A DNA stretch of 64,000 bases from Promethearchaeota archaeon (GTDB lineage Archaea; Asgardarchaeota; Lokiarchaeia; Sigyniarchaeales; SOKP01): assembly GCA_048941625.1 (NCBI GenBank), contig JBHLNK010000002.1, positions 5,098 to 69,097 on the forward strand. The letters run 5' to 3'. Of the stretch, positions 1-64,000 are shown in pieces; positions within the stretch are counted from its first letter, which is position 1; each line of letters begins with the position of its first letter. The translations under genes and the position numbers were made by a program. The notes under the pieces were generated by a model that made no database searches, was not told where the DNA came from, and saw nothing but the letters and a program-made list of their open reading frames with translations.

Positions 1-314
1 AAAACTCTAAAATCCAAACAATTGTCATTGAAAAAGAACAAGGAGTTGATTTTTCAATACTTGATTTAATGGACGATGAAACGATGATAATACCATTGAA
101 TATCAAAGATAAAATAGAAAGGATTATTTTAAAGATTCTTTATGAAGAAAAATTCGTTAAATCATTAAAAATTTTAACAGAAAAAGTTTTAGAAAAAACT
201 AATGAAGAGAAAATTACTATTTCTGAAAAAAATATTAACAAAATTATTTACGAGTTGAATAAAGATGAAAAAATTTTATTTACTCAAACAGAAGGCTGGA
301 AAATCAGAATTTAG
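1..314 (+). CDS. 5'-truncated hypothetical protein, possible C-terminal winged-helix-like domain
   Basis: The frame of ORF 69..314 is open back to the window edge (NSKIQTIVIEKEQGVDFSILDL-MDDET...). The C-terminus has helices then a hairpin ending ...ILFTQTEGWKI, a wHTH-like pattern. Confidence 0.6.
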   Translation, partial: NSKIQTIVIEKEQGVDFSILDLMDDETMIIPLNIKDKIERIILKILYEEKFVKSLKILTEKVLEKTNEEKITISEKNINKIIYELNKDEKILFTQTEGWKIRI

Positions 315-344
315 TATCAACCTGTTTAATCTTAATGAAATCAA

Positions 345-1622
345 TTAATCAGATATTCCATTTTCAGTTATGGAAAAAATTGCTTCTCCTTCTGGTAGAT
401 GAGGAGCATCAACAATCTTAGCAATACGTTGTTCACCCTTACCTTTTCTTAAGTAAAGTCGAATTGTTGAACCGTGAGCTACAACATTGCCTCCAGCAGC
501 TTGTAAAGGATTTCCATAAAAAACATCAGGTTTAGCTTGTACTTGATTTGTGACGACAATTGCTAAATCTGGGTAAATATCACATAGTCTTAATAAATCG
601 TGCAAATGGGAATTGATAGTTTGTTGACGATTTGCTAATGTTCCTCGACCTATATATTCACTCCGAAAATGCCCAATTAGTGAATCCACTACTATTAATT
701 TAATATTTTGTTCTTTAATCAAATTTGCTGCTTCTTTAATTAGTAGAATTTGATGGTCTGAATTATAAGCTCTCCCAAATATAATGTTTTTTAATACTTT
801 TTTATGATCCAAATCTAATCCTTCTGCCATCTGAATAATTCTTTCTGGTCTAAATGTACCTTCTGTATCGATATATAATGCTCTTCCTTCAACTCCTCCT
901 TTTTCCTCTGGTAATTGTACATTTACACACAATTGGTGCATAATTTGAGTTTTTCCGGTCCTAAATTCACCAAAAAACTCAATTACGCTCCCTGTTTCTA
1001 CACCCCCTCCTAATAAATCATCTAATTCTTGACTGCCAGTCGTTATTCGTGCTATATTTTTTCTAAATTCCCATACTACTTCAGCAGATTTAAAACCAAT
1101 ATTTAATTTTTCCATGGAGGATTTAACTAGCTTTGCAGTAGTTTTATCACCTAACCCACTCTCTTCTTTTATGATACTAGGCGGTGTAAAAGCTATTGAT
1201 TCTAAACTTGAAAATCCGGCTTTTATAAGCTTATTTAATGTTGCTTCTCCTACTCCTGGTAGCTTTTTTACGGCATCTATACCTTCTTTTAGGCTTTTTT
1301 CATCATCAGATGTTTCATCATAGACTGACATTTCCTCATCATCAATATCGATTTCTTCATCAAACTGATCTATTTCCTCAAAACCTTCCTCTTCAATTTC
1401 ATTAAAAGCTTCAACTAATTCTGCTTCAGTATCATAATCTTCATCAGGTAATTCTTCTAATTCATCCTCATAATTGGGCTCATCTTGGGATTGAAATTGA
1501 GCAAATTCGAGATGTTCTTTATAAATTTTCCCTTTAGTATGATTTCTTTTACACTCTTTGCAATAATAAGGGTCACCCATCTTAAAACCGTTATTATCTT
1601 CAACTTCTGTAGCTTTAGCCAT
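345..1622 (-). CDS. radA: DNA repair/recombination protein RadA (Rad51 family) with N-terminal Zn-finger-like and acidic extension
   Basis: Hh[21 protein letters not shown], Walker [22 protein letters not shown], Walker [26 protein letters not shown]. Confidence 0.96.
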
Positions 1623-1675
1623 AAGAGATCACATAAAATTAAAAATAAGTGTATTTTTTATAGGTACTTCTTTTT

Positions 1676-1693
1676 ATGCATAATTATATGCAT
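1676..1693. promoter_or_regulatory. Inverted repeat ATGCATA-N4-TATGCAT upstream of radA, candidate operator
   Basis: Perfect 7-bp arms about 55-70 bp upstream of the radA start, in the divergent radA/PGI intergenic region. Confidence 0.3.
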
Positions 1694-1878
1694 TTTTATT
1701 AGAGTCTCAACAGAGTTCCAATTTTCAAATTTATAAAGGAGGTATTAGACAGCAATAATCGACAAAATTCATAGAGTTAAAAAAATATAAATTATCAACT
1801 AAAATTTGAAATGTTTAAACAATAAAAACTTATGTTAATTATATAAATTTATTAATAAATTTAGGGATTAGAATTCTT

Positions 1879-3114
1879 ATGACACTAAAAGTAAAGATTG
1901 AATATTATCCTAAACTAAATGATGAGATATTAGTAAATTCAGTAGATACTATTAAAAATAATAAAGAAAAATGGGATCAACCTTTTTTTTTTGACACAAA
2001 GACTTATTTAGATATTAATCAAATTAAACAGAAGACGGATGATCTTATAAAAGAGAATTTAAAAAACGTTATAGTTTTAGGTACAGGAGGTTCCATCCAG
2101 ACACTGCTTGCTTTAAAACATTTGGCAAAAAGAAAAGTTTTTCCTGTTTCTAGTTCCAGAGCTGTAGAGTTAAAGGGTTGTTTAGATAAAACAACTCCAG
2201 AAAATTCTATTGTTATTCCAATATCAAGAGGAGGAGAAACATTGGATATCAATTCGACAATAGAGACTTTCTTTAAAAAAGGGTATAATTTTTTTGGTCT
2301 ATCTTCAACTGGTACAATGTATGAGATTTTAAATAAAATTAATTGTCCAATTTTACAAGTTCCAAACCTATCAGGTCGATATGCTGGCTCTGTAACTAAT
2401 GTAGGAATAGTACCTGCTTATATAGCTGGTATTGAAATAGAGGATTTCTTAAAAGGTTTAGAAGAAGGTTATAAAGTGTATTCAGAATTAGAAAAGAATC
2501 CTGCTATAACCTTAGCGACATTTCTGTACGAATTGTATAAAAAAGATTATAGAGTTGTTTTTTCAATGCCTTACTCGAAAAATTTAGAGGGAAGCGTTGG
2601 TTTATGGGTACAGGCTATATCAGAAAGTACTGGAAAAGACGGAAAAGGACTAATTGGTACTTATCAATCCGCTCCAATTTGTCAACATTCTGTTCTTGAA
2701 TATTTATTAGGTGGTGTAAAAAATGTCGTTATATCCTCATTATGGATGGTTAAGAATGAATATCCTGATATAGATTTAAATTCAAGCATTCCATATATAA
2801 ATAACAAAAGTGCTCAGACAATCGTGAACTATCAAGCAAATGCAACATTTCAAGCGTTAATTCAACAAAGTGTACCTTCAGTGCAAATATCAATCGATAA
2901 TCCTTTTGCAAACAATATGGGGCAATTAATTGCTCTTGTATTATCGAGTGTATATTATCTTTGCTTATTATTAAATGTTAATTGGGCAAATAATCCAAAG
3001 GTAATTATAGGTAAAGAAATTTGTAATAATGCTCTTAAAGAAAATATATCTTTCGAGAAAGCGAAACAAAGTAGAGAGCAGGTGGCATCAGAAAAATTTA
3101 AAGGATTTTTTTGA
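1879..3114 (+). CDS. Glucose-6-phosphate isomerase-like double-SIS protein (divergent)
   Basis: VLGTGGS, ISRGGETLD, SGRYA, ESTGKDGKG, QHS and the C-terminal NPKVIIGK match PGI motifs. Confidence 0.75.
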   Translation: MTLKVKIEYYPKLNDEILVNSVDTIKNNKEKWDQPFFFDTKTYLDINQIKQKTDDLIKENLKNVIVLGTGGSIQTLLALKHLAKRKVFPVSSSRAVELKGCLDKTTPENSIVIPISRGGETLDINSTIETFFKKGYNFFGLSSTGTMYEILNKINCPILQVPNLSGRYAGSVTNVGIVPAYIAGIEIEDFLKGLEEGYKVYSELEKNPAITLATFLYELYKKDYRVVFSMPYSKNLEGSVGLWVQAISESTGKDGKGLIGTYQSAPICQHSVLEYLLGGVKNVVISSLWMVKNEYPDIDLNSSIPYINNKSAQTIVNYQANATFQALIQQSVPSVQISIDNPFANNMGQLIALVLSSVYYLCLLLNVNWANNPKVIIGKEICNNALKENISFEKAKQSREQVASEKFKGFF

Positions 3115-3128
3115 ATCAAATTTGATCA

Positions 3129-4565
3129 TTATTTATTCGATTGACCTATAAATATATCATATAATATATTAATAGCTCTCTCACAGTTTTTTCTTTCGAT
3201 TATTGCTGTGAAGTTTAGTTCTGAAGATCCTTGGGCTATAGCTAATATATTTATGTTATTATCACCTAATGTAGAAAACACTTTACCAGCAATTCCTGGA
3301 GTATGAAGTACTCCTGCACCAATAACAGCAACTAATGATATATCATTGTTGATTTTAATACTAAACCATTTTTTTCCAAATAGTTCTGAATTTCTCAAAA
3401 GAAAACTTACTTTCTTAGAATCTTCAAAATCAATACCAAATGTGATATTATTTTCTGAAGAGCTTTGTGATATAAAAACAATGTTAATTTTATTATCTCC
3501 CAAAAGTGAAAAAAGTTTTGAAGCGGTTCCAGGTAATGGCACCATTGTATCACTTTCTATTGTTACCATAGAGAGTTTATAAAGAGAGGTAATTGCTTTA
3601 ATTATATTTCCATTCTTCACAATTTGATTTGTTATAGTTGTAAAATCTTTTGCTTTAGGGTCATTAAAATATCTAATTTCTGAAGGAACGTTTCCTTTTT
3701 CACTCACATCAAGACATAGCGGATGAAGTACTTTAGTTCCGAAAAAAGCAAGTTCCTTCGCTTCGACGTATGATATATTTTTTATAAGAGAAGTCTTTTG
3801 AGCAATTTTCGGATCTGCGTCTAATAATCCTTTTACATCTTTCCAATAAATTACTTTACAATCAAATGAAGACTGCAATGAATACCCCAATACAGCTGCT
3901 GTTAAATCACTACCACCTCTGCCTAATGTTGTAGTCTTCTTATCGTTTTTTGTAGAGCCAAAAAAACCCGTTATGCAAATTATTTCATTAGAATTGTTTT
4001 GTAATAAAGGGGTTAGTTTTTCAATAATTCTAAGTTTAGATTCTTCTAATAATGGTAGTGCTTTACTAAAATTATCATTTGTAATGATTAATTCATGGGA
4101 TGATAAAAAAACACTTCTTATATCGATAGAATTCAGATAATGATTTAATATAAAAGTACTAAGCTTTTCACCATAAGAAATTATGAGATCTTGAATGTCT
4201 GGACTAGGGCGAATTAACTGAACAACTTTACCTAATTGAGTCAATTCATCTAAATTTTGATTCAGATAATCTATAACTTCCATATATTCTTCATGATCTG
4301 AACTAATAATTTGTTCAATTAACTTTCTATGAATATTATCAATATCTAACAGAATATTAGTACATTCTACCATTTCTGTACAAGATTTTTTATAAAATTC
4401 AAGAAGTTTATCGGTGACTCCTTTCATAGCAGAAGCTACAATTACAATTTTTGATTTAGTTTGATAATCTTTAATTATATTAGCAGTTTTTTCAAAAGTT
4501 TTAGCATCTTGAAGACAAGAACCACCAAATTTCATCACAATTAATTTTTTTTTATTTTGTGTCAA
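3129..4565 (-). CDS. lysC: Aspartate kinase with C-terminal ACT domains
   Basis: VMKFGGS, VASAM, SYGEKLS, TTLGRGGSDLTAA, KDVKGLLDADP, ELAFFGTKVLHP, two ACT repeats. Confidence 0.93.
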   Translation of the reverse strand: MTQNKKKLIVMKFGGSCLQDAKTFEKTANIIKDYQTKSKIVIVASAMKGVTDKLLEFYKKSCTEMVECTNILLDIDNIHRKLIEQIISSDHEEYMEVIDYLNQNLDELTQLGKVVQLIRPSPDIQDLIISYGEKLSTFILNHYLNSIDIRSVFLSSHELIITNDNFSKALPLLEESKLRIIEKLTPLLQNNSNEIICITGFFGSTKNDKKTTTLGRGGSDLTAAVLGYSLQSSFDCKVIYWKDVKGLLDADPKIAQKTSLIKNISYVEAKELAFFGTKVLHPLCLDVSEKGNVPSEIRYFNDPKAKDFTTITNQIVKNGNIIKAITSLYKLSMVTIESDTMVPLPGTASKLFSLLGDNKINIVFISQSSSENNITFGIDFEDSKKVSFLLRNSELFGKKWFSIKINNDISLVAVIGAGVLHTPGIAGKVFSTLGDNNINILAIAQGSSELNFTAIIERKNCERAINILYDIFIGQSNK

Positions 4566-4764
4566 TTAAATCAAATATATTATGTATTGATACTATTCAA
4601 TTTTTTTATAATTTAGAAGATGACTTAAAACTTAAATGTTGATTTTAAAGTAGATATTAATCAAATTATTGCTATACCAAAAATTAAAAATCGGATTTAA
4701 TTAAAACCAATCTATATTCCGCTGACAACAAAAAAAATAAGAAATATTTCATTTATTTATTAAG

Positions 4765-6027
4765 ATGAAAAAAGTTGAATTACTTGCCCCAGCAAAGAAT
4801 CTTAAAGCTATAAAAGCAGCACTACCTTATGCAGATTCGGTTTATTTTGGACTTAAAAATTTAAATATGAGGATGCGTGCTAAAAATTTGAATGTAAAAA
4901 ATCTAAGTCAAGTGGTTAACTTTTGCCATACTAATGATTTAAAAGCTTATATAACTACAAATGTTTTAATATATGATAGTGAATTAAATCTACTTCGGGA
5001 AATATTAGAAGAGAGTAGAGCTGCAGGTGTTGATGCTGTTATTGTTCATGATTTAGCTGCTATTCAAATAGCAAAAGATTTGGACATCCCATTTCATATT
5101 TCTACCCAGTGTAATGTTTCTAATTCACTATCAGCAAGATTTTATGAAAAATTAGGTGCAAGCCGAATAATTCTGGCGAGAGAATTGTCTTTAGAAAAAA
5201 TCAAGGAGATTAAGAGAAATTTAGCAAGGACAGAAATAGAAACCTTTATTCATGGAGCAATGTGTGCTTCAGTAAGTGGTAGGTGTTATTTTTCTCAAGA
5301 TATATGTGGAAGTGTGGAAAAATCTGCGAATAGAGGTAATTGTGAACAACCTTGTAGGAGAAAATGGTGGCTTCGTGAAGAATCTGGAAGAGAGTATATA
5401 TACGATGGAGTGCGATTTTTAAATTCAAGAGATTTGTGCACAATTGCATATATACCTGATTTAATTGAAGCAAATATAGATGCTTTTAAAATAGAAGGTA
5501 GAATGAGACACCCGCATTATGTAGAAACAGTATCTAAAATATACCGAGAAGCTATTAATTCCTATTACGATGGAACATTTTCAAAAAAAAAAGCTGGAAG
5601 ATGGGTAACCGAATTAAAGAAGGTTTATAATCGTGGTTTTACTCCAGGTTTTTACTTTAAGAGAATGACTGAAGAAGATCATCAACATAAATCACCGTCT
5701 AATTTATCTCACTACAGATATATTAGAGTTGGGAAAATTATTGAATATGATAAAGATACTAATTATTGTAAAGTTTTGTTAGACAATGGATACCTTTCAA
5801 AAAATGATGATATTATTATTATGGGAAATAAAACGGATACATATGTTCATCAAAATGCTGATAAAATAAAAATTCAAGGTAAAATAGTCCATAGAACCCC
5901 AAGAGGTTCAATTGATAAAAATGTCCAAATTGAATTAAAAGTAGTAGATCAGGTTATTGGAAATGGACTTGACAAAGTATATGTATTTACTGATAAAACA
6001 TACCATAAAAAGAAATATTCATTATGA
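4765..6027 (+). CDS. U32 peptidase-family Fe-S protein (TrhP/RlhA-like RNA hydroxylase)
   Basis: ELLAPA, ILARELS, FIHGAMCASVSGRC, SANRGNCEQPCRR, KIEGRMR. Confidence 0.88.
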   Translation: MKKVELLAPAKNLKAIKAALPYADSVYFGLKNLNMRMRAKNLNVKNLSQVVNFCHTNDLKAYITTNVLIYDSELNLLREILEESRAAGVDAVIVHDLAAIQIAKDLDIPFHISTQCNVSNSLSARFYEKLGASRIILARELSLEKIKEIKRNLARTEIETFIHGAMCASVSGRCYFSQDICGSVEKSANRGNCEQPCRRKWWLREESGREYIYDGVRFLNSRDLCTIAYIPDLIEANIDAFKIEGRMRHPHYVETVSKIYREAINSYYDGTFSKKKAGRWVTELKKVYNRGFTPGFYFKRMTEEDHQHKSPSNLSHYRYIRVGKIIEYDKDTNYCKVLLDNGYLSKNDDIIIMGNKTDTYVHQNADKIKIQGKIVHRTPRGSIDKNVQIELKVVDQVIGNGLDKVYVFTDKTYHKKKYSL

Positions 6028-6071
6028 TTAAGATATATAATTTAAAGCAAATTTAAAATAAGGTTTATAAA

Positions 6072-6989
6072 ATGGAAAAAAATAAAAAGAAAATAGTAGA
6101 ATCTGTTCCTAATTACAGTGAAGGAAAAGATGGAGAAAAAGTTGACCAAATAGTTTCTAAAATAAAAAAAACTCCTAATACTCGTATCGTAGATATACAA
6201 TATGATACAGATTATAATCGAGCGGTTATCACATTTGTTGGAACTCCAGAGGCAGTTTTAAAGGCAAATATTGAAGCAGCTAAGAAAGCTATTGAATTAA
6301 TTGATATGAATACACATAAAGGACAACATCCTCGAATTGGGGCTGTAGATGTTGTTCCATTTGTTCCAGCACAAAATGTAACTATAGAAGAATGTATCGA
6401 GTTATCTGTCAAATTCGCAGAAGCTATGGCTAATGAAGGGCTACCTGTTTATCTTTATGAAGAATCAGCTAAGAATTTAGAGAGGAAAAATATTGACAAT
6501 ATAAGAAAAGGAGAGTATGAAGGATTGAAGAATAAAATTAAAACAGATCCTAATCGAAAACCAGATTATGGTCCCTCTGAATTTCATCCTACCGCTGGTG
6601 CATTGATAACAGGAGCGAGAAATCCTTTGATAAGTTTCAATATTAATCTAGGTACTAAAGATATCAATATTGCTAGAAAAGTTGCAAAAGCAATACACTT
6701 ACGTTCTGGTGGTCTTGTTAATATAAAAGCTATGGGAACAGAGTTAAGAAATAAAGACTACGTACAAGTTGGTATCAGCAATATAAACTACAAAAAAACT
6801 CCTTTATATAGACAAATGGAACTTGTAAAGATAGAAGCTTCTCGATATGGAGTTTCAGTTATAGGCTCTGAACTAGTTGGTGTTTTACCTCTTGGAGCAG
6901 TACTTAATTCGCTTGAGTATTACTTAAAACTTGATACTCCAGAAAAATTAGAGGAAAAGCATTTATTAGAATCATATTTTGATTTTTAG
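6072..6989 (+). CDS. ftcD: Glutamate formimidoyltransferase (FTCD N-terminal domains only)
   Basis: ESVPNYSEG, HKGQHPRIGAVDVVPFVP, GARNPLISFNINL; next to the hut genes. Confidence 0.92.
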   Translation: MEKNKKKIVESVPNYSEGKDGEKVDQIVSKIKKTPNTRIVDIQYDTDYNRAVITFVGTPEAVLKANIEAAKKAIELIDMNTHKGQHPRIGAVDVVPFVPAQNVTIEECIELSVKFAEAMANEGLPVYLYEESAKNLERKNIDNIRKGEYEGLKNKIKTDPNRKPDYGPSEFHPTAGALITGARNPLISFNINLGTKDINIARKVAKAIHLRSGGLVNIKAMGTELRNKDYVQVGISNINYKKTPLYRQMELVKIEASRYGVSVIGSELVGVLPLGAVLNSLEYYLKLDTPEKLEEKHLLESYFDF

Positions 6990-6998
6990 GAATTTCTG

Positions 6999-8309
6999 TC
7001 ATAATTCATTGTCAATAACGATTTTTCCATTTTTTATTACTTTAGATATAAGATTTACTCCAAAGTGATAAGGTAAGAAATTATAATTTGGAACTTCAAA
7101 AACTAACAAATCTGCATTTTTGCCTATCTCAAGACTTCCAATTTTATCTTGTCTATCAACTGCACATGCTGCATTAATAGTTGCTGCAGTAAGAGCTTCT
7201 GCGGGACTTAATTTCATATGATAACATGATAAAGCTATAATCATCTGCATTGATTCTGTCCAACAATTTGGATTAAGATCTGTCGCAATGGCAATAGGAA
7301 CCCCTAGATCAATCATTTTTCTTGCAGGAGCATATTCTCCCAACATTAAACAAAAAGGAGTAGCCGGTAATAGTGTAGCGATGACTCCAGCCTCTGCCAT
7401 TGCATTTAATCCTTTTTCATTAGATTTCAGTAAATGGCCAGTCTGAATTACTCTTAATTCTGAAGCTAATAATGCTCCACCAGTATCCACAATCTCATCA
7501 ATATGGATTTGAAGTTTTAAACCATATCTCATAGCAGCTTGTAGAATTTTACGAGTTTGCTTTATTGAGAATATTCCTTCTTCACAAAATACATCACAAA
7601 ATTCAGCTAATTTTTCTTTTGCTACTTTGGGAATCATTTCTGAGATAAGTAAATCGATATATTTATCCGGTTTATTTTCATATTCTGGAGGTGACATATG
7701 AGCACCTAAAAAGGTGGGGATAAGATCTAAAGGATGTTCTTCATTTAGAATTTGAATAGCTTCTAATTGTTTAATTTCATTTTCAGTATTTAAGCCATAA
7801 CCTGATTTCACTTCTACAGTAGTTGTTCCATAGGCCATCATTCTATCTAAGATTATTTTTCCATTTTCGACTAATTTCATCAATGAAGCATTTCTAGTAT
7901 CATGTACCGTTTTTAGAATTCCTCCTCCTGTATGTAGAATCTCAAGGTAAGACTTTCCTTTGAGTTTCATTGATAATTCATTTTCACGAGTACCATCAAA
8001 TATTATGTGAGTATGAGGATCAACAAATCCAGGTGAAACAAATTTATTTGTTGCATCAATTTTAGTAGGAATTTTTCCAAATTCATATTTTGACATTAGC
8101 TCATTAGTAGTACCAACAAAAATTATCTTGTCTTCATTAACAGCTATAGCTCCATCCTCTATTATTGCTAATTCAGACATGTCATTACCTATTCTTGGAG
8201 CGCCATATTTTGTATTCATCGTTATTAGTTGATTTGCGTGAAATATAGCTAAATCAGGGTCGATTCCAGAAAATAATTCTTTTTTTGAATATGTCGATGC
8301 TACAAACAT
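6999..8309 (-). CDS. hutI: Imidazolonepropionase
   Basis: PGFVDPHTH, GTTTVEVKSGYGL, FLGAH, DVFCE, IATDLNP. Confidence 0.95.
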   Translation of the reverse strand: MFVASTYSKKELFSGIDPDLAIFHANQLITMNTKYGAPRIGNDMSELAIIEDGAIAVNEDKIIFVGTTNELMSKYEFGKIPTKIDATNKFVSPGFVDPHTHIIFDGTRENELSMKLKGKSYLEILHTGGGILKTVHDTRNASLMKLVENGKIILDRMMAYGTTTVEVKSGYGLNTENEIKQLEAIQILNEEHPLDLIPTFLGAHMSPPEYENKPDKYIDLLISEMIPKVAKEKLAEFCDVFCEEGIFSIKQTRKILQAAMRYGLKLQIHIDEIVDTGGALLASELRVIQTGHLLKSNEKGLNAMAEAGVIATLLPATPFCLMLGEYAPARKMIDLGVPIAIATDLNPNCWTESMQMIIALSCYHMKLSPAEALTAATINAACAVDRQDKIGSLEIGKNADLLVFEVPNYNFLPYHFGVNLISKVIKNGKIVIDNEL

Positions 8310-8324
8310 TTTAATTTTTCTCCT

Positions 8325-9836
8325 TTACTTATCAATAAAGGTTAATAATATCTTGCTTTTAATAATCTCTAATGATTTATTAATAAGTTCGGATAAAATA
8401 GTATCCTCCTTGATGTGTGGTATTTTAGTTCTTACATAATTATGACATTTCTCCAATATCTCACTAGATTTTAAAGGTCTTCTATAATCGAACGCTTGTG
8501 AAGCACAAAGAAGTTCAATAGCTAGTATTTTTTCTAGATTATTTATTATTTTTAAAGCTTTTCTGGCACTAATTGGCGCCATACTTACATGGTCTTCTTG
8601 CCCTGATCCTGTTGGGATACTATCTGCACTAGCAGGAAAACAGAGAGATTTGTTTTCACTTGTAAGTGATGCTGAAGTATATTGGGTTATCATAAAACCA
8701 GAGTTCAATCCTGGATTTTCTGTTAAATTTAAAGGTAAATCCCATTTTCCTTCAAGTAATAAATAAATTCGCCGATCAGAAATATTACCTAATTCGGATG
8801 CAGCTAGACAAATATAATCTAAGGGTAAAGCAAGAGGTTGTCCATGAAAATTCCCTCCGCTATAAGTTTCTTTTTCATTAAAAATAATTGGATTATCTGT
8901 GACAGAATTAAGTTCACATTCCAAAATTTGAATTAAATGATACAAAGCATCTCTAGAGGCACCATGAACTTGCGGAATGCATCGTATTGAATATGGATCT
9001 TGGACACGATCACAATCCTTATGTGATTCGACTATTTCAGAATTTTCTAAAAGTTTACGCATTCTTTCAGCAACTATTTGAGCCCCCTTGTGTGGACGCA
9101 AATTTATCAATTTTTCACTATAAGGTTGTGGTGATGCTAAATAACTCTCAAGTGTTAGAGCTCCAATAATGTCGGCATGATCTAAGCAATTTGAAAATTT
9201 TTCAACTATTTTTATAGCATGTGCAGCTATGTATTGAGTTCCATTTATTAATGCTAAACCTTCTTTTGCTTGAAGTTTCAGTGGTTCGAGATTTTGTTCC
9301 TTTAATAGTGAATCTGTTGGTTTATAACTATATCCGTTGGTGGAAACAAAACCTAAACCAATTATTGGTAAGAATAAATGAGCTAATGGTGCTAAATCTC
9401 CAGAAGCACCTACAGAACCTTGATTAGGAACTAAAGGAATATAATTATTATCAATATGCCAACAAATTCTTTCTACTATTTTTAAAGAAATTCCGGAATA
9501 TCCTAAGCATAAAGCATGAACTTTAAGGATTAACATCAATTTTGAAATTTCAGATTGAACTGGAGATCCAACACCAACACTATGGCTTTTAAGTAAATTT
9601 TCCTGTAAAATACCAGTTTGTTCTTTTGAAATTCTAGTTCTACAGAGAGATCCAAATCCAGTATTAACACTATAAACTAATTTCTCTCCTTTAGCTATTG
9701 ATTGAACGGCATTATAATTTTTTGTAATTCTATCTTTTATTTCTTCAGTCAAAATACCGTTGATAGAGCCTCTCGATATTTTTAAAGCTTTTTCTACAGT
9801 TAATTTATCAAGTCCATATTTAAATTCATTATTCAA
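8325..9836 (-). CDS. hutH: Histidine ammonia-lyase
   Basis: MIO motif GSVGASGDLAPLAH, YSVNTGFG, QDPYSIRC, QEDHVSM; TTG start with GGTGA upstream. Confidence 0.96.
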   Translation of the reverse strand: MNNEFKYGLDKLTVEKALKISRGSINGILTEEIKDRITKNYNAVQSIAKGEKLVYSVNTGFGSLCRTRISKEQTGILQENLLKSHSVGVGSPVQSEISKLMLILKVHALCLGYSGISLKIVERICWHIDNNYIPLVPNQGSVGASGDLAPLAHLFLPIIGLGFVSTNGYSYKPTDSLLKEQNLEPLKLQAKEGLALINGTQYIAAHAIKIVEKFSNCLDHADIIGALTLESYLASPQPYSEKLINLRPHKGAQIVAERMRKLLENSEIVESHKDCDRVQDPYSIRCIPQVHGASRDALYHLIQILECELNSVTDNPIIFNEKETYSGGNFHGQPLALPLDYICLAASELGNISDRRIYLLLEGKWDLPLNLTENPGLNSGFMITQYTSASLTSENKSLCFPASADSIPTGSGQEDHVSMAPISARKALKIINNLEKILAIELLCASQAFDYRRPLKSSEILEKCHNYVRTKIPHIKEDTILSELINKSLEIIKSKILLTFIDK

Positions 9837-9911
9837 AACAATTCACCACATTAAGATCATCATCTTAAACTAAAAAACAAATAATCTTCACTTTAAAATT
9901 TTTTAAATAAT

Positions 9912-11948
9912 TTAAATCGAATTATTTTTTTTGAATTTTTTAAAATAATCCTTAATGGTTTCATCTAAAAGACTCTCTTCTGCGATAAATGGTAATGTTA
10001 AATGTCCTCTTTTTTCATTTCCTATATTCCAATTGTATGCTGTTTTAAACGCATTAGTATTTCTAGCCCAACTCCTCCTAGCTATACCACCCATTACATC
10101 CCATTCGATAGCTTTTTTAATAACATTATTAATCCTATCGGAACCATCTAAAACTAATCCAAATCCTCCATTAAAACATTTCCCAATTCCAACACCACCT
10201 CCATTTGATAGAACTACATATGTCATTCCTCTAATAGCATTTCCAGCAAAACAATGAACAGCCATCTCTGCCATTATATTACTTCCATCTTTAACATTTG
10301 ATGTTTCTCTAAAAGGCGAATCTGTTCCTGAGACATCATGATGATCTCTTCCAAGCATAATTGGTCCGATTTCACCTTTCTTTACTAGATCATTAAATTT
10401 TAAAGCAATATTTATACGTTCTTCAGCATCAGCATACAAAATCCTTGCTTTTGTCCCTACAACTAATTTATTCTTTTTCGCATCTCTAATCCAGTAATAA
10501 TTGTCGCGATCTTGAGCTCTTCTCTCTGGATTAATATAACTCATCGCTGTTTGATCAGTTTTATCTAAATCTTCTTCTTTTCCTGAAAGACAGACCCATC
10601 TAAATGGCCCATATCCATAATCGAAACAAATTGGTCCCATAATATCTTCAACATAAGAAGGAAAAACAAATCCTTCTGACAAATCTTGACCATTTTTTGC
10701 AATTTCTGTTACACCTGCATCGAATACTGCCTTCATAAAGGAATTTCCATAATCCCAGAAGAAAGTTCCTCTTTTTCCCATAATATCAATAAGTCTAAAC
10801 TGTTCCTTTAATGAATCATCTACAAGCTTTTTGAATCTTTCATGATCTGTTTTAATTAACTCTCTACCTTCTTTAAAGCTAATCTGATATGGAGTATAAC
10901 CACCTTCATAAACAGCATGGCAGGATGTTTGATCTGAAGCTAATTCAACCTTTATATTTTTTTCTACAATATATTTCCACAAATCAACTACATTACCATT
11001 ATATGCTATAGATAGAGGTCTCTTTGTTTTTCGAGCATCATCAACCCATTTAAAAATCTCGTTTAAATCTTCAGAAATTCTGGAAACCCATCCTTGTTCG
11101 TGTCTTGTTTTAGTTCTTGATTCATCAACTTCAGCGATCACTCCGATTCCACCAGATATTTCTATTGCTTTCGCTTGTGCCCCACTCATCCCTCCCAATC
11201 CAGAAGAAATGTATAAAATTCCCCCTAAATCTTGATTCTGAGGGATATTTAAATACAATCTACCAGCATTCAATAGTGTAATGTAAGTTCCATGTACTAT
11301 ACCTTGGGGGCCAATATACATCCAACCACCAGCAGTCATTTGCCCATAATTAGCAACACCCAAAGCTGCCGCAATTGAAAAATCTTGGGGATTATCGAAC
11401 ATACCAACCATCAAACCATTTGTGGAAATAACTCTTGGAGCTTTAGGAAATGTCGGGAAGAGTCCTAAGGGATGTCCAGATGCTACAACAAGAGTTTGAT
11501 AATTATTCATTAGTTCAAGATATTTTTTGACAAGACGATATTGCATCCAGTTTTGAAATACCTGTCCACTTTCTCCGTATGTAACTAATTCATAAGGATA
11601 AAGAGCAACATCAAAATCTAAATTATTATCAATCATTACTTGAAGTGCTTTCCCTTCAAGTGTATTTCCTTTATATTCTTCGACTGGTTTTGCTTTTATA
11701 GCACCTTCTGGTCTATATCTATAACCATATATCCTACCTCTTGATACTAATTCTTCCAAAAATTCAGGTAATATTTTCTCATGCAAAGAAGGATGAATAT
11801 ATCTTAGAGCATTTTTTAAAGATAATTTGGTTTGCGGTTTAGTTAAATTAAATCCTCTGGATGGAGCTCTTCTAACACCCTCAATAAATTTAGGATAAGG
11901 AGGAAGTTCTTCAGACAACTTAATTTTCATGGCTTTTGGAATATCCAT
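9912..11948 (-). CDS. hutU: Urocanate hydratase (long, ~680-aa form)
   Basis: YGQMTAGGWMYIGPQGIVHGT, GLGGMSGAQ, SDQTSCH, GPFRWVCLSG, GRDHHD. Confidence 0.96.
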   Translation of the reverse strand: MDIPKAMKIKLSEELPPYPKFIEGVRRAPSRGFNLTKPQTKLSLKNALRYIHPSLHEKILPEFLEELVSRGRIYGYRYRPEGAIKAKPVEEYKGNTLEGKALQVMIDNNLDFDVALYPYELVTYGESGQVFQNWMQYRLVKKYLELMNNYQTLVVASGHPLGLFPTFPKAPRVISTNGLMVGMFDNPQDFSIAAALGVANYGQMTAGGWMYIGPQGIVHGTYITLLNAGRLYLNIPQNQDLGGILYISSGLGGMSGAQAKAIEISGGIGVIAEVDESRTKTRHEQGWVSRISEDLNEIFKWVDDARKTKRPLSIAYNGNVVDLWKYIVEKNIKVELASDQTSCHAVYEGGYTPYQISFKEGRELIKTDHERFKKLVDDSLKEQFRLIDIMGKRGTFFWDYGNSFMKAVFDAGVTEIAKNGQDLSEGFVFPSYVEDIMGPICFDYGYGPFRWVCLSGKEEDLDKTDQTAMSYINPERRAQDRDNYYWIRDAKKNKLVVGTKARILYADAEERINIALKFNDLVKKGEIGPIMLGRDHHDVSGTDSPFRETSNVKDGSNIMAEMAVHCFAGNAIRGMTYVVLSNGGGVGIGKCFNGGFGLVLDGSDRINNVIKKAIEWDVMGGIARRSWARNTNAFKTAYNWNIGNEKRGHLTLPFIAEESLLDETIKDYFKKFKKNNSI

Positions 11949-12083
11949 AGTTTATCTAACTTCATTTAATATATAAATAATATGATTTTAAGTTTGTTTT
12001 ACATTGATTGATTATAATAACTAATCATAATTGAAAAGAAAATCTTTTCATAATTTTAAAATAGTTATCATGAATAGTTCCTA

Positions 12084-13817
12084 TCATTTGAGAATTTTAA
12101 TTCCTCTCAGTTCCAACTTATGTAGTACGTCTAAATATCCCTTGATGTTATTTTTTTCTATATTTAGATATTGAAGAGAGGGAAGTGATTCCAAGGATGC
12201 TGGAAGATCCATCAAATAATTTGATCTTAAAAATAAATATTTCATCTTTTTAAGCCGTCCTATTGAATCAGGCAAACTAGTCAATTTATTGTTTCCTAAA
12301 TATAAGTATTTTAGAGATTGCAATGACCCTATAGTTTCAGGAATTTGTTCTAATTCGTTATAATATAAATAAAGGTGCTTAAGTGAAGTAAGGGCGCCTA
12401 TACTTTCAGGAATGGAGATTAAATGATTTTTACCAACATCTAATACTTCCAGAGTTGTAAGAAAACCCAAAGATTTTGGGATTATTGATAATTTATTGAA
12501 ACCTATAATTAGATTCTTTATTATTGGAAGTGCACCGATAGATGGATGGATCTCTTTTAATTTATTAGTGGAAAGATCTAATTCCAAAAGAGAATTTAAT
12601 AAACCTATTGATTCAGGCAATTCAACTAATAAATTTTTACTTAAATCTAATATTTCTAAAGAAGTAATTGAACCAATAGATTCAGGTAAATTCATCAATT
12701 GGTTATCATATAGATTTAATTCTTTAAGAGATTTTAATTTTCCAATTGATTCAGGTAGCTCTCCAATTTGATTGATATTTAATCTTAATGTTTCAAGGTT
12801 GTTAAGATTCCCTATGGATTCAGGAAGCGATTTTAAATTATTTCTACCACATCTTAAAATTTTGAGAGAAGAGAGTTCTCCAATAGAATCTGGTAATTTT
12901 TCTAATTTGTTATCTGACATTTCAAGCCTTAACAAAGATTTGAGGGAACCTATTGAATTGGGGATATCTGTCAACATGTTAGAAGACACACTTAAGTTTT
13001 CTAGTGAAGATAAAGACCCAATACTTTCAGGAAGAGACTTTAACTTGTTTGAAGATAAGCCTAAATAAATTAAATTTTTTAATTGACCTACTGTTTCAGG
13101 TAATCTAACTAGTTTATTTCCCTTTAAAAAGAGTGAAGTAAGAGATGACAAAGAACCTATAGTTATTGGCAAGTTTTCTATTTCATTATTTCTTAAGTTC
13201 AATCTATTAAGTGATGCTAAATTACTAATTGCATTAGGGAGACTTGTCAATCTATTGTTTCCTAAATAGAGAATTTCTAAGTTTTTCAAATTTCCTATAG
13301 AATCAGGTAGAATTTCTATTTTATTGCCACTTAAATCTAAAGTTTTTAGATTTTGTATTTTTTCAATTGAGGATGGAATTCTTTTAAGTTTATTTTCACT
13401 AACATCTAATATTTCCAAATAACCAAGTGATCCAATTGAATCTGGTAACCTTTCCAATTGATTTGTTTCTAAGTGTAATTCTCTAAGAGATGAAAGGAGA
13501 TTAATAGATTCTGGTAATTCTGCAAAATGATTTTCACTTAAATCGAAAACTTCAAGTTTATCTAAATTGAATAATTCCATAGGTATTGAATCTAAGTTAT
13601 TACCTCTAAGGTAAATTTCTTTCAAGGCAGAAAATACTTCAATTTCCTCAGGAATTGTGGATAATCCACAAGAATAAAGACTCAAACCAGTAATGTGACC
13701 TCCTTCCAGACGATAACCTAAAGAGTACCGCTCTAACTGAGAAAATTCAGTTATATTTTCTCCTATATGCTCTTTGAGTGTTTCTAATGCTTCTAATTCA
13801 TCTTCTAAAATTGACAT
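12084..13817 (-). CDS. Leucine-rich repeat protein (~21-22 tandem 23-aa repeats)
   Basis: Repeats of LxxLxLxxNxLxxLPxSIGxLxx over nearly the whole length, short N-cap. Confidence 0.95.
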   Translation of the reverse strand: MSILEDELEALETLKEHIGENITEFSQLERYSLGYRLEGGHITGLSLYSCGLSTIPEEIEVFSALKEIYLRGNNLDSIPMELFNLDKLEVFDLSENHFAELPESINLLSSLRELHLETNQLERLPDSIGSLGYLEILDVSENKLKRIPSSIEKIQNLKTLDLSGNKIEILPDSIGNLKNLEILYLGNNRLTSLPNAISNLASLNRLNLRNNEIENLPITIGSLSSLTSLFLKGNKLVRLPETVGQLKNLIYLGLSSNKLKSLPESIGSLSSLENLSVSSNMLTDIPNSIGSLKSLLRLEMSDNKLEKLPDSIGELSSLKILRCGRNNLKSLPESIGNLNNLETLRLNINQIGELPESIGKLKSLKELNLYDNQLMNLPESIGSITSLEILDLSKNLLVELPESIGLLNSLLELDLSTNKLKEIHPSIGALPIIKNLIIGFNKLSIIPKSLGFLTTLEVLDVGKNHLISIPESIGALTSLKHLYLYYNELEQIPETIGSLQSLKYLYLGNNKLTSLPDSIGRLKKMKYLFLRSNYLMDLPASLESLPSLQYLNIEKNNIKGYLDVLHKLELRGIKILK

Positions 13818-13945
13818 GATAATAATTATAAGTTTCCTTTAGATAATATTATAATCTAGTTTTATTTATGTTTAATATTTTGGATATTTACTCATGTCTA
13901 TGTAGGTTAATTAAAAAAAAATAAAAAATTAAGTTAAACCTTTAA

Positions 13946-15145
13946 TTAGAAATCTACATCTTTTCCCTCATATGAATATTGATATAAGCGTTTAATATCT
14001 TCTTTATTAGGGATTCTTGGAGCCATAACTCCAGATGGATCTTGAAAGAATAAACTTATTAGATCATTTAGATTATTGTCAAATTGTTCTTTCGAAACGC
14101 CTAAGTCTTTAAGATTAGAAATGAAATTAACAGTTTTTTGAAGTTCTTTTATCTTATCAACCACTTTAAAAGCTGCTTTCTTATCATTATCATCCCAGTT
14201 GGCCCAACCGAGTTTTTTTGCTAGATCAGAATACATTAGAATAGATTCATTAGATTCACCTGGAGCATTTAAACAGTATTGTGTAATATATCGTAAAAAA
14301 AGACCTACAGCATTCCCGTGAGGTGTATGGAAAACCGCACCCCAACTATGTCCCATTGCATGAGCCAAATGAGCTTGAGAATTACCAAATGCTAATCCTG
14401 CCATAGTTGCTGCTTGATGTAGATAATCTCTAGCTTCTTTATTATTCCCATCTTTATAAGCAATAGGGAGATATTTGAAAACAAGTTCAATTGCTTTCAA
14501 TCCCATAGCATTACTGAATTCATTCCTCCACATTGATATATAAGCCTCAATAGAATGTGATAATGCGTCAAAAGCAGTGTAGGCTGTCAATTCTGGTGGC
14601 ATACCAGTTGGAAAGATTGGATCTACAATAGCATAAGTTGGAACTAACATCATATGAGATAAAGACATCTTTCTCCTAACATTTCCTTGAAGTCGTGAAA
14701 TAACAGTAGCCCAAGTTACCTCAGAGCCAGTACCTGAGGTAGTCGGAATCGCAATTAGTTTCGCTTTGTTTCCAAAGTCATATAATTCTTCATTGAAAGG
14801 ATCTAAATTGCTTAGCGTATAATTTGGATATTCATACATTACCCAAATTCCTTTGGCAGTGTCAATAACAGAACCACCTCCTAAAGCAATAATTAAATCA
14901 GGTTCATACTTATTACAATGTTCTTTACCTTTCATTACGTCTTCTTCATGAGGATCTGGAACAACGTCTTTAAAAACCATATATGACTTTTCAAATTTAT
15001 CTAATTTATCTGTTAGAATCTTTAGATAACCTAACTCATCAATAAGATTATCAGTAACAATAAAACATTTTTTTCCCTTTACTTTTTCAATAAAATCTAG
15101 AGCGTCTTCACCATATATTATATTTTGGCAATAGAAGTGCCACAT
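13946..15145 (-). CDS. Iron-containing alcohol dehydrogenase
   Basis: GGGSVID, IPTTSGTGSEVT, DALSHSIEAY, HAMGH...HG. Confidence 0.92.
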   Translation of the reverse strand: MWHFYCQNIIYGEDALDFIEKVKGKKCFIVTDNLIDELGYLKILTDKLDKFEKSYMVFKDVVPDPHEEDVMKGKEHCNKYEPDLIIALGGGSVIDTAKGIWVMYEYPNYTLSNLDPFNEELYDFGNKAKLIAIPTTSGTGSEVTWATVISRLQGNVRRKMSLSHMMLVPTYAIVDPIFPTGMPPELTAYTAFDALSHSIEAYISMWRNEFSNAMGLKAIELVFKYLPIAYKDGNNKEARDYLHQAATMAGLAFGNSQAHLAHAMGHSWGAVFHTPHGNAVGLFLRYITQYCLNAPGESNESILMYSDLAKKLGWANWDDNDKKAAFKVVDKIKELQKTVNFISNLKDLGVSKEQFDNNLNDLISLFFQDPSGVMAPRIPNKEDIKRLYQYSYEGKDVDF

Positions 15146-15299
15146 ATTTACTTATCACCTTTAGTTTTTACATGTTTATTCGTGTTTTTTATATTTCGAT
15201 ATTAATATTTATGGCTTTATCAAATTTAAAATATTCAAATTAAAATTACATTAAAATTTTAATATTATCCTAATTTTATTTTAAATTAATTAGGAAATT

Positions 15300-15725
15300 A
15301 TGGAGAAATATTTTATTATGGAAGAATCAGAGCAAGATAATTTATTCACTACTTTTCAGCAGACTATTGATAGTGTAATAAAAGAAAAAAAGCAAAATCC
15401 AAAGTATGAAAAGCTGTTGAGAAAATTTAAAGCAAGAATAATAATTGGCTTACAAATCGAAGAAGATTATTATTTTTGGGTAAATTTAATGGCTAATGAA
15501 GGAAATTTTTCTCTCGGGAAAGGTAAATTAGAGGAGTTTGATTTAGAACTTAGAGCATCCCCAGAAGATTTAGTATTTTTTGTAAATGGAGAGAACTCAG
15601 TTGTCAATATGATACTTCAAAAGAATAGCTTTGGATATAGAAAATTAAGATTTTCAAAGGGAACAACTGGAAAACGTAATATAGGAATTTTATTAAAACT
15701 CTCAAAAATTCTAGTTTTAGACTGA
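15300..15725 (+). CDS. SCP2 (sterol carrier protein 2)-like protein
   Basis: Size and pattern (..SLGKGKLEEFDLELRASPEDLVFFVNGE..) resemble the SCP2 fold. Confidence 0.55.
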   Translation: MEKYFIMEESEQDNLFTTFQQTIDSVIKEKKQNPKYEKLLRKFKARIIIGLQIEEDYYFWVNLMANEGNFSLGKGKLEEFDLELRASPEDLVFFVNGENSVVNMILQKNSFGYRKLRFSKGTTGKRNIGILLKLSKILVLD

Positions 15726-15746
15726 ATTTGAAATTAAAAAAATGTT

Positions 15747-16376
15747 TCAAAAATTTTTATAAATTTTGTTATTTTTTGCTATAAAATTAAATTTTGATTC
15801 TAAAATTGTTTTCAGTTGCCTCTCAAGCTGGAATAAACGTACTAAAATCTTATAATTCATCACATTAATGGATAATTCAATAAAAGAAGGATTTCCTGTA
15901 GCTAGGAAAGACCAAGCGCCTGTCACACTTCCAGGGTTTAATAACAATATTCCATTATTCGTTAAATGAACTTCTTCTTTATGAGTATGACCTGAAACTA
16001 AAATATTGAAACCTTTTTCTTGAGAAAGAAACTCCAATTGATCAAGATCTCCTCGAGGATTAATTTGTGCCCCATGTGTTAAGCCTATGCTAATTTTTAT
16101 ATTTCCTTCAAATAAGATATCTAATTTCTGATATGTTGGAGATTTTCGTTCACCATAATGATAATCCATATTTCCTATAACTTTAAATAAGTCTTTCTTA
16201 GTTTTTTGCTCTAAAAAATCAATTAAGCTAGGAAATGTAATTAAATCTCCTGTAAAGAGTGTATAGTCAAAAAGGTTAACATGAGTTAATTGATTTAATT
16301 TATCATAAATTTGAGAAGGTAAGTCTTTTACTCGAACAGGTATATGTGAATCTCCTATACACAATATTCGAACCAT
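15747..16376 (-). CDS. Vps29/YfcE-like metallophosphoesterase
   Basis: IGDSHIP, TGD, GNMD, GLTHGAQINPRGD, SGHTH, NPGSVTGAW. Confidence 0.88.
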   Translation of the reverse strand: MVRILCIGDSHIPVRVKDLPSQIYDKLNQLTHVNLFDYTLFTGDLITFPSLIDFLEQKTKKDLFKVIGNMDYHYGERKSPTYQKLDILFEGNIKISIGLTHGAQINPRGDLDQLEFLSQEKGFNILVSGHTHKEEVHLTNNGILLLNPGSVTGAWSFLATGNPSFIELSINVMNYKILVRLFQLERQLKTILESKFNFIAKNNKIYKNF

Positions 16377-16385
16377 GGTAAAGAA

Positions 16386-17861
16386 CTATTCTTTATATTT
16401 GTTTTTTGATTCTTGGACTAATATCCTGAAATTTTTTATCATTTCTTCTAGATTTGGAAAAACAGGAATATTGTGTTCACTCATTAGTCGCTTAACTTTT
16501 TTTACTTCTCTAATTTCACCTATTAGCCAAAAAAGTATAGGTTTTTTGGTATGATTAATATTTTCAACCAGATAATTGTAATCAGTGAAATTCCTAAATT
16601 GACTTGAACAAAATAGCATAATAAGAATTCCTTCAATTTTCTCATCATTTAATAATTTTTTAATGACAGAAATCATAAGATGCCCAGGACTTAAATTATT
16701 CATCATAGCTTTCTCCATTGCTGGCCAAAAATCAATTAAAGCAAATCTATTTGGAGGCATCCAGTCGGGGAAGACTTCAACAAGGATATTATATAATTTA
16801 TCATCAAACTCAGGAAATTTCATATTATATTTACTTGTGATATCCGCAACTATTGTACCAGCTCCTCCTGATCCCGTAATCATTGAGATATTTCCTAATT
16901 TTGGCATAATTTTATTCTCAGTGTACATCATTGAAAATGTTCGAGAATATTGAAATAATTCATAAAAGGAGTTTGCTTGAATTACTCCAGATTGTTTAAT
17001 AATTGCATTTATTAATTGTGAGTTTTCTGCCATAGATCCTGTGTGACTTAAAGTTGCTTTTTGACCTTGTTCAGTAATTCCCCCTTTTACAAAAATTATT
17101 GTTTTATTTGGAATACTTTTCACTTTCTGGCATAACTCAATAAATTTTCTTGGATTTTTAAAAGATTCAAGATAAATCGCAATTACATTAACCGTAGGAT
17201 CTTCTATAAAATATTCTAAGAATTCAATCTCACTTAAATCCATTTTGTTTCCAATTGTACAAGAATAACGGATACCTAAGTCGGGATATTTCTCCATTAA
17301 ATATATTAAATAACCACCATTTAACATCCCAGATTGGCTAATTATAGCTATATTACCTCTTCTATATTTATAAAATACAGCAAAACTGGCAAAAAAACCT
17401 CCTTTTTCTTCAGTATTATCGCTACTCTGATCTATCCGTGAAAGTCCCATGCAATTCGGTCCTAGGACTCGCATCTTCGAGAAATTATCTGTAATTTTTA
17501 ATATCTGATCTCTTAACTCAAAACCTTTATCTCCTACTTCTTCAAAACCAGAGGCTTCGATTATTGCTCCTTTAATTCCTTTTTTAATGCAATCTTCTAG
17601 GATAGTAGGAATTTTTTGATTTGGTACATAAAAGATGGCCAAATCCACATCATCTTGTATATCCAAAACCGATTTTTTAAAGTCTAATCCAAAAAGTTTT
17701 CCCTCTGAATTTGGATTTATCGGATAAATTTTGCCATTAAAATTATTTAATACTAAATTATTCATAATACGATGGCCGCCTTTAGTTGGATTCTTTGAAG
17801 CTCCAATTACAGCAACACTTTTTGGATTTAAAAATATATCAATTATATTATTATTAGACAA
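16386..17861 (-). CDS. NDP-forming acyl-CoA synthetase alpha-type subunit (CoA-binding)
   Basis: NPKSVAVIGAS, YPINP, GFEE, LGPNCMG, ISQSG, phospho-His motif SHTGSMA, GSGGAG. Confidence 0.85.
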   Translation of the reverse strand: MSNNNIIDIFLNPKSVAVIGASKNPTKGGHRIMNNLVLNNFNGKIYPINPNSEGKLFGLDFKKSVLDIQDDVDLAIFYVPNQKIPTILEDCIKKGIKGAIIEASGFEEVGDKGFELRDQILKITDNFSKMRVLGPNCMGLSRIDQSSDNTEEKGGFFASFAVFYKYRRGNIAIISQSGMLNGGYLIYLMEKYPDLGIRYSCTIGNKMDLSEIEFLEYFIEDPTVNVIAIYLESFKNPRKFIELCQKVKSIPNKTIIFVKGGITEQGQKATLSHTGSMAENSQLINAIIKQSGVIQANSFYELFQYSRTFSMMYTENKIMPKLGNISMITGSGGAGTIVADITSKYNMKFPEFDDKLYNILVEVFPDWMPPNRFALIDFWPAMEKAMMNNLSPGHLMISVIKKLLNDEKIEGILIMLFCSSQFRNFTDYNYLVENINHTKKPILFWLIGEIREVKKVKRLMSEHNIPVFPNLEEMIKNFRILVQESKNKYKE

Positions 17862-17895
17862 TTTAGATAAGCTTCCATGTTAGTGATTAATTAAT

Positions 17896-19008
17896 TTATA
17901 TCTCTTTGTATTTTCTATATTCTTTTTGAACGAATTGATATAATTCTCTTGCTTTTTTGTCTTTTTCAAAGTGTTCAATAACAGGAGCTAAAAATTGGTT
18001 TAAGTATTTTATTACCGCTAATTTTAAATCTGGTGGATTTAATTTGCCTTCTACGTAATCTCTCTCTAAATCACTAAATGAGGAATATTTAACATATCCA
18101 CCATATTTCTCGGGACGATCAATTTCAAAATTATCAATTAGCTCAAAAATGATATATTTACAATATTCTAAAACAGGGTTTTCACTAGCTTGTTTAGGAG
18201 GACAATAAGCTTTATCAATTTTTCGTTTGACTTCTTTGGGTGAGTCTAACATAAAAATTGCAGAATCAGGGTCAGATTTTGACATTTTAATATCTATTGC
18301 TCTATCTATCCCAGTTGAATCTACTGTAGGTGGTTTTAATCCCATTAACATATGATGATGAATAGCAATTGGTTTAGGTTTATTTAATTTCTTTGCAACT
18401 TCTCTTGCTAACATGTTTACCTTTCGTTGATCCATTCCCAATTGACATATATCTGCTGGAAGATAGAAAATATCAGCAGTTTGCATTAAAGGATAGAGAA
18501 TTTGTGAAGCATAAAGTTTATCTGATTCACTTCTACCCATTATTTGAGTACATCTTTTAACTCTTTTTAAGGTAGTTTCTATTCCCACTTTCAAAACTAA
18601 CTCCCAATAATCTGGATTTTTAACTAAATCTGAAGCATAAATAAATTCTACTCTAGTTAAATCCATACCACATACTTTCCATAACTCTATGAAAAAATCT
18701 CCAACTTTTTTAATTATATCTAAATTTCCACCAAATTTTTTGTTTGCAGCAGCATGCCAATCTGCAATTAGAAATTTGAATTTAATTCCGGCTTTCGTTA
18801 TTTTATTTACATTAATAGATCTTAAAAGACCTTGTGCAATGTGAATATTTCCAGAAGGTTCAAATCCATCGTAAGCGTAGATTTCTTTGTTATTAGCAGT
18901 TTTCCATTTTAGCATTTCTTTTAACTCTTCTAAATCGATAATTTCTTCGCCAACTTGTTCTAGTAGAGAAATTCTTTCATCTAAACTTAGAGTCATATTG
19001 TCATTCAC
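17896..19008 (-). CDS. tyrS: Tyrosine--tRNA ligase (archaeal/eukaryotic type)
   Basis: YDGFEPSG, HIAQ (HIGH), YPLMQTADI, GMDQRK, KMSKS. Confidence 0.95.
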   Translation of the reverse strand: MNDNMTLSLDERISLLEQVGEEIIDLEELKEMLKWKTANNKEIYAYDGFEPSGNIHIAQGLLRSINVNKITKAGIKFKFLIADWHAAANKKFGGNLDIIKKVGDFFIELWKVCGMDLTRVEFIYASDLVKNPDYWELVLKVGIETTLKRVKRCTQIMGRSESDKLYASQILYPLMQTADIFYLPADICQLGMDQRKVNMLAREVAKKLNKPKPIAIHHHMLMGLKPPTVDSTGIDRAIDIKMSKSDPDSAIFMLDSPKEVKRKIDKAYCPPKQASENPVLEYCKYIIFELIDNFEIDRPEKYGGYVKYSSFSDLERDYVEGKLNPPDLKLAVIKYLNQFLAPVIEHFEKDKKARELYQFVQKEYRKYKEI

Positions 19009-19114
19009 TAAACGTTTTATAAAATATTAAATTAATTGATTGATAAAATCTTTATGAAATTTACAATTACATACTTAAACTATAATATTAAACAAGATAA
19101 GAAGAAAATCCAAT

Positions 19115-19723
19115 CTAATTTCTAATATCAGGATTTAAAATTTCATAATTTCTCTTTTCGATATTTTTATACCGATAAAAAAATCCTGGTAACCATGCAA
19201 TAACTCCCAAGACAAATCCTAGTACAAAAGTAATCAAATCGTTCCAAATAAAAATTTTGTAGATCAATGTTATGATAAATACTGTTATTCCAACTATAAA
19301 TCTAAAAGGATATTGAAATTTATTATTAACGACTTGATGTAATAAGTAGAAAGCTAATATGATCATATGACCACTTAACGGGATACTAACGATATATCGG
19401 ATAAATGAGAATAAGCCAATGACCATACATTCAATTAATAATAAAATATATAATATTCGTTCTTTTTGTTCATTCCAGAGCCAAATTATTTCTCCTAAAA
19501 GAATCCCATATGGTATAAATATTGGTATCATATATAAAGGAGGAGCTTCAATTGTTAATATTTCAGTAGCTGTTACTACTAAAGGATAACCTCTAATAGT
19601 GAAAAAAAGGAATGAAAATAAAGATATTATCAGAGAAGTTCCATATATGAATATTAATTTCCTAGATTTAGATTTTAAGCTAGTTAGAAATCTTCTCATA
19701 ATTTCATTTAAAATAATAATCAT
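19115..19723 (-). CDS. Multi-pass membrane protein, unknown function
   Basis: About six hydrophobic segments and an SGH motif; overlaps the ppdK stop. Confidence 0.7.
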   Translation of the reverse strand: MIIILNEIMRRFLTSLKSKSRKLIFIYGTSLIISLFSFLFFTIRGYPLVVTATEILTIEAPPLYMIPIFIPYGILLGEIIWLWNEQKERILYILLLIECMVIGLFSFIRYIVSIPLSGHMIILAFYLLHQVVNNKFQYPFRFIVGITVFIITLIYKIFIWNDLITFVLGFVLGVIAWLPGFFYRYKNIEKRNYEILNPDIRN

Positions 19724-22413
19724 TTATTCTCCTGTTTGAGAGCAGCTTGAGCAGCAGCTATTCTCGCTACAGGAATTCGAAAAGGAGAACATGATACATA
19801 ATCTAATCCAATAGAATGGGCAAATTTAATTGAGCTTGGCTCTCCCCCATGTTCACCACACACACCTAACTTTAAATCTGGACGAGTTTTTCGACCTAAT
19901 TCAATTGCTATTTTCATCAATTTACCTACTCCCTCTTGATCAAGAATCTCAAATGGATTATTTTCCAAAATTTCTTTATTTAGATAAATTGGCAGAAATT
20001 TTCCTTCAGCATCATCTCGAGAAAAACCAAAAGTCATCTGAGTTAGATCATTTGTACCAAATGAGAAAAATTCTGCTTCAATTGCAATTTCATCTGCGGT
20101 TAATGCAGCTCTAGGAATTTCAATCATAGTTCCAAATTTGTATTCCAAATCAACACCGTAGTTACTAATTGTTTCAAGAGCTACTTCCATCAATTGTGCT
20201 TTAACCAATTGTAACTCAGAAATCATTCCTACTAAAGGTATCATCACTTCTGGAATTACATCAATTCCTTCAAGCTTGAGTTCACAAGCAGCTTGAAAGA
20301 TAGCCTTTACCTGCATTTCATTTATTTCTGGCCAGACAATTCCTAAACGACAACCCCTCAATCCCATCATGGGATTCTCCTCAGAGAGAGACCTTATTAG
20401 ACTGATTACTTTATTCTTTTTCTTGATCTCACCATCTAATGGACTTATTTCTAATAATGACCTTGATAATGCATTTGTCATTTTTAGTTCTTGATATTCA
20501 AGCTGAACTGTGGTTAGATCTGGAAGAAATTCGTGCAATGGGGGATCAAGTAATCTAATAGTGACTGGTTTTCCCTCCATGATTTTAAAAATCTCATAAA
20601 AATCCCCTTTCTGCATCGGTAAGATTTTATCAAGAGCATCTTGTCGTTCTTCTTTTGTCTTTGCTATTATCATATTCTGTACAACAGGTAATCTTTCTTG
20701 AGCCATAAACATATGTTCAGTTCTACATAATCCTATCCCCTGCGCTCCAAATTCTATTGCTTTTTTAGCATCAACAGGTGTATCTGCATTTGCTCTAACT
20801 CCGAGAGTTTTTATCTCATCTGCCATTTCTAATAATTCTAGAAATTCTCCCTTGATTTCAGGTTCAACTAAAGGTACTTTTCCCTCAATAATTCTTCCTG
20901 TGGTTCCGTCAATCGTTACCCAATCGCCTTCTTTTACAACCATTTCTGCAACCCTAAATTCTCTGTTTTCTTCATCTATTTCAACATCCTGGGCACCAAC
21001 AACAGCAGGTTTACCCATTCCCCGAGCAACTACAGCAGCATGCGAAGTTTTCCCACCAAATTGAGTTAATACACCGCTTGAAGCATAAAGACCGTGTACA
21101 TCTTCTGGTTTTGTTTGTGGTCGGACGAGAATTACCTCCTTATGCTCTTGATTAACCATCTCTTCAGCCCTATCTGAATCAAAAACTGTGATCCCTGAAA
21201 CAGCACCTGGTGATGCGTTAATACCATGAGCTAATACGTGTACAATAGAATTTTCATCAATACTCTTGAATAATAACTTAGAGACTTTTTTTGGATCGAT
21301 ACTCATAATTGCTTCTTCTTTTGAAATTAACCCTTCTTTTACCATGTCAACTGCGATTTTTACAGCCGCTGAGGGTGTTCTTTTTCCATTTCGAGTTTGT
21401 AAAATGTTTAACTTTCCATCCTCAATAGTAAACTCAATGTCTTGCATATCCCTATAATGTTTTTCCAGATTATCCATAGTTTTTAGTAATTCTTTGTATA
21501 TCTTTGGGAACTCATCTTTCATTTCTTCAAGTTTTTTGGGTGTTCTTATACCAGCAACGACATCCTCTCCTTGAGCATTTGCTAAATATTCACCAAACTT
21601 TATATTTTCTCCTGTGGAAGGATCTCTAGTAAACGCAACTCCCGTAGCAGAATTCCAACCTTTATTACCAAACACCATTGTTTGAATATTAACAGCGGTA
21701 CCAAAATCAGGAATATTATTAATTTTTCTGTAAGTTATAGCCCTTCTATTATTCCAGGATTTAAATACTGCTTCAATTGCAAGAAAAAGTTGGTTAAATG
21801 GATCTTGAGGAAATGGTTTTCCAATCTCTGTTTCATATAATGCTTTATAATCCGCAATTATTTTTTGTAAATCATTAACTTCTAAATCAGTATCTTGAGC
21901 TTTACGTCCAATAGCCCTTTTATATTTATCCAAAATCCTCTCAAACTTTTCATCCCCAATTCCCATAACTACATCTCCAAACATCTGGATAAATCTTCGA
22001 TATGAATCATAAGCAAATCGAGGATTACTAGTTTGTTCAGCTAATCCTAATACACTCTCGTCGTTTAATCCTAAATTAAGTACTGTGTCCATCATCCCTG
22101 GCATACTCATAGGTGCTCCAGAACGGACAGATACTAAAAGAGGATTTTTAACATCGCCAAATTTCTTCCCTGTTTTTTTTTCCAAGTCCTTTAGATATTC
22201 TATGACAGTTGGCTTTATTTCTTCCATTACTTTTTCTGGTTTAATAAAGTAAAGTAAGCAAGCTTCGGTAGTTATTGTAAAACCTGGTGGTATGTTAAGG
22301 CCTAAATTGGTCATTTCTGCTAGATTAGCACCTTTTCCACCTAGAATATTCTTTAGATCCTTATTTCCTTCGCTAAAATCATAGACATACTTTTTATTTT
22401 CAGTAGTCGTCAT
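19720..22413 (-). CDS. ppdK: Pyruvate, phosphate dikinase
   Basis: LGGKGANLAEM, SVRSGA..SMPGMMDT, GGKTSHAAVVARG, GLCRTEHMF, FSFGTNDLTQ, CGEHGG. Confidence 0.97.
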   Translation of the reverse strand: MTTTENKKYVYDFSEGNKDLKNILGGKGANLAEMTNLGLNIPPGFTITTEACLLYFIKPEKVMEEIKPTVIEYLKDLEKKTGKKFGDVKNPLLVSVRSGAPMSMPGMMDTVLNLGLNDESVLGLAEQTSNPRFAYDSYRRFIQMFGDVVMGIGDEKFERILDKYKRAIGRKAQDTDLEVNDLQKIIADYKALYETEIGKPFPQDPFNQLFLAIEAVFKSWNNRRAITYRKINNIPDFGTAVNIQTMVFGNKGWNSATGVAFTRDPSTGENIKFGEYLANAQGEDVVAGIRTPKKLEEMKDEFPKIYKELLKTMDNLEKHYRDMQDIEFTIEDGKLNILQTRNGKRTPSAAVKIAVDMVKEGLISKEEAIMSIDPKKVSKLLFKSIDENSIVHVLAHGINASPGAVSGITVFDSDRAEEMVNQEHKEVILVRPQTKPEDVHGLYASSGVLTQFGGKTSHAAVVARGMGKPAVVGAQDVEIDEENREFRVAEMVVKEGDWVTIDGTTGRIIEGKVPLVEPEIKGEFLELLEMADEIKTLGVRANADTPVDAKKAIEFGAQGIGLCRTEHMFMAQERLPVVQNMIIAKTKEERQDALDKILPMQKGDFYEIFKIMEGKPVTIRLLDPPLHEFLPDLTTVQLEYQELKMTNALSRSLLEISPLDGEIKKKNKVISLIRSLSEENPMMGLRGCRLGIVWPEINEMQVKAIFQAACELKLEGIDVIPEVMIPLVGMISELQLVKAQLMEVALETISNYGVDLEYKFGTMIEIPRAALTADEIAIEAEFFSFGTNDLTQMTFGFSRDDAEGKFLPIYLNKEILENNPFEILDQEGVGKLMKIAIELGRKTRPDLKLGVCGEHGGEPSSIKFAHSIGLDYVSCSPFRIPVARIAAAQAALKQENK

Positions 22414-22579
22414 GTTTCTTTACCAAAATCTTAATAATCATCAATTAGATAAAATAAAAACAACAGTATTAACTTTTATATTTTACTTTGATGATGCTTA
22501 AAAGTTATCTTATAATAGTAAAGTTTCTTTATTGAAATAAAATTTTCGAAAATGTGATCGAGAATGAACGTTAATTCAA

Positions 22580-23389
22580 TTATTTCTTATTGAAAGCATC
22601 AAGTAGTTCCCAAATTCCATTTATTATAAAATCTGGTTTATATTCACTTATCTCTATAGTTTCTAAAGTTATTTCCCCAGATAGTACACAACAGGTCGTT
22701 ACATCGGCTTCAATACCCATTTTTATGTCTGTATAAAGACGATCTCCGAACATCACAGCATCTTTAGGTGATATTTTTAACTCATTTAACTTAAAGAGTA
22801 GCATCTCTTTATTCGGTTTTCCAAAAACTCTTGGCATTCGTTCAGTGGCTTTATAAAGAAGTGCTGCTATTCCTCCTGCATCAGGGATATAACCCTTCTC
22901 TGTAGGACATCTATTATCAAGATGAGTAGCGATATATGGAAAATCCTCTTTCTGAAGAAAGTAACTTGCTTTTACTAATCGATCATATGACAATTCTTGA
23001 TCAAAGGCAAGTATTAATATTTCTGGGTTTTTTTCAGTAAGAATAAAACCTTCTTTCTCAAATTCCTCTTTAAGAGATTTAGTGCCTAATAAAAAGATCT
23101 TCTGATAGTTTTTTCTTTTAAGATAATCGATAGTTGGATGTTGTGATAATATAAGATTACTCCGAGTGATGTCTAGATTAAAATTTTTTAACTTTTTTAT
23201 ATAATCTTCAGTCGATTTACTTGAATTATTAGAAAGGAAGAAAAACTTTTTGTTTTGATCACGCAAAACCTCAATTAAATCGTGGACTCCATTAAAAAGT
23301 CGATTTCCTAGATATATTGTACCATCTAAATCAAAAAAGTAAACCTGTTTTGTTGTTAATTCGCGTAAATTAGTATTAATATTATTCAT
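22580..23389 (-). CDS. HAD-IIA (NagD-like) hydrolase
   Basis: FDLDGT, SNNS, GKP, GDRLYTD. Confidence 0.9.
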   Translation of the reverse strand: MNNINTNLRELTTKQVYFFDLDGTIYLGNRLFNGVHDLIEVLRDQNKKFFFLSNNSSKSTEDYIKKLKNFNLDITRSNLILSQHPTIDYLKRKNYQKIFLLGTKSLKEEFEKEGFILTEKNPEILILAFDQELSYDRLVKASYFLQKEDFPYIATHLDNRCPTEKGYIPDAGGIAALLYKATERMPRVFGKPNKEMLLFKLNELKISPKDAVMFGDRLYTDIKMGIEADVTTCCVLSGEITLETIEISEYKPDFIINGIWELLDAFNKK

Positions 23390-23453
23390 CTTAGAATTTA
23401 GAAGATTTTTACAATTTAATAAAAAGAAAAAAAATAATTAGAGGTTCATTATT

Positions 23454-23885
23454 CTAATAAAATTCTGTATCAATCATTGTAGTAGAAACAACTAATTCTT
23501 GCGCTGCCCGTGTAGCTCTTAAAACTTTTGCCATATCACCTTTGAGCTTAAACTTCCCAGCAAGAAGTCCACGAATTGGATCTAATTCCTTTTTTAAGAC
23601 TTGCACCCAAGCATCATAAGGTCCTGAGTAAACGTATTCTGGTTCAACTTCCTCTCCTTCCTCTACTATTCTAGCCCCTGTGCATTCACCATGATAAAGT
23701 CCTACAAACATCCTAATTTCATGGTCTAGATTTCCAGAAGGCTCTACAATAAAGAGAAAATCACCTTCCCATCCATCGGGTGGAAAACCTTCAGGTCCAG
23801 CGGCATCCTTATAATTAGCATTGTCGTTAATTGCTTTACAATATGCTTTAGCCCATTCTGGGGTTCCAAATTTCATATTATTCAC
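23454..23885 (-). CDS. SCP2 sterol/lipid-binding domain protein
   Basis: FGTPEW...LDPIRGLLAGKFKLKGDM, a typical SCP2 pattern; downstream of the acyl-CoA ligase. Confidence 0.85.
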   Translation of the reverse strand: MNNMKFGTPEWAKAYCKAINDNANYKDAAGPEGFPPDGWEGDFLFIVEPSGNLDHEIRMFVGLYHGECTGARIVEEGEEVEPEYVYSGPYDAWVQVLKKELDPIRGLLAGKFKLKGDMAKVLRATRAAQELVVSTTMIDTEFY

Positions 23886-24017
23886 TCTATATTTTTTTAT
23901 TAAAGATTTGAATATTTTATTTATTTTAAATTTTAATTGGTTTTATATATAAATTATTTTTACTCAGATAAGTAAATAAAAAAAATGAAATAAGAATTCA
24001 TTTAAGTTTTTTATATA

Positions 24018-25718
24018 TTATTTCAGTTCTCCTCTTTCTTTCATTTGAGCGATTTCCTCATCTCTAAGTTTTCGCTTAAAAATTTTCATTGCTAGAGTTA
24101 ATGGTAAAGTTTTCCGAAACTCGATATATTTTGGTACTGCATAAGGTGGAAATTTCTCTCTACAATACTCCAGAATTTCATCTTCTGTGGTATTTTTATG
24201 TCCAGGATTGAGCTGAATAAATGCTTTTACACGTTCACTTCCGGGACGTTCTGGATCTGGGAGACCGATTATAGCAACTTCATTAACTGCTGGATGTTCA
24301 TATAAGAGATCTTCAAATACTCTAGAATAAACTTTCATGCCTGATACACTAATCATATCCTTAATTCGGTCAACAATGTAGAAGTATCCATCATCATCCA
24401 TTTTCCCAATATCACCTGTTGCAATCCATCCATCTTCAGTTAATCCTTTACCAGGAGTAGGCCAGTAACCCTTCATGACTTGAGGACCTCGGACAAGAAT
24501 TTCTCCGGTGTCTCCAAATGGAACCTCTTCTCCCGTTTCGGGATCAACTATTTTAACATCAGTATCAGGAACAGGTACTCCCACACTTCTTTTAACTTCT
24601 GACATAAATCCCGTTACTTTAGAAAGCCCTGAAAGATTCAAATGAGTAACAGCTGATTCTGTCATACCATAGCCTTCTCCCAATGGTACTCCTGTTTTTT
24701 TCTCAAATCTCTCTGCGACTTCAGGAGGAAGTGCTGATGCAGCAGAGTAATAAAAAATTGGCATCTTTGGCATATCTCTCTCAGTTAGTATCATATAATG
24801 CGTAGGAACTGCACAAACCATAAAAGGACGATATTTTTTTATTAATTCCAAAATTTTATTAATATCTCTTGGATCAACCAAAAACATATTCATTCCCATA
24901 TAGATTGCTGCAAATACCATCATATGTCCATATTGATGGAATGTGGGAACACATATTAGTAACGAAGCCTTTCCCTTTATTCCTGCCTCTAATGGTTTTA
25001 TATACCATTGAAATGTTTGGATAGTAGTTGTAGTAACATTATAATGAGTCAACATTGTACCCTTTGGAACACCTGTAGTACCTCCAGTAAAAGGTAGTTC
25101 TGCTATATCTTCCTTTGCGTTTATTTCAACATCCCGTGAATTAGGTCCATATTTATTGATTAGATCTTCAAATCGTATAGCCCCAAAAGTCTCTTCGATT
25201 TCTGGTAATTTGTAATCAGGAAATATTGGTATTGGTGAAAAAATCATAGTTTTGATTGATGTTTTATCTTTTATTTGATGAACTCTTTCAAGACGTCTAT
25301 AGGAGCAAATAACAGTTTCAGCTTTGGATTCACCTAATTCATACAATAAATCTGGTGCTTTATGTAAAATACTAAGAGGAACATGAATTGCACCTATACG
25401 CAAAATTGCAAAATCACTAATTATATATTGTGGACAATTTGGAAGAATTGTTGCGACTGTATCCCCCTTTTTTACACCTAACTCTGAAAGTGCCGTTGCA
25501 AATTTATCTACTTGTAATTTCAATTCTTTATATGTAATTACGTCATCCATAAAACTAATTGCTTTACTATCAGGAAAATTAGTTGCAGTATCTTCAAGAA
25601 ATTTATATACTGAAATTTCGGGAAAGGGTTGCATTGTCTCTGCAAGTTTGAAAGGTCCAAGTTTATAACTTTTTTTCCATGGTTTATCTGCATATGTCAG
25701 TTTTTTATCTTCAGTCAT
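24018..25718 (-). CDS. Long-chain-fatty-acid--CoA ligase
   Basis: FTGGTTGVPKG, EGYGMTE, TGDIG..D.DGYFYIVDRIKD, final KIFK. Confidence 0.9.
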   Translation of the reverse strand: MTEDKKLTYADKPWKKSYKLGPFKLAETMQPFPEISVYKFLEDTATNFPDSKAISFMDDVITYKELKLQVDKFATALSELGVKKGDTVATILPNCPQYIISDFAILRIGAIHVPLSILHKAPDLLYELGESKAETVICSYRRLERVHQIKDKTSIKTMIFSPIPIFPDYKLPEIEETFGAIRFEDLINKYGPNSRDVEINAKEDIAELPFTGGTTGVPKGTMLTHYNVTTTTIQTFQWYIKPLEAGIKGKASLLICVPTFHQYGHMMVFAAIYMGMNMFLVDPRDINKILELIKKYRPFMVCAVPTHYMILTERDMPKMPIFYYSAASALPPEVAERFEKKTGVPLGEGYGMTESAVTHLNLSGLSKVTGFMSEVKRSVGVPVPDTDVKIVDPETGEEVPFGDTGEILVRGPQVMKGYWPTPGKGLTEDGWIATGDIGKMDDDGYFYIVDRIKDMISVSGMKVYSRVFEDLLYEHPAVNEVAIIGLPDPERPGSERVKAFIQLNPGHKNTTEDEILEYCREKFPPYAVPKYIEFRKTLPLTLAMKIFKRKLRDEEIAQMKERGELK

Positions 25719-25753
25719 AATTTTTCGCCCTCATTTGATAATTGAAAAAAAAG

Positions 25754-27634
25754 TTAGTAAATTTCTTTAATCGTCCACTCTAATCCTAATTCTTTTAGTT
25801 TTTCTTGAGTTGGTTTACCAGTCTGTTTATCCCAGCCTCTATAATCATAATATGCATCTAATAGTGGTTCTAAATCCACTGTTTGTCCTTTAGCAGGACC
25901 TTCAGGCATTGGTTCCTCCAAGAAACGTGCTGGAAGTGTATCATCTGCTCTAGTTAACCCTTCTCTTATACTATAGACTCTAGCTAGGTTATATAATCTC
26001 TCACCAGCTTTGGCAAAATCTTCAATAGTAAATTTATATCCTAAAAGCTTTTCAATCAAGGATGCCCAATCTTCTGATGATAAGACCATTCCCATAAATT
26101 TGCATCCACCAATCGAGTCAAACACTCCGAAAGCATCTTCAAATTCTTTAACAACTTTTGTATCCTTAGGATTTTCATTAAGGATATCATCAACCATAGC
26201 TTCTTCAACAATCATAAATGGCATTGATAAAAATGCTGGGCCCTCAATAAATCCAGTAATATGACAACCTCCTCTATTTGCGGTAGCATATGCTAATCCA
26301 GAGATTTTTGCTGCTCTACTATCATAAGCCGGAAGTTCTAGACCTTTTACTTGCATTGCAAATTTGATAGAGTTTTTTCCTAGTTTATATGCCATGTTTC
26401 TAGATCCTTCGGCAAGCATATCTCCAATACCCTCTCTTTTACTAATTTTTGATATTAAATCAACTACTAAATCAGCATTTCCAAAATTGAATTCTAATCC
26501 ATCTGTATCTTCTTTAGTTAAAATACCTTTCTCGTAGCATTCCATTGCGAAAGCAATTGTTCCTCCAGCAGAGATTACATCAAGACCATATTCATTACAT
26601 AGAAAATGAGCCATAGTAATTGCTTCTAAATCATCAACTCCACACATTGTACCTAAAGCACCAATAGATTCATATTCAGGGCCTTCCCCCGAACTCTTAT
26701 ACTTTCCCTCTTTTATCTCAGCAAGACGCCCACAAGCGATAGGACAAGCGAAACAAGGTTTACGTCCAGTCAAAATTGTTTCATTTATTGCGGTTCCATT
26801 TATTTTATCCATATTTGGAAAAACTCCAGTTTGGAAATTTCTTGTGGGTAATCCTCCTTTAACTCCTACCAAATCTACCATAGTGGCGGTTCCAAATACT
26901 TCCAAAGTCATCTTTAATAAACTTTGGTTAACCCAATCATATCTTTGTTTAGCTTCTGATTTGTATTCCTCTGGATTTGCAACCTCAATTTTAGCATTAC
27001 CTTTTGATGCTATTGCCTTTACCTTTTTAGAACCCATCACAGTTCCCATACCACATCTTCCAGCAGCTCTTCCATAGTTTGGTTTTTCGCAATCATTCAT
27101 GACCGCAGCATATTTAACTAAGTTTTCACCACCAATTCCTATACATGCCACATTAAACTTGTCTCCTATCTCATCTTTAATCATTTTAGTAGTTTCTGAA
27201 GTATTTTTACCCCATAAATGTGAAGCATCTTTAAGTTCAGCTTTTCCATCTTCAGTAACAAGATAAACCGGTTTCGGAGATATGCCTTCAAAAATTATAC
27301 CATCAAAACCAGATCTCTTGAGATCTCTGCCCCAAAACCCAGCTGAATTTGCTTCACCCCAAATACCAGTGAGTGGCGATTTTGCTATAATACAATACCT
27401 GCCCGTACTAGGCGAAGGAGTTCCTGTTAATGGTCCTGTCATAAAGATTAATTTGTTTTCAGGTCCTAAAGGATCAATTCCTTTTGGAACTTCTTCCAGT
27501 AAGTATTTAGTAGCTAATCCAGCACCTCCTAAATAAATTTTAAGTGTTTCTTCGTCTGGGAATTCTTCACTGATTTTTCCTTCTGTTAAATTAACTCTTA
27601 AAATTTTTCCCATATAACCGTAAATTTTATTCAC
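25754..27634 (-). CDS. aor: Aldehyde:ferredoxin oxidoreductase (W/Mo-pterin)
   Basis: YMGKILRVNL, KSPLTG, AAGRCGMG, CFACPIAC, GPEYE, GLD, VKGLELPAYD. Confidence 0.93.
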   Translation of the reverse strand: MNKIYGYMGKILRVNLTEGKISEEFPDEETLKIYLGGAGLATKYLLEEVPKGIDPLGPENKLIFMTGPLTGTPSPSTGRYCIIAKSPLTGIWGEANSAGFWGRDLKRSGFDGIIFEGISPKPVYLVTEDGKAELKDASHLWGKNTSETTKMIKDEIGDKFNVACIGIGGENLVKYAAVMNDCEKPNYGRAAGRCGMGTVMGSKKVKAIASKGNAKIEVANPEEYKSEAKQRYDWVNQSLLKMTLEVFGTATMVDLVGVKGGLPTRNFQTGVFPNMDKINGTAINETILTGRKPCFACPIACGRLAEIKEGKYKSSGEGPEYESIGALGTMCGVDDLEAITMAHFLCNEYGLDVISAGGTIAFAMECYEKGILTKEDTDGLEFNFGNADLVVDLISKISKREGIGDMLAEGSRNMAYKLGKNSIKFAMQVKGLELPAYDSRAAKISGLAYATANRGGCHITGFIEGPAFLSMPFMIVEEAMVDDILNENPKDTKVVKEFEDAFGVFDSIGGCKFMGMVLSSEDWASLIEKLLGYKFTIEDFAKAGERLYNLARVYSIREGLTRADDTLPARFLEEPMPEGPAKGQTVDLEPLLDAYYDYRGWDKQTGKPTQEKLKELGLEWTIKEIY

Positions 27635-27829
27635 ACCTCAAACTAAATTTTTAATCAATATTCTAATTTTTTTTTTAATTAATTAAATAGTATAATTAAT
27701 TTATTTTATTCCTTTAATTATAAAATGGTTTCTATTTTTCTTTTGAATTAATAAAACCACTTAACTTATAGAAATTACAAAAATAGTAAGTTATAGAATT
27801 TGTCAACAATAAAAATAAATAAGATTGAA

Positions 27830-28969
27830 TTAAACTCCAATCCCAATCGTATTTCCAATACCAGCAATAATTATTTTTGATCCTTTTTCTGTTCTTTTAC
27901 GAATAGCCATCTTTATTTTTTCTACAAATTTGGGAACTGATTGAGTAATTGGGCGTTTCATAGTTGTTATTGCATCCTCTAATGATTGTTTACAGATTAA
28001 AGCATCTATAGGTATTGATTCAGCTGAAGTAGATTCTTCAATGTAATGTTTTTCGATTCCGATTCCACCTATAGCTGCACCGACGCCAATTGCTATTGAT
28101 CCTGTTTTATCTCCTGTCAGTTTCAAACCAGCATCTATCATAATAATCCTTGATATTTCTTTTCCATGTTTTTCAACTAATTCTTTTATTGCTTTTCCAG
28201 GTTTTCCAACTGTTCCTCCTGGACCTTTAGCTCGAACAACAAAAATAGTTCTTTCTTCAAAATCTAATTCTTGAACAACTGTTTCTCGAGCAATTTCATT
28301 TGTAGAAACTTCCCCGTTAGCAGTGTCTCTTATAAAACTAGCTGCTACTAATGGTCCAAGTCCATCTCCTATGGGGCTACCTTCTGAAAATGCTTTTGCA
28401 GCATGATAATAAGCTTTTGCCATGCTCATAATTAATCCCAATTGATAAGAAATCTGGAGTAATAAGATCATTGATTTTGACTTCTTCCCAAGAATAAGGT
28501 AGTGTCGAATTAATCTATATATAAAATCTATAGCCATTGTCGCTTCTAATAAGTTTTCCAAGTTTGATGTTTGAACTGGATCTGCATTTGGAGCGAGAAG
28601 TTCTACTTCTTCCTTGAATCTGTTGTCTCTTACATCAACAATATGATCAAATTTAGGTACAATTCCATAAGGATCTAAAGAAACAGGAGAAATAGTAATA
28701 AATGTTATTACATCTTCTAGTTGTAACATTAAATCTTTCTGAGTTTTCTTTTTGTCAGCAAACTCTTTAAAATTGGTGATTAAAATCTCTTTACATTCGT
28801 CATTCCATTTTTTCAATTTCTCTAAAGCTGTTTGGATCTCTTTTGAAGCTTTCCATGCTTGGATTTTTTGTCCATAAAACATTGAAATAAAGATAAGTAA
28901 TAACCATAACAAAGATATAATAAGAGAAACTGGATCTGTGCTCGTGGTTGTTTGATAAATATTATTCAA
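27830..28969 (-). CDS. DUF1512-family membrane-anchored protein
   Basis: N-terminal TM, PVSLDPYGIV, PIGDGLGPLVA, KGPGGTVGKPG, IIMIDA, C-terminal GIGNTIGIG. Confidence 0.8.
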   Translation of the reverse strand: MNNIYQTTTSTDPVSLIISLLWLLLIFISMFYGQKIQAWKASKEIQTALEKLKKWNDECKEILITNFKEFADKKKTQKDLMLQLEDVITFITISPVSLDPYGIVPKFDHIVDVRDNRFKEEVELLAPNADPVQTSNLENLLEATMAIDFIYRLIRHYLILGKKSKSMILLLQISYQLGLIMSMAKAYYHAAKAFSEGSPIGDGLGPLVAASFIRDTANGEVSTNEIARETVVQELDFEERTIFVVRAKGPGGTVGKPGKAIKELVEKHGKEISRIIMIDAGLKLTGDKTGSIAIGVGAAIGGIGIEKHYIEESTSAESIPIDALICKQSLEDAITTMKRPITQSVPKFVEKIKMAIRKRTEKGSKIIIAGIGNTIGIGV

Positions 28970-29087
28970 CTCTTTTTTAAGTAAGTTTATGTTTGAAAAC
29001 TTTAACCTATTAAATTTTTATAATAACAAAATTTATTTATTCTTTTCTATTATAAAGAATAGATAAGAAGATATTGAATCAATTCCT

Positions 29088-29522
29088 ATGATTGAAGAAG
29101 AAGACGATGAGGAGATATTAAAAAAAGGAATTACACTCAAAAGTGTTTTAAAAAACTTATTCTTCATTTTACTTATAATCTTAGGTATTTTACTTATATC
29201 AATTGATTTTGGGCTTGATCCTTTAATGAGTTGGTCAATTGGATTCATGTTAATTTGTTTTGGGGCTACATTAATACAATTTCAAAAACCAACTCCTGAA
29301 CCTATTAGACAAACTTTGTCGATTCTAATCTGTAAATTATGTGGACTTACAAAAGTAAGAAACTATGAAAAAGGAGATTTTGTATTTAAGAAATTAGATA
29401 AATGCGAAAAATGTAATGATTTTATGGAGATCAAGCAAATTTATTCTGTTAAATTAAAAAGTCCCACAGAAAAAAATAAAAAGCCAGAAACCAAGAAACA
29501 AAATTTAAATGGGAAAAAGTAA
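29088..29522 (+). CDS. Two-TM protein with C-terminal Zn-ribbon
   Basis: Two hydrophobic helices, then CKLC...GDFVF...CEKC; divergent from DUF1512. Confidence 0.8.
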   Translation: MIEEEDDEEILKKGITLKSVLKNLFFILLIILGILLISIDFGLDPLMSWSIGFMLICFGATLIQFQKPTPEPIRQTLSILICKLCGLTKVRNYEKGDFVFKKLDKCEKCNDFMEIKQIYSVKLKSPTEKNKKPETKKQNLNGKK

Positions 29523-29564
29523 AATATTTTAATATAATCTTTAAATTCATTTGGTGTTTCTTAG

Positions 29565-30020
29565 ATTCTCAAAAAAGTTGGATTAGGTGGAACTTTCGAT
29601 CACCTTCATGAAGGACATAAGTTTCTTTTAAAAATTGCCTTTTCAATATCTGAGTTTGTAGAGATCGGATTAACATCTCAGGAATTATTAAAAAATAAGC
29701 TATTTTCATCTCAATTAGAAGATTTTGAAACAAGAAAGGAAAACTTAGAAAACTTTATTGAATCTATTGCTGATTTGAACAGAATAAATATTGTTCAAAT
29801 AAAAAATTGGGCTGATATGGATAAGTATGCTCAAGATCCTGATTATGAAGGATTAGTAGTAAGTCAAGAAACATATCATAATGCCGTAAAATTAAATGAA
29901 AATAGAGAAAATAAAGGTTTAAACCCTCTAGTTTTAATCGTTATACCTTTAATTAAAGATAATAACAATAATAAAATAAGTTCTACATCAATAAGAAAAA
30001 AATCAGTTGATTCAAATTAA
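29565..30020 (+). CDS. coaD: Phosphopantetheine adenylyltransferase (archaeal/eukaryotic type); real start lies upstream of the ORF-track call
   Basis: In-frame sequence upstream of 29775 reads ILKKVGLGGTFDHLHEGHK...VEIGLTS; VVSQET and KISSTSIR follow. In-frame TAG at 29562-29564, so the start is uncertain (see findings). Confidence 0.88.
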   Translation: MLKKVGLGGTFDHLHEGHKFLLKIAFSISEFVEIGLTSQELLKNKLFSSQLEDFETRKENLENFIESIADLNRINIVQIKNWADMDKYAQDPDYEGLVVSQETYHNAVKLNENRENKGLNPLVLIVIPLIKDNNNNKISSTSIRKKSVDSN

Positions 30021-30074
30021 AGAGAAAGCTAAAGTTTTTTACCGAAGCTATTTAATATTTTAAATAGTAAATAA

Positions 30075-30146
30075 AATCTTGATAGATGATGATAATAGAA
30101 TTAGATACCCTGATAACTAGTTTGATGAAAAAGGCATCTCAAGATT
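30075..30146 (+). ncRNA. Candidate C/D-box-like or K-turn small RNA
   Basis: Terminal stem AATCTTGA/TCAAGATT enclosing ATGATGA (30086), CTGA (30110) and TTGATGA (30122); no canonical final D box. Confidence 0.35.
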
Positions 30147-30387
30147 CAATTTTTTCACGTTTCTTTATTCTGCCAAGGGAATAATAAATTATAATCAAAT
30201 TTTGTCCCTTGGCTACGGAAGTTTTGAGTTTTATTCCATTGAAATCTATAGATTGAGTTTTTAAAATAAAATAACGTTTCTAATTCGAGATAGGACGTTT
30301 TACAATGATTTACACCACAAAAAATTTAAATATATTAGAGATTTTAAAAGATATAATAAAAAAGTATAAAAATTTTAACTAAAGTAG

Positions 30388-31923
30388 ATGTCAATCAAAC
30401 TTAAAAAGAATGTAATTGAAATTCTAAAAATATTAAAGAAGAAGCCTGAAGAAGTTATAGCAAAAGATTTTGCAAAAGAATTGAAGATCGATTATATCGT
30501 TCTTATGTCAGCTATTAATGATTTAATTGAACATAACTTAGCTAATTTTAAAGAAGAAGAGATTTATCACATTTCTCTAAATGAAGAAGGTCTTAGCTAT
30601 TTGAAAAATGGGCTTCCTGAACGTCAATTACTAAATTTGATGTTAGAAAATAATATTGAGGAAACAAGTTTAGATAACTTGCTTAAAAAATCAAAACTTA
30701 ATGAAGATATTTTCTACATTGGAATTTCAAATTTAAAAAAGAATCGTTGGATTGCTCAAAGTCAAGCTACAGGTGAAACTAAAGTTTTTATTATTAAAGA
30801 GGAATTTCCTCAGACAAATGTGGAAACATTTCTTCAAAAGTTTAGAGAAAGTAATCAAATTGACTATTCCAAATTAAACAAGGAAGAGATAAATCAATAT
30901 AATTTGTTAAATAAAAGAAAATTAGTTAAAAAAAAACGTAAAACTCAAAGAATTATCTATCTAACTGAAAAAGGTAAAAAAATATCAATTTCAAGTATAA
31001 AAATACTAAAGCAAATTAGTAAAATTACTCCGGAAATGCTTAGTGCTGGAACATGGAAAAATTATGAACTAAAACCATTTGATATCTCTAAACAAGGACC
31101 TTTATTAAAAGCAGGTAAAATTCATCCAATGATTAGCCTGATTAATGAAATTCGGGAGATATTTTTATCAATGGGTTTTACAGAGATCCGTGGACCTATA
31201 ATAGAAAGTGCATTTTACAATTTTGATGCTTTATTTCAACCACAAGATCATCCTGCTAGAGAAATGCAAGATACTTTTTATTTAAATAATCCAAAGATAG
31301 CAGAATTACCAGATAGTGATACAGTTCAAGCAGTTAAATCCATACATGAAAATGGGGGAGATTCAGGTTCAAGAGGTTGGGGATATAATTGGGATATTGA
31401 TACATCAAAGAAAACAGTCTTGAGAACTCATACAACCGCAACTACGATTAGAAGATTAGCACAATATTACCAAAATAACGAAAAACCACCCGTAAAAGTA
31501 TTTTGTATTGATAGAGTATTCAGAAATGAAAAATTAGATAAATCTCATTTAGCAGAATTTACTCAAGTAGAGGGAATTGTTATTGATGATAACCTAAACC
31601 TCTGTGATCTGATTGGTTTATTATCAGAATTTTACAGGAAATTAGGTTTTAAAAAAATTATAACGAAACCAGGATTTTTTCCTTATACTGAACCTAGTAT
31701 GGAAGTTTCAGTCTATTATGATAAACTAGGTGAATGGTTAGAAATGGGAGGATCGGGGATATTTAGACCAGAAGTAACATATCCATGGGGAATAAGGGAT
31801 CCAACTAGAGTTTTAGCATGGGGACAGGGCCTTGAAAGAATTGCGATGTTATATTTTGAGAGAAGTGACATCAGAGATTTATATATTAATCCAATTAAAT
31901 GGTTAAGAAATCAATCATACTAA
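30388..31923 (+). CDS. pheS: Phenylalanine--tRNA ligase alpha subunit (archaeal/eukaryotic type)
   Basis: GLPE, NFDALFQPQDHPAREMQDTFY, LRTHTT, VFRNE, FFPYTEPS, GLERIAM. Confidence 0.97.
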   Translation: MSIKLKKNVIEILKILKKKPEEVIAKDFAKELKIDYIVLMSAINDLIEHNLANFKEEEIYHISLNEEGLSYLKNGLPERQLLNLMLENNIEETSLDNLLKKSKLNEDIFYIGISNLKKNRWIAQSQATGETKVFIIKEEFPQTNVETFLQKFRESNQIDYSKLNKEEINQYNLLNKRKLVKKKRKTQRIIYLTEKGKKISISSIKILKQISKITPEMLSAGTWKNYELKPFDISKQGPLLKAGKIHPMISLINEIREIFLSMGFTEIRGPIIESAFYNFDALFQPQDHPAREMQDTFYLNNPKIAELPDSDTVQAVKSIHENGGDSGSRGWGYNWDIDTSKKTVLRTHTTATTIRRLAQYYQNNEKPPVKVFCIDRVFRNEKLDKSHLAEFTQVEGIVIDDNLNLCDLIGLLSEFYRKLGFKKIITKPGFFPYTEPSMEVSVYYDKLGEWLEMGGSGIFRPEVTYPWGIRDPTRVLAWGQGLERIAMLYFERSDIRDLYINPIKWLRNQSY

Positions 31924-31941
31924 AATGGAGGTTTAATAGAA

Positions 31942-33621
31942 TTGCCAACTCTTGAATTAAAAATTGAAAGGTTAGAAAAATTAATTGGGAAAAAATTGAA
32001 TATTAAAGATTTAGAATATGATTTACAATGGATTGGTTTAGACTTAGAAGATGTAAATGAAGAGGAACAAAAAATAAAAGTCGAGTATAATCCAAATAGA
32101 CCTGATTTTTCAAGCCCAGAAGGAATAGCTAGAGCTCTTAAAGGTTATTACGAAATCGAGTTAGGTATACCTTCATTTGAAATTATCCCTGGTAAAATAG
32201 AAATGAATGTTGATCCAACTGTTAATAAGGTCCGTCCTTATATCGTCTGTGGTGTGGTGAGGGATATTGATTTGGATGAGGATGAAGTTGCAACTTTAAT
32301 GAATATTCAGGAACATCTTCATTGGGCTGTAGGAAGAGACAGGAGAAAAGTTGCAATTGGGGTTCACGACCTAGATAATATTGTGCCTCCATATCAATAC
32401 ACTGCCGTCATACCAGATTCTGTAAGTTTTATTCCACTTCATGGTGATGGATATGCAATGAATCTTGAAGAAATATTATTATTACATGAAAAAGGGATTG
32501 AATATTCTCACATTTTAGAAGGCAAAGAAGTATATCCTATAATTTTTGATAGTAAAAAAGATGTGTTATCCTTTCCCCCTATCATTAATGGCGTATTAAC
32601 AACAGTAACAGATAAAACAAAAAATTTATTCTTAGATTTAACAGGAACAGATTTTAATGCTGTTAATTTAGCTTTGAATATCTTATCTACTACTTTAGCA
32701 GATATGGGAGCAAAAATTGAGAGTGTTAAGGTAAATTATGAAGACAGAGAAGATATAATAACTCCAAATTTAACTCCTCAAAAATGGGAAGTTGGAATTA
32801 ATTACATTAATAATTATATTGGGATAAATTTAAACTCTAAAAATATGATTAAATGCTTTAACAAAGTTAGAATTAATGCAAAACTATCCAATATAAAAGG
32901 ATACTTAGAAGTTTTGATCCCTGCGTATAGAGGAGATATTATGCACATAGTTGATTTAACAGAAGAATGTGCTATAGGTTATGGTTACAACATGCTCCCT
33001 AAGACAATAAGAGAAGGATGTATTGGAAAATATCATCCAATTCAATCTTTTTCTAATAAATTAAGGACTATAATGATTGGTGCGGGGTATTTAGAAGTTT
33101 TGAACTTAATCTTATCTAATTCTGATAAATTATACACATACATGAAACAAGAGTATAAAAAAAAAGAAGAAGTTCAGATTTTAAACCCTGTATCAAAAGA
33201 ATATAATACGACAAGAACAAGACTTTTACCAAAATTATTAGAAACTTTATTAAACAATCGTTCCGAGGAAAAACCTATAAGGATTTTCGAAGTTGGTGAT
33301 GTTATTTTATTAGATTTGGATGAAGAAACTGGAGCAAAAAGAGAACTCCATCTTTCAGCGGTAAGTTATCATGAAAATGCTGATTTCACAGAAATCCGAT
33401 CTGTTTTAGACTTTATTTTAAGCACCCTTGGATATAAAAAGAATTTTATAATTAAATCTGAAAAAAACCCAAGTTTCATTGCTGGAAGATATGGTCAAAT
33501 ATATTTAAAGAATTCTGTTATTGGGGAAATTGGTGAAATAAATCCAGAAGTATTATTGAATTTCAAATTAGAATTTCCTGTTGCAGCATTAGAAATCAAT
33601 TTAGAAGTCTTAATTAATTAA
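31942..33621 (+). CDS. pheT: Phenylalanine--tRNA ligase beta subunit
   Basis: PNRPD, GRDRRKVAIGVHD, SFPPIING, PAYRGDIMHIVD, IFEVG; TTG start after GGAGG. Confidence 0.96.
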   Translation: MPTLELKIERLEKLIGKKLNIKDLEYDLQWIGLDLEDVNEEEQKIKVEYNPNRPDFSSPEGIARALKGYYEIELGIPSFEIIPGKIEMNVDPTVNKVRPYIVCGVVRDIDLDEDEVATLMNIQEHLHWAVGRDRRKVAIGVHDLDNIVPPYQYTAVIPDSVSFIPLHGDGYAMNLEEILLLHEKGIEYSHILEGKEVYPIIFDSKKDVLSFPPIINGVLTTVTDKTKNLFLDLTGTDFNAVNLALNILSTTLADMGAKIESVKVNYEDREDIITPNLTPQKWEVGINYINNYIGINLNSKNMIKCFNKVRINAKLSNIKGYLEVLIPAYRGDIMHIVDLTEECAIGYGYNMLPKTIREGCIGKYHPIQSFSNKLRTIMIGAGYLEVLNLILSNSDKLYTYMKQEYKKKEEVQILNPVSKEYNTTRTRLLPKLLETLLNNRSEEKPIRIFEVGDVILLDLDEETGAKRELHLSAVSYHENADFTEIRSVLDFILSTLGYKKNFIIKSEKNPSFIAGRYGQIYLKNSVIGEIGEINPEVLLNFKLEFPVAALEINLEVLIN

Positions 33622-33773
33622 TTATTTATCTCTAGTAGGACAATATGTTATTATTTTATACATTTGTTAATAATTTTCTAAGAATTTTGTCTTCTTTTTT
33701 AATATAAACTTATTAAGTTTAAAAATTTAATAATTGTTAATTTAGAAATTTAGTATCAGTATTTTTAATTAAA

Positions 33774-35123
33774 ATGACCTCTAAAGATGAGTCTGTAGAA
33801 AAGAAAAATCAAAGTATTATTAGAAATCTATCATTCATCATTAAAATGAAGATTTATCTAATAATCCCTATATTATGTATTTTATTTTGGGCAATAATTT
33901 CTTTAATTAAAGATAACTTCATTCTTGAAGCAGCAGCAGATTTTCCATCTTTTTATTATGCTGGTCAGAATATTTTTACTAATCCAGAGTTTATATATTC
34001 TGCAGGAATAGTTCCCAGGTACCGTTATTTACCATGTTTCGCTATGATTTTCGCGATTCTTTCATTATTTAATTATGTAACTTCCGCATGGATCTATTTC
34101 TTTATCTTATTGATAATTGCTTTTCTAGCAATTATAGAGTTTGATAAAATACTTAAACTTCAAAATGTGAATAGCAAATTTAACAGATTCCTAATTCTTA
34201 TTGTAATAAGTAACGGTCTGAGAATAATGCTTAATTTTGATATCTTACAGACAAAATTTATAGTATTATATTTAATCTTAGTGTTTATTAGAAGAGAGAT
34301 TGAATTTAAAAAATCTAAAGAACAAACTGAAAAGAATTTGAAATTCTTTTTTATTCAAATTTCAATTTTAATTTTTGTTATCGGTTTATTACCTTATATT
34401 GCGTTTATATTGATTATTTATCTCTTTAATAACATAAACCTTAGGAGAATATTAAGCAAATCACAATTACAAAAATATTTACTTGTTGTAGTTGCTTTCT
34501 TTATTCAAAATTTTATGTTTATCATAGTTCCGCCATTATTTGTAGGCTTTTTAAGTGGATTATCCAGATCGGGTTATCCTCTTAATTTAACTCCAACAGA
34601 TATCATTACATTAAGAGATAATTTACTTTTACCTCCAAATACAATTAGTGCTTTAATTATAGCATTTAATATAGCAGTTGATTTTATAGTTTTGAGTATT
34701 TTCTCAATTGTATTGATGTTCGTAGTGACTCTAATTCTCACTTTAAATAAAAAACTCTCAATAGAGGAAAAATTTGCTTACTTTTTTTTATTAAATCTCA
34801 TTTCTAACGTTTATTTTGATTATGAACAATCGTTTGTTATTTTTCTCCCTTTAATTGTTATATTATTTATCAATTTAAAAAGTTATAATAGTATATCCAA
34901 TTATATTAAACAAAATTTCTTCAACTTGCTGGGTCTGCTTGGAGTTATTTTGTTATATTTTATGCCACCTATATATTTATTTTATGAGCTTATTCCTATA
35001 TCAATTAATATACCCTTAGCTTTGTTAATAATAAGACATACATTTGCTTACATTATCATTATCTTGGCTTTTTTAATGATGAAATTAATTCAAAAAAATG
35101 CCATACACCTAAAAAAAAACTAA
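33774..35123 (+). CDS. GT-C fold membrane glycosyltransferase (GT87/DUF2029-like)
   Basis: About 11 TM segments; DFPSFYYAG and YRYLP after the first TM. Confidence 0.65.
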   Translation: MTSKDESVEKKNQSIIRNLSFIIKMKIYLIIPILCILFWAIISLIKDNFILEAAADFPSFYYAGQNIFTNPEFIYSAGIVPRYRYLPCFAMIFAILSLFNYVTSAWIYFFILLIIAFLAIIEFDKILKLQNVNSKFNRFLILIVISNGLRIMLNFDILQTKFIVLYLILVFIRREIEFKKSKEQTEKNLKFFFIQISILIFVIGLLPYIAFILIIYLFNNINLRRILSKSQLQKYLLVVVAFFIQNFMFIIVPPLFVGFLSGLSRSGYPLNLTPTDIITLRDNLLLPPNTISALIIAFNIAVDFIVLSIFSIVLMFVVTLILTLNKKLSIEEKFAYFFLLNLISNVYFDYEQSFVIFLPLIVILFINLKSYNSISNYIKQNFFNLLGLLGVILLYFMPPIYLFYELIPISINIPLALLIIRHTFAYIIIILAFLMMKLIQKNAIHLKKN

Positions 35124-35156
35124 TCTTAATTATCATATAATAATTATAAGTATTTT

Positions 35157-35423
35157 ATGACTGAAATCAATAAAATTCGAAAAGAAATTGATAAAATTGA
35201 CAAAAAAATTTTAGATCTAATAGACGAGAGATTTAAGTTATCATTAAAAGTTGGTAATTTGAAAATGATTCAGCAAATCAAAATCTCTCAACCTATTAGA
35301 GAGCTTGAAATAATTGAAAAGCTAAAAAAAATTCCCTCTGTAGTAAAACCAAAATATATTGAGTCAATCTGGAAAGAAATAATTAGTGCTAGTAAAGAAA
35401 TCCAACAATTAGATATGGGATGA
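35157..35423 (+). CDS. Standalone chorismate mutase (AroQ type)
   Basis: IRKEIDKIDKKILDLIDER...VGNLK...RE...IISASKEIQ. Confidence 0.85.
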   Translation: MTEINKIRKEIDKIDKKILDLIDERFKLSLKVGNLKMIQQIKISQPIRELEIIEKLKKIPSVVKPKYIESIWKEIISASKEIQQLDMG

Positions 35424-35618
35424 ATTGTTTTTATTACTAATTTAATTGCTATTTTTTAAAAAAAGTAAAATCCTAGAAATCAAGAGTGGTTTTTTTATTT
35501 AGTTAACTTTTTTACTTTCCAAAATATATACTAATAAAAAATTTGATTAAAAAGAATTATTCAAAAATTAATAGAGTTAATTTTTCTTTTTATTTTTAGA
35601 GGAATAGGGTTTTATTAA

Positions 35619-36335
35619 ATGGGAAGTAGTATTAGAGTTGATGGTCGAAAATTTGATGAATTGAGGAGCATCTCAATTAAAAGGAATTATCTTAAATATC
35701 CTGAGGGTTCAGTATTAATAACTCAAGGAAACACTAAGATTATTATTACTGCTTCGGTTATAGAATCAGTTCCTAAGTTTTTAGCAGATACAGGAACTGG
35801 TTGGATTACTGCAGAATATTCTATGCTACCAAGAGCCACACAAACTAGAAATCAAAGAGAAACACACAGAGGGAGATCTATTGAGATTCAGAGATTAATA
35901 GGACGAAGTATTCGAGCAGCATTTAATTATGAAAAACTTGGAGAACGTACAATAAAGATTGATTGCGATGTAATACAGGCAGACGGTGGAACGAGATGTG
36001 CTTCAATTACTGGGGCATTTATAGCAGTTTTTGATGCAATTAATTATTTATATAACCAACAATTAATTTATGAATTTCCAGATTATAGGGTTATGGCAGC
36101 AATATCTTTGGGTATAAAAAATAATCAAATCCTATTAGATTTAAATTATATTGAAGATTCCAAAGTGGATGTTGATTTCAATTTGGTTATGAATGAGAAT
36201 TCTGAAATAATTGAAATTCAGGGAACTGCTGAAGGCACTGCTTTTACTATCAACGAATTGAATGAAATAATGAAATTAGGGGAAAAAGGTATTTTAGAGC
36301 TAGTAAAAATTCAAAAAAGAGAATTAAATATTTAA
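35619..36335 (+). CDS. rph: Ribonuclease PH (bacterial type)
   Basis: GWITAEYSMLPRAT, EIQRLIGRS, DCDVIQADGGTRCASITGA, LDLNYIED, IEIQGTAEG. Confidence 0.9.
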   Translation: MGSSIRVDGRKFDELRSISIKRNYLKYPEGSVLITQGNTKIIITASVIESVPKFLADTGTGWITAEYSMLPRATQTRNQRETHRGRSIEIQRLIGRSIRAAFNYEKLGERTIKIDCDVIQADGGTRCASITGAFIAVFDAINYLYNQQLIYEFPDYRVMAAISLGIKNNQILLDLNYIEDSKVDVDFNLVMNENSEIIEIQGTAEGTAFTINELNEIMKLGEKGILELVKIQKRELNI

Positions 36336-36360
36336 AGACTTTCTTGAATTTTAGAAATTT

Positions 36361-37512
36361 TTAATGTGCTTCAATTCCCAATTGTTCTGGATGTTCTTGA
36401 AAATATTGAACACCTTCTTTAATAATATCAACAATAGATCTTGTCGGTTTCCAGCCGATTTCATTAAAAATTTTATCATTTCTACCAATTAATAAAGGAA
36501 CTTCACTAGGGCGCAATCGATTTTTATCTACAAAAACATCAACTGAGATATTATATATTTTTTTTGCTAACTTTACATAATCTGCTATTGAGATTCCTTT
36601 TCCCGAGCATACATTGTAGGGTTCGCCATATTTTTTCTTTTCGCTAACTAAAATATATGCGTTTACAGTATCCTTAACGTGTGTAAAATCTCGAATAGCA
36701 TTTGGGTTTCCTATGACAATATTATCTCGCTTCTTTTCTAAAATCTCCACTATTTGTCTATGAATGACACTTGTGACAAATTGAATTCCACGCCTTCCAC
36801 CTTCATGGTTGAATCCTCGTGTTATGATCGAAGGTAATCCATAAGAATTATGGTATAACCAAGCAATTTGTTCAGTTGCGCATTTTGAAATTCCATAAAT
36901 ACTTCTAGGACGGAAAGGATTTTTTTTTATATCTTCAGTAACAGGTACTTCATTAGGATCTACTAAACCATATTGCTCACTACTACATGCGACTTGAATA
37001 CTTTCAAGTTCATTATCAAATCGTCGTGCAGCTTCAAATATTTTAATAGTCCCGATAATATTATTGTGAGCAACTCTTACTGGTTCTCGAAAGGATGTAG
37101 GAATGAAAGATTCAGCTGCAAGATGAAAGACTGCATTGGGACGGATTTTTTCAAAGATACTAAGAATTCTCTCTGCACTTGTAATGTCTGCTTCATGAAG
37201 ATTTATTTTTCCTCTCAGATGTTCAATATTTTCATGCATAGGAACAGAATGTCTTCGAATAGTACCATGTATCTCACACCCTAGATCCAATAACTTTTCA
37301 GCTAAATGACTTCCTGCAAATCCACTAATTCCTGTTATTAGAACTCTTTTTTCATTCCAATAAGTTTGACTTGGTTCAACAGATATAAGATTCTTGAAAT
37401 CCTCCAAATAATTATCAATTTTTTCTGGGTTAACAATAAAGCCTTGGTTTTCAAGTTCCCTAACACGTGGATTTTCTTTAATTGCTTTCTCAATTGGTAC
37501 TAGATCACTCAT
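36361..37512 (-). CDS. gmd: GDP-mannose 4,6-dehydratase-like SDR
   Basis: ITGISGFAG, HLAAES, SSEQYG, PRSIYGISK, FNHEG, RDF, RPSEV. Confidence 0.82.
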   Translation of the reverse strand: MSDLVPIEKAIKENPRVRELENQGFIVNPEKIDNYLEDFKNLISVEPSQTYWNEKRVLITGISGFAGSHLAEKLLDLGCEIHGTIRRHSVPMHENIEHLRGKINLHEADITSAERILSIFEKIRPNAVFHLAAESFIPTSFREPVRVAHNNIIGTIKIFEAARRFDNELESIQVACSSEQYGLVDPNEVPVTEDIKKNPFRPRSIYGISKCATEQIAWLYHNSYGLPSIITRGFNHEGGRRGIQFVTSVIHRQIVEILEKKRDNIVIGNPNAIRDFTHVKDTVNAYILVSEKKKYGEPYNVCSGKGISIADYVKLAKKIYNISVDVFVDKNRLRPSEVPLLIGRNDKIFNEIGWKPTRSIVDIIKEGVQYFQEHPEQLGIEAH

Positions 37513-37639
37513 ATTATTAAAAATAATTGTTTGATTTTTAAGTTGATTATTAAATTTTCGTGAAGATCTTATTAATCTTATTAATGAGTATTACTAAATC
37601 TATTAAAAATAGGTTTTTAACCTTCATGACATATAAAAT

Positions 37640-38788
37640 CTATTTTAGAACATTATTGATTATTTGAATCCATTTATCAACATTTTTATTAATATTATGG
37701 TTCTTTTTAACAAAGTTATAGCAGTTTTCTGAAAATGAAAGATATAATTCATCGTTATCAAGTAATAAATTAAGATTTTTGACCATTAAATCAAAATTAT
37801 TTTCACACCATAATCCAATTTTATTTTTTGTTAAAATTCCATCTGGATTGACATTTAAACTAATGATTGGAGTTCCGAATAGAGAAGACTGAATGAAAGT
37901 ATTGGGAAACCCTTCATAAATCGAAGTATTTATGAAAATTTCTGCTGCTTCAAAGTATGCATTGATGTTATGAAAGGGAACATATTCTATAAATTCTAGA
38001 TTAGAAATTTTAGAAGCTTTGTCTTTAATTGCACTCCAATATTTTAAATTACGTTGTTTTTCGTCAGATTTATTACAAATCATTAAGAATTTTTTATCTG
38101 AAAACATCTCGGCTAGTTTAATAAATAGTTCTGGTCTCTTCCAATCAATTGCTCTACCAACCCAGAGAATATACTTTTTATTTTTTTTTTCCAACAGATT
38201 AATCTTATAACTACTTTTAAGAATAGAAATATTCTCAATTTTTTTTTTTTTTAACTTTTCTAGTGTTTTAATTTGTTCATTATTCTGGGCTATAATATGA
38301 TTAGCGTTTTCTAATCCATACTTATAAAATTTACCAAAAAACCCTTTTTCAAGTTCACCATTTACATCGTGTAAATTAGCGATCGAGAAAAGAAATTTTT
38401 TCTTAAAAAGTTTACAATAAAAAGCACAAATACCTGTCACTTTTTCAGCCTGTCTTTGAATGATAATATCAGGATTAATTCTAATGAAGTAAATAAATAG
38501 ATTTAAAAGACTTAAAAAATAAAAGGAAATCTTTCTTTTAAACGGTCTTAAATTATGAAGAAACATATTGCCTATCGTTTCAATTTTATTAGGTGTTAAA
38601 TTATAATTCCCAGTTATTACATGCACATCAAATTTAGGATTATTTGCTAACTCCTTTGATAAAATATAGAGCTGTACACCAGCACCACCACCGAAAAATT
38701 GTCGAGTACATTTTTTGTTATATAATGGATAACCTAAAATTGAAACAAAACATATTTTAATCTTTAATTGTTTTTCCTTCACTTTCAT
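37640..38788 (-). CDS. GT4-family glycosyltransferase
   Basis: WVGR...KRP, EGFPNTFIQ. Confidence 0.85.
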   Translation of the reverse strand: MKVKEKQLKIKICFVSILGYPLYNKKCTRQFFGGGAGVQLYILSKELANNPKFDVHVITGNYNLTPNKIETIGNMFLHNLRPFKRKISFYFLSLLNLFIYFIRINPDIIIQRQAEKVTGICAFYCKLFKKKFLFSIANLHDVNGELEKGFFGKFYKYGLENANHIIAQNNEQIKTLEKLKKKKIENISILKSSYKINLLEKKNKKYILWVGRAIDWKRPELFIKLAEMFSDKKFLMICNKSDEKQRNLKYWSAIKDKASKISNLEFIEYVPFHNINAYFEAAEIFINTSIYEGFPNTFIQSSLFGTPIISLNVNPDGILTKNKIGLWCENNFDLMVKNLNLLLDNDELYLSFSENCYNFVKKNHNINKNVDKWIQIINNVLK

Positions 38789-39023
38789 TATTATTATAAA
38801 TAAAGTTAGAATCTTTTAAAAAATAAACATAGTAAGTAGATTTGGCTCTCTATAATTTAACAATTTACCTAAAAAAATAAAACTTAGTGTAAAAAAATAA
38901 TAAAGAAAAATTATAATATTAGTTGTAAAGATAGTTTGAGCTAATTTATATTAATTATAAAATATTAATTCGAGTTGTCATTAAACAATATGAATTACCA
39001 GATATTTTATTAATAAGTTAATT

Positions 39024-40514
39024 ATGGAAGCTTCAACAGTTTCAATATATAAGTTAAAAAAAAAGAGTTATCCTAGAATAGCACCTTTTAATCCTAGTGA
39101 ATTTTATCCAGAATATCCATTTAAAGAGATATCTAATAATAAAAACTATATTTATGAGGGCTTTCGGTATTTACTTAATTTAATGGGTTTGGATAAAAAA
39201 AATTGGAACAATAAGGAATGGAATCCATTAGGCGAGATAATTAAGCTTGGAGATTCTGTAGTGATAAAACCAAACTTAGTTTTGGATAATTTACAAAATC
39301 AAGATTGTATTACAACCCATACATCTCTTATTCGTGCAATAATTGATTATGTGATCATAGCTTTAAAAAAAACAGGAGAAATAATTGTAGGAGATGCTTC
39401 ATTACAAAAATGTAACTTCGAAACATTGATCCAATATAACGGTCTTCTAAAAACAATAAATTTTTATAAGTCTAAAGGAATAAATATAAAATTAATAGAT
39501 TTTAGAAGAGAGGAAATGAGAATTAATAAAATTAAGTCTACAAGTTCTGATAAAGGGATTGAGATCGTAAAGCTTGAAGGTGATCCAAAAGGATATAAAG
39601 TAATTAATTTAAAAAAAGGAAGTAATCTGTATAAACTTAGTTTAAATAACGGATATAAAAAATTTAGAGTGACAAATTATGATCCGAAAATAATGAAAAT
39701 GGCGCATAATCAGCTTGATCATAAATATTTAATAAGTAACTCAATTATTCAAGCAGATGTAATAATAAATGTTGCTAAATTTAAATCTCACAGAAAAGCA
39801 GGAATTACAGGGTGTTTAAAGAATTCTATAGGAATTAATGGAAGTAAAGATTGGTTACCTCACCACAGATATGGGGCTTTAAGAGAAGGGGGAGATGAAT
39901 ACTTAAAAAAAAACGCTTCAAAATATTTATATGGTAAATTAAATGATATTGATGATATTTTCCTAATTAAATATACTCCCATTTACAGGTTTTTATACTA
40001 TCCCCTTTTATTTTTAAGGATAGGATTAAGAAAACTGATAAATTTTGTATCTAATGATAAAACTCTTGAAGGAGATTGGCATGGAAATGATACCATTTGG
40101 CGAACAATTGCAGATTTAAATCAAATTCTAATATACAGTGATAAAACAGGTAAAATTAGAGATAAACCCCAAAAAAAAAGGTTATATTTTTGTGATGCTG
40201 TCATTACCGGTCAATCTGAAGGACCACTTTCTCCAATTCCAGTAAAATCAGGAATTATAACAGGAGGATATGACCCATTAATGGTAGATTTCGCAATTGC
40301 AAGTATTATGAACCTAGATTATCAAAAAATTCCCCAATTACTTAAATTATTTAAAATACGAGAACATTCAATTTCAAAATATAAGACAACAGATCTTTTA
40401 ATTATTTCAAATTTCCTAAAATGGAATAATAAGAGATATAATCAATTAACCGAATTTCTAAGTTTTATACCTTCTTATGGTTGGAAAAATATTATTAACA
40501 ATAATTACAAATAA
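39024..40514 (+). CDS. DUF362-family protein
   Basis: VVIKPNLV, TTH, ADVIINVAKFKSHRKAGITGCLKNSIG, EGP, D. Confidence 0.8.
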   Translation: MEASTVSIYKLKKKSYPRIAPFNPSEFYPEYPFKEISNNKNYIYEGFRYLLNLMGLDKKNWNNKEWNPLGEIIKLGDSVVIKPNLVLDNLQNQDCITTHTSLIRAIIDYVIIALKKTGEIIVGDASLQKCNFETLIQYNGLLKTINFYKSKGINIKLIDFRREEMRINKIKSTSSDKGIEIVKLEGDPKGYKVINLKKGSNLYKLSLNNGYKKFRVTNYDPKIMKMAHNQLDHKYLISNSIIQADVIINVAKFKSHRKAGITGCLKNSIGINGSKDWLPHHRYGALREGGDEYLKKNASKYLYGKLNDIDDIFLIKYTPIYRFLYYPLLFLRIGLRKLINFVSNDKTLEGDWHGNDTIWRTIADLNQILIYSDKTGKIRDKPQKKRLYFCDAVITGQSEGPLSPIPVKSGIITGGYDPLMVDFAIASIMNLDYQKIPQLLKLFKIREHSISKYKTTDLLIISNFLKWNNKRYNQLTEFLSFIPSYGWKNIINNNYK

Positions 40515-40540
40515 ATCAAATATAAAATTCACAAAATAAT

Positions 40541-41902
40541 ATGTTTAGAAAATTTTTGTTTTATTTGTATTTAACAAAAGAATTTAGATTACTTTATTTC
40601 AAATTTCTAAGAGAGTATTTCTATATAAAAAGAAATATATATAAATCAATACAATATAACATTTCCATTCAAAAAGAGAGATTATATCGAATTTTAAATC
40701 ATGCTGTCCAAAATGTTCCATATTATCAGAAAATCGCACATGAACGAAATATTGAACTAAATAAGGATAATATTTTTGAAGATTTAAAACAATTCCCTAT
40801 TTTAACTAAGAGTCTATTAAGAAAAAATTGGAAATTACTTCATATAAAATTAAAAAATATTGATTATACAATTAATACCTCAGGAGGAACAACAGGGGAA
40901 CCTGTTAAATTTATTCAAAGTAGAAAATATAATATTCTCAATTTTTGCTCTAAAATTATATTTAACGAAATTGGAGATTATTACCCTGGTGATAAGTTAG
41001 TAAAGTTATGGGGTAATGAAAAGGATATATTAGAGATGACAGAGGGTAAATTTATAGCTTTTGTTAATAAATATTTTAGAAATATTATCTTTCTTAACTC
41101 TTTTAAAATGTCAGATAAAGATATTTTTAGGTATATCAATGAAATTAATCTTAAACGCCCAAAAGTAATTCTAGCTTATGTCCAATCAATTTATGAAGTT
41201 GCTAAATTTATAGAATATAACAAGATTTATATTCATAAATTAAGATCAATAATTACTTCTGCTGGTGTTTTAACTGTTGAAGTGAGACAGTTCATAGAAA
41301 AGATATTTAATACCAATGTATATAATAGATATGGATCAAGAGAGGTCTCTGTAATTGGTTCAAGTTGTAATGAAGATTCGAAGATTCATATTGATATGTA
41401 TAAGAAATATATAGAAGTCTTGGATGAAAACAATACCCCAGTAAAAGAACACAAAATTGGAAACATAATCATAACTGATCTTATTAATTACACAATGCCA
41501 TTAATAAGATATCAAATTGGGGATAGGGGATCGCTAGATTTCTCACAATGTCGTTGTGGAAGAGGACTGATTAGATTAGATAATATAATTGGTAGAGTTG
41601 TAGATATATTTGTAAATGAAAAAGGAGAACGTATCGATGGTGAATATTTTACACATCTGTTCTATTTTAGAGATAATTTAAAAAAATTTCAAGTCATTCA
41701 AGAGAATATAAATTTAATTCGGATTAAACTTGTAACCATAAACAAACTGAAATTAAATGAATCTACTGTAGAGGATATAACTAAGAAGATCAAAATTGTT
41801 ATGGGTCAGAATTGTAATGTTACATTTAATTATTTTAATGACATTGATGCTTCTTCTTCTGGTAAGTATAGATATACAATTTCAAAAATTAAGAATAATT
41901 AA
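40541..41902 (+). CDS. Phenylacetate-CoA-ligase-like (CapK-type) adenylating enzyme
   Basis: VPYY, FPILTK, TSGGTTGEP, YGSRE, MPLIRYQIGD, GR, SGKYR. Confidence 0.85.
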   Translation: MFRKFLFYLYLTKEFRLLYFKFLREYFYIKRNIYKSIQYNISIQKERLYRILNHAVQNVPYYQKIAHERNIELNKDNIFEDLKQFPILTKSLLRKNWKLLHIKLKNIDYTINTSGGTTGEPVKFIQSRKYNILNFCSKIIFNEIGDYYPGDKLVKLWGNEKDILEMTEGKFIAFVNKYFRNIIFLNSFKMSDKDIFRYINEINLKRPKVILAYVQSIYEVAKFIEYNKIYIHKLRSIITSAGVLTVEVRQFIEKIFNTNVYNRYGSREVSVIGSSCNEDSKIHIDMYKKYIEVLDENNTPVKEHKIGNIIITDLINYTMPLIRYQIGDRGSLDFSQCRCGRGLIRLDNIIGRVVDIFVNEKGERIDGEYFTHLFYFRDNLKKFQVIQENINLIRIKLVTINKLKLNESTVEDITKKIKIVMGQNCNVTFNYFNDIDASSSGKYRYTISKIKNN

Positions 41903-41969
41903 AAAACTTCAGGTTTATGTAATGTTTTATAATAATATTGTAAAAAACTAAAAACTATCTTTATTTCAA

Positions 41970-42824
41970 TTGCCTAAAATGCTGACTGACAAAGAATATT
42001 GGAACAAATACCATATTAAGAAAAACAAAAAGTCTAGAAAATCAATATTAAAAATATTAGAATTCTTTATAAAATGTTTAATCAACGAAAATTGTCTCAA
42101 ATTGATGAAAACTGATTATTCTTCATTTCTTTTTTGGGAGATCATATTAGAAAAACATTTGAAAAATTATGATAGATCGAATATAATTGAAATTGGCAGT
42201 GCACCAGGGGAGAGATTGGTAAAATTTAATAAAAAATTTAAATTAGTCCCTTTTGGCGTAGAATATTCTGAGGTAGGATTTAAAAAAAATTGTGAAAATT
42301 TCTTAAAACATAAACTAGATCCTAAAAAGATCATACATGCTGATTTCTTTTCTAAAGAATTTCAAAATAAATTTTCAAATTACTTTGATGTTGTATTTTC
42401 ATGGGGATTTATTGAACATTTTTCTAATGTCAAGAAGGTTATCGATTATCATTTAGACATTCTTAAAAAAAAAGGAATGTTAATTATTGTAATTCCAAAC
42501 ATCCAGGGTTTGAATTTTGCTCTAGGAAGTTTTTTTTTGAAAGAAAGTATTGCAAAGCATAACCTGACAATTATGGAAAAAAAAATTTTTAAGAATTTAT
42601 TCAATAAAGACAAATTGGAAATTCTTTATTGTGATTACTTTGGAGTTTTTAATGTTCATTTATTTTATACAAATAAAAAAGGGCTAAGAGCTTATATCCT
42701 CAAAATCATGAAAAACTATGTTAGACCAATTTTAAATTTTTTATTTAGAATTCTTTTTAAAGAGAAAGGATTCGAAGTTAAATATCTAAGTCCTTATTTA
42801 ATATATATCGGTATTAAAAAATAA
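41970..42824 (+). CDS. Class I SAM-dependent methyltransferase
   Basis: IEIGSAPG, GVEYS, FDVVFSWGFIEHF, LKKKG. Confidence 0.85.
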   Translation: MPKMLTDKEYWNKYHIKKNKKSRKSILKILEFFIKCLINENCLKLMKTDYSSFLFWEIILEKHLKNYDRSNIIEIGSAPGERLVKFNKKFKLVPFGVEYSEVGFKKNCENFLKHKLDPKKIIHADFFSKEFQNKFSNYFDVVFSWGFIEHFSNVKKVIDYHLDILKKKGMLIIVIPNIQGLNFALGSFFLKESIAKHNLTIMEKKIFKNLFNKDKLEILYCDYFGVFNVHLFYTNKKGLRAYILKIMKNYVRPILNFLFRILFKEKGFEVKYLSPYLIYIGIKK

Positions 42825-42947
42825 TTTAGTAATATAAAATCATAATAAGTAAAACCTGTTAAATCTTCCAGTACTTTAGATAATCTAGGAAGAGATTTTA
42901 ATAAATTGTATAATTAAGATAAAAAATTAAACATTTAGTTCCTAATC

Positions 42948-43688
42948 TTAATGTCTTAAATCATAATATCTACGATATATCGCTTTAACAAACCACTCAA
43001 GAAATGTTATTCCAAAAAGAGTTTTTTTAAAAATACTTAATAACTTTGATAATTGGATTTGAAAATCTTTTTGAAAGGAATAATTACCAACACGTCTTAA
43101 GACCTTCGTATCAATTATACCGAGCTTTTTAAAGATTGCTTTAGATATAAATTCTGCATTAGTTTGTTTACAAAAAGCTACATATACTAACATTTTTCCT
43201 AGTTTAGGAGGTTCATAAGCATTCTTCAACGCTATTTTTTGTATTTTGTAATTACAGTTATTTGCCAATTCATTAAAGAAACTTCTTGGATAATAATAAC
43301 GACAATGATTTACCCAATTTTTTGGTATTGGTAATACATGTATCATAATTCCATTTACTTTGCATATGTCATGTATAGTTTTGAAAACTTGATATTGATT
43401 ATTCACATGTTCAGTTGTTCCATAATTGGTAATTAGATGGAACCTATTAAAAAAAGATTTATGTAATGGATGATTTAAATCAACAATTAAAGCTCCATTT
43501 AGTCCATTTAAATCAAGAGAAATATGCTCTAAAACGTTTTTCTTTAATGTATAATATTCCTTTGCCGGTAAGTTATCATTTGCTATGGTTTGACTTCCAA
43601 GTTCACACATTCTTATTTTTTCCCAGTTAAATCCAACACTTCTAATTATTTCTTCCTCAAAATCATTGGTATTAGATGTTATGCCCAT
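42948..43688 (-). CDS. SAM-dependent methyltransferase-like protein
   Basis: CELGSQ, LDLNG, TNYGTTEHV, CKVNGIMIH. Confidence 0.7.
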   Translation of the reverse strand: MGITSNTNDFEEEIIRSVGFNWEKIRMCELGSQTIANDNLPAKEYYTLKKNVLEHISLDLNGLNGALIVDLNHPLHKSFFNRFHLITNYGTTEHVNNQYQVFKTIHDICKVNGIMIHVLPIPKNWVNHCRYYYPRSFFNELANNCNYKIQKIALKNAYEPPKLGKMLVYVAFCKQTNAEFISKAIFKKLGIIDTKVLRRVGNYSFQKDFQIQLSKLLSIFKKTLFGITFLEWFVKAIYRRYYDLRH

Positions 43689-43950
43689 TTTATTGTTTTG
43701 TTAAAAATAAATAATTGTTTTGATTAAAAATTGAATATTTAACAAGTTTAATAGTAAAAAAGATGAGATCCTTCATAAATTCAATTATATTTCTTTGTTA
43801 TAAAATATCGACATGTTCCAAATGCATAATTTATACCATAATCTCAAAAAAATATAGTAAAAAGTAATAATTCCCAATTAAAATTTGGTTTATTTATTGA
43901 AAAATTTCATAACAAAGAAGTTGTGTTATTATATTTTTGATAATATAAAA

Positions 43951-45165
43951 TTACTTTTTTGATTTTATAAGGAACACTAAAAAATGAAATGGAATTCTTA
44001 GAATAATGATCACCTCAATAAATATATAAAAAATTAATTTTAAAAAAAATATGATACCATATTTTTCATAAAATTCCTTATTAACAACTCTCTTAAAAAA
44101 GAGTAATTTCTTTATTTTTAAAAAATATATTATCAAAAGCATCAAAACACCAATAAGAAAAAAAGCTGAGTGGATAAATAAAAGAAAAGGAAAGGAAATA
44201 ATATATAGGGAAATCAGGAATGAAAATAAAAACTTCACTATATTGAGCTTTTTATTTTTGAATGAAAAAAATAATGCATTTTCAATCCAAATTGTCTTCT
44301 GATGTATTAATTCGCTTATAGTAGATGAATAATCAACATAAATTCGATGTCGATAATCATATAGTAAATAAGAATTAAAACCTTTTGAATAAATATCAAT
44401 ACCCATAGATTTATCTGTAGCATAGTTTTTATTTTCTGTAAATCTCCCAATTGATTTTATTACTTCGTATTTCAAACAAAGAGATTGGCCAGTTATTGGA
44501 GGATTAGATACATGTCTAGAAAATTTTGTTTTTGGGCTATAAAACCTGTCAAATAGTAAATATTTTACTAAATCTTTACTTTCTTGATTCTTTAAAGGCC
44601 TTACTCCCCCTAAAACTATATTTTCATCAAGATTTGTTATAGGATATATCATTCTTAACAGAATTTCATCTGATAAATAGCTATCTGCATCTATAAAATA
44701 TACAATCCCCTCTGAGATAAATTGAAGACATTCATTTAATGCCCTAATTTTTCCTAAAGAAGGTCGATCTGCACCTCTTTTTTGATATAAGATAATGAAA
44801 TTATCATATTTCTTAAAGGAATTCGCAATTTCAATCGTCTCATCATTCCCTCCTGCATTTACAATAACTTTGATTGCAGGATATGTAAGATTCTTTATTG
44901 AAACTAACAAATTCTTAAATATTGTACCTTCTTTCCAAGCGGGAATAATAATATTAACCAAGGGAAGTATATTTAAAGCATTTAAAGGTAAAAAATCAGG
45001 ATCTTTAAAGTTTAAATAAATCTTAATGTTCTTTCTATCCCGGAGGAAGTAAAGAAGAGTATAGATAATAATTATAATAAAGATGATAATAAGTATAAAT
45101 CCTATTGAACTAATAAAATTTAAAATAATTCTGATTAGTTCTAAAGTCCAATTAATTAAATTCAT
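43951..45165 (-). CDS. Membrane-bound GT2 glycosyltransferase
   Basis: IIIPAWKE, GKIRALN, FIDAD, TD, QKTIW; N- and C-terminal TM helices. Confidence 0.85.
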   Translation of the reverse strand: MNLINWTLELIRIILNFISSIGFILIIIFIIIIIYTLLYFLRDRKNIKIYLNFKDPDFLPLNALNILPLVNIIIPAWKEGTIFKNLLVSIKNLTYPAIKVIVNAGGNDETIEIANSFKKYDNFIILYQKRGADRPSLGKIRALNECLQFISEGIVYFIDADSYLSDEILLRMIYPITNLDENIVLGGVRPLKNQESKDLVKYLLFDRFYSPKTKFSRHVSNPPITGQSLCLKYEVIKSIGRFTENKNYATDKSMGIDIYSKGFNSYLLYDYRHRIYVDYSSTISELIHQKTIWIENALFFSFKNKKLNIVKFLFSFLISLYIISFPFLLFIHSAFFLIGVLMLLIIYFLKIKKLLFFKRVVNKEFYEKYGIIFFLKLIFYIFIEVIIILRIPFHFLVFLIKSKK

Positions 45166-45395
45166 TTATAAATTTCTAGATTTGATAAATTTTTTGAATT
45201 TTATTAAATAATTGAGGAAGTACAACTTATTATTTATTTTTTTTTTATTTAATAAAGTATTTCTAATAAGTTATTTTTAGAAAGAAAAAGCTTTTGCATA
45301 ATTCAATTCATCATAAATGGAATTTTTTAAGATTTATTATTTCCCTAAAGGAATTTCATTAGTCAAAGATAAATTCTTATAATTAGATAAAGCCA

Positions 45396-46655
45396 TCAAG
45401 ATAGTAGAACTTTTTTGAAAGTTTTAAGATATATTTCAATTATATTTTCCCATAGAAATTCATTTATAACTCTATCATGACCTGCTTGCCCCATTTCTAA
45501 TCTTAAATCTTCATTATCATAAAGAATCATTATTTTGTCGATTAAGTCTTCTAGATCTTCTGGTTTTATTAAATAACCGGTTTTTCCCTCGATAATTGCC
45601 TCAGGTATTCCTCCACTTCTTGTTCCAATTACAGGCAAATTATAAAAATTTGCTTCTAAAAATACAATACCAAATCCCTCAATGGTATTAGAACTCATGA
45701 TTGAAGGCATAATAAACAGATCTGACAGTTTATAAAATTTGTTTCTTAATTCATTATTACAATTTCCTAAAAAAAAGACCTTATCTTCTAAATTTAATTT
45801 CCTTGTGAGATCTTTTAAATTTTGGGTATCAAGACCACTTCCTATTAAATAATATTTAATTTTGATGGAAGGCCTTATTTTTAAAATCCTTTCAATAGAT
45901 CTAATGACTAAATCAAAATTTTTTCTAAAATTTTGACGTCCGACGCTTAATATTATAAAATCATCATCAGAAAGATTTAATTCCTTTCTTATTTCTAGCT
46001 TTGAGTTCTGAATTTCAGAATCTTTTAAACTTATTGCTCGATTAATAACAATTAACTTTTCCTCATTTAGATTATAGATTTTTCTAATAAATTGTCTCAT
46101 TTTGGTTGAATTCACAATAATTTTCTCTACACTTTTAAAATACGAAGATTTAAGATGAATAGCTTTTTTAGCTAAGAAATCGTTGCCATGTGCTAAGGTG
46201 ACAACTTTTTTATTAAATATTGTACCAAGAAAAACAGCTAAAATAAGTATATTTCCGGAATTAGAAGAAACAATCAAATCAAAATCTAAATTAGTTAAAT
46301 ATTGTGATAGACGGCGTATATTATCTATTGTTTCAATTAAAGCTTTAGGTTTTATAATAAGGTATGAAATGATATTTAATCTATGAAATTGACTGATTTT
46401 TTTATCTCTTAGGATTTTCCAAAATGAATGAATTAGATAAAAATAGAACTTCTTTTTATTAAATATTTTTAACAAGTTTCTTATAGTATCTTTCCGATTA
46501 TTCATTACATTGAAGATGTTCTTGTCTTTATAGGTAGGATTAAATATGTAAATTTCTTCTCCTTTTTCTTGAATAAAGTTGTAAAGATTTACTAGAGTGT
46601 GTGTGATTCCTCCAAGATATGGAAAAAAGATATCAGTTATGAGAACAATTTTCAT
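45396..46655 (-). CDS. GT4-family glycosyltransferase
   Basis: FFPYLGG, SVGR..RK, EGFGIVFLEA, GGIPE. Confidence 0.9.
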   Translation of the reverse strand: MKIVLITDIFFPYLGGITHTLVNLYNFIQEKGEEIYIFNPTYKDKNIFNVMNNRKDTIRNLLKIFNKKKFYFYLIHSFWKILRDKKISQFHRLNIISYLIIKPKALIETIDNIRRLSQYLTNLDFDLIVSSNSGNILILAVFLGTIFNKKVVTLAHGNDFLAKKAIHLKSSYFKSVEKIIVNSTKMRQFIRKIYNLNEEKLIVINRAISLKDSEIQNSKLEIRKELNLSDDDFIILSVGRQNFRKNFDLVIRSIERILKIRPSIKIKYYLIGSGLDTQNLKDLTRKLNLEDKVFFLGNCNNELRNKFYKLSDLFIMPSIMSSNTIEGFGIVFLEANFYNLPVIGTRSGGIPEAIIEGKTGYLIKPEDLEDLIDKIMILYDNEDLRLEMGQAGHDRVINEFLWENIIEIYLKTFKKVLLS

Positions 46656-47007
46656 ATTTCAACAAAATTTTCATATTTTAAATTTTTTTTTATTAGAGGC
46701 TTCTCTCAATACCAATAAATTCTATAAGAGATTGAGATGTTTTAAATTTCAATGAAAAAATGAGTGTTTTTTTTCATTAAATATTAGAATTGAGTATTAT
46801 ATTAATAAAATATATAATTAATATCCTTAACTTTGCTACAATTCTAATTTTCAAAAGAAAAGTTTACACTATACAATATTTAATAAAATTAAGGAAAGGA
46901 AAATTAATTTATTATTTAAGGAAGAATTATAGTAATTTTAAAATAACTTGAGAAAGGAACTTTTTTCAAAGTTAAGTATATAAAATTTTGGAAAGAACTT
47001 TAAGATA

Positions 47008-47847
47008 ATGAACATGCTTCAATGGAGATCTATAAAAAGAAATCTTAAACAAATTAATGCATTGGTAGAAAGAAATATATATATAGAAGCTCGTTTTAAA
47101 ACAGGTCTATTTTTAGCTTTTTTCAGACCATTTCTTCAAATTCTTATGCCCCTTATTGTTTTTGGAACAATTTTCACAATAAGCGAGGATTATCAACTTG
47201 GTTATTGGGAAAGTAATACATTTTTACTTTTTATTATAATTGCTTTTTGTATTCAATATCTTAGACAAATGATTACTAGGTATGTATATACATTTCAACA
47301 TGAAAAATATTGGAAAACTTTACAAGCATTGATGGTTGCACCTTTAAATTATTTCAACATTTTAATTGGATTTTTAATATCAGAACTTGTTTTTATAAGC
47401 ATACCAATTTCTTTTTTTTTAATTTTAGGCTTTATACTTTTCCCTATTTCTTTTTTTCAAGCAATTTTAGTTATAATAATGATATTAGTGATTGCAATAA
47501 CATTTGGATGTATTGGATTAATAATGGGAATTCTAGTAATATCTAGAGAAGGATTATATAAAGCAATTGATATAGGATTAACTTTTATTATCGCATTAAG
47601 CTGTATTAGTTATCCATTGCAGATTTTTCCAGAATTTCTTAGAATTGTTATTATTATAAATCCATTATACTATTTATTTGACCTAGTACGACTAGTTTGG
47701 TTATTAGGATTTGATTCCGCTTTAGCTCTTAATTTTATTACACCAACTCATATAATTATTGTAACTCTAGGTGTAATATGTTTACCCATTATTGCAATAT
47801 ATCTATTTAAAACATTCTATAAAAAATATGGAATTACTGGTTATTAA
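47008..47847 (+). CDS. ABC-2 type transporter permease
   Basis: Six TM segments, EKYWKTL..LMVAP, YP...P, NPLYY. Confidence 0.85.
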   Translation: MNMLQWRSIKRNLKQINALVERNIYIEARFKTGLFLAFFRPFLQILMPLIVFGTIFTISEDYQLGYWESNTFLLFIIIAFCIQYLRQMITRYVYTFQHEKYWKTLQALMVAPLNYFNILIGFLISELVFISIPISFFLILGFILFPISFFQAILVIIMILVIAITFGCIGLIMGILVISREGLYKAIDIGLTFIIALSCISYPLQIFPEFLRIVIIINPLYYLFDLVRLVWLLGFDSALALNFITPTHIIIVTLGVICLPIIAIYLFKTFYKKYGITGY

Positions 47848-47890
47848 TATGAACGAATCTAATCTTTCTGTAGATATAAAAGGCGATGAC

Positions 47891-48811
47891 ATGTCAAAGT
47901 ATGATATTGAGATTTTCAATTTAACTAAAAAGTATTCACTTAAAGGAAAAGGCAAAAAAATCACAGCACTAAATAATATTAATCTAAAAATTAAAAAAGG
48001 TGAGATTTTTGGACTTCTTGGACCTAATGGAGCGGGAAAAACGACTATGGTGTCAATATTAACAACACTAATACAACCAACAAGCGGATATGCAACAATT
48101 CTAGGATACAATATTTTGAAACAACCAAAACTAATTAAAAGGAAAATTGGATTAATGCTTGGAGGGGAAATGATCTATTACAGGCTAACAGGTTATAATA
48201 ATCTAAAATTTTTCTGTAAACTTTACAATATTAAAGACTATAAACTCAAAATTAATAAATTGGCTGAAAAATTTAACTTAACTCAATGGTTAAATCAATA
48301 TGTAGAATATTATTCAACAGGAATGAAAGTTAAATTAGCTTTAGCCCGTGTATTATTAGTTGATCCACAAATATTGTTCTTAGATGAACCAATGTTAGGG
48401 TTGGATCCGAATATAATAGAAGAATTGATTGAAATTTTAATAAATATGAAAAAAACAATATTTCTTACTTCACATCAAATGTATATCGTTCAGAAACTAT
48501 GTGATAGAATAGGTTTTCTTAGAGAAGGAGAAATTATTAAGGTTGATAGTCAACAAAATTTTAAGAAGTTATTACAGGATGAAATAAAATTTCAAATGAA
48601 AGTGAAAGAAGAGAAAAAACAGTTAATTGCTAAATTAAGTTCAATGGATTTTATAAATAATGTTGAGTCTAAGGAGGAAAATATTTATTTTTCCATAATA
48701 AATCAAAAATTTTATCCTAAACTGTTTAATGTACTAAAAAATTTTCAAATTATGCAATTCAATGAATTAGAACCAAGTTTGAATGATATATTTATTAGAT
48801 TAAGTATTTAA
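47891..48811 (+). CDS. ABC transporter ATP-binding protein (DrrA/ABC-2 type)
   Basis: GPNGAGKTT, YSTGM, LFLDEP, SH. Start is probably ATG 47891 (after AGGCGA) or ATG 47849, not 47792. Confidence 0.92.
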   Translation: MSKYDIEIFNLTKKYSLKGKGKKITALNNINLKIKKGEIFGLLGPNGAGKTTMVSILTTLIQPTSGYATILGYNILKQPKLIKRKIGLMLGGEMIYYRLTGYNNLKFFCKLYNIKDYKLKINKLAEKFNLTQWLNQYVEYYSTGMKVKLALARVLLVDPQILFLDEPMLGLDPNIIEELIEILINMKKTIFLTSHQMYIVQKLCDRIGFLREGEIIKVDSQQNFKKLLQDEIKFQMKVKEEKKQLIAKLSSMDFINNVESKEENIYFSIINQKFYPKLFNVLKNFQIMQFNELEPSLNDIFIRLSI

Positions 48812-48856
48812 AAGTTAAATAAATTAATTCTAATTACGGTTAGGAGATATAATTTA

Positions 48857-50131
48857 TTGAAAATTATTCATACTTACAGGCAACATCCAGGAGATACTGG
48901 TTCAGATATTTTTTTCGATGAGTTAACAGATGAAATGAAAAAAAAAACTTTGAACATCAAAATCATTACATCTGATTTAATTAGATGGGGTAAACATTTT
49001 AAGTATTATACTACAATTAGAGAGAAAAATAAAAGCTTAGGAATAATTAGAATTCCATTTACACTGTTAAGATTTATTAATCCATGGTTTTTTAATCTTA
49101 ATAAAAATAGTAAATTTAGGCAATTAGATAAATTCATTTTTAAGTTCGAAAAAAAAATCATCCGATTTTTGAGGGTTTTGTCATATAAATTGAATCTCAT
49201 TATTCCTTGGGGTTTATTTCAAGATGAGTTGGGTTGGAAATTATTTTTAATCTTAATAAAACAAAATTTTGATTTTATTCATACAACTTGTATTCCTAGG
49301 TCATGTATTACTGCTTCATTATTAGCAGCTAAAATCAAAAAAATACCAATAATGATTACACCCTTTTATCATTATCAAGAAAAAAGATTTTATGAAAATG
49401 ATAAATTCTGGATGAGGATCCTAAGAAATTTTGATTGTATAAATGTTTGTACAGACACAGAAAAAGATTATATGATACAGCATGGAATAAATTCTAAAAA
49501 AATAATTAAAGTAGGATTAGGTGTCTATTTTGATGAAATAAAACTCGAGAATGATAATAATTGGCGGGAGAAACTTCAGATTGAAAATGATAAATTTGTA
49601 GTTTTATATATGAATTCCATTATTTCTGATCCCCTTAAAGGTGTTCACCAAGTAATAGAAGCAGCTGCAAAATTACCAGAATTCCATTTTATCTTTGCAG
49701 GGAAGGATGAAAGAATTTGGAATAATATGATTTTACGTTATAATAAGAAATTTGACTTAAAAAATTGTCATTTTGTAGGATATGTTGTTGGTAAAGCTAA
49801 ATACTCATTATTCCATACTTCAGATTTAATTGTACGCCCCAGTATTAATGAAGCGTTAGGTATTTTTTATTTAGAAGGTATGAGTGCTGGAAAACCAATT
49901 ATTACCTCTAACATTGATTCTATGAAGGAAATTTCAAACAATGTAGGTTTTTGTGTAGAACATGGAAATGTTCAGGAATTAATTGAAAAAATTAAAATTC
50001 TCCAATCAAATAAGAGTCTATACCATGAATTTTCTAAAAATGCTATTAAGAAAAGTGAAGGATATAGTTGGAGAGTAATCTCAAGAAAATTTGAAAGGTT
50101 ATACGATATTTTATTAAAATTACAAAAATAA
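48857..50131 (+). CDS. GT4-family glycosyltransferase
   Basis: KG, PSINEALGIFYLEGMSAGKP. Confidence 0.85.
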   Translation: MKIIHTYRQHPGDTGSDIFFDELTDEMKKKTLNIKIITSDLIRWGKHFKYYTTIREKNKSLGIIRIPFTLLRFINPWFFNLNKNSKFRQLDKFIFKFEKKIIRFLRVLSYKLNLIIPWGLFQDELGWKLFLILIKQNFDFIHTTCIPRSCITASLLAAKIKKIPIMITPFYHYQEKRFYENDKFWMRILRNFDCINVCTDTEKDYMIQHGINSKKIIKVGLGVYFDEIKLENDNNWREKLQIENDKFVVLYMNSIISDPLKGVHQVIEAAAKLPEFHFIFAGKDERIWNNMILRYNKKFDLKNCHFVGYVVGKAKYSLFHTSDLIVRPSINEALGIFYLEGMSAGKPIITSNIDSMKEISNNVGFCVEHGNVQELIEKIKILQSNKSLYHEFSKNAIKKSEGYSWRVISRKFERLYDILLKLQK

Positions 50132-50235
50132 AATTAAAATAGTAAATTATTAACTTTTTTTATATACAATTAATTATATTAACTAAGATTAAGAAATTTC
50201 ACCTTAAATAGAAGAAATCTAAAATCCGAATTATT

Positions 50236-51081
50236 ATGCTTAAGGTCAAAAGTTTAAATATTCTTAAAAAAAAAATATTTCTTGGTCCTTTTTCAAATTA
50301 TATAGATATTATTTACGAAGGAGTTCTTAATATCTTCGAGATACTAAAAATTCGATTGTGGGTAGGAAAGTTTCTTAATATATTAAATCTCCGTATGGTA
50401 AGGGATATTAGAATTGATTTAAAAAATAAAAAGTTTTTTTTACAATTTATTAAAAGAGGTGATTTATGTTTTGATGTAGGTGCAAATATTGGTAAAATAT
50501 CAAATATCCTTTTAAATATTGGAGCAAAAGTGATTTGTATAGAACCTCAAAAATCATGTTTAAAAAGTCTTAACATTTTATTTCGAAATAATGAGAATGT
50601 GATTATTGTAAATAAAGCATTAGGCGCAAAGGAAGGGAATGGAGAAATTTATATCTGTGATGATGCCAATGCAATGTCAACTTTATCAGAAGATTTTATA
50701 AATAAAAGTAGATACTCTGAAGATTATAATTGGAGAAAAAAATCAAAGGTGGCAATTACTACATTAGATAAGTTAATACAGATATATGGATTACCAAAAT
50801 ATTGTAAAGTTGATGTAGAAGGGTATGAATTAGAAGTATTCCAAGGTCTTTCTAAAAAAATTCCAATTATTAGTTTTGAATTTCATATGGAATTTATCAA
50901 TATAGCAAACGAATGTCTAAAACTACTTTCCATATTAGGTGATATTGAAGTAAATTTTGCTAAAAGCGATGTAAAAGAACTAATTTTAGATAAATGGGTA
51001 TCACCACAAGATCTAACAAAATTCTTAAAATCTATAAAAGATGAGTTTTTGTGGGGAGATATATATGTTAAATTTATATAA
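50236..51081 (+). CDS. FkbM-family methyltransferase
   Basis: FDVGANIG, IEP, KVDVEGYELEV. Confidence 0.9.
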   Translation: MLKVKSLNILKKKIFLGPFSNYIDIIYEGVLNIFEILKIRLWVGKFLNILNLRMVRDIRIDLKNKKFFLQFIKRGDLCFDVGANIGKISNILLNIGAKVICIEPQKSCLKSLNILFRNNENVIIVNKALGAKEGNGEIYICDDANAMSTLSEDFINKSRYSEDYNWRKKSKVAITTLDKLIQIYGLPKYCKVDVEGYELEVFQGLSKKIPIISFEFHMEFINIANECLKLLSILGDIEVNFAKSDVKELILDKWVSPQDLTKFLKSIKDEFLWGDIYVKFI

Positions 51082-51124
51082 TATTATGAATATTTTATAG
51101 GAAGCCATATCAAAATAATTGATA

Positions 51125-52102
51125 TTAATTGATATTATTTTTTCGCCATATATACCTTGTTAAGAAGAAATTAAATGAGTTCTTGATAAAAGCTTTCCAA
51201 AATTCCAATGAAAATAAAACATTCATTCTTGAAATAATATTTATGAAGATAAAGATTTTTGACAAAAAAATCTTAGGATTATTTATGATAATAATGACTA
51301 ATCTTTCTCCAATCTCTGATTTAACACGATTTAGTAATATTTTTTGAACTTTTGGAAGGTGACTTAACATTTTATTAATTATGAATATTCTATCTTCAAG
51401 TTGGGATAAGCGAGATAATGGATGATAATAAGATTGGCCATTGCAATAAGGTTTAATCATCCTTATAGTAGTACTGACTGAATTATCCCAATAATTCCAA
51501 AATATTTTTGATGAACATAAAGTATCACCTGCCATCATAGCTTGCGTCATAAGTACCTGTTGCATGTATGTGCACCCTATAAACTCTTTTGCTTGATTAA
51601 TGTTTAATGGTTCCTTTTTTATTACTAAACCTGTTAAAAAATGTATATTAAAACCTAATTCAATTAATGATTCAGCCCCCCCTTTATAAATTCTATCATT
51701 GAACATTATTGGAATTTTATTCTTATGTGATCTTTTATCACCTACCGAACCAACTATAGTTGATAAATTTTTCTGTTTTTTAATTATATTTAGTATGTAT
51801 GGGAATGCCTCAATATCAGGATTCTCATCATCACCGCAAAAAAAAAGAAATTCTCCGTTAGCTCGTTCAACTAATTTAAGAATATTTCCATCAAAACCTA
51901 GATTTTTATCATTTCGAAAATATTTAATCCGATCATCTTTAATACTTTCAACTAATTCCTTTGTATTATCTACTGAAGCATTATCACTTATAACAATTTC
52001 AATTTCCTCGCTTTTAAACTTAATAATCTTATTTAATAAATCATATAGAATAGTGTCTCGATTATAAGTGGGAATGCATATACTCAAAATCGGTTTTTTT
52101 AT
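51125..52102 (-). CDS. GT2-family glycosyltransferase
   Basis: (IKKPIL)SICIPTYNR, SDNASVD, NLG, GDD. Start is either TTG 52087 or ATA 52102. Confidence 0.88.
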   Translation of the reverse strand: MKKPILSICIPTYNRDTILYDLLNKIIKFKSEEIEIVISDNASVDNTKELVESIKDDRIKYFRNDKNLGFDGNILKLVERANGEFLFFCGDDENPDIEAFPYILNIIKKQKNLSTIVGSVGDKRSHKNKIPIMFNDRIYKGGAESLIELGFNIHFLTGLVIKKEPLNINQAKEFIGCTYMQQVLMTQAMMAGDTLCSSKIFWNYWDNSVSTTIRMIKPYCNGQSYYHPLSRLSQLEDRIFIINKMLSHLPKVQKILLNRVKSEIGERLVIIIINNPKIFLSKIFIFINIISRMNVLFSLEFWKAFIKNSFNFFLTRYIWRKNNIN

Positions 52103-52264
52103 AAAAATCCACCATTATTTTATGTATTCATGAAATCCTAAAATTTTCTAGCTTAATAATTATAGTCATGCTTTAGAATAAAGATTTTATTGTTTATTTA
52201 TCTAATATTAAAAAGATTTGCTAATTTACATGGATGTACGTGAAAGAAGTATAATAGAATGTTA

Positions 52265-53125
52265 TTATATCATATCATTTTTAAGTATTGAATTTAATTT
52301 TGAATTATCTCCCCAAAAAGCCATAGGTACATAATCTGGATATGGATAATACCCCAAGTTTAGTTTTATGGATTTGCCTTTCTTTTTAATATAATTTTCA
52401 ACTAATTCTTTTATAGAAATAGGTTTCCCACTACAACAGTTAATTTTTCCAGTTATCTTCTTCTGTAATGAAATTCTCACAATATATTCTGCTACCTTAC
52501 TAATATGTAAATAATCTCTAATTTGTTCTCCACCAGACATATTAAATATTTCTTTATCATTTTCTAAGGCTTTATCTAGTTGGGCGATTAGTGAATTTGG
52601 ATTTTGACCTTGTCCATACATATAAAAAAGTCTTATCCACTTGAAACTAAAATTAAATTTATCATTTAGTAATTCAATAAATCTTCTTAATGTGTCTTTT
52701 GCTATTGAATATGCATTTATTGGATTAGTTTCTATATCTTCTGATAGACACCCACTTTTCATACCATATTCAAAACAAGTCCCAATTATGTTTACATCTT
52801 TTAGCCCATTTTTGATAATGTTCTTAATAAAGTTATAATTGGAAAATAGGTTTCTTTCAAAATGATAAAATTCATTATAATTAGGTAATCCTTCCCAAGA
52901 TAAATGGATAAGAGAATCTGGTTCCTCAAAAAAAGTGAAATAATTCTTTTTAGATTCATTCAAATCACATTGAATATACTTTACTCTATCATACCATTCA
53001 AAATTTCGAATATTTTTAGTTAGATCAATTGAAGTAGCTATTATTTGATATCTATTTAAACTCAACAGTTCTTTCACTACATAATTTCCAATAAAGCCTG
53101 TCGCTCCAGTTACTAAAATTTTAAT
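52265..53125 (-). CDS. NAD-dependent sugar-nucleotide 4-reductase/epimerase (extended SDR)
   Basis: In-frame IKILVTGATGFIG upstream of the ORF-track start; GTCFEYG, YSIAK, RLFYMYG, RDY. Confidence 0.88.
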   Translation of the reverse strand: MKILVTGATGFIGNYVVKELLSLNRYQIIATSIDLTKNIRNFEWYDRVKYIQCDLNESKKNYFTFFEEPDSLIHLSWEGLPNYNEFYHFERNLFSNYNFIKNIIKNGLKDVNIIGTCFEYGMKSGCLSEDIETNPINAYSIAKDTLRRFIELLNDKFNFSFKWIRLFYMYGQGQNPNSLIAQLDKALENDKEIFNMSGGEQIRDYLHISKVAEYIVRISLQKKITGKINCCSGKPISIKELVENYIKKKGKSIKLNLGYYPYPDYVPMAFWGDNSKLNSILKNDMI

Positions 53126-53152
53126 GAAAAATTCACCAGAAATTTATAAATT

Positions 53153-53713
53153 TCAAATTATTTTTTGCCCAATTCCATCAAAACCATTATCTAATAATTG
53201 CAAATTTTTATCCCTTTCTGAAATGTCTGAAAGCTTTAATGGCCATTCGATTTTTATTTTAGGGTCATTATATCTAATACCACCTTCCTTTTTTGGATCA
53301 TAAAACTCAGTAACAAAATACAAAATTTCAATATTGTCTTCTAAAGATTGAAATCCATGGGCAAATCCTTCAGGAATATAAAGCATTTTCATATTACTTG
53401 CAGATAAAATTTCTCCATACCAACTCAATAATGTAGGAGAATCCTTTCTTAGGTCTATCGCTACATCAAAAATCGATCCTTTAATACACTTTATAATTTT
53501 TATTTCAGCTTTAGGGGGATATTGAAAATGCATACCTCTTATTGAACCTTTCCTCTTTGTTAAAGAATGATTAATATTTACTATATTCTTAGAATGATTG
53601 ATTTGTTTCAATTCATCTAGGCAAAAAACACGAACAAACATGCCACGATCATCCAAAGATGGTTTTGGTTCGATGATATAAAGATCTTTTATTTTGGTTT
53701 TTTTAAATTCCAT
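53153..53713 (-). CDS. NDP-4-keto-6-deoxyglucose epimerase (RmlC/RfbC cupin)
   Basis: DDRG.F, RGMHFQ, DVAIDLRKDSPT, IPEGFAHGFQ. Confidence 0.9.
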   Translation of the reverse strand: MEFKKTKIKDLYIIEPKPSLDDRGMFVRVFCLDELKQINHSKNIVNINHSLTKRKGSIRGMHFQYPPKAEIKIIKCIKGSIFDVAIDLRKDSPTLLSWYGEILSASNMKMLYIPEGFAHGFQSLEDNIEILYFVTEFYDPKKEGGIRYNDPKIKIEWPLKLSDISERDKNLQLLDNGFDGIGQKII

Positions 53714-53723
53714 TTAAACAACT

Positions 53724-54818
53724 CTAATTTTCAATTTTTTGAAAATACTGCTTTATTTGACTAACATCAAAATCATAATCAATCTCTTCTTCTAAGTACC
53801 AATCACAAATAAATGAAATTGTTTGATCTATACTAAGTTTTGGTTCCCATTTAAGGTACTCATAAGCTTTTGAACTATCTATCAATAATAATTCAGTTTC
53901 ATGAAATTTGTTATTTTCTTCTTGAGAGGGTGTTTTAATTCTTCCTTTCCCAATTTGATCTATGATTTTTTCAGCAATTTCTCTAACTGAAAATATATTA
54001 TTATAGTTTGGACCAAAATTCCAAGCTCCTGAATATTTTTTTCCGTCTTCCCACATTTTTATAGCCAGAATTAGAAAACCTCTTATAGGTTCAAGAACAA
54101 ACTGCCATGGTCTAATATAATTTGGATTTCTTATAACAATTTCTTGATTGTCTCTAATTGCTTTTAAACAATCTGGAATTAATCGATAATCTTGCCAATC
54201 ACCACCACCAATAACATTCCCACATCTAACTGAAGCAATAAATTTATTAATAAATGGTGTTTCCAAATTTAAAAATGACTTTCTATATGCAGAAGTTATT
54301 AATTCAGAGCAAGATTTGCTCGAACTATAAGGATCATATCCTCCTAATCGATCCTCTTCTTTGTAACCTTTCTTTAATTCTTGATTTTCATAAACCTTAT
54401 CTGTTGTACAATTTACCATTAATTTACATGAGCCTTGATTTCTAAAAATTTCGAAAAGATTTACAGTTCCACCAACATTAATATCATATGTTTCCTTAGG
54501 ATTAAGATAAGATTTTTTAACAAGAGGTTGAGCAGCAAGGTGAAAAACTATTTGTGGTTCATATTTATTAAAAACTTTATTTAATTTTTTAAAATTTCTT
54601 ATATCTCCAATAATACTAACCATTTTATCTTTAAGGTTACTCACAACAAAATTATCATTATGAGTATGAGGTGGCAAAGCATAACCAATAACTTCAGCAC
54701 CTAATTCGTTAAGTGTAATTGATAACCAAGATCCTATAAAACCAGTATGTCCTGTAATCAATATTTTTTTATTTTGAAAAAAACTACCAAATATTTTTTT
54801 CATTTCCAAATCTTCCAA
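53724..54818 (-). CDS. rfbG: CDP-glucose 4,6-dehydratase
   Basis: ITGHTGFIGSWL, HLAAQPLV, TTDKVY, DPYSSSK, GNVIGGGDW, RPWQ. Confidence 0.93.
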   Translation of the reverse strand: MEDLEMKKIFGSFFQNKKILITGHTGFIGSWLSITLNELGAEVIGYALPPHTHNDNFVVSNLKDKMVSIIGDIRNFKKLNKVFNKYEPQIVFHLAAQPLVKKSYLNPKETYDINVGGTVNLFEIFRNQGSCKLMVNCTTDKVYENQELKKGYKEEDRLGGYDPYSSSKSCSELITSAYRKSFLNLETPFINKFIASVRCGNVIGGGDWQDYRLIPDCLKAIRDNQEIVIRNPNYIRPWQFVLEPIRGFLILAIKMWEDGKKYSGAWNFGPNYNNIFSVREIAEKIIDQIGKGRIKTPSQEENNKFHETELLLIDSSKAYEYLKWEPKLSIDQTISFICDWYLEEEIDYDFDVSQIKQYFQKIEN

Positions 54819-55576
54819 TAAGCTTTATCTTTGTTCCATATATCATTTAAATACTCAACATCTCTTTCATGATCCATACAACCCCAAGTACCTTCATGTT
54901 TATACACCATAATCTCTCCAATTGCAGCTAATTCTTCTAATGGACCTCTTTCTAAATCACAATCTTCATCTGGGGTTAAATAACTAAGAAATTTTCTATT
55001 AAATACCATAAATCCACCGTTTATTAATCCGATTGAGGTCTGTGGTTTCTCTCGAAATAGTAAAATTTTTCCATTTTTTTCACTAATTTCACCAAAACGA
55101 GAAGGGGCATGAACTCCTGTAATTGTTAATAATTTCCCATGAGATTTATGGAACTCTAATAATCTTGAAATATTAATATCCGCTAAACCATCCCCATAAG
55201 TCAACATATTTATCTCAGAGTCTAGATACTTTTCAATTCTTTTAATTCTACCTCCTTTAAGAGTATTTAATCCAGTATCAATCAATGTTACTTTCCAATT
55301 AATCTCTTCTTTAAAATCATAAAATTTAATTCTTCCATTAGATAAATCTATAGTAAAATCATTGTTCTTCATATCATAGTTATAAAAATAGTCCTTGATT
55401 ACATTTCCTTTCACTCCTAAACATATAATAAATTCATTGAAACCAAAAAAAGAATAAATTTTCATTATATGCCATAAAATTGGTTTATTTCCAATTCTTA
55501 CCATTGGTTTGGGAATTAGTTCGGCCATAGATCCCAAACGTGTGCCCCATCCTCCTGCTAAAATGACAACTTTCAT
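54800..55576 (-). CDS. rfbF: Glucose-1-phosphate cytidylyltransferase
   Basis: LAGGWGTR, PKPMV.IG.KPILWHIMK, DTG..T..GGR, TYGDG, INGGF. Confidence 0.93.
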   Translation of the reverse strand: MKVVILAGGWGTRLGSMAELIPKPMVRIGNKPILWHIMKIYSFFGFNEFIICLGVKGNVIKDYFYNYDMKNNDFTIDLSNGRIKFYDFKEEINWKVTLIDTGLNTLKGGRIKRIEKYLDSEINMLTYGDGLADINISRLLEFHKSHGKLLTITGVHAPSRFGEISEKNGKILLFREKPQTSIGLINGGFMVFNRKFLSYLTPDEDCDLERGPLEELAAIGEIMVYKHEGTWGCMDHERDVEYLNDIWNKDKAYWKIWK

Positions 55577-55624
55577 TGTACATCTTCTATTTTAGATATC
55601 TATTTACTTATTATGTTTTTTTAA

Positions 55625-56686
55625 TTAAAGAAACATATGTTTATTATTATTTACCCAATCTATTAATTTTTTAACACCTTTTTTAGGGTTGATCTTTGGA
55701 TTCCAATCAAGAATTTTTTTAGCTTTCTCAATATTAGAAATATATACTTTTTGATCACTAGGTCTCCATTCATGAAAATCAAATTCGATTTTTTTTCCTA
55801 ATTCTTTTTCTAATATCTCAATCAATTCTAATAAAGACAGTGTATTATTAATACCTCCTCCAATACAAAAAACATCATGTTTTAGTTTTTCTGATTTTTG
55901 AAGATATGAATCAAAAACATTAATTAAATCCGATATATATAGAATATCTCTAACTTGCTTACCATCTCCGAAAATTTTAATGTTCTTACCTGTGATAGCA
56001 GAAATAACAAAATGAGCAACCCAACCTTGATCTTCAAATCCGAATTGCCTTGTTCCATATATGCATGACATTCTGAATACTGCTGTTTTAAGGCCATATA
56101 TGTGAGCATAATCTTGAAAGTAAAGATCAGAACATAATTTTGAAGTTCCATAGGGAGTATGTTCACATAGATCAATCGGGAAATTTTCAGAAATACCGTT
56201 CGAATATTCATCATCAAATTCATATCGAGATTCTTTCTCTATAACATGACATTGATTTACATTATTCCCAAATACTTTATTTGTGGAACATATTATCATT
56301 GCAGGATCTTGTTTTGATTCTCGTACTGATTCTAAGAGATTAAAGGTTCCTATAACATTGTTCTCGAAATCAGCTGATGGATGTATTACCGATGTTGTCA
56401 CTGCTGTTTGAGCTGCTGTATGAACAACCGCATCAATTTCATTATTTTTAAATATTTCTTTAAGAAATTCAAAATTACGAATATCTTTTTCATAGAAGTT
56501 TATATTTTTATACTTATGCAAATAATCCCAATTATAACTATCATATAGAGAATCTTTTTTAAGCAATACTGATCTCGAAAGGTTGTCAATTAATATTATT
56601 TCTTCGATTTTTTCATCATTAGCATAAAACTCAGCAATATGGGAACCTATAAATCCCCCTCCACCAGTAACCAAAATTGTTTTCAT
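55625..56686 (-). CDS. CDP-paratose 2-epimerase-like SDR (RfbE/Tyv type)
   Basis: TGGGGFIG, AQTAVTTS, STNKVFG, TPYGTSK, FRMSCIYG.RQFG.EDQGWVAHF, GKQVRD. Confidence 0.85.
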   Translation of the reverse strand: MKTILVTGGGGFIGSHIAEFYANDEKIEEIILIDNLSRSVLLKKDSLYDSYNWDYLHKYKNINFYEKDIRNFEFLKEIFKNNEIDAVVHTAAQTAVTTSVIHPSADFENNVIGTFNLLESVRESKQDPAMIICSTNKVFGNNVNQCHVIEKESRYEFDDEYSNGISENFPIDLCEHTPYGTSKLCSDLYFQDYAHIYGLKTAVFRMSCIYGTRQFGFEDQGWVAHFVISAITGKNIKIFGDGKQVRDILYISDLINVFDSYLQKSEKLKHDVFCIGGGINNTLSLLELIEILEKELGKKIEFDFHEWRPSDQKVYISNIEKAKKILDWNPKINPKKGVKKLIDWVNNNKHMFL

Positions 56687-56771
56687 CAGACTTCATTAAA
56701 ATTATTAATTAATAGGAATTAACATTTATAATAATAAAAACTTAATTTATATGGATAACGAGGATTCTAAA

Positions 56772-57827
56772 TTAAATAATCGATTGAATATATTCTAATA
56801 ATAAATTCTTAGCAGTCTGAACAGAGTATTTCTTCTTAATTCTCTCATTTGCTTTATTATTAAGTGAATATCCGTTTTCTTTTACGAGTTTCATTTTCTC
56901 AATAAGATCCTCCACATTATCTCGCTTAAAGTAAAGAGGATAATCACGTAAAATTTCTCTATGAATCACAGTGTCTGAAGCAATGGTAATTTTGTTAAGA
57001 AACGCCGCTTCGACAGGTGTTAAACCAAACCCTTCAAAAATTGAAGGATCAACATAAAAATCTGATTGTATAATTGCTTTTAGAGCCTTTTCATGAGATA
57101 ATGGAAAATGAGGACAATTTAATTTTATACTTTTATCATAATGAGGTCCAATCACAGCAATTTTTAGTTTTAATCTATTTGCTGCTTCAACAAAAATTTC
57201 TTGACGTTTGATTTTTACGATTCTACTAATATTTATTGCATCATACTTTTTATCTAGATTCCTGGGAAGGTTCTTAATAAGTTCTGAATCTGCAGAGAGA
57301 TACCATACTTTTGACCCTAATTTTAAAAATCTTTTTGCTAAATATTGAGTATATTTTGAAATAGAGAGATTTAAATCTGATTTTTTTAGAAAATTTCTAT
57401 AATTGAGTTGATAAAATACTTTATTTCGAAACTGCGTATTTACTATCCGATTAAATAAATTTATGGGATAATATTTATTTCTCGCTCCTTTTTGTTGAGA
57501 AAAAAGAAAATTTGCCCTTTTATTAATAAAATTATATTTATGATAACCATTATAAATTGTTTGCCTTGCTAATCTGGAGATTGAATTCAGATTGAAGCTT
57601 TTTTCCAACCTCCAAAGAGGAACATCTAAAATTACATTAATTAATTTAATTTTATGTCTTTTTATTTTATTCAGATTTTTATATACATCATATATATATG
57701 TGTGACTTTGACAAATAACTAGATCAACATTAGTAGAAAACTGATTAAAGAGTATATGATGACCATCATCTTCTAGTGATTTAAAAAGATGTTTTAATAA
57801 ATTTCCTCCATAGAAGCTAATATTCAT
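56772..57827 (-). CDS. GT4-family glycosyltransferase
   Basis: SRIVKIK, PSIFEGFGLTPVEA. Confidence 0.82.
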   Translation of the reverse strand: MNISFYGGNLLKHLFKSLEDDGHHILFNQFSTNVDLVICQSHTYIYDVYKNLNKIKRHKIKLINVILDVPLWRLEKSFNLNSISRLARQTIYNGYHKYNFINKRANFLFSQQKGARNKYYPINLFNRIVNTQFRNKVFYQLNYRNFLKKSDLNLSISKYTQYLAKRFLKLGSKVWYLSADSELIKNLPRNLDKKYDAINISRIVKIKRQEIFVEAANRLKLKIAVIGPHYDKSIKLNCPHFPLSHEKALKAIIQSDFYVDPSIFEGFGLTPVEAAFLNKITIASDTVIHREILRDYPLYFKRDNVEDLIEKMKLVKENGYSLNNKANERIKKKYSVQTAKNLLLEYIQSII

Positions 57828-57877
57828 AGTTAAATATCCCTTATTCTGATTTATTTTAACGAATTATAATTTTAGGT

Positions 57878-58897
57878 TTAAATATCAGTTTTGACAATTT
57901 CAATTAGTCTTTCCATAATTTTCTCCCATGTATATTTTCTTAAGATTAATTCATACCCTTGGAGAGCTATTTTTTCACGAATTTCTTCATTTTTCAAATA
58001 ATATTTGACCAGTTTTAAGCATTCTTCTTCATTACTAAACCAATCTAAATGAATTTTTTTTTTAAAAATTTTTTCTAGGTCTTTACAGTATTCACTTAAT
58101 AGAAAAGATCCTGTTCCAATTACCTGGAATACTCTAACAGAGAAACCAACCTTTTCTTGATTAAAGTTTAATATGACTTTTGCAATTCTATACTTATTAA
58201 CCAAATCTTTTAGATAGATTGGTTTGTTGTTCCATCCATTACCATAACATACAACATTTATTTTATTTTTTTTTAAAAAATTTATATATCTTTCACGCTT
58301 TTCAGAAAAAGTACCAACAAAGATAACATCGATTTCCTTTTTTACGACGATGTCGCTAGGCTTAAACATGCGTGTATCTATTCCTTGAGTTAAGAAATAA
58401 CTATTAGCTCCTTTTTTGTTAAAATATTTATATACACTAGTATAAGATGAGCTACTCCAAGTGCTAAATTTGGCATATATATCGGCATTCATATTAATTG
58501 CAATACTTAAAGCATCCATGAAATAATAGAATGTGTGAGAATATTTATTCAACTTGGGAATTAAATTATAGTTAATTTCATTTGTTTTAGCTAATATTAT
58601 CAAATCATAGTTATTGTGTTCTACCTCAGAAAACAAATTCTTATTCATGGACCGATTTCCTAATAAAAAATACTTTACAGTTTTTAGTTTTTTAGGGAGG
58701 AAATATAGCGTGTCTATCTTTTTAACTAAAAAATTAACAATTTTAACATAATAAATAAAATTAAGTTTTCTAAATCTTGTAGATAATTCTCTAAAATCAA
58801 ATTTTTTAACAAGATGATTCTTTCTACTTAATTCTTGTGCCATAGGAATATTTGTCGACCAAGGTTTATTAAATACTCCTATAAACAATATTTTCAT
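57878..58897 (-). CDS. GT-B glycosyltransferase (CgeB-like)
   Basis: FVGT...R, YGNGW, RVFQ..GTG.FLLSE, REKIA..G. Confidence 0.8.
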   Translation of the reverse strand: MKILFIGVFNKPWSTNIPMAQELSRKNHLVKKFDFRELSTRFRKLNFIYYVKIVNFLVKKIDTLYFLPKKLKTVKYFLLGNRSMNKNLFSEVEHNNYDLIILAKTNEINYNLIPKLNKYSHTFYYFMDALSIAINMNADIYAKFSTWSSSSYTSVYKYFNKKGANSYFLTQGIDTRMFKPSDIVVKKEIDVIFVGTFSEKRERYINFLKKNKINVVCYGNGWNNKPIYLKDLVNKYRIAKVILNFNQEKVGFSVRVFQVIGTGSFLLSEYCKDLEKIFKKKIHLDWFSNEEECLKLVKYYLKNEEIREKIALQGYELILRKYTWEKIMERLIEIVKTDI

Positions 58898-59199
58898 TTA
58901 ATTCCCCCCAAGATATAACATATAAGTTTTATTATAATTAAATTAACATAATTATTATTGAGAAATTGCTAATTGTCCTTCAATTAAATAAAATAACTAA
59001 AATGATTATATAGAATATTTGATTTATCAAATAATACATAGCAATTTAAATTTTTCATTTTTCCAAAATTTCCAAACATTTATTGCTAAATTATTTATTT
59101 ATGGATAAAATTTATCAATTTTATCTATGATAATATAAAAAAAGTATATAATCAGTGAATTTTTACTTAATTTAAATTTCTGTATAATTTTGATTTTAT

Positions 59200-60078
59200 T
59201 TGAGTATGTATAGCATATCAGTTTTCTTAAAAAAACTTACTAACTTTATTAAATTTCCATTTTTTAAAAAACTGGTATTCATTTATCTTAAATCGAAAAA
59301 TCCCTTAGAATTATCAGATTTAGAGTTCCAAACAAAATTTTCAAATTCGTATGCTCTGATCTCTGAATTAAGATCTAAAAAATTTCAAAAAATTATTAAT
59401 AGACTAGAAAGTTACATTGGAATTGGTTATTTTGGGCCAAAAAAATATTGGGAATATCCATGGGTTTTGGCAAATCTTCAATTAAAAAAAGGTATGTCAA
59501 TATTGGATGTAGGATGTGGTACAAGCCCTATCCAATTTTTACTTTCTGATTTAGGATGTAAAGTTACAGGAATAGATCCATATTTGAATATGAAATGGCA
59601 TGGTATTAATCAAAAATTGAATAAAAGATTTAATTGTGATGTTAAATATCATCAAGGATCTGGGGAGTCTGTAAGTTTTAAGGATAATACATTTGATCGG
59701 GTAATATGTGTATCTGTCATTGAACATTGTAGAGAGAGTAAGAGTTTTAATGGAAAATATTTACCTTTAAATGAAATAGATCATAAACTTCAACAAAAAA
59801 TGTTAAAAGAAATGATAAGAGTTCTAAAACCAGGAGGTTTATGCGTAGTAACGGTTGATTTCTTTATACCAAGGAATAATCTCTCGCTAGAATATAATAT
59901 AAATGTTAGTAAGTTAATTGAAAGTGTTAAGGCAAATATGTTTGGCATTAAAATTAATGAACCTTTCCCTGGAGAACCAAACTTTAACTTTATTAGCTTA
60001 ATTGAGAATTCTGATATTCAAATCGTTAATTATAGATCTCTAATACAGACTTCAATTGGATTTACTTTAAAAAAATAA
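59200..60078 (+). CDS. Class I SAM-dependent methyltransferase
   Basis: WEYPW, LDVGCG, FDRVICVSVIEH, RVLKPGG; start may be ATG 59206. Confidence 0.87.
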   Translation: MSMYSISVFLKKLTNFIKFPFFKKLVFIYLKSKNPLELSDLEFQTKFSNSYALISELRSKKFQKIINRLESYIGIGYFGPKKYWEYPWVLANLQLKKGMSILDVGCGTSPIQFLLSDLGCKVTGIDPYLNMKWHGINQKLNKRFNCDVKYHQGSGESVSFKDNTFDRVICVSVIEHCRESKSFNGKYLPLNEIDHKLQQKMLKEMIRVLKPGGLCVVTVDFFIPRNNLSLEYNINVSKLIESVKANMFGIKINEPFPGEPNFNFISLIENSDIQIVNYRSLIQTSIGFTLKK

Positions 60079-60197
60079 ATGTAAATTTTATTAACATCAA
60101 TTATTTTAACACTATCTTTAAGAGAAGTAATAAAAATATTTTTTAATGAACTTTAATTATATTTAATTAAATATAATTAAAAAATGATAAAAACATT

Positions 60198-60434
60198 ATG
60201 TCAAATGAAGAACATAAAGTCGAATACACTACGGTTTCAATTCCTAAACCTTTAGCAGAGAAAGTAAAAGAACGAATGAAAGGAACAGGTTTTTCTTCTG
60301 TTTCTAGTTATGTAACTTATGTATTGAGACAATTATTATCCTCCATAGAAGAAGAAAGGTCAAAGCAAGCATTTACTAAAGAAGAAGAAGAAAAGGTCAA
60401 AAAAAGACTAAGAGATTTAGGATATATAGATTAA
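60198..60434 (+). CDS. CopG/ribbon-helix-helix protein with C-terminal RLRDLGY tail
   Basis: TTVSIP strand, helix, GFSSVSSYVTYVLR helix, then EEEEKVKKRLRDLGYID. Confidence 0.85.
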   Translation: MSNEEHKVEYTTVSIPKPLAEKVKERMKGTGFSSVSSYVTYVLRQLLSSIEEERSKQAFTKEEEEKVKKRLRDLGYID

Positions 60435-60483
60435 TTAGTTATAATCATTAAAAAGTTTAAGAAAACCGAGGTTTTAATATTAG

Positions 60484-61632
60484 ATGATAGAACCACATGG
60501 AGGCAGATTAATTAGTAAAAATTTACCTAGATTTGAAAAAGAAAGAATAATCAGAGAAATTGATGAATTCAATAAAGTAATTGTCGGACCAGAAACAATA
60601 AAGGTTATTAAGAATATAGCTTTTGGAGTTTTCAGCCCATTAGAGGGATTTATGAATGAGAACGATTATAGTTATTCATTAAATACCATGTATCTAGAAA
60701 ATGATATTGCTTGGCCTTTCCCAATAACTCTAGATGTCTCTGAAGAAGAAATTTATGATATAAAAAGTGATGATCAACTTATTCTAATGGACGATAGAGA
60801 AACTCCTATTGCTTTAATGAATGTAGAAATGATTTACAATTATAGCAAAAAGGAATATGCAAAAAAAACATTTGATACTTTAGATAAAAGTCATCCAGGA
60901 GTTAATAATGTCTTTAGTTATAAAAGCAAACTTATAGGAGGAAAAATTTACTTAATTAACGAACCTAGTCCAGTCTTTCCAAATTTAGATTTAAAGCCAA
61001 TAGAAACAAGAGTACTATTTAAGGAAAAAGGATGGGATAGAATTGTGGCTTTTCAGACTAGAAATCCACCCCATTTGGGACATGAATATATTCAAAAAGC
61101 AGGATTAACGTATGTAGATGGATTATTCATCAATCCAGTAATTGGCAAGAAAAAAAAAGGAGATTTCTTAGATGATGTAATAATTGAGTCATATAAAGCT
61201 CTAATCGAAGAATACTACCCAAAAAATAGAGTTGTATTAAGTACATTTGAGACAGAAATGAGATATGCTGGGCCTAAAGAAGCTATATTCCACGCAATAA
61301 CAAGGAAAAATTTTGGTTGTGATCATATAATCATTGGTCGTGATCATGCAGGAGTGGGTGGTTTTTATGGTCCTTATGATGCACACGATATCTTTGATAA
61401 CTTTCCAGATTTAGGTATTAAACCAATAAAATTCAGATCTTTTTCAAAATGCTCCAAATGTAATTCTGTTGTAAATGATAAAATTTGTCCTCATCCACCA
61501 AAAATGCAGAATTATTTCGCTGGAAGAGAAATCAGAGAAAAATTAAAGAGTGGGATATCTCCTGATCCGGAAGTTATGCGGCCTGAAGTTACAAAAGTAA
61601 TTTTACAATATGAAAATCCTTTTGTAACTTAA
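60484..61632 (+). CDS. sat: Sulfate adenylyltransferase (ATP sulfurylase)
   Basis: PHGG, FSPLEGFM, FQTRNPPHLGHE, MRYAGPKEA, IIGRDHAGVG, Zn site C..C......CPH. Confidence 0.96.
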   Translation: MIEPHGGRLISKNLPRFEKERIIREIDEFNKVIVGPETIKVIKNIAFGVFSPLEGFMNENDYSYSLNTMYLENDIAWPFPITLDVSEEEIYDIKSDDQLILMDDRETPIALMNVEMIYNYSKKEYAKKTFDTLDKSHPGVNNVFSYKSKLIGGKIYLINEPSPVFPNLDLKPIETRVLFKEKGWDRIVAFQTRNPPHLGHEYIQKAGLTYVDGLFINPVIGKKKKGDFLDDVIIESYKALIEEYYPKNRVVLSTFETEMRYAGPKEAIFHAITRKNFGCDHIIIGRDHAGVGGFYGPYDAHDIFDNFPDLGIKPIKFRSFSKCSKCNSVVNDKICPHPPKMQNYFAGREIREKLKSGISPDPEVMRPEVTKVILQYENPFVT

Positions 61633-61660
61633 TCTTCAACCATTCAATAGACTAAAAATT

Positions 61661-63055
61661 ATGATTGTTATGAAGAATAAAAAAAAAATACTCGTTATAG
61701 GTTTAGACTGTGCTACTCCTAAAACTATATTTGAAGATTTCTTGGATGACTGTCCAACATTAAAAATGATGATAAAAAATGGGGTATATGGAAAATTAAG
61801 AACATGTGATCCACCGATTACTATTCCTGCATGGATGGTTATGTCAACTGGTAAGAAAGCGGGGACTCTTGGATTATATGGATTTAGACATAGAAAAGAT
61901 AACTCATATGATGATTACTGGATCGCAACATCAAATAATATAAAAGAGCCAAAGATATGGGATATAATAGCAAAAAAAGGTTTGAAATCCTGTATCTTAG
62001 GGATACCTCCAACATATCCTGTTCAGCCAATAAATGGGTGGGTTGTTTCAGGTTTCATTACTCCTGATATATCGTCAAATTTTACATACCCCTCAGAATT
62101 AAAGAAAGAGATAGAAGAAAATATTGGGAAATATATTATAGATGTGAATTTTAGCGTAGACGACAAATTAGTTTTATTAACAGAGATTTATGAAATGACA
62201 AAAGTTCAATTCAAAACAATAAAGTATCTATTACAAAATAAACAATGGGATTACTTTAAATTCGTAATTATTGGATTAGACAGATTTCATCATGCCTTTT
62301 GGAAATTTTATGATAAAAATCACCCTAAATACAAAACCAATAATCAATTTGAAGGAGAATTAAAGAAATTTTATCAATATTTGGATAAAGAAATTGGAGA
62401 AATATTGAATTTACTGGACGAGAATACAAGTGTAATGGTCGTCTCAGATCATGGTGCAAAAGCTATGAAAGGTTTAATATGTATTAATATGGCTCTTGAA
62501 ACACTAGGTTTATTAAAGTTTAGAAGCAAACCAAAACCTAAAACTAGATTAGCTGATAATGATATTGATTGGTCAAATACCTATGCTTGGGGTTGGGGGG
62601 GATATTATGCAAGAGTTTTTCTTAATGTAGAAGGTAGAGAGCCTAACGGGATTATTAAGCCAAAAAATTACGAAAAAATGAGAGATGAAATAATAGGTAA
62701 AATTAAGACTATAAAAGATAATATGGGTAATTCAATGAATACTATAATTAAGAAACCAGAAGATATATTTGAAGTCGTTAATGGGGATTCACCAGATCTT
62801 ATGGTTTATTTTGATGATTTAAATTGGAGATCTGCTGGTACAGTTGGGTATGATTCAATGTATTTAGATGAAAATGATACTGGTCCTGATGATGCTGTTC
62901 ATGATTGGTTTGGTATTTATATTTTATATGATCCTAAAAAAAAAATAGGGAAAAACTTAGGAATAAAAAGCATATTAGACATTGCTCCAACATCTTTAAA
63001 GATATTAGGTGTTGAAATTCCTAAAGATTTAGAGGGTAATATAATTTATTTTTAA
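61661..63055 (+). CDS. Alkaline-phosphatase-superfamily (NPP/type I phosphodiesterase-like) protein
   Basis: IGLDCA, PPITIPAW (Thr nucleophile), DRFHH, VSDHG, DDAVH. Confidence 0.88.
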   Translation: MIVMKNKKKILVIGLDCATPKTIFEDFLDDCPTLKMMIKNGVYGKLRTCDPPITIPAWMVMSTGKKAGTLGLYGFRHRKDNSYDDYWIATSNNIKEPKIWDIIAKKGLKSCILGIPPTYPVQPINGWVVSGFITPDISSNFTYPSELKKEIEENIGKYIIDVNFSVDDKLVLLTEIYEMTKVQFKTIKYLLQNKQWDYFKFVIIGLDRFHHAFWKFYDKNHPKYKTNNQFEGELKKFYQYLDKEIGEILNLLDENTSVMVVSDHGAKAMKGLICINMALETLGLLKFRSKPKPKTRLADNDIDWSNTYAWGWGGYYARVFLNVEGREPNGIIKPKNYEKMRDEIIGKIKTIKDNMGNSMNTIIKKPEDIFEVVNGDSPDLMVYFDDLNWRSAGTVGYDSMYLDENDTGPDDAVHDWFGIYILYDPKKKIGKNLGIKSILDIAPTSLKILGVEIPKDLEGNIIYF

Positions 63056-63071
63056 AAGAAGAGGAAAAAAT

Positions 63072-63611
63072 ATGGAACATAAAGGATTTACATTATGGTT
63101 TACGGGATTACCTTGTTCAGGTAAAACTGTACTTGCAAATGCTGTTAGAGATGATTTGAAAGCAAAGGGTATGAAAGTAGAAAGACTTGATGGAGATATT
63201 GTACGTAAGAGTTTAACAAAAGATTTAGGCTTTACTGAAGAAGATCGAAATATGAATATTGAGCGAGTAACATTTGTTGCTAAACTCTTAACCCGAAATG
63301 GAGTTGCTGTTCTTGCTTCTTTTGTATCACCTTATAATAAAATAAGACAATATTCTCGAAAAGAGATTGGAGATTTTATTCTTGTCTATGTGAAGTGTTC
63401 AATTGAAGTATGTGAAGATAGAGACGTTAAAGGAATGTATATGAAAGCTAGATTAGGGGAAATTAAAGATTTTACCGGAATTAACCATCCTTTTGAAGAA
63501 CCTCTGAATGCAGATATCATTGTTGAGACTGATAAGCAAAATATAGGTGAAAGTAAAGAAATAATAATAAAAGCATTAGATTCAATGGGTTATTTACCTA
63601 AAGAAATATGA
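63072..63611 (+). CDS. cysC: Adenylyl-sulfate kinase
   Basis: WFTGLPCSGKT, LDGDIVR, LGF..EDR, SP, RDVKGMY, FTGI..PFEEP. Confidence 0.96.
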   Translation: MEHKGFTLWFTGLPCSGKTVLANAVRDDLKAKGMKVERLDGDIVRKSLTKDLGFTEEDRNMNIERVTFVAKLLTRNGVAVLASFVSPYNKIRQYSRKEIGDFILVYVKCSIEVCEDRDVKGMYMKARLGEIKDFTGINHPFEEPLNADIIVETDKQNIGESKEIIIKALDSMGYLPKEI

Positions 63612-63638
63612 TACATAAGTTAAATAAGAGTATTAAGA

Positions 63639-64000
63639 TTATTCGAGTATTTCTTTTATCTGGTTTATTAATTCTTTTTTGTTCAAACCATAATAATCGA
63701 ATAAAATCTCCCGATTTCCAGATTGACCAAAGTTATCTTCTATACCAATAATCTTTATAATCTTAGGGACTCTTTTTGAAATAATTCTTGCTATTATACT
63801 ACCAAAACCACAATAAACATTATGTTCTTCTAGAACAATAATTCCTTTAACTTCTAATAACTCATTTAATAGTACTTTTTCATCAATAGGTTTAACAGTA
63901 GGAAGATTTATCACCTTAACTGATATTTTTAGCTGTTTTTCAATCTCCATACTTGAATTAATAGCAAGAACACTACCATATCCAGTTCCTATAAAACAAA
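63639..64000 (-). CDS. Transketolase C-terminal-type subunit (5'-truncated by the window)
   Basis: Frame open to the window end (CFIGTGYGSV...); NLPTVKPID, LEEHNVYCGFGS, IGIEDNFGQSG. Confidence 0.85.
   Translation of the reverse strand, partial: CFIGTGYGSVLAINSSMEIEKQLKISVKVINLPTVKPIDEKVLLNELLEVKGIIVLEEHNVYCGFGSIIARIISKRVPKIIKIIGIEDNFGQSGNREILFDYYGLNKKELINQIKEILE

Follow-up and report, generated by a model that had tools for sequence, protein, structure and literature searches.

Shine-Dalgarno (SD)-led initiation at AUU or AUA has been described for several bacterial genes, including infC (encoding IF3) and pcnB of Escherichia coli and infC, cvfC1, ccpN and citZ of Staphylococcus aureus (PMC4705826, PMC13009471, PMC5499595). 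In S. aureus reporters, a near-cognate start is described as yielding about 10% of the output of AUG (PMC13009471), and bacterial infC uses its AUU for autocontrol (PMC4705826). The latter source also describes the autoregulation of eIF1 in mammals and yeast via a poor start context, as well as Sulfolobus extracts, in which an AUU mRNA is bound without aIF1 and rejected with it (PMC4705826). Ribosome profiling of Haloferax detected near-cognate peaks, which make up about 30% of the putative alternative starts (PMC7261190). Where archaeal start codons are treated in reviews, they are given as AUG, GUG and UUG, and SD sequences are called rare in Lokiarchaea (PMC7531240, PMC12993045); archaeal non-canonical events are summarized elsewhere as demonstrated in elongation and termination only (PMC8211752). 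In the main texts of openly accessible journals, our search returned a single-gene Asgard case, the tubulin gene atubA of Kari, for which a rare ATT start was inferred from alignment and structure (PMC13394414), and no paper that surveys ATT/ATA starts in this group.

Here we analyzed a 64,000-nucleotide stretch of DNA (the window) from the 3.65 Mb, 29% GC genome of a Promethearchaeota archaeon (G000), in which coaD has ATT as its candidate start codon. Like the bacterial infC type, this is a near-cognate codon at normal SD spacing, conserved across species, and the gene of a fidelity factor likewise appears to use a near-cognate codon. Sequence marks of starts of the infC, pcnB and cvfC1 type were also found at coaD: an orthologous swap with AUG/GUG, a 16S-complementary SD at the spacing of AUG genes, and constraint on the codon. 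The differences are that bacteria have a handful of such starts (four described S. aureus sites), whereas an estimated 120 genes, including those of ribosomal proteins and an essential CoA enzyme, are concerned in G000; that the factor is aIF1 and not IF3; and that the SD of coaD is short rather than extended. Kari atubA resembles coaD in its upstream ATT with a plausible ribosome-binding site, and its deposited protein is without the first strand, which is mended by the ATT. However, atubA belongs to another Asgard lineage and is presented as a single rare case, with no survey or conservation test in the account of its start. The likeness to eIF1 is that the mRNA of a SUI1-family fidelity factor carries a weak start; in eukaryotes this is an AUG whose context is poor, combined with scanning, whereas here the start would be near-cognate and SD-led, and the feedback is putative. 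Haloferax shares the apparent ability of archaeal ribosomes to initiate at near-cognate codons, but the sites discussed there are alternative ones that were discounted as potential false positives, and they are not the only, conserved starts of core genes.

The start of coaD in the window and in related genomes

The sequence-only reading of the window had claimed that coaD is without a canonical in-frame start. This is true: no ATG, GTG or TTG lies between the in-frame TAG and the GGTFDHLHEGH motif, and all coordinates given earlier for this region were correct on recheck (Table 1). The first such codon in the coaD frame is TTG 29775, 70 codons in and well beyond the HxGH motif. The absence is not chance.

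Table 1. Coordinates of the features discussed (positions in the window unless a contig or locus is named)
Feature	Position	Strand	Remark
Upstream gene, 144 aa	29088-29522	+	Hydrophobic stretches and two CxxC pairs; 42 nt before ATT
TTG and GTG	29551 and 29554	+	Candidate upstream starts of the other frame
Putative SD core GGTG	29553-29556	+	8 nt before ATT
TAG	29562-29564	+	In frame, immediately 5' of ATT; sits in SD spacer; not conserved
ATT	29565-29567	+	Likely coaD start codon, would be read as Met
coaD	29565-30020	+	Archaeal phosphopantetheine adenylyltransferase (PPAT), 151 aa/codons
A-AAA-AAG heptamer	29571-29577	+	Correct phase; Lys-Lys codons, no conserved frameshift signal
Stem AGGTGG / TCACCT	29585-29590 / 29600-29605	+	Six pairs; by-product of GGTFDHL codons
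GGTFDHLHEGH motif of coaD	29586-29618	+	
aIF1/SUI1 gene	G000:C64:33967-34284; locus L125:3971-4291	-	PF01253 match
Near-cognate cases in other Asgard genomes	L412:4859-5401; L403:10248-10940; L385; L396; L237		

The coaD product is an archaeal PPAT (CoaD), judged by its score against NCBIfam PRK00777 (137.5 bits, cut-off 104), the presence of the HxGH motif and its likeness to 3do8, and its adenylyl transfer activity is predicted. It also matches PF01467. The best solved relative is 3do8 (E 3e-17), residue 2 of which aligns to residue 4 of the query, and the beginning of the 3do8 chain is matched by the coaD residues that precede GG. A single match to the coaD protein was found in G000. The genes pheS and pheT lie downstream, and the 144-aa gene on the 5' side, found in 43/45 loci of genus g1 and 37/37 of genus g22, matched no known family in Pfam and NCBIfam searches.

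A total of 134 genomes of the family were searched with the coaD query, of which 112 gave a match. The 5' ends were read for 108 copies from 107 genomes, four weak paralogue matches and one fragment without its 5' end being omitted. At the codon seven before GGTF, ATT was found in 84 copies, ATA in 5, ATG in 14 and GTG in one; the remaining four have another codon there and an ATG further upstream. Aligning the related 5' ends therefore places ATG or GTG exactly at the ATT codon in 15/108 copies, which strongly supports the option, proposed from the sequence alone, that coaD starts at ATT behind GGTG. Within the window's genus the codon is ATT without exception (45/45), and in a sister genus it is ATT in 35/37 copies; neither genus has ATG or ATC there. 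Zero canonical codons stand ahead of the GGTF motif in 35 of the 89 ATT/ATA copies, and in 12/89 a stop immediately precedes ATT/ATA, so an internal Ile codon is excluded in those copies. Canonical codons occur at -1, -3 or -4 in 31/89 and upstream, often as GTG within the SD, in 23/89, and a minority of copies could thus start elsewhere. Beyond this family, most coaD copies in the order have ATG, GTG or TTG plausibly placed, and two are ambiguous. As a separate observation, the coaD query found nothing in 9/53 genomes of the genus (G005, G006, G013, G014, G016 and others), some of them listed as 90-100% complete; loss, an assembly gap or a search miss may be responsible.

The GGTG upstream of ATT is complementary to the 16S tail GATCACCTCCT, which was found on G000:C64, and GTG 29554 belongs to this SD. 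The match in the window is only 4 nt long. Its spacing of 8 nt falls within the 5-8 nt at which the SD spacing of ATG genes in G000 peaks. SD matches of at least 4 nt at normal spacing were found in 82/89 ATT/ATA copies of coaD vs 6/15 ATG/GTG copies, and position -11 is G in 79/81 copies.

Constraint on the codon was examined on a coaD gene tree of 81 complete copies from two genera, with a median protein identity of 63%. The start codon needs two parsimony changes, both between ATT and ATA, and none to ATG or ATC was seen among the 81 copies; the number of changes ranges from 10 to 20 for seven internal Ile columns and from 11 to 27 for fourfold columns, a contrast measured within one tree of a single short gene whose genomes are kin rather than independent. 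The codon is conserved beyond the needs of an isoleucine residue, a pattern of substitution that points to a codon being held and not merely tolerated. Translation of coaD very probably starts at the ATT. This reading rests on the layout of the site, the swap of ATT/ATA with ATG/GTG, the near-invariant codon and the genome-wide excess described below, and we infer initiation from conservation.

For coaD alone this is a tidy annotation point, and the ATT start is already present in NCBI-type annotation. Among the 120 public homologues listed for the coaD protein, 25 begin at the ATT position (MLKKVGL-type, the window's own included), 78 are shortened to -1 or -3 and 17 are extended upstream; proteins that were never called are missing from such a list. 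New here are the family-wide count, the constraint test, the direct rejection of a frameshift and the CTG case of Thorarchaeota.

Improbable readings of the coaD start: frameshifting, assembly error and gene decay

A-AAA-AAG followed by a hairpin is the -1 frameshift signal of the dnaX/IS type. The sequence-only reading had offered, as its second option, that translation starts at the TTG or GTG of the other frame and slips by -1 at this heptamer with the aid of the 3' stem. Both the in-phase heptamer and a six-pair stem exist in the window, where the unshifted frame stops at TAG 29584. Across the 89 ATT/ATA copies, the slippery heptamer is present at the site in 19, and a start within 20 nt upstream whose frame, the one proposed, is open to the site in 21. 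The two occur together in only 8/89 copies, the window among them; one or both are missing in the other 81, and a TAA precedes the site in that frame in several. The folding energy of the 63-nt stem region is -8.3 kcal/mol, no better than that of its shuffles (-9.7 +/- 2.4, z = +0.61; equalled by 145/200). The Gly-Gly-Thr-Phe-Asp-His-Leu codons dictate five of the six pairs and leave one free to vary; this one is present in 33/89 copies, giving stems of five pairs in 56 copies and of six in 33. Moreover, a frameshift leaves unexplained the invariant ATT and the 14 copies with ATG at that codon. The heptamer and the stem are chance or by-products, of Lys-Lys codons in a 29% GC genome for the former. 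The coaD of the window shares the heptamer with the dnaX/IS type but is not a member of it, as none of the three features (heptamer, upstream frame, structure) shows conservation or significance, and a programmed frameshift is highly improbable.

A third option was that one A had been lost from the A6 run during assembly, the true start being TTG or GTG; seven As would indeed open the frame from 29551. This did not hold up, as relatives keep the same phase, which is unchanged in 44 further copies of the genus, and assembled contigs (not raw reads) of 4/4 runs from two studies show no insertion or deletion. Record 1 of X1, a contig that may come from the source sample, is identical over 29300-29826, and record 13 of X2 is identical over 29375-29604, reaching 28 letters beyond the A6 run, just short of the 31-letter rule. 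We regard an assembly error as the least probable of the explanations considered, close to negligible.

The missing canonical start, together with the 22/134 family genomes that gave no match to the coaD query, would also fit a pseudogene, or a coaD accessed from the upstream gene by splicing, fusion or readthrough. However, the frame is intact and conserved family-wide, it is the sole match in G000, and the genomes without a match include incomplete ones and may be misses of a first look. The gap between the 144-aa gene and coaD varies from 13 to 55 nt, occurs in all three phases and has stops inside, which excludes fusion or readthrough from the upstream gene. Gene decay or dependence on the upstream gene is thus very unlikely compared with an ATT start. 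A sigma-70 promoter scan gave chance numbers of matches, with a consensus unsuited to archaea.

Probable near-cognate starts in G000 and in other Asgard lineages

The codons behind a strong SD and upstream of the first canonical start were surveyed in 3088 long ORFs of G000. ATT (64/2047) and ATA (43/1537) are the only codons clearly enriched there (p 1e-10 and 3e-6, respectively). Their excess peaks 6-7 nt past the SD core, in frame only; no excess of ATT/ATA inside genes and none of other AT-rich codons upstream was found in this survey. At SD sites without a canonical start, near-cognate codons at 6-8 nt fill 141/316 in-frame vs 34/604 out-of-frame slots, alongside 255 canonical starts, these counts being of sites and not of genes. 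Near-cognate codons make up about a third of the strong-SD starts in G000. We estimate that about 120 genes, near 4% of the long ORFs, may have such starts, which is a lower bound because the 4-nt SD of coaD itself falls under the threshold. At such a proportion, gene callers restricted to three start codons shorten or miss core genes, and part of the SD rarity reported for Lokiarchaea may stem from wrong starts.

A profile scan covered 35 of 116 candidate ORFs, taken from regions picked for looking conserved. A total of 19 match an NCBIfam family and 16 match none at that cut-off. In 15 of the 19, the aligned part of the family profile already starts ahead of the first canonical codon, the other four being uninformative. 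Candidate near-cognate starts include CTG for uL2, ATA for uS10, eL21 and L7Ae and ATC for LysRS, and were also found for V-ATPase D and a SUI1 protein. In relatives, the homologous codon of uS10 is ATA in 12/27 copies and ATG/GTG/TTG in 13/27, and that of eL21 drifts among ATA, ATC, ATT, CTG and TTG within the genus (24/30 loci read). At both genes, ATA/ATC/ATT/CTG thus interchange with ATG/GTG/TTG at one codon. The uS10 gene of G043 (L441) reads TCG in place of the TTG of its nearest relative and offers no alternative in-frame start; the sequence may be wrong here, or TCG may be an additional start codon.

Several other frames with candidate near-cognate starts were observed in G000. On the minus strand of the window, a 286-aa frame that opens with a nucleotide-binding-like motif has an SD-led ATT at 53125, with its first canonical codon 16 codons further on, and a 325-aa frame has an SD-led ATA at 52102, 5 codons ahead of its first canonical codon. 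A second gene of the cytidylyltransferase family (G000:C79:25056-25448, minus strand) has no canonical codon before HxGH and a likely ATA start.

Outside the family, in-frame and out-of-frame near-cognate slots were compared in samples of 200-400 kb. The habit is significant in G147 (6/14 vs 1/28) and in the Thorarchaeota-titled G354 (14/77 vs 9/148), as well as in 20 mixed regions around aIF1 (14/46 vs 2/90), a count biased by the selection around that gene. It is not significant in the 200-400 kb samples of L. ossiferum (7/32 vs 7/64), G065 (5/17 vs 3/33), G176 (3/12 vs 1/18) and G187 (4/20 vs 4/37). In Thorarchaeota-titled genomes, 8/19 coaD copies are without a canonical codon before the motif and have CTG where others have TTG; coaD in these genomes (L313-L334) often has this CTG, 13 codons before the motif and 3 nt past an in-frame stop. 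Taken together, near-cognate starts appear to be a habit that is likely lineage-wide, with coaD as one case and the aIF1 gene likely included.

Individual genes of other Asgard genomes were also noted. RNA polymerase A' of L. ossiferum (L346:12736-14235, minus strand) needs an SD-led ATC start, its family match beginning at residue 8 and its first canonical codon (at 28) lying 26 codons on, and the Kae1-Bud32 gene of this organism (L344) is ambiguous, with ATT right behind GTG. In L. ossiferum, both coaD and aIF1 carry ATG. Near-cognate starts are needed or fit at eS17 (CTG), RNase HII (ATT), a PRK13768 GTPase (ATT, two genera) and TFB (ATT).

The aIF1 gene and the possible purpose of a weak start

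The SUI1-family gene of G000, which we take to be that of aIF1, has zero ATG, GTG or TTG in its entire frame. In 67 of the 74 loci read in the family, the first CxxC is preceded by no canonical codon, ATT being the usual codon; 6 have GTG only, which in five is apparently part of the SD, and the remaining one falls outside the motif count but is likewise without a canonical codon. The ATT start and a fixed upstream context are kept across the family, and neither ATG nor TTG was found at this start in the 74 copies. ATT is also present at aIF1 in genera whose coaD has ATG, which shows that the codon of coaD is not dictated by that of aIF1. In other families of the order, 11/16 aIF1 genes have ATG or TTG. 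Among 20 loci from other Asgard lineages, ATG is present in 10, while 7 offer no canonical codon and carry an SD-led ATA or CTG instead; the other 3 are ambiguous.

A conserved weak start on the gene of a fidelity factor, one mark of infC- and eIF1-type autoregulation, was thus found at the aIF1 gene. In Sulfolobus extracts aIF1 discriminates against AUU, and the AUU of bacterial infC serves its autocontrol (PMC4705826); by analogy, feedback of aIF1 through its own ATT may be the natural reading, if loosely drawn. The fixed ATT of aIF1 gives a testable claim on the origin of eIF1 autoregulation.

The following course of events is proposed for coaD. From its position 8 nt ahead, the conserved SD would bring AUU into the P site, where the usual initiator Met-tRNA would pair with two of the three bases through its CAU anticodon, and the predicted N-terminus is MLKKVGLGGTF. 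Initiation at AUU would be weaker than at AUG, and selection may keep the weak codon so that PPAT stays low, or tunable and tied to aIF1. The tolerance of such codons might be set by aIF1, whose own gene also has ATT, and an infC-like feedback might leave enough AUU initiation for essential genes. If the ATT is the start, a regulatory purpose of this kind is reasonably probable.

A rival account agrees on the start site and differs on purpose only: AUU would be read almost like AUG, so that the ATT is nearly neutral and persists without pressure and without tuning of PPAT. About a third of the strong-SD starts are near-cognate, those of ribosomal proteins needed in abundance among them, the codon of eL21 varies among five within one genus, and 15 coaD copies of the family manage with ATG/GTG, all of which this account would explain. 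However, it leads one to expect reversion to ATG and drift towards ATA or ATC, whereas the 81 copies show two changes and none to ATG or ATC, and 8/19 coaD copies of Thorarchaeota-titled genomes, which lack a canonical start, also carry a weak codon, CTG. A neutral start is therefore unlikely, though far less so than the frameshift or the assembly error, and the retention of ATT at coaD for regulation is preferred.

A wider scheme, which we put forward tentatively and hold to be somewhat less probable than not, is a stringency circuit in Asgard archaea. An AUU-rejecting aIF1 would itself be made from AUU, AUA or CUG; in this family of Lokiarchaeia the same dial would set at least 100 genes, including those of PPAT and ribosomal proteins, and coaD would have been tied to it independently in Lokiarchaeia (ATT) and Thorarchaeia (CTG). 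If this holds, the circuit would connect infC control in bacteria with the autoregulation of eIF1 in eukaryotes by way of archaea.

Other causes of near-cognate initiation were considered and not favoured. An altered aIF1 was set aside because the basic loop (RRKWGR) is retained, as judged by eye. A start rule for the whole CoA pathway is not indicated, since coaBC and the DUF359 kinase in G000 have ATG/TTG available. For a special initiator tRNA, ARAGORN gives 18 tRNAs in G000, an incomplete set, with one Met(CAT); blastn of G000 finds no second copy of it, and a relaxed ARAGORN run gave noise only. The Met(CAT) tRNA has A1-U72 and three G-C pairs in the anticodon stem, which are initiator features. 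ARAGORN also gave a selenocysteine tRNA at G000:C21:53795-53887, and many tRNAs of this genome have introns.

Follow-up and report, generated by a model that had tools for sequence, protein, structure and literature searches.

The window analysed here is a stretch of 64,000 nt from contig JBHLNK010000002.1 of a Promethearchaeota archaeon (positions 5,098-69,097, forward strand), which carries a four-gene operon, RHH-sat-AP-cysC. All four genes lie on the + strand and, according to the open reading frame list, are separated by intergenic gaps of 49, 28 and 16 bp (Table 1). The operon is flanked by a glycan locus (36.3-60.1 kb of the window) containing GT1/GT4, GT2 and dTDP-rhamnose-type genes, an ABC-2 exporter and methyltransferases, and glycan loci likewise adjoin the cassette in a genome of the same genus (G132) and in the complete genome G038. 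The initial annotation had already described both the four co-oriented genes and their position beside glycan genes, and its coordinates proved exact.

Table 1. Positions of the operon genes and the upstream palindrome in the window.
Feature	Position (nt)	Strand	Description
A/T palindrome	60152-60181	none	15+15 nt with TAATTA occurring three times; 17 bp ahead of the RHH start codon
RHH gene	60198-60434	+	CopG-like ribbon-helix-helix; 78 aa ORF
sat	60484-61632	+	ATP sulfurylase (sulfate adenylyltransferase), N-terminal PUA-like domain; 382 aa ORF
AP gene	61661-63055	+	Cytoplasmic NPP-type alkaline-phosphatase-superfamily enzyme; 464 aa ORF, PF01663
cysC	63072-63611	+	APS kinase; 179 aa ORF

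The sat product matches the Pfam profiles PF01747 (E 4e-83) and PF14306 (PUA_2, E 1.5e-43) and reaches 467.8 bits against NCBIfam NF003166, exceeding the cut-off of 387. A single copy of sat was found across the genome. CysC matches PF01583 in Pfam (E 4e-59) and TIGR00455 in NCBIfam (225.5 bits).

The AP gene, whose translation likely starts at the Met of residue 4 (nt 61670), encodes a protein that matches PF01663 in Pfam with 150.7 bits (E 1e-43, cut-off 23) and stays under the cut-off of 25 for PF00884 (22.8 bits). No NCBIfam family, no PDB entry by sequence, and none of the P-loop sulfotransferase profiles PF00685, PF13469 and PF03567 was matched. Its Asgard homologues are 67-81% identical, and homologues carry the label 'predicted AlkP superfamily phosphohydrolase/phosphomutase'. 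In the AF2 model (pLDDT 96.4), the nearest folds are ENPP1/3 and the Xanthomonas NPP (Foldseek probability 1.0, TM 0.56-0.61, 11-15% identity), with which the enzyme shares its fold, a Thr nucleophile and a complete set of metal ligands. Thr54 lies within PPITIPAW, in a column where 55 of 64 aligned homologues have T and four have S, and the ligands D16, D207, H211, D263, H264 and H414 are conserved in 60-62 of the 64. Unlike ENPP1, ENPP3 and the Xanthomonas NPP, however, the AP enzyme is cytoplasmic and contains extra insertions, and its clade is tied to sat/cysC and has a putative docking tail in cis or in trans. The first beta strand of the model begins at residue 9, too early for a signal peptide to precede it, and the [CS]xPxR sulfatase motif is absent. 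These observations bear out the earlier description of an enzyme with a Thr nucleophile and intact metal ligands that lacks a CxPxR motif and a signal peptide. According to profile, active-site residues and fold, it appears to be a member of the NPP family (PF01663).

The small gene heading the cluster encodes a protein for which no Pfam or NCBIfam family was matched at E <= 0.01. RHH_1 (PF01402) is weakly matched in six of 13 orthologues (best E 6e-5), the window's own copy falling short of the cut-off of 20.5 with 14 bits, and NikR N-terminal domains also match weakly (E 0.046-0.6). The gene is conserved, with protein identities of 85-91% among Asgard loci and 43-49% in Thermoproteota, and it occupies the place held by a copG-like gene in the Thermococcales layout, the P. 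yayanosii counterpart being described as a putative copG transcription factor in PMC8268124. The protein ends in a C-terminal tail of 21 residues, terminating in RLRDLGYID, in which all 13 orthologues keep L71, L74, G75 and Y76 unchanged; an acidic linker and this tail together make up residues 56-78 (nt 60363-60431). The upstream palindrome, whose arms are 100% complementary with 0 nt between them, is the only part conserved upstream of the operon in eight orthologous loci, the remaining sequence there having diverged. It may serve the RHH protein as operator and promoter element, although A/T palindromes are common at such base composition.

Structure prediction of the AP-RHH complex gave ipSAE values of 0.88, 0.88 and 0.89, and 0.01 for the best control; the mark for such scores, which 58 of 80 solved complexes and 2 of 110 mismatched pairs attain, applies only roughly here because our own alignments were used. 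The runs share at least 90% of their contacts, with a partner pLDDT of at least 73. In the predicted interface, RHH residues 56-78 face AP residues 53-54, 74-76, 208, 211 and others, and Y76 of the RHH protein contacts T54. The conserved tail therefore seems, on the model, to plug into the active site of the AP enzyme. Evidence independent of the complex model is provided by the AP family itself, since an RHH-type tail is fused at the enzyme's own C-terminus in 28 of 150 distant AP homologues, with the Tyr present in 28 of 28. No tail was fused in cis among 120 Asgard-type or 120 Thermoproteota-type AP proteins, where it is carried by the RHH protein. As RHH proteins retain the tail in cassettes without AP, the AP enzyme may not be its sole partner.

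The association of the AP gene with sulfate activation is conserved across archaeal phyla. Among 14 fetched loci from Asgard archaea and Thermoproteota, AP is flanked by sat and/or cysC in 12, and the order RHH-sat-AP-cysC is colinear in 10. Sat is present in 50 of 51 AP-carrying genomes within a sample of 151 Asgard genomes, and the exception is 75% complete. Natural fusions were found as well, namely Sat-AP (P0134), AP-pyruvate kinase-Sat (P0158), NTP-transferase-AP (P0153) and CysC-AP, the partners in the first three being counted as PPi-releasing or ATP-cycling enzymes; other members of the family are fused to a GT2 or to a methyltransferase. A neighbourhood link between AP and sat/cysC, suggested as a check in the initial annotation, is thus supported. 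In G038, the cassette is flanked by two further PF01663 paralogues and two GT2 genes, and no canonical sulfotransferase was seen in this complete genome. In G132, the glycan locus adjoining the cassette encodes four canonical sulfotransferases together with GT4, GT2 and a flippase.

By gene content and order, the operon is the Asgard version of a known archaeal sulfate-activation cassette. The P. yayanosii cluster PYCH_17520-17560 is reported to comprise copG, ATP sulfurylase, DHH pApase, type I phosphodiesterase/nucleotide pyrophosphatase and APS kinase genes (PMC8268124), and TON_1704-1707 of T. onnurineus is presented as the Thermococcales sulfate-activation cluster (PMC4463584). Similar to these, the window has sat and cysC co-oriented in one cluster, and a putatively copG-like small gene, sat, an NPP-type gene and the APS kinase gene follow in the same order, with the PF01663-type gene directly upstream of the last. 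Unlike the five-gene Thermococcales cluster, the window cassette consists of four genes with only 28 bp between sat and AP, and it adjoins a glycan locus. A tblastn search with two cassette-type DHH proteins (E <= 1e-3) gave no DHH pApase match in the genome, where otherwise just two weak IMPase-family matches were seen. The five-gene layout was found at loci L025 and L035, whose AP enzymes are 42% and 58% identical to that of the window, and these loci therefore connect the four-gene layout with the published one; the DHH pApase gene also occurs at the related locus L031.

By Pfam family, annotation wording and synteny, the window AP is a probable counterpart of TON_1705 and PYCH_17550; the homologue searches returned no Thermococcales sequence. 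The likeness to TON_1705 lies in operon position and in Pfam family, the latter by way of the PYCH_17550 annotation, while TON_1705 is an assayed enzyme and the Asgard AP is known here from sequence and model. Degradation of PPi by the NPP-type member was a speculation in PMC8268124. TON_1705 is termed a pyrophosphatase in PMC4463584, with reference to Lee et al. 2009, and Table 1 of PMC9653972 lists it as an inorganic pyrophosphatase with a kcat of 2.1 per s and a Km of 18.8 uM. The same table gives a kcat of about 3e4 per s for Ton1914, the family I pyrophosphatase of that organism, which is ~10,000-fold above TON_1705, and the physiological substrate of TON_1705 may thus be something other than PPi. 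Because the cassette has been published and TON_1705 assayed, the proposal of an undescribed route cannot be maintained. The new point of our analysis is the tail of the RHH protein, which the predicted complex places in the AP active site; neither the tail nor its predicted docking is mentioned in the accessible portions of PMC8268124 and PMC4463584.

Genome-wide searches placed neither a P-loop sulfotransferase nor a PAPS reductase on the contig of the window, as the initial annotation had stated for the window. Its suggestion that a canonical sulfotransferase is missing does not extend to the whole genome, whose only P-loop sulfotransferase match (PF13469, 85 bits) lies on contig C109 adjoining a GT2 gene. 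PF13469 sulfotransferases occur in 20 of 50 Asgard genomes with both Sat and AP versus 21 of 24 with Sat and without AP, counts that are not independent because the genomes compared are related. Among the 31 AP-carrying genomes without PF13469, one has a PF00685 match and one a PF03567 match, and AP without a PF13469 match is seen in at least eight Asgard families. In genomes with Sat and without AP, sat adjoins sulfotransferase genes. Moreover, a 195-aa sulfotransferase (PF00685 28.4 bits, PF13469 29.2 bits) fills the AP slot in RHH-Sat-DHH-X-CysC cassettes (L031-L032), and in G143 the RHH gene is directly followed by a sulfotransferase-like gene. Five sulfotransferase-less genomes that were examined hold 1-8 PF00884 genes each, which could be the consumers there.

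Our leading explanation, held with middling confidence, is that the cassette is a PAPS supply module in which the AP enzyme probably serves as a PPi-removing helper and not as a new sulfotransferase. This explanation builds on the gene identities, the conserved linkage, a tail that is conserved both in cis and in trans, and a complex whose prediction passed its controls. It is also favoured by the published cluster and the TON_1705 assay, the five-gene loci, the fusions and the canonical sulfotransferases of this genome and G132. Sat forms APS and PPi from sulfate and ATP, and the AP enzyme, judging from its position, its family and the assayed Thermococcus counterpart, may hydrolyze PPi at the two-metal/Thr54 site and thereby pull the unfavourable Sat step. 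CysC phosphorylates APS to PAPS, which would be spent by sulfotransferases encoded elsewhere, the candidate here being the P-loop enzyme next to a GT2 on C109, with sulfated surface glycans as the likely output. The RHH protein is presumed to regulate the operon and probably binds the palindrome, while its tail is predicted to dock in the active-site cleft with Tyr76 on Thr54. Mutual titration could result, the RHH protein plugging AP or AP sequestering the RHH protein, with substrate competing with the tail; its direction is presumptive. A physical tie between PPi removal and ATP sulfurylase has a parallel in the ATP sulfurylase-inorganic pyrophosphatase fusions of stramenopiles and haptophytes (PMC2275785), similar to the Sat-AP fusions; however, the eukaryotic fusions are described there with inorganic pyrophosphatase, not with an alkaline-phosphatase fold. 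The genome also encodes a family I pyrophosphatase and two membrane pyrophosphatases, which would make a dedicated one redundant in bulk terms.

Several observations speak against pyrophosphatase as the role of AP, including the low kcat of TON_1705, the small share of PF13469 among genomes with Sat and AP, the sulfotransferase in the AP slot and the context in G038. In addition, an enzyme of 460 aa with a large, conserved, peptide-taking cleft exceeds the needs of PPi hydrolysis.

Alternatively, the AP enzyme might itself consume PAPS or APS as a new NPP-branch transferase, passing sulfate or an adenylyl group via Thr54 to a glycan, to a lipid, or to RHH Tyr76 as a PAPS-sensing switch, an extension of the sulfate-transfer idea of the initial annotation that we regard as rather unlikely. 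Such a role is possible given the uneven PF13469 counts and the sulfotransferase in the AP slot of sister cassettes, and it also accords with the AP-bearing families without PF13469, the single finds of PF00685 and of PF03567 among the 31 AP-carrying genomes without it, the G143 gene pair, and the fusions to GT2 and a methyltransferase. Further AP/sulfatase-family paralogues, GT2, Sat-CysC and CysQ-type genes accompany AP in G038 as well as at soil metagenome loci. The PAP phosphatase encoded in five-gene cassettes implies a PAP-forming step, and section 3.3 of PMC8268124 reports that no sulfotransferase or sulfite-to-sulfide enzyme was identified in P. yayanosii. A precedent within the superfamily is offered by Agl30 (VNG1056C) and Agl31 (VNG1057C), sulfatase-like N-glycan sulfotransferases with a role in archaeal glycan synthesis in Halobacterium salinarum, as concluded from deletion and heterologous expression rather than from an enzyme assay (PMC11980604). 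However, Agl30/31 belong to the sulfatase branch, whereas the window AP falls under the PF00884 cut-off, and the sulfate donor is not addressed in PMC11980604, in which 'PAPS' occurs 0 times. The sole recorded assay on a cassette enzyme is PPi hydrolysis, canonical sulfotransferases are encoded in the window's genome and beside the cassette in G132, the PF00884 genes might be consumers in sulfotransferase-less genomes, and the counts come from related genomes. To our knowledge, and in the literature searched, no Thr-nucleophile NPP-branch enzyme transfers sulfate. That the invariant Tyr of the tail, which the RHH protein supplies in archaea and which is fused in cis in many other lineages, acts as acceptor or carrier at an NPP-fold enzyme consuming PAPS/APS is doubtful too, although this Tyr is predicted on the nucleophile and is kept in every cis tail; if true, it would amount to a novel type of sulfotransferase together with a sensor for activated sulfate that is built on a protein tyrosine.

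Hydrolysis of PAP, PAPS or APS by the AP enzyme, as by-product removal or as a safety valve that the RHH tail would keep shut until needed, is quite improbable. The enzyme has the fold and active site of nucleotide pyrophosphatases/phosphodiesterases, the four-gene cassette and its genome lack a detected DHH pApase, and a plug in the active site would suit an enzyme able to destroy the pathway's own product. However, AP and the DHH pApase coexist at L025 and L035, so AP is not simply a substitute for the latter, and hydrolyzing APS or PAPS would be wasteful within an operon that makes them. PAP/PAPS recycling, which the initial annotation offered as its alternative, is likewise conceivable. 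It is very unlikely that assimilatory sulfate reduction (PAPS to sulfite to sulfide), rather than sulfation, is the purpose of the cassette, even though PMC8268124 and PMC4463584 give the cluster a sulfate-assimilation ('assimilatory sulfate reduction') name and a PF01507-family protein of about 650 aa is common among Asgard genomes (105 of 151 overall, and 25 of the 31 AP-carrying genomes without PF13469). The best PF01507 score in the window's genome is 17.7 bits, and none exceeds the cut-off of 22.5; in family f1, one of 25 sampled genomes has a match. Since the protein is also found in Sat-less families, such as f3 (4 of 4 genomes, with Sat in 0 of 4), it is no specific PAPS sink, and the cassettes beside glycan loci likewise argue against assimilation.

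Finally, the C-terminus of CysC, ending in LDSMGYLPKEI, bears a loose likeness to the RHH tail. Of the genome's 4535 ORFs, 3 carry the motif L..[LMIV]GY[ILV] near the C-terminus, two of them encoding the RHH protein and CysC and the third an unrelated hydrophobic protein, and the aromatic residue of the CysC tail is Y or F among orthologues.

The RHH-sat-AP-cysC cassette, which encodes an RHH protein, ATP sulfurylase (Sat), an alkaline-phosphatase-superfamily (AP) enzyme and APS kinase (CysC), was recovered by ORF listing as four co-oriented genes separated by gaps of 49, 28 and 16 bp. The AP enzyme is an NPP-type PF01663 protein, which scores 22.8 bits against PF00884 (cut-off 25) in a Pfam search, and NCBIfam placed neither it nor the RHH protein in any family. 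The features ascribed to it in the initial annotation hold: the nucleophile Thr54 and six metal ligands (D16, D207, H211, D263, H264 and H414) are each kept in 55-62 of 64 homologues, and the [CS]xPxR sulfatase motif is absent. As well, the first strand of the AF2 model (pLDDT 96.4) starts at residue 9, and the enzyme therefore has no signal peptide. The folds nearest to this model are ENPP1/3 and Xanthomonas NPP (11-15% identity, TM 0.56-0.61), while a search of the PDB by sequence returned no match. The one paper found for COG3379 is unrelated to the AP enzyme, and a paper on sulfate assimilation in ANME is silent on it.

Coordinates of the cassette and of related features in the window and in comparison loci (L031, L032 and L119)
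Feature	Location	Strand	Description
RHH gene	60198-60434	+	78-aa ORF, weak RHH_1 match
sat (ATP sulfurylase)	60484-61632	+	PF01747 E 4e-83, plus PUA-like domain
AP enzyme	61661-63055	+	PF01663 E 1e-43
cysC (APS kinase)	63072-63611	+	PF01583 E 4e-59
Perfect 15+15 nt palindrome	60152-60181		three TAATTA units, just upstream of RHH gene
Minimal sulfotransferase-family protein	L031 4057-4644; L032 3538-4125		195 aa, in AP slot between DHH pApase and CysC genes
Tandem PF01663 paralogues	L119 204-1781, 2194-3780 (G038)		525 and 528 aa, directly upstream of five-gene cassette, beside two GT2 genes

A PAPS-making operon of this kind is itself ordinary and already in print. The P. yayanosii cluster is described as copG, ATP sulfurylase, DHH pApase, a type I phosphodiesterase/nucleotide pyrophosphatase and APS kinase, and the authors report no known PAPS consumer and speculate that the NPP-type member degrades PPi (PMC8268124). 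According to PMC4463584, citing Lee et al. 2009, TON_1704-1707 of T. onnurineus encode APS kinase, pyrophosphatase, PAP phosphatase and ATP sulfurylase. TON_1705 is listed as working best at pH 9.5, with a kcat of 2.1 per s and a Km of 18.8 uM; the kcat given for Ton1914 from the same organism is about 3e4 per s (PMC9653972 Table 1). The AP enzyme is presumably the counterpart of TON_1705, judged by family, annotation and synteny rather than by sequence alignment. The five-gene form found at two comparison loci (L025 and L035) bridges the four-gene layout and the Thermococcales layout. What is known of the AP enzyme's physiological role comes from a single assay of pyrophosphatase activity in vitro, which gave a modest kcat for an enzyme of a different phylum.

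The feature of the cassette that is unreported is the C-terminal tail of the RHH protein (residues 56-78), which is predicted, with good support, to dock on the catalytic threonine of the AP enzyme. The tail follows the module F-[ST]-x-E-E-E-x-x-[VI]-x-x-R-L-x-x-L-G-Y-[IL], with L71, L74, G75 and Y76 invariant in all 13 sequences. Searched as a profile against the PDB, the RHH proteins matched NikR-type entries only weakly. Predictions of the AP-RHH complex reached ipSAE values of 0.88, 0.88 and 0.89 against 0.01 for the best control; the mark applied, which is rough here since custom alignments were used, is one that 58 of 80 solved complexes attain, as do 2 of 110 mismatched pairs. At least 90% of the contacts are common to the runs, and the pLDDT of the partner is at least 73. 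In the predicted complex, residues 56-78 occupy the cleft of the active site, where Y76 contacts T54, and L74 contacts R208 and H211. Conservation is 0.64 at the predicted interface and 0.50 elsewhere in the AP enzyme, a difference not counted as support since the interface includes the active site.

When a module is part of the enzyme in certain lineages and lies on the adjacent gene in others, a physical partnership is the classical reading. Among 150 representatives of the wider AP family, 28 carry the tail at their own C-terminus behind a linker, all 28 with the tyrosine, including a CysC-AP fusion (P0141) and an AP-pyruvate kinase fusion (P0213); away from the C-terminus, just two copies of the core motif are present in 71,876 residues. 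The AF2 model of one such homologue has a disordered linker (pLDDT below 50) followed by a tail helix (pLDDT 71-80). No tail was found at the enzyme's own end in 120 Asgard-type and 120 Thermoproteota-type proteins. The tail is thus in cis in some lineages and on the RHH protein in others, which points to a physical AP-RHH partnership, with the caveat that it is also kept on RHH proteins of cassettes lacking AP. Such a link would couple the active site with no intermediary to a predicted transcription factor, acting as a feedback switch or else hinting at the real substrate, and it is here that the value of follow-up lies. The palindrome upstream of the RHH gene, the only conserved block among eight orthologous and otherwise diverged upstream regions, is likely an operator and/or promoter element.

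A relaxed tail motif lies near the C-terminus of 3 of the 4535 ORFs in the source genome, namely the RHH protein, CysC and one unrelated hydrophobic protein. The CysC C-terminus (...LDSMGYLPKEI) resembles the RHH tail; it was set aside as a second docking tail, because orthologues carry Y or F as the aromatic residue and the motif fades in Thermoproteota. In addition, further small proteins, about 67-75 aa long and with a ...RL[KR]xLGY[IL] tail, adjoin the cassette at two Thermofilaceae loci (L019 2458-2661, minus strand; L020 7908-8114), and a distant one lies by ABC-ATPase and CobW-type genes in another comparison genome (G038:C1:530366-530581).

The closest relatives of the AP enzyme (67-81% identity) are labelled as several Asgard lineages. 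Among 14 loci taken from species-representative genomes, ten are colinear RHH-sat-AP-cysC, one is cut but retains AP-cysC, one (L025, Pyrodictiaceae) has the order RHH-sat-DHH-AP and an oppositely oriented cysC, and two hold AP without cassette neighbours. One of these two is fragmentary and lies where its contig starts, and Sat was not found in the 1.0-Mb assembly of the other (L024), the lone complete locus without linkage. Across a sample of 151 Asgard genomes (72 of high quality), an AP orthologue is present in 51 (24 of the 72), Sat in 74 and an RHH match, at a best E below 1e-15, in 61. The 51 genomes with AP have Sat in 50 cases and the RHH gene in 49, and the missing cases come from contig ends or from a 75%-complete genome. 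The enzyme is connected with the pathway by natural fusions (Sat-AP, CysC-AP and AP-pyruvate kinase-Sat), and NTP-transferase-AP, AP-GT2 and AP-methyltransferase fusions also occur. A metagenome scan built on an eight-row alignment gave 80 fetched loci with homologues 40-45% identical to the AP enzyme, of which 12 had cysC and seven sat inside the fetched flank; by crude ORF calling, recurrent neighbours were a 623-aa PF00884 protein (24 loci), Sat-CysC fusions (nine), a CysQ-type phosphatase (seven) and GT2 (five).

The initial annotation had proposed a sulfation system with no canonical sulfotransferase, in which the AP enzyme itself transfers sulfate from PAPS or APS to yield sulfated surface glycans, or alternatively recycles PAP/PAPS. 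Its observations were confirmed, and its interpretation is partly supported. Within the 3.65-Mb, 176-contig source assembly no PAPS reductase scored above cut-off, as it had noted for the window, but contig C109 encodes a 363-aa PF13469/PF00685 sulfotransferase (85 bits), adjoining GT2 and radical-SAM genes. In G132, a genome of the same genus, the cassette abuts a glycan locus with four canonical sulfotransferases, GT4, GT2, a flippase-type protein and a methyltransferase. The cassette therefore feeds ordinary sulfotransferases in this lineage; surface-glycan sulfation as a general proposal has good support, and some Asgard archaea probably carry it out.

Many cassette-bearing genomes nevertheless show no known PAPS consumer. 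PF13469 matches occur in 21 of 24 Asgard genomes with Sat and no AP against 20 of 50 with both, counts that overstate independence because the genomes are related to one another. The 31 AP-bearing genomes without PF13469 have PF00685 in one, PF03567 in one and PF01507 in 25. A roughly 650-aa protein that matches PF01507 strongly (e.g., G038:C1:1578916-1579443) is found in 105 of the 151 genomes, with or without Sat, and is nearly absent from the family of the source genome (1 of 25); it was rejected as the PAPS sink of sulfotransferase-less genomes, being equally present in Sat-less families, and its role is probably not PAPS reduction. Five genomes without PF13469, PF00685, PF03567 and PF01507 have 1-8 PF00884 genes each. 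The source genome has five PF00884 sulfatase-family matches, on contigs C43, C82, C169 and C140 and none on the contig of the window, which by the Agl30/31 precedent are candidate sulfatase-fold sulfotransferases or possibly true sulfatases.

Variants of the cassette also bear on the AP slot. In one genus (g22) and one other family the order is RHH-Sat-DHH-X-CysC, where X, a 195-aa sulfotransferase (PF00685, 28.4 bits), replaces AP; a second copy in genome G019 is RHH-Sat-CysC, and in G143 a sulfotransferase-like gene comes after the RHH gene. No canonical sulfotransferase was found in the complete genome G038, where two extra PF01663 paralogues and two GT2 genes, together with genes for an epimerase and an FkbM methyltransferase, flank the five-gene form. 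These paralogues share 29-30% identity with the AP enzyme and end in a lysine-rich extension, not an LGY tail; the source genome has no orthologue of them.

Taken together, we give about an even chance to a reading in which the AP enzyme is a helper that removes PPi and the RHH tail is a regulatory plug. The TON_1705 assay, the thermodynamics of PPi removal, the fusions with PPi-releasing and ATP-cycling enzymes, and the G132 sulfotransferases beside the cassette all count for it, and eukaryotic ATPS-PPase fusions offer a precedent for PPi removal at ATP sulfurylase (PMC2275785); the modest kcat and three other pyrophosphatases encoded in the source genome count against it. That the enzyme is instead a transferase consuming PAPS or APS appears unlikely, although the skewed co-occurrence of AP and sulfotransferases across Sat-bearing Asgard genomes, the swapping of a sulfotransferase into the AP slot of sister cassettes, the AP-family expansions in glycan loci of genomes without sulfotransferase, the precedent of Agl30/31 (PMC11980604) and the invariant tyrosine predicted on the nucleophile all speak for it. 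Hydrolysis of PAP, PAPS or APS by the AP enzyme we regard as quite improbable.

Finally, the glycan locus adjoining the operon was confirmed, as the 24 kb leftward hold GT1/GT4, GT2 and rhamnose-type genes, an ABC-2 exporter and methyltransferases. Also encoded in this locus, at 39024-41902 of the window, are a DUF362 protein of 496 aa and one of 453 aa whose AMP-binding match stays below threshold (25.2 bits, cut-off 29.9). In the middle of the locus, at 47008-48811, an ABC-2 permease is paired with an ATPase and a DrrA-type C-terminal domain is present; the pair looks like a Wzm/Wzt-type polysaccharide exporter, notable for an archaeon.

Follow-up and report, generated by a model that had tools for sequence, protein, structure and literature searches.

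We found that the RHH (CopG-like) protein leading a PAPS operon in this Promethearchaeota archaeon ends in a tail of about 20 residues tipped with tyrosine, and that the AP-superfamily enzyme of the same operon lacks such a tail. Since the tail also ends CysC, CysH/CysD-fold, and DUF2061 proteins in other genomes, we regard it as a pathway-wide module. Our preferred reading, to which we give a rough probability of 0.4, is that the tail may serve as a tyrosine arm that receives or passes along a sulfuryl group at the active sites of AP-fold enzymes.

RESULTS

The RHH protein and its tail

The operon lies on the + strand of the window (the whole 64,000-nucleotide stretch of DNA analyzed), with the gene order RHH-sat-AP-cysC, an arrangement already published from archaea as the Pyrococcus copG cluster. 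Its features are as follows.

60198..60434, + strand: RHH (CopG-like) protein, 78 aa, C-terminus SKQAFTKEEEEKVKKRLRDLGYID
60228-60245, + strand: likely DNA-recognition strand TTVSIP of the RHH protein
60372..60431, + strand: acidic helix and LxxLGY tail (F59-D78), with the Tyr76 codon at 60423-60425
60484..61632, + strand: sulfate adenylyltransferase (Sat), 382 aa (NF003166, 467.8 bits, cutoff 387; also Pfam)
61661..63055, + strand: tail-less AP-superfamily (NPP-like) enzyme, 464 aa (PF01663, E 1e-43), C-terminus IPKDLEGNIIYF
63072..63611, + strand: adenylyl-sulfate kinase (CysC), 179 aa, without an extra tail here (TIGR00455, 225.5 bits, cutoff 138.7)

Positions 60360-60434 are the last 24 codons and the stop codon of the RHH open reading frame (ORF), whose terminal sequence is FTKEEEEKVKKRLRDLGYID. 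Because the Pfam RHH_1 (PF01402) score of this protein is 14 bits, below the cutoff of 20.5, its assignment rests on the names of its homologues in the source databases (CopG or Arc/MetJ type), on the Atlas, where it falls in CopG-family clusters at 0.94 to 0.96, and on its strand-helix-helix pattern. We found 935 homologues at 90% clustering, the best 120 of which are 86 to 95% identical to it, and 925 representatives at 50% clustering; most of the close ones are from Promethearchaeota and other Asgard bins. Searches of PDB sequences gave chance-level matches for the RHH protein and a best E value of 0.12 for the tail profile.

Among 45,871 six-frame ORFs of the whole genome, a C-terminal [RKQ]LxxLGY occurs once, in this tail, and a profile restricted to the RHH domain retrieves 305 distinct proteins, 287 of which also end in LxxLG-Y; judged from these sequence counts, the tail is not a chance ending. 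Residues L71, G75, and Y76 of the tail are invariant in alignment A4. In the 287 tails, the tyrosine is replaced neither by phenylalanine (0 of 287) nor by any other residue; of the 18 remaining proteins, at least 3 keep the tyrosine and the others end in unrelated sequence. In contrast, among 89 instances of a look-alike LGY that closes the core helix of CysC, Tyr occupies the position in 72, with Phe (9), Leu (4), Cys (3), and a gap (1) making up the rest. The hydroxyl therefore seems important in the tail. On the sequence evidence, this invariance would fit a hydrogen bond as much as a modification.

RHH-LGY proteins of 203 to 216 aa also exist (L089:398-1048, L093:1492-2139, P0138, P0153, P0173, and P0190); they carry an additional RHH-like or DUF7557 segment at the N-terminus, and their middle domain matches no Pfam family. 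When longer proteins were searched with the tail region, the sole match was a DnaB-N/RHH join, which looks like an assembly chimera and was rejected as weak evidence.

The AP-superfamily enzyme of the window

Over its full length, the AP enzyme aligns at 32% identity to residues 11-527 of paralogue L151, a 573-aa protein that continues for 46 more residues with a linker and an LxxLGY tail. The preliminary description had noted that the RHH protein ends in a tail next to an AP enzyme without one, and had stated that many AP-fold relatives bear a tail past the enzyme core; the ends of the ORFs and this alignment bear out the former, and the tailed AP paralogues that we found confirm the latter. 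A truncated AP gene was considered and rejected, since all orthologues stop at the same place, and the absent tail is a trait of the whole orthologue clade (0 tailed among the best 80 of 534 loci) rather than a loss special to this genome.

Residues D16, T54, D207, H211, D263, H264, and H414 are invariant in 86 AP orthologues, and from their positions we take them to be the Thr nucleophile and the Asp/His ligands of two metals. The window enzyme retains this NPP-type nucleophile and these metal ligands, in agreement with the fold match of its paralogue to NPP structures. It lacks the formylglycine (S1) sulfatase motif [CS]xPxR, having PPITIPAW; its PF00884 score is below the cutoff, and a search of PDB sequences gave no match for it.

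The model of the tailed paralogue is NPP-like and aligns with Xanthomonas NPP (2GSN) over 346 residues (VIA Z 28.7, root mean square deviation 3.3) at 17% identity, sharing the fold, the Thr/Ser nucleophile, and the two-metal ligands; the alignments to NPP structures stop before the tail (model range to about 538). In this model the linker is disordered (pLDDT below 50 at 543-553), while the tail helix has a pLDDT of 93. Since the tail helix of a CysC control model scores 90, these values point to a strong helix and not to docking, and single-chain pLDDT was rejected as a sign of docking.

Tail-less AP enzymes and tail donors

In a phylum survey of 301 genomes, 94 of 101 RHH matches were kept (those with E ≤ 1e-8 plus six that were inspected), and six weak uninspected matches and one match to an AP tail were dropped; AP orthologues (E ≤ 1e-100) were found in 77 genomes. 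RHH and AP occurred together in 75 genomes, AP alone in 2, RHH alone in 19, and neither in 205. In both AP-only genomes the AP gene lies near a contig start, and 10 of the 19 RHH-only genomes have no A1 match at 1e-40.

We also surveyed the best 80 of 534 confirmed GTDB loci of the AP orthologue, 78 of which are complete at the 3' end. The AP orthologue itself is tailed in none of these 80, and a visible tail lies within 6 kb of it in 67, on RHH in 57, on CysC in 9, and on a DUF2061 protein in 1. The nine loci with a tailed CysC (seven from Chloroflexota, one from Eisenbacteria, and one from Hydrothermarchaeota) contain no RHH gene. The other 13 loci of this set comprise 1 with an RHH protein without a visible tail, 7 cut by a contig end, and 5 with full flanks; in all 5 of the latter, a tail is found elsewhere in the genome, in four on RHH and in one on CysC and other proteins.

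Among AP paralogues of Asgard genomes, 10 tailed ones lack an RHH gene in the fetched locus, and the LGY is kept in 0 of 11 paralogues within 200 bp of an RHH-LGY gene (one of the 11 being masked near its end and one a 253-aa fragment). The RHH-adjacent tail-less paralogues are spread over about four separate clades of a weakly supported tree (FastTree, 53 of 89 rows, tail columns cut, deep branches weak). Many tail-less AP paralogues have no RHH gene in their locus. Four AP paralogues beside RHH-LGY genes have tails that appear decayed, with the basic C-terminal helix kept and the LGY lost (L035:464-2044, L038:8315-9907, L045:8704-12280, and L057:5029-6618), and a bacterial locus (L322:2-2468) encodes a tail-less AP enzyme, a 64-aa RHH-LGY protein, and a 305-aa membrane protein.

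The pairing of RHH tail and AP enzyme is not obligate. In five close relatives (L008, L028, L032, L168, and L170), the AP gene is cleanly absent from an RHH-sat-cysC locus and the tail is intact, and a 99% complete genome (G159) keeps the RHH tail and has no PF01663 match at all. A DHH gene takes the place of AP in L039, L040, L043, and L046, the last three of which also have a P-loop sulfotransferase, and such a sulfotransferase was matched in 5 of 5 AP-less genomes tested. RHH-AP-cysC loci without sat also occur (L104, L108, L110, L131, and L143). Because the surveyed genomes are related, all of these counts overstate independence.

The preliminary description had proposed that the DNA-binding protein supplies the tail in trans, and had suggested co-occurrence of tail-less AP genes with RHH-LGY genes as the check. 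The association stood in one direction, in that 75 of 77 Asgard genomes with AP have the RHH protein and the tail-less AP enzyme is accompanied by a tail on another protein in 67 of the 80 best loci and in the 5 full-flank ones, but not in the other, since the AP orthologue is missing from 19 of 94 RHH genomes, and both the five AP-less loci and G159 retain an intact RHH tail. From the sequence surveys, supply of a tail to AP in trans by RHH, CysC, or another carrier is therefore partly supported, by the untailed orthologues (0/80), the neighboring (67/80) and remote (5/5) tails, and the loss of LGY next to RHH (0/11). The narrower idea that the tail is simply the missing end of this one AP enzyme did not hold up, since it also ends proteins of other classes; we rejected it as exclusively the missing piece of this AP given the AP-less RHH genomes, G159, and those other carriers.

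Other carriers of the tail

A 24-position profile, trained on tails from the same carrier classes that it later found, matched 5 of 5, 9 of 101, and 23 of 101 non-Asgard genomes (207 genome searches). The 55 distinct matches comprise 18 AP-fold, 14 RHH, 12 CysH/CysD-fold, 8 CysC, and 1 DUF2061 proteins and 2 microproteins or fragments, with no carrier outside these six classes, and the tail is C-terminal in 54 of the 55. Pfam assignments were made for 24 ORFs from tail-hit and neighboring loci.

In all 18 collected CysH/CysD-fold proteins with the tail, it follows an R-[AT]-G-R (R-x-G-R) motif, and ECG is present in none. One of them keeps the CC/CxxC cluster motif and aligns to Mycobacterium tuberculosis APS reductase (7LHR) as far as the tail junction, where, according to the portion of text available, the mobile tail with the sulfo-accepting Cys of that enzyme starts (PMC8173546). 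The LGY tail thus stands in for the sulfo-accepting ECGLH tail on proteins of the APS/PAPS-reductase fold. Proteins of the PF01507 fold with LGY in place of ECGLH are found at L229:823-1584, L233:601-1572, L214:1498-2322, and L064:4166-4975. Of 15 genomes with a tailed CysH/CysD-fold protein, 1 has a Sat match and none has an APS kinase match (1e-15). Because the tailed proteins mostly score best on CysD models, yet below the cutoff, they may be ATP sulfurylases. The ORFs downstream of the L214 protein are presumably aprB and aprA, judging from their sequences, and this suggests that the L214-type protein is a stand-alone, CysD-like ATP sulfurylase that replaces Sat.

In five haloarchaea-like genomes, 17 ORFs of the sulfatase family are tailed and the [CS]xPxR motif is present in 0 of the 17; the same set has 8 untailed rows, wrong-frame ORFs included. 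Searches of these five genomes gave no match for Sat or APS kinase. The CxPxR sulfatases of the host genome itself are untailed.

Several further arrangements were seen. Small membrane proteins of the DUF2061 family (98 to 99 aa) have a C-terminal Tyr tail in L130:2840-3139, L148:1209-1508, and L200:1270-1566, two of the three adjoining cysC in a DltX-like layout. Chloroflexota encode Sat-AP fusions of 863 aa together with a tailed CysC (L133, L137, L141, L142, L144, L147, and L149, at about 4800-8020). An AP-CysC fusion stands behind an RHH-LGY gene at L119:288-2090, and a stand-alone ORF of 37 aa (L232:1498-1611) consists almost entirely of the acidic helix and LGY tail.

Candidate operator

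Two elements were marked upstream of the RHH gene.

60144..60179, no strand: candidate operator of four T[AC]AT[TG]A hexamers in 10-bp phase, with starts at 60144, 60154, 60164, and 60174
60140-60147: TTTTTAAT box, a likely TATA element that overlaps the first hexamer

Three or more in-phase hexamers occur at one place in the 3.65-Mb genome, ahead of the RHH gene. At least three hexamers, a motif picked after inspection of 30 close upstream regions, were present in 22 of these 30 compared to 3 of 3,000 shuffles and 0 of 1,637 other intergenic upstream regions of the same genome. We also examined 111 RHH genes from other loci (56 operon-leading with a TTVSIP-type strand, 41 operon-leading with another strand, and 14 operon-internal). 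A double hexamer lies upstream of 35 of the 56 with the TTVSIP-type strand, compared to 1 of the 41 with another strand, that one having STVSIP, so the repeats at the gene's own promoter co-vary with the recognition strand as in an RHH repressor; among the operon-internal genes, 1 of 14 has a double hexamer. The double hexamer is also present in loci of Thermococcus, Bathyarchaeia, and Nitrososphaeria. A scan for sigma-70 promoters, a model unsuited to archaea, gave chance levels.

As the predicted operator overlaps the TATA-like box, repression of the sat-AP-cysC operon by its leading RHH protein, acting on the 10-bp-phased repeats, is likely. Autoregulation of the PAPS operon, which the preliminary description had also proposed, thereby gains good support from repeats that are unique in the genome and linked to the recognition strand.

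RHH proteins of the SISIP type (L057, L061, L062, and L063) have another shared upstream sequence. Some clusters contain two or three RHH-LGY paralogues with differing recognition strands (L056:7836-8501, L060:144-810, L050:7968-8578, L063, L225, and L227), and heterodimers of these are possible.

Genomic surroundings

The genes upstream of the operon encode glycosyltransferases and nucleotide-sugar enzymes. A surface-glycan cluster (48857-60078) directly precedes the PAPS operon and contains glycosyltransferases, a nucleotidyltransferase, dehydratases, a 3,5-epimerase, and a methyltransferase; no sulfotransferase was found among ten ORFs scanned there. The host genome (96% complete) has one P-loop sulfotransferase, no PF01507 match, and, as other pyrophosphatases, one of family I and two membrane pyrophosphatases. 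Downstream, an ORF for a transketolase C-terminal domain (63639-64000, - strand) converges on cysC and runs past the window end, with about 103 to 119 aa visible. At the other end of the window, an ORF on the - strand (345-1622) encodes what we take from its sequence to be a RadA-like protein, with a long N-terminal extension in which an acidic tract comes after a CxxC-x-H motif, and a 577-aa leucine-rich-repeat protein is encoded at 12084-13817 (- strand). Leucine-rich-repeat proteins of this sort are common in Lokiarchaeia.

DISCUSSION

Comparison with known systems

In Pyrococcus yayanosii, pych_17520-17560 comprise copG, ATP sulfurylase, DHH pApase, type I phosphodiesterase, and APS kinase, and the available portion of that paper treats copG as a putative regulator and speculates that the phosphodiesterase removes PPi (PMC8268124); the corresponding Thermococcus onnurineus cluster is TON_1704-1707 (PMC4463584, in part). 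By the descriptions in these excerpts, the window operon brings together the same genes in the same roles (copG, ATP sulfurylase, type I phosphodiesterase, and APS kinase), but, unlike those clusters, it contains neither a DHH pApase ORF between sat and AP (one is present in relatives L035 and L043) nor a TauE gene. One Thermococcus locus and several Archaeoglobi loci (L120, L122, and L125) have this RHH protein, the AP orthologue, and a tail; neither tail nor operator is mentioned in the available text of the two papers.

Like DltX and PatA, as described in an excerpt of PMC12148441, the tail is a short motif at the C-terminus whose Tyr is invariant and which occurs either as part of a microprotein or as an extension of a pathway enzyme, and the tailed DUF2061 proteins resemble the membrane microprotein version of the DltX arrangement. 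The motif there is FxYxxF with MBOAT/SGNH partners and an acyl group, whereas here it is a helix and LxxLGY with an AP fold, a proposed sulfuryl group, and a cytoplasmic DNA-binding protein as carrier; the FxYxxF hexapeptide is absent from the tail, and MBOAT or SGNH partner genes from the operon, which bars membership in that family while the analogy stands. Compared to the ECG(L/I)H tail of CysH (PMC8173546, in part), the LGY tail of the 18 CysH/CysD-fold proteins occupies the same place after R-x-G-R, but it has no Cys and its Tyr lies about five residues further out. Agl30 and Agl31, the N-glycan sulfotransferases of Halobacterium salinarum, share the AP fold by description but are sulfatase-like, whereas the window enzyme is NPP-like; the text searched does not name their sulfate donor, and "PAPS" has 0 occurrences in it (PMC11980604).

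Possible roles of the tail

In the sulfuryl relay that we prefer, a portable arm of sulfate-pathway proteins would enter AP-fold active sites, where a sulfuryl group would be transferred to its Tyr hydroxyl and from there onward. The RHH protein would bind the repeats and block the promoter of sat-AP-cysC, and the tail-less AP enzyme would work with a tail from RHH, CysC, or another carrier, moving a sulfuryl group from PAPS or APS via Thr54 onto Tyr76. The loaded tail could then donate to other acceptors or enzymes or report PAPS supply to the repressor. The complementary tail distribution, the carrier classes, the replacement of the ECG tail, and a Tyr that is never Phe speak for such an arm, as do the other pyrophosphatases of the host and the RHH-AP-cysC loci without sat. 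There is precedent, in the portions of text available, in the AP-fold sulfotransferases Agl30 and Agl31 (PMC11980604) and in the acyl shuttles based on a C-terminal Tyr, borne by the microprotein DltX or forming part of PatA (PMC12148441). Against it count the 19 of 94 RHH-LGY genomes without an AP orthologue, the RHH-sat-cysC loci, and G159, the many tail-less AP paralogues without RHH in the locus, and the high tail pLDDT on CysC and AP alike, which does not single out AP; in addition, a repressor bound to DNA would provide few carrier molecules. The excerpts available list the Thermococcus orthologue TON_1705 as a pyrophosphatase (PMC4463584) and offer PPi degradation as a speculative role for PYCH_17550 (PMC8268124). 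The Chloroflexota Sat-AP fusions fit a pyrophosphatase role of AP. The TON_1705 assay is reportedly that of Lee et al. 2009.

A wider form of the relay, which we consider doubtful, would make LxxLGY a general sulfotyrosine shuttle of prokaryotic sulfation. The Tyr would be loaded by the NPP-like enzyme or, in haloarchaeal genomes without an APS kinase match, by the CysH/CysD-fold enzyme whose arm replaces the Cys tail; AP-fold sulfotransferases such as Agl30/31 would unload it onto glycans; and on RHH the arm would make the repressor its own sulfate gauge.

The same complementary distribution of tail and AP would arise if the unmodified tail docked noncovalently on AP as a lid or inhibitor, tying up the repressor or switching the enzyme (a pyrophosphatase or PAPS hydrolase) by ligand. 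This is close to the idea of the preliminary description, and many AP-fold proteins do hold a tail in cis after a flexible linker; we nevertheless think it unlikely, as it leaves unexplained both the tail of CysH/CysD-fold enzymes, which sits where the catalytic Cys tail would be, and the tail kept in G159. Retention of the tail where AP is lost would be accounted for if AP were just the pyrophosphatase of the operon, as the available parts of PMC8268124 and PMC4463584 assign its orthologue, and the tail a sensor or contact module for Sat, CysC, a sulfonucleotide (APS, PAPS, or PAP), or another copy of the tail. The RHH gene stands ahead of sat in 30 of 30 close loci, with or without an AP gene, and the tail is fused to CysC and CysD-like enzymes, which fits this account; we judge it improbable given RHH-LGY genes that adjoin AP without sat or adjoin unrelated AP paralogues from which LGY has been lost, and given the 17 tailed haloarchaeal proteins of the sulfatase family in five genomes without a Sat or APS kinase match. 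That the tail is a structural helix cap, oligomerization helix, or degradation tag with no enzyme partner, spread by domain shuffling in one gene neighborhood, seems very improbable: LxxLGY does close the CysC core helix and the helix is confidently predicted wherever it is placed, but the tail, unlike that structural CysC motif, never has Phe for Tyr (0 of 287), no carrier beyond six classes appeared among the 55 matches, and cis tails on neighboring AP genes and RHH-LGY are mutually exclusive.

Significance

The operon is known; in the literature that we searched by motif and topic, we found no description of the tail, the operator, or this regulator. The predicted operator makes the RHH regulator directly testable, whatever the tail does, and a tyrosine arm common to a repressor, an APS kinase, a CysH/CysD-fold enzyme, a membrane microprotein, and AP-fold enzymes offers one residue to mutate and one mass shift. 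Such an arm would bear on the route by which AP-fold enzymes sulfate the surface glycans of archaea and many bacteria; the searched text of the Agl30/31 paper does not mention PAPS (PMC11980604). If the arm merely docks, it would still be an undescribed contact module; if it carries sulfate, it would do for sulfuryl groups what the DltX shuttle does for acyl groups and might offer haloarchaea a PAPS-free route.
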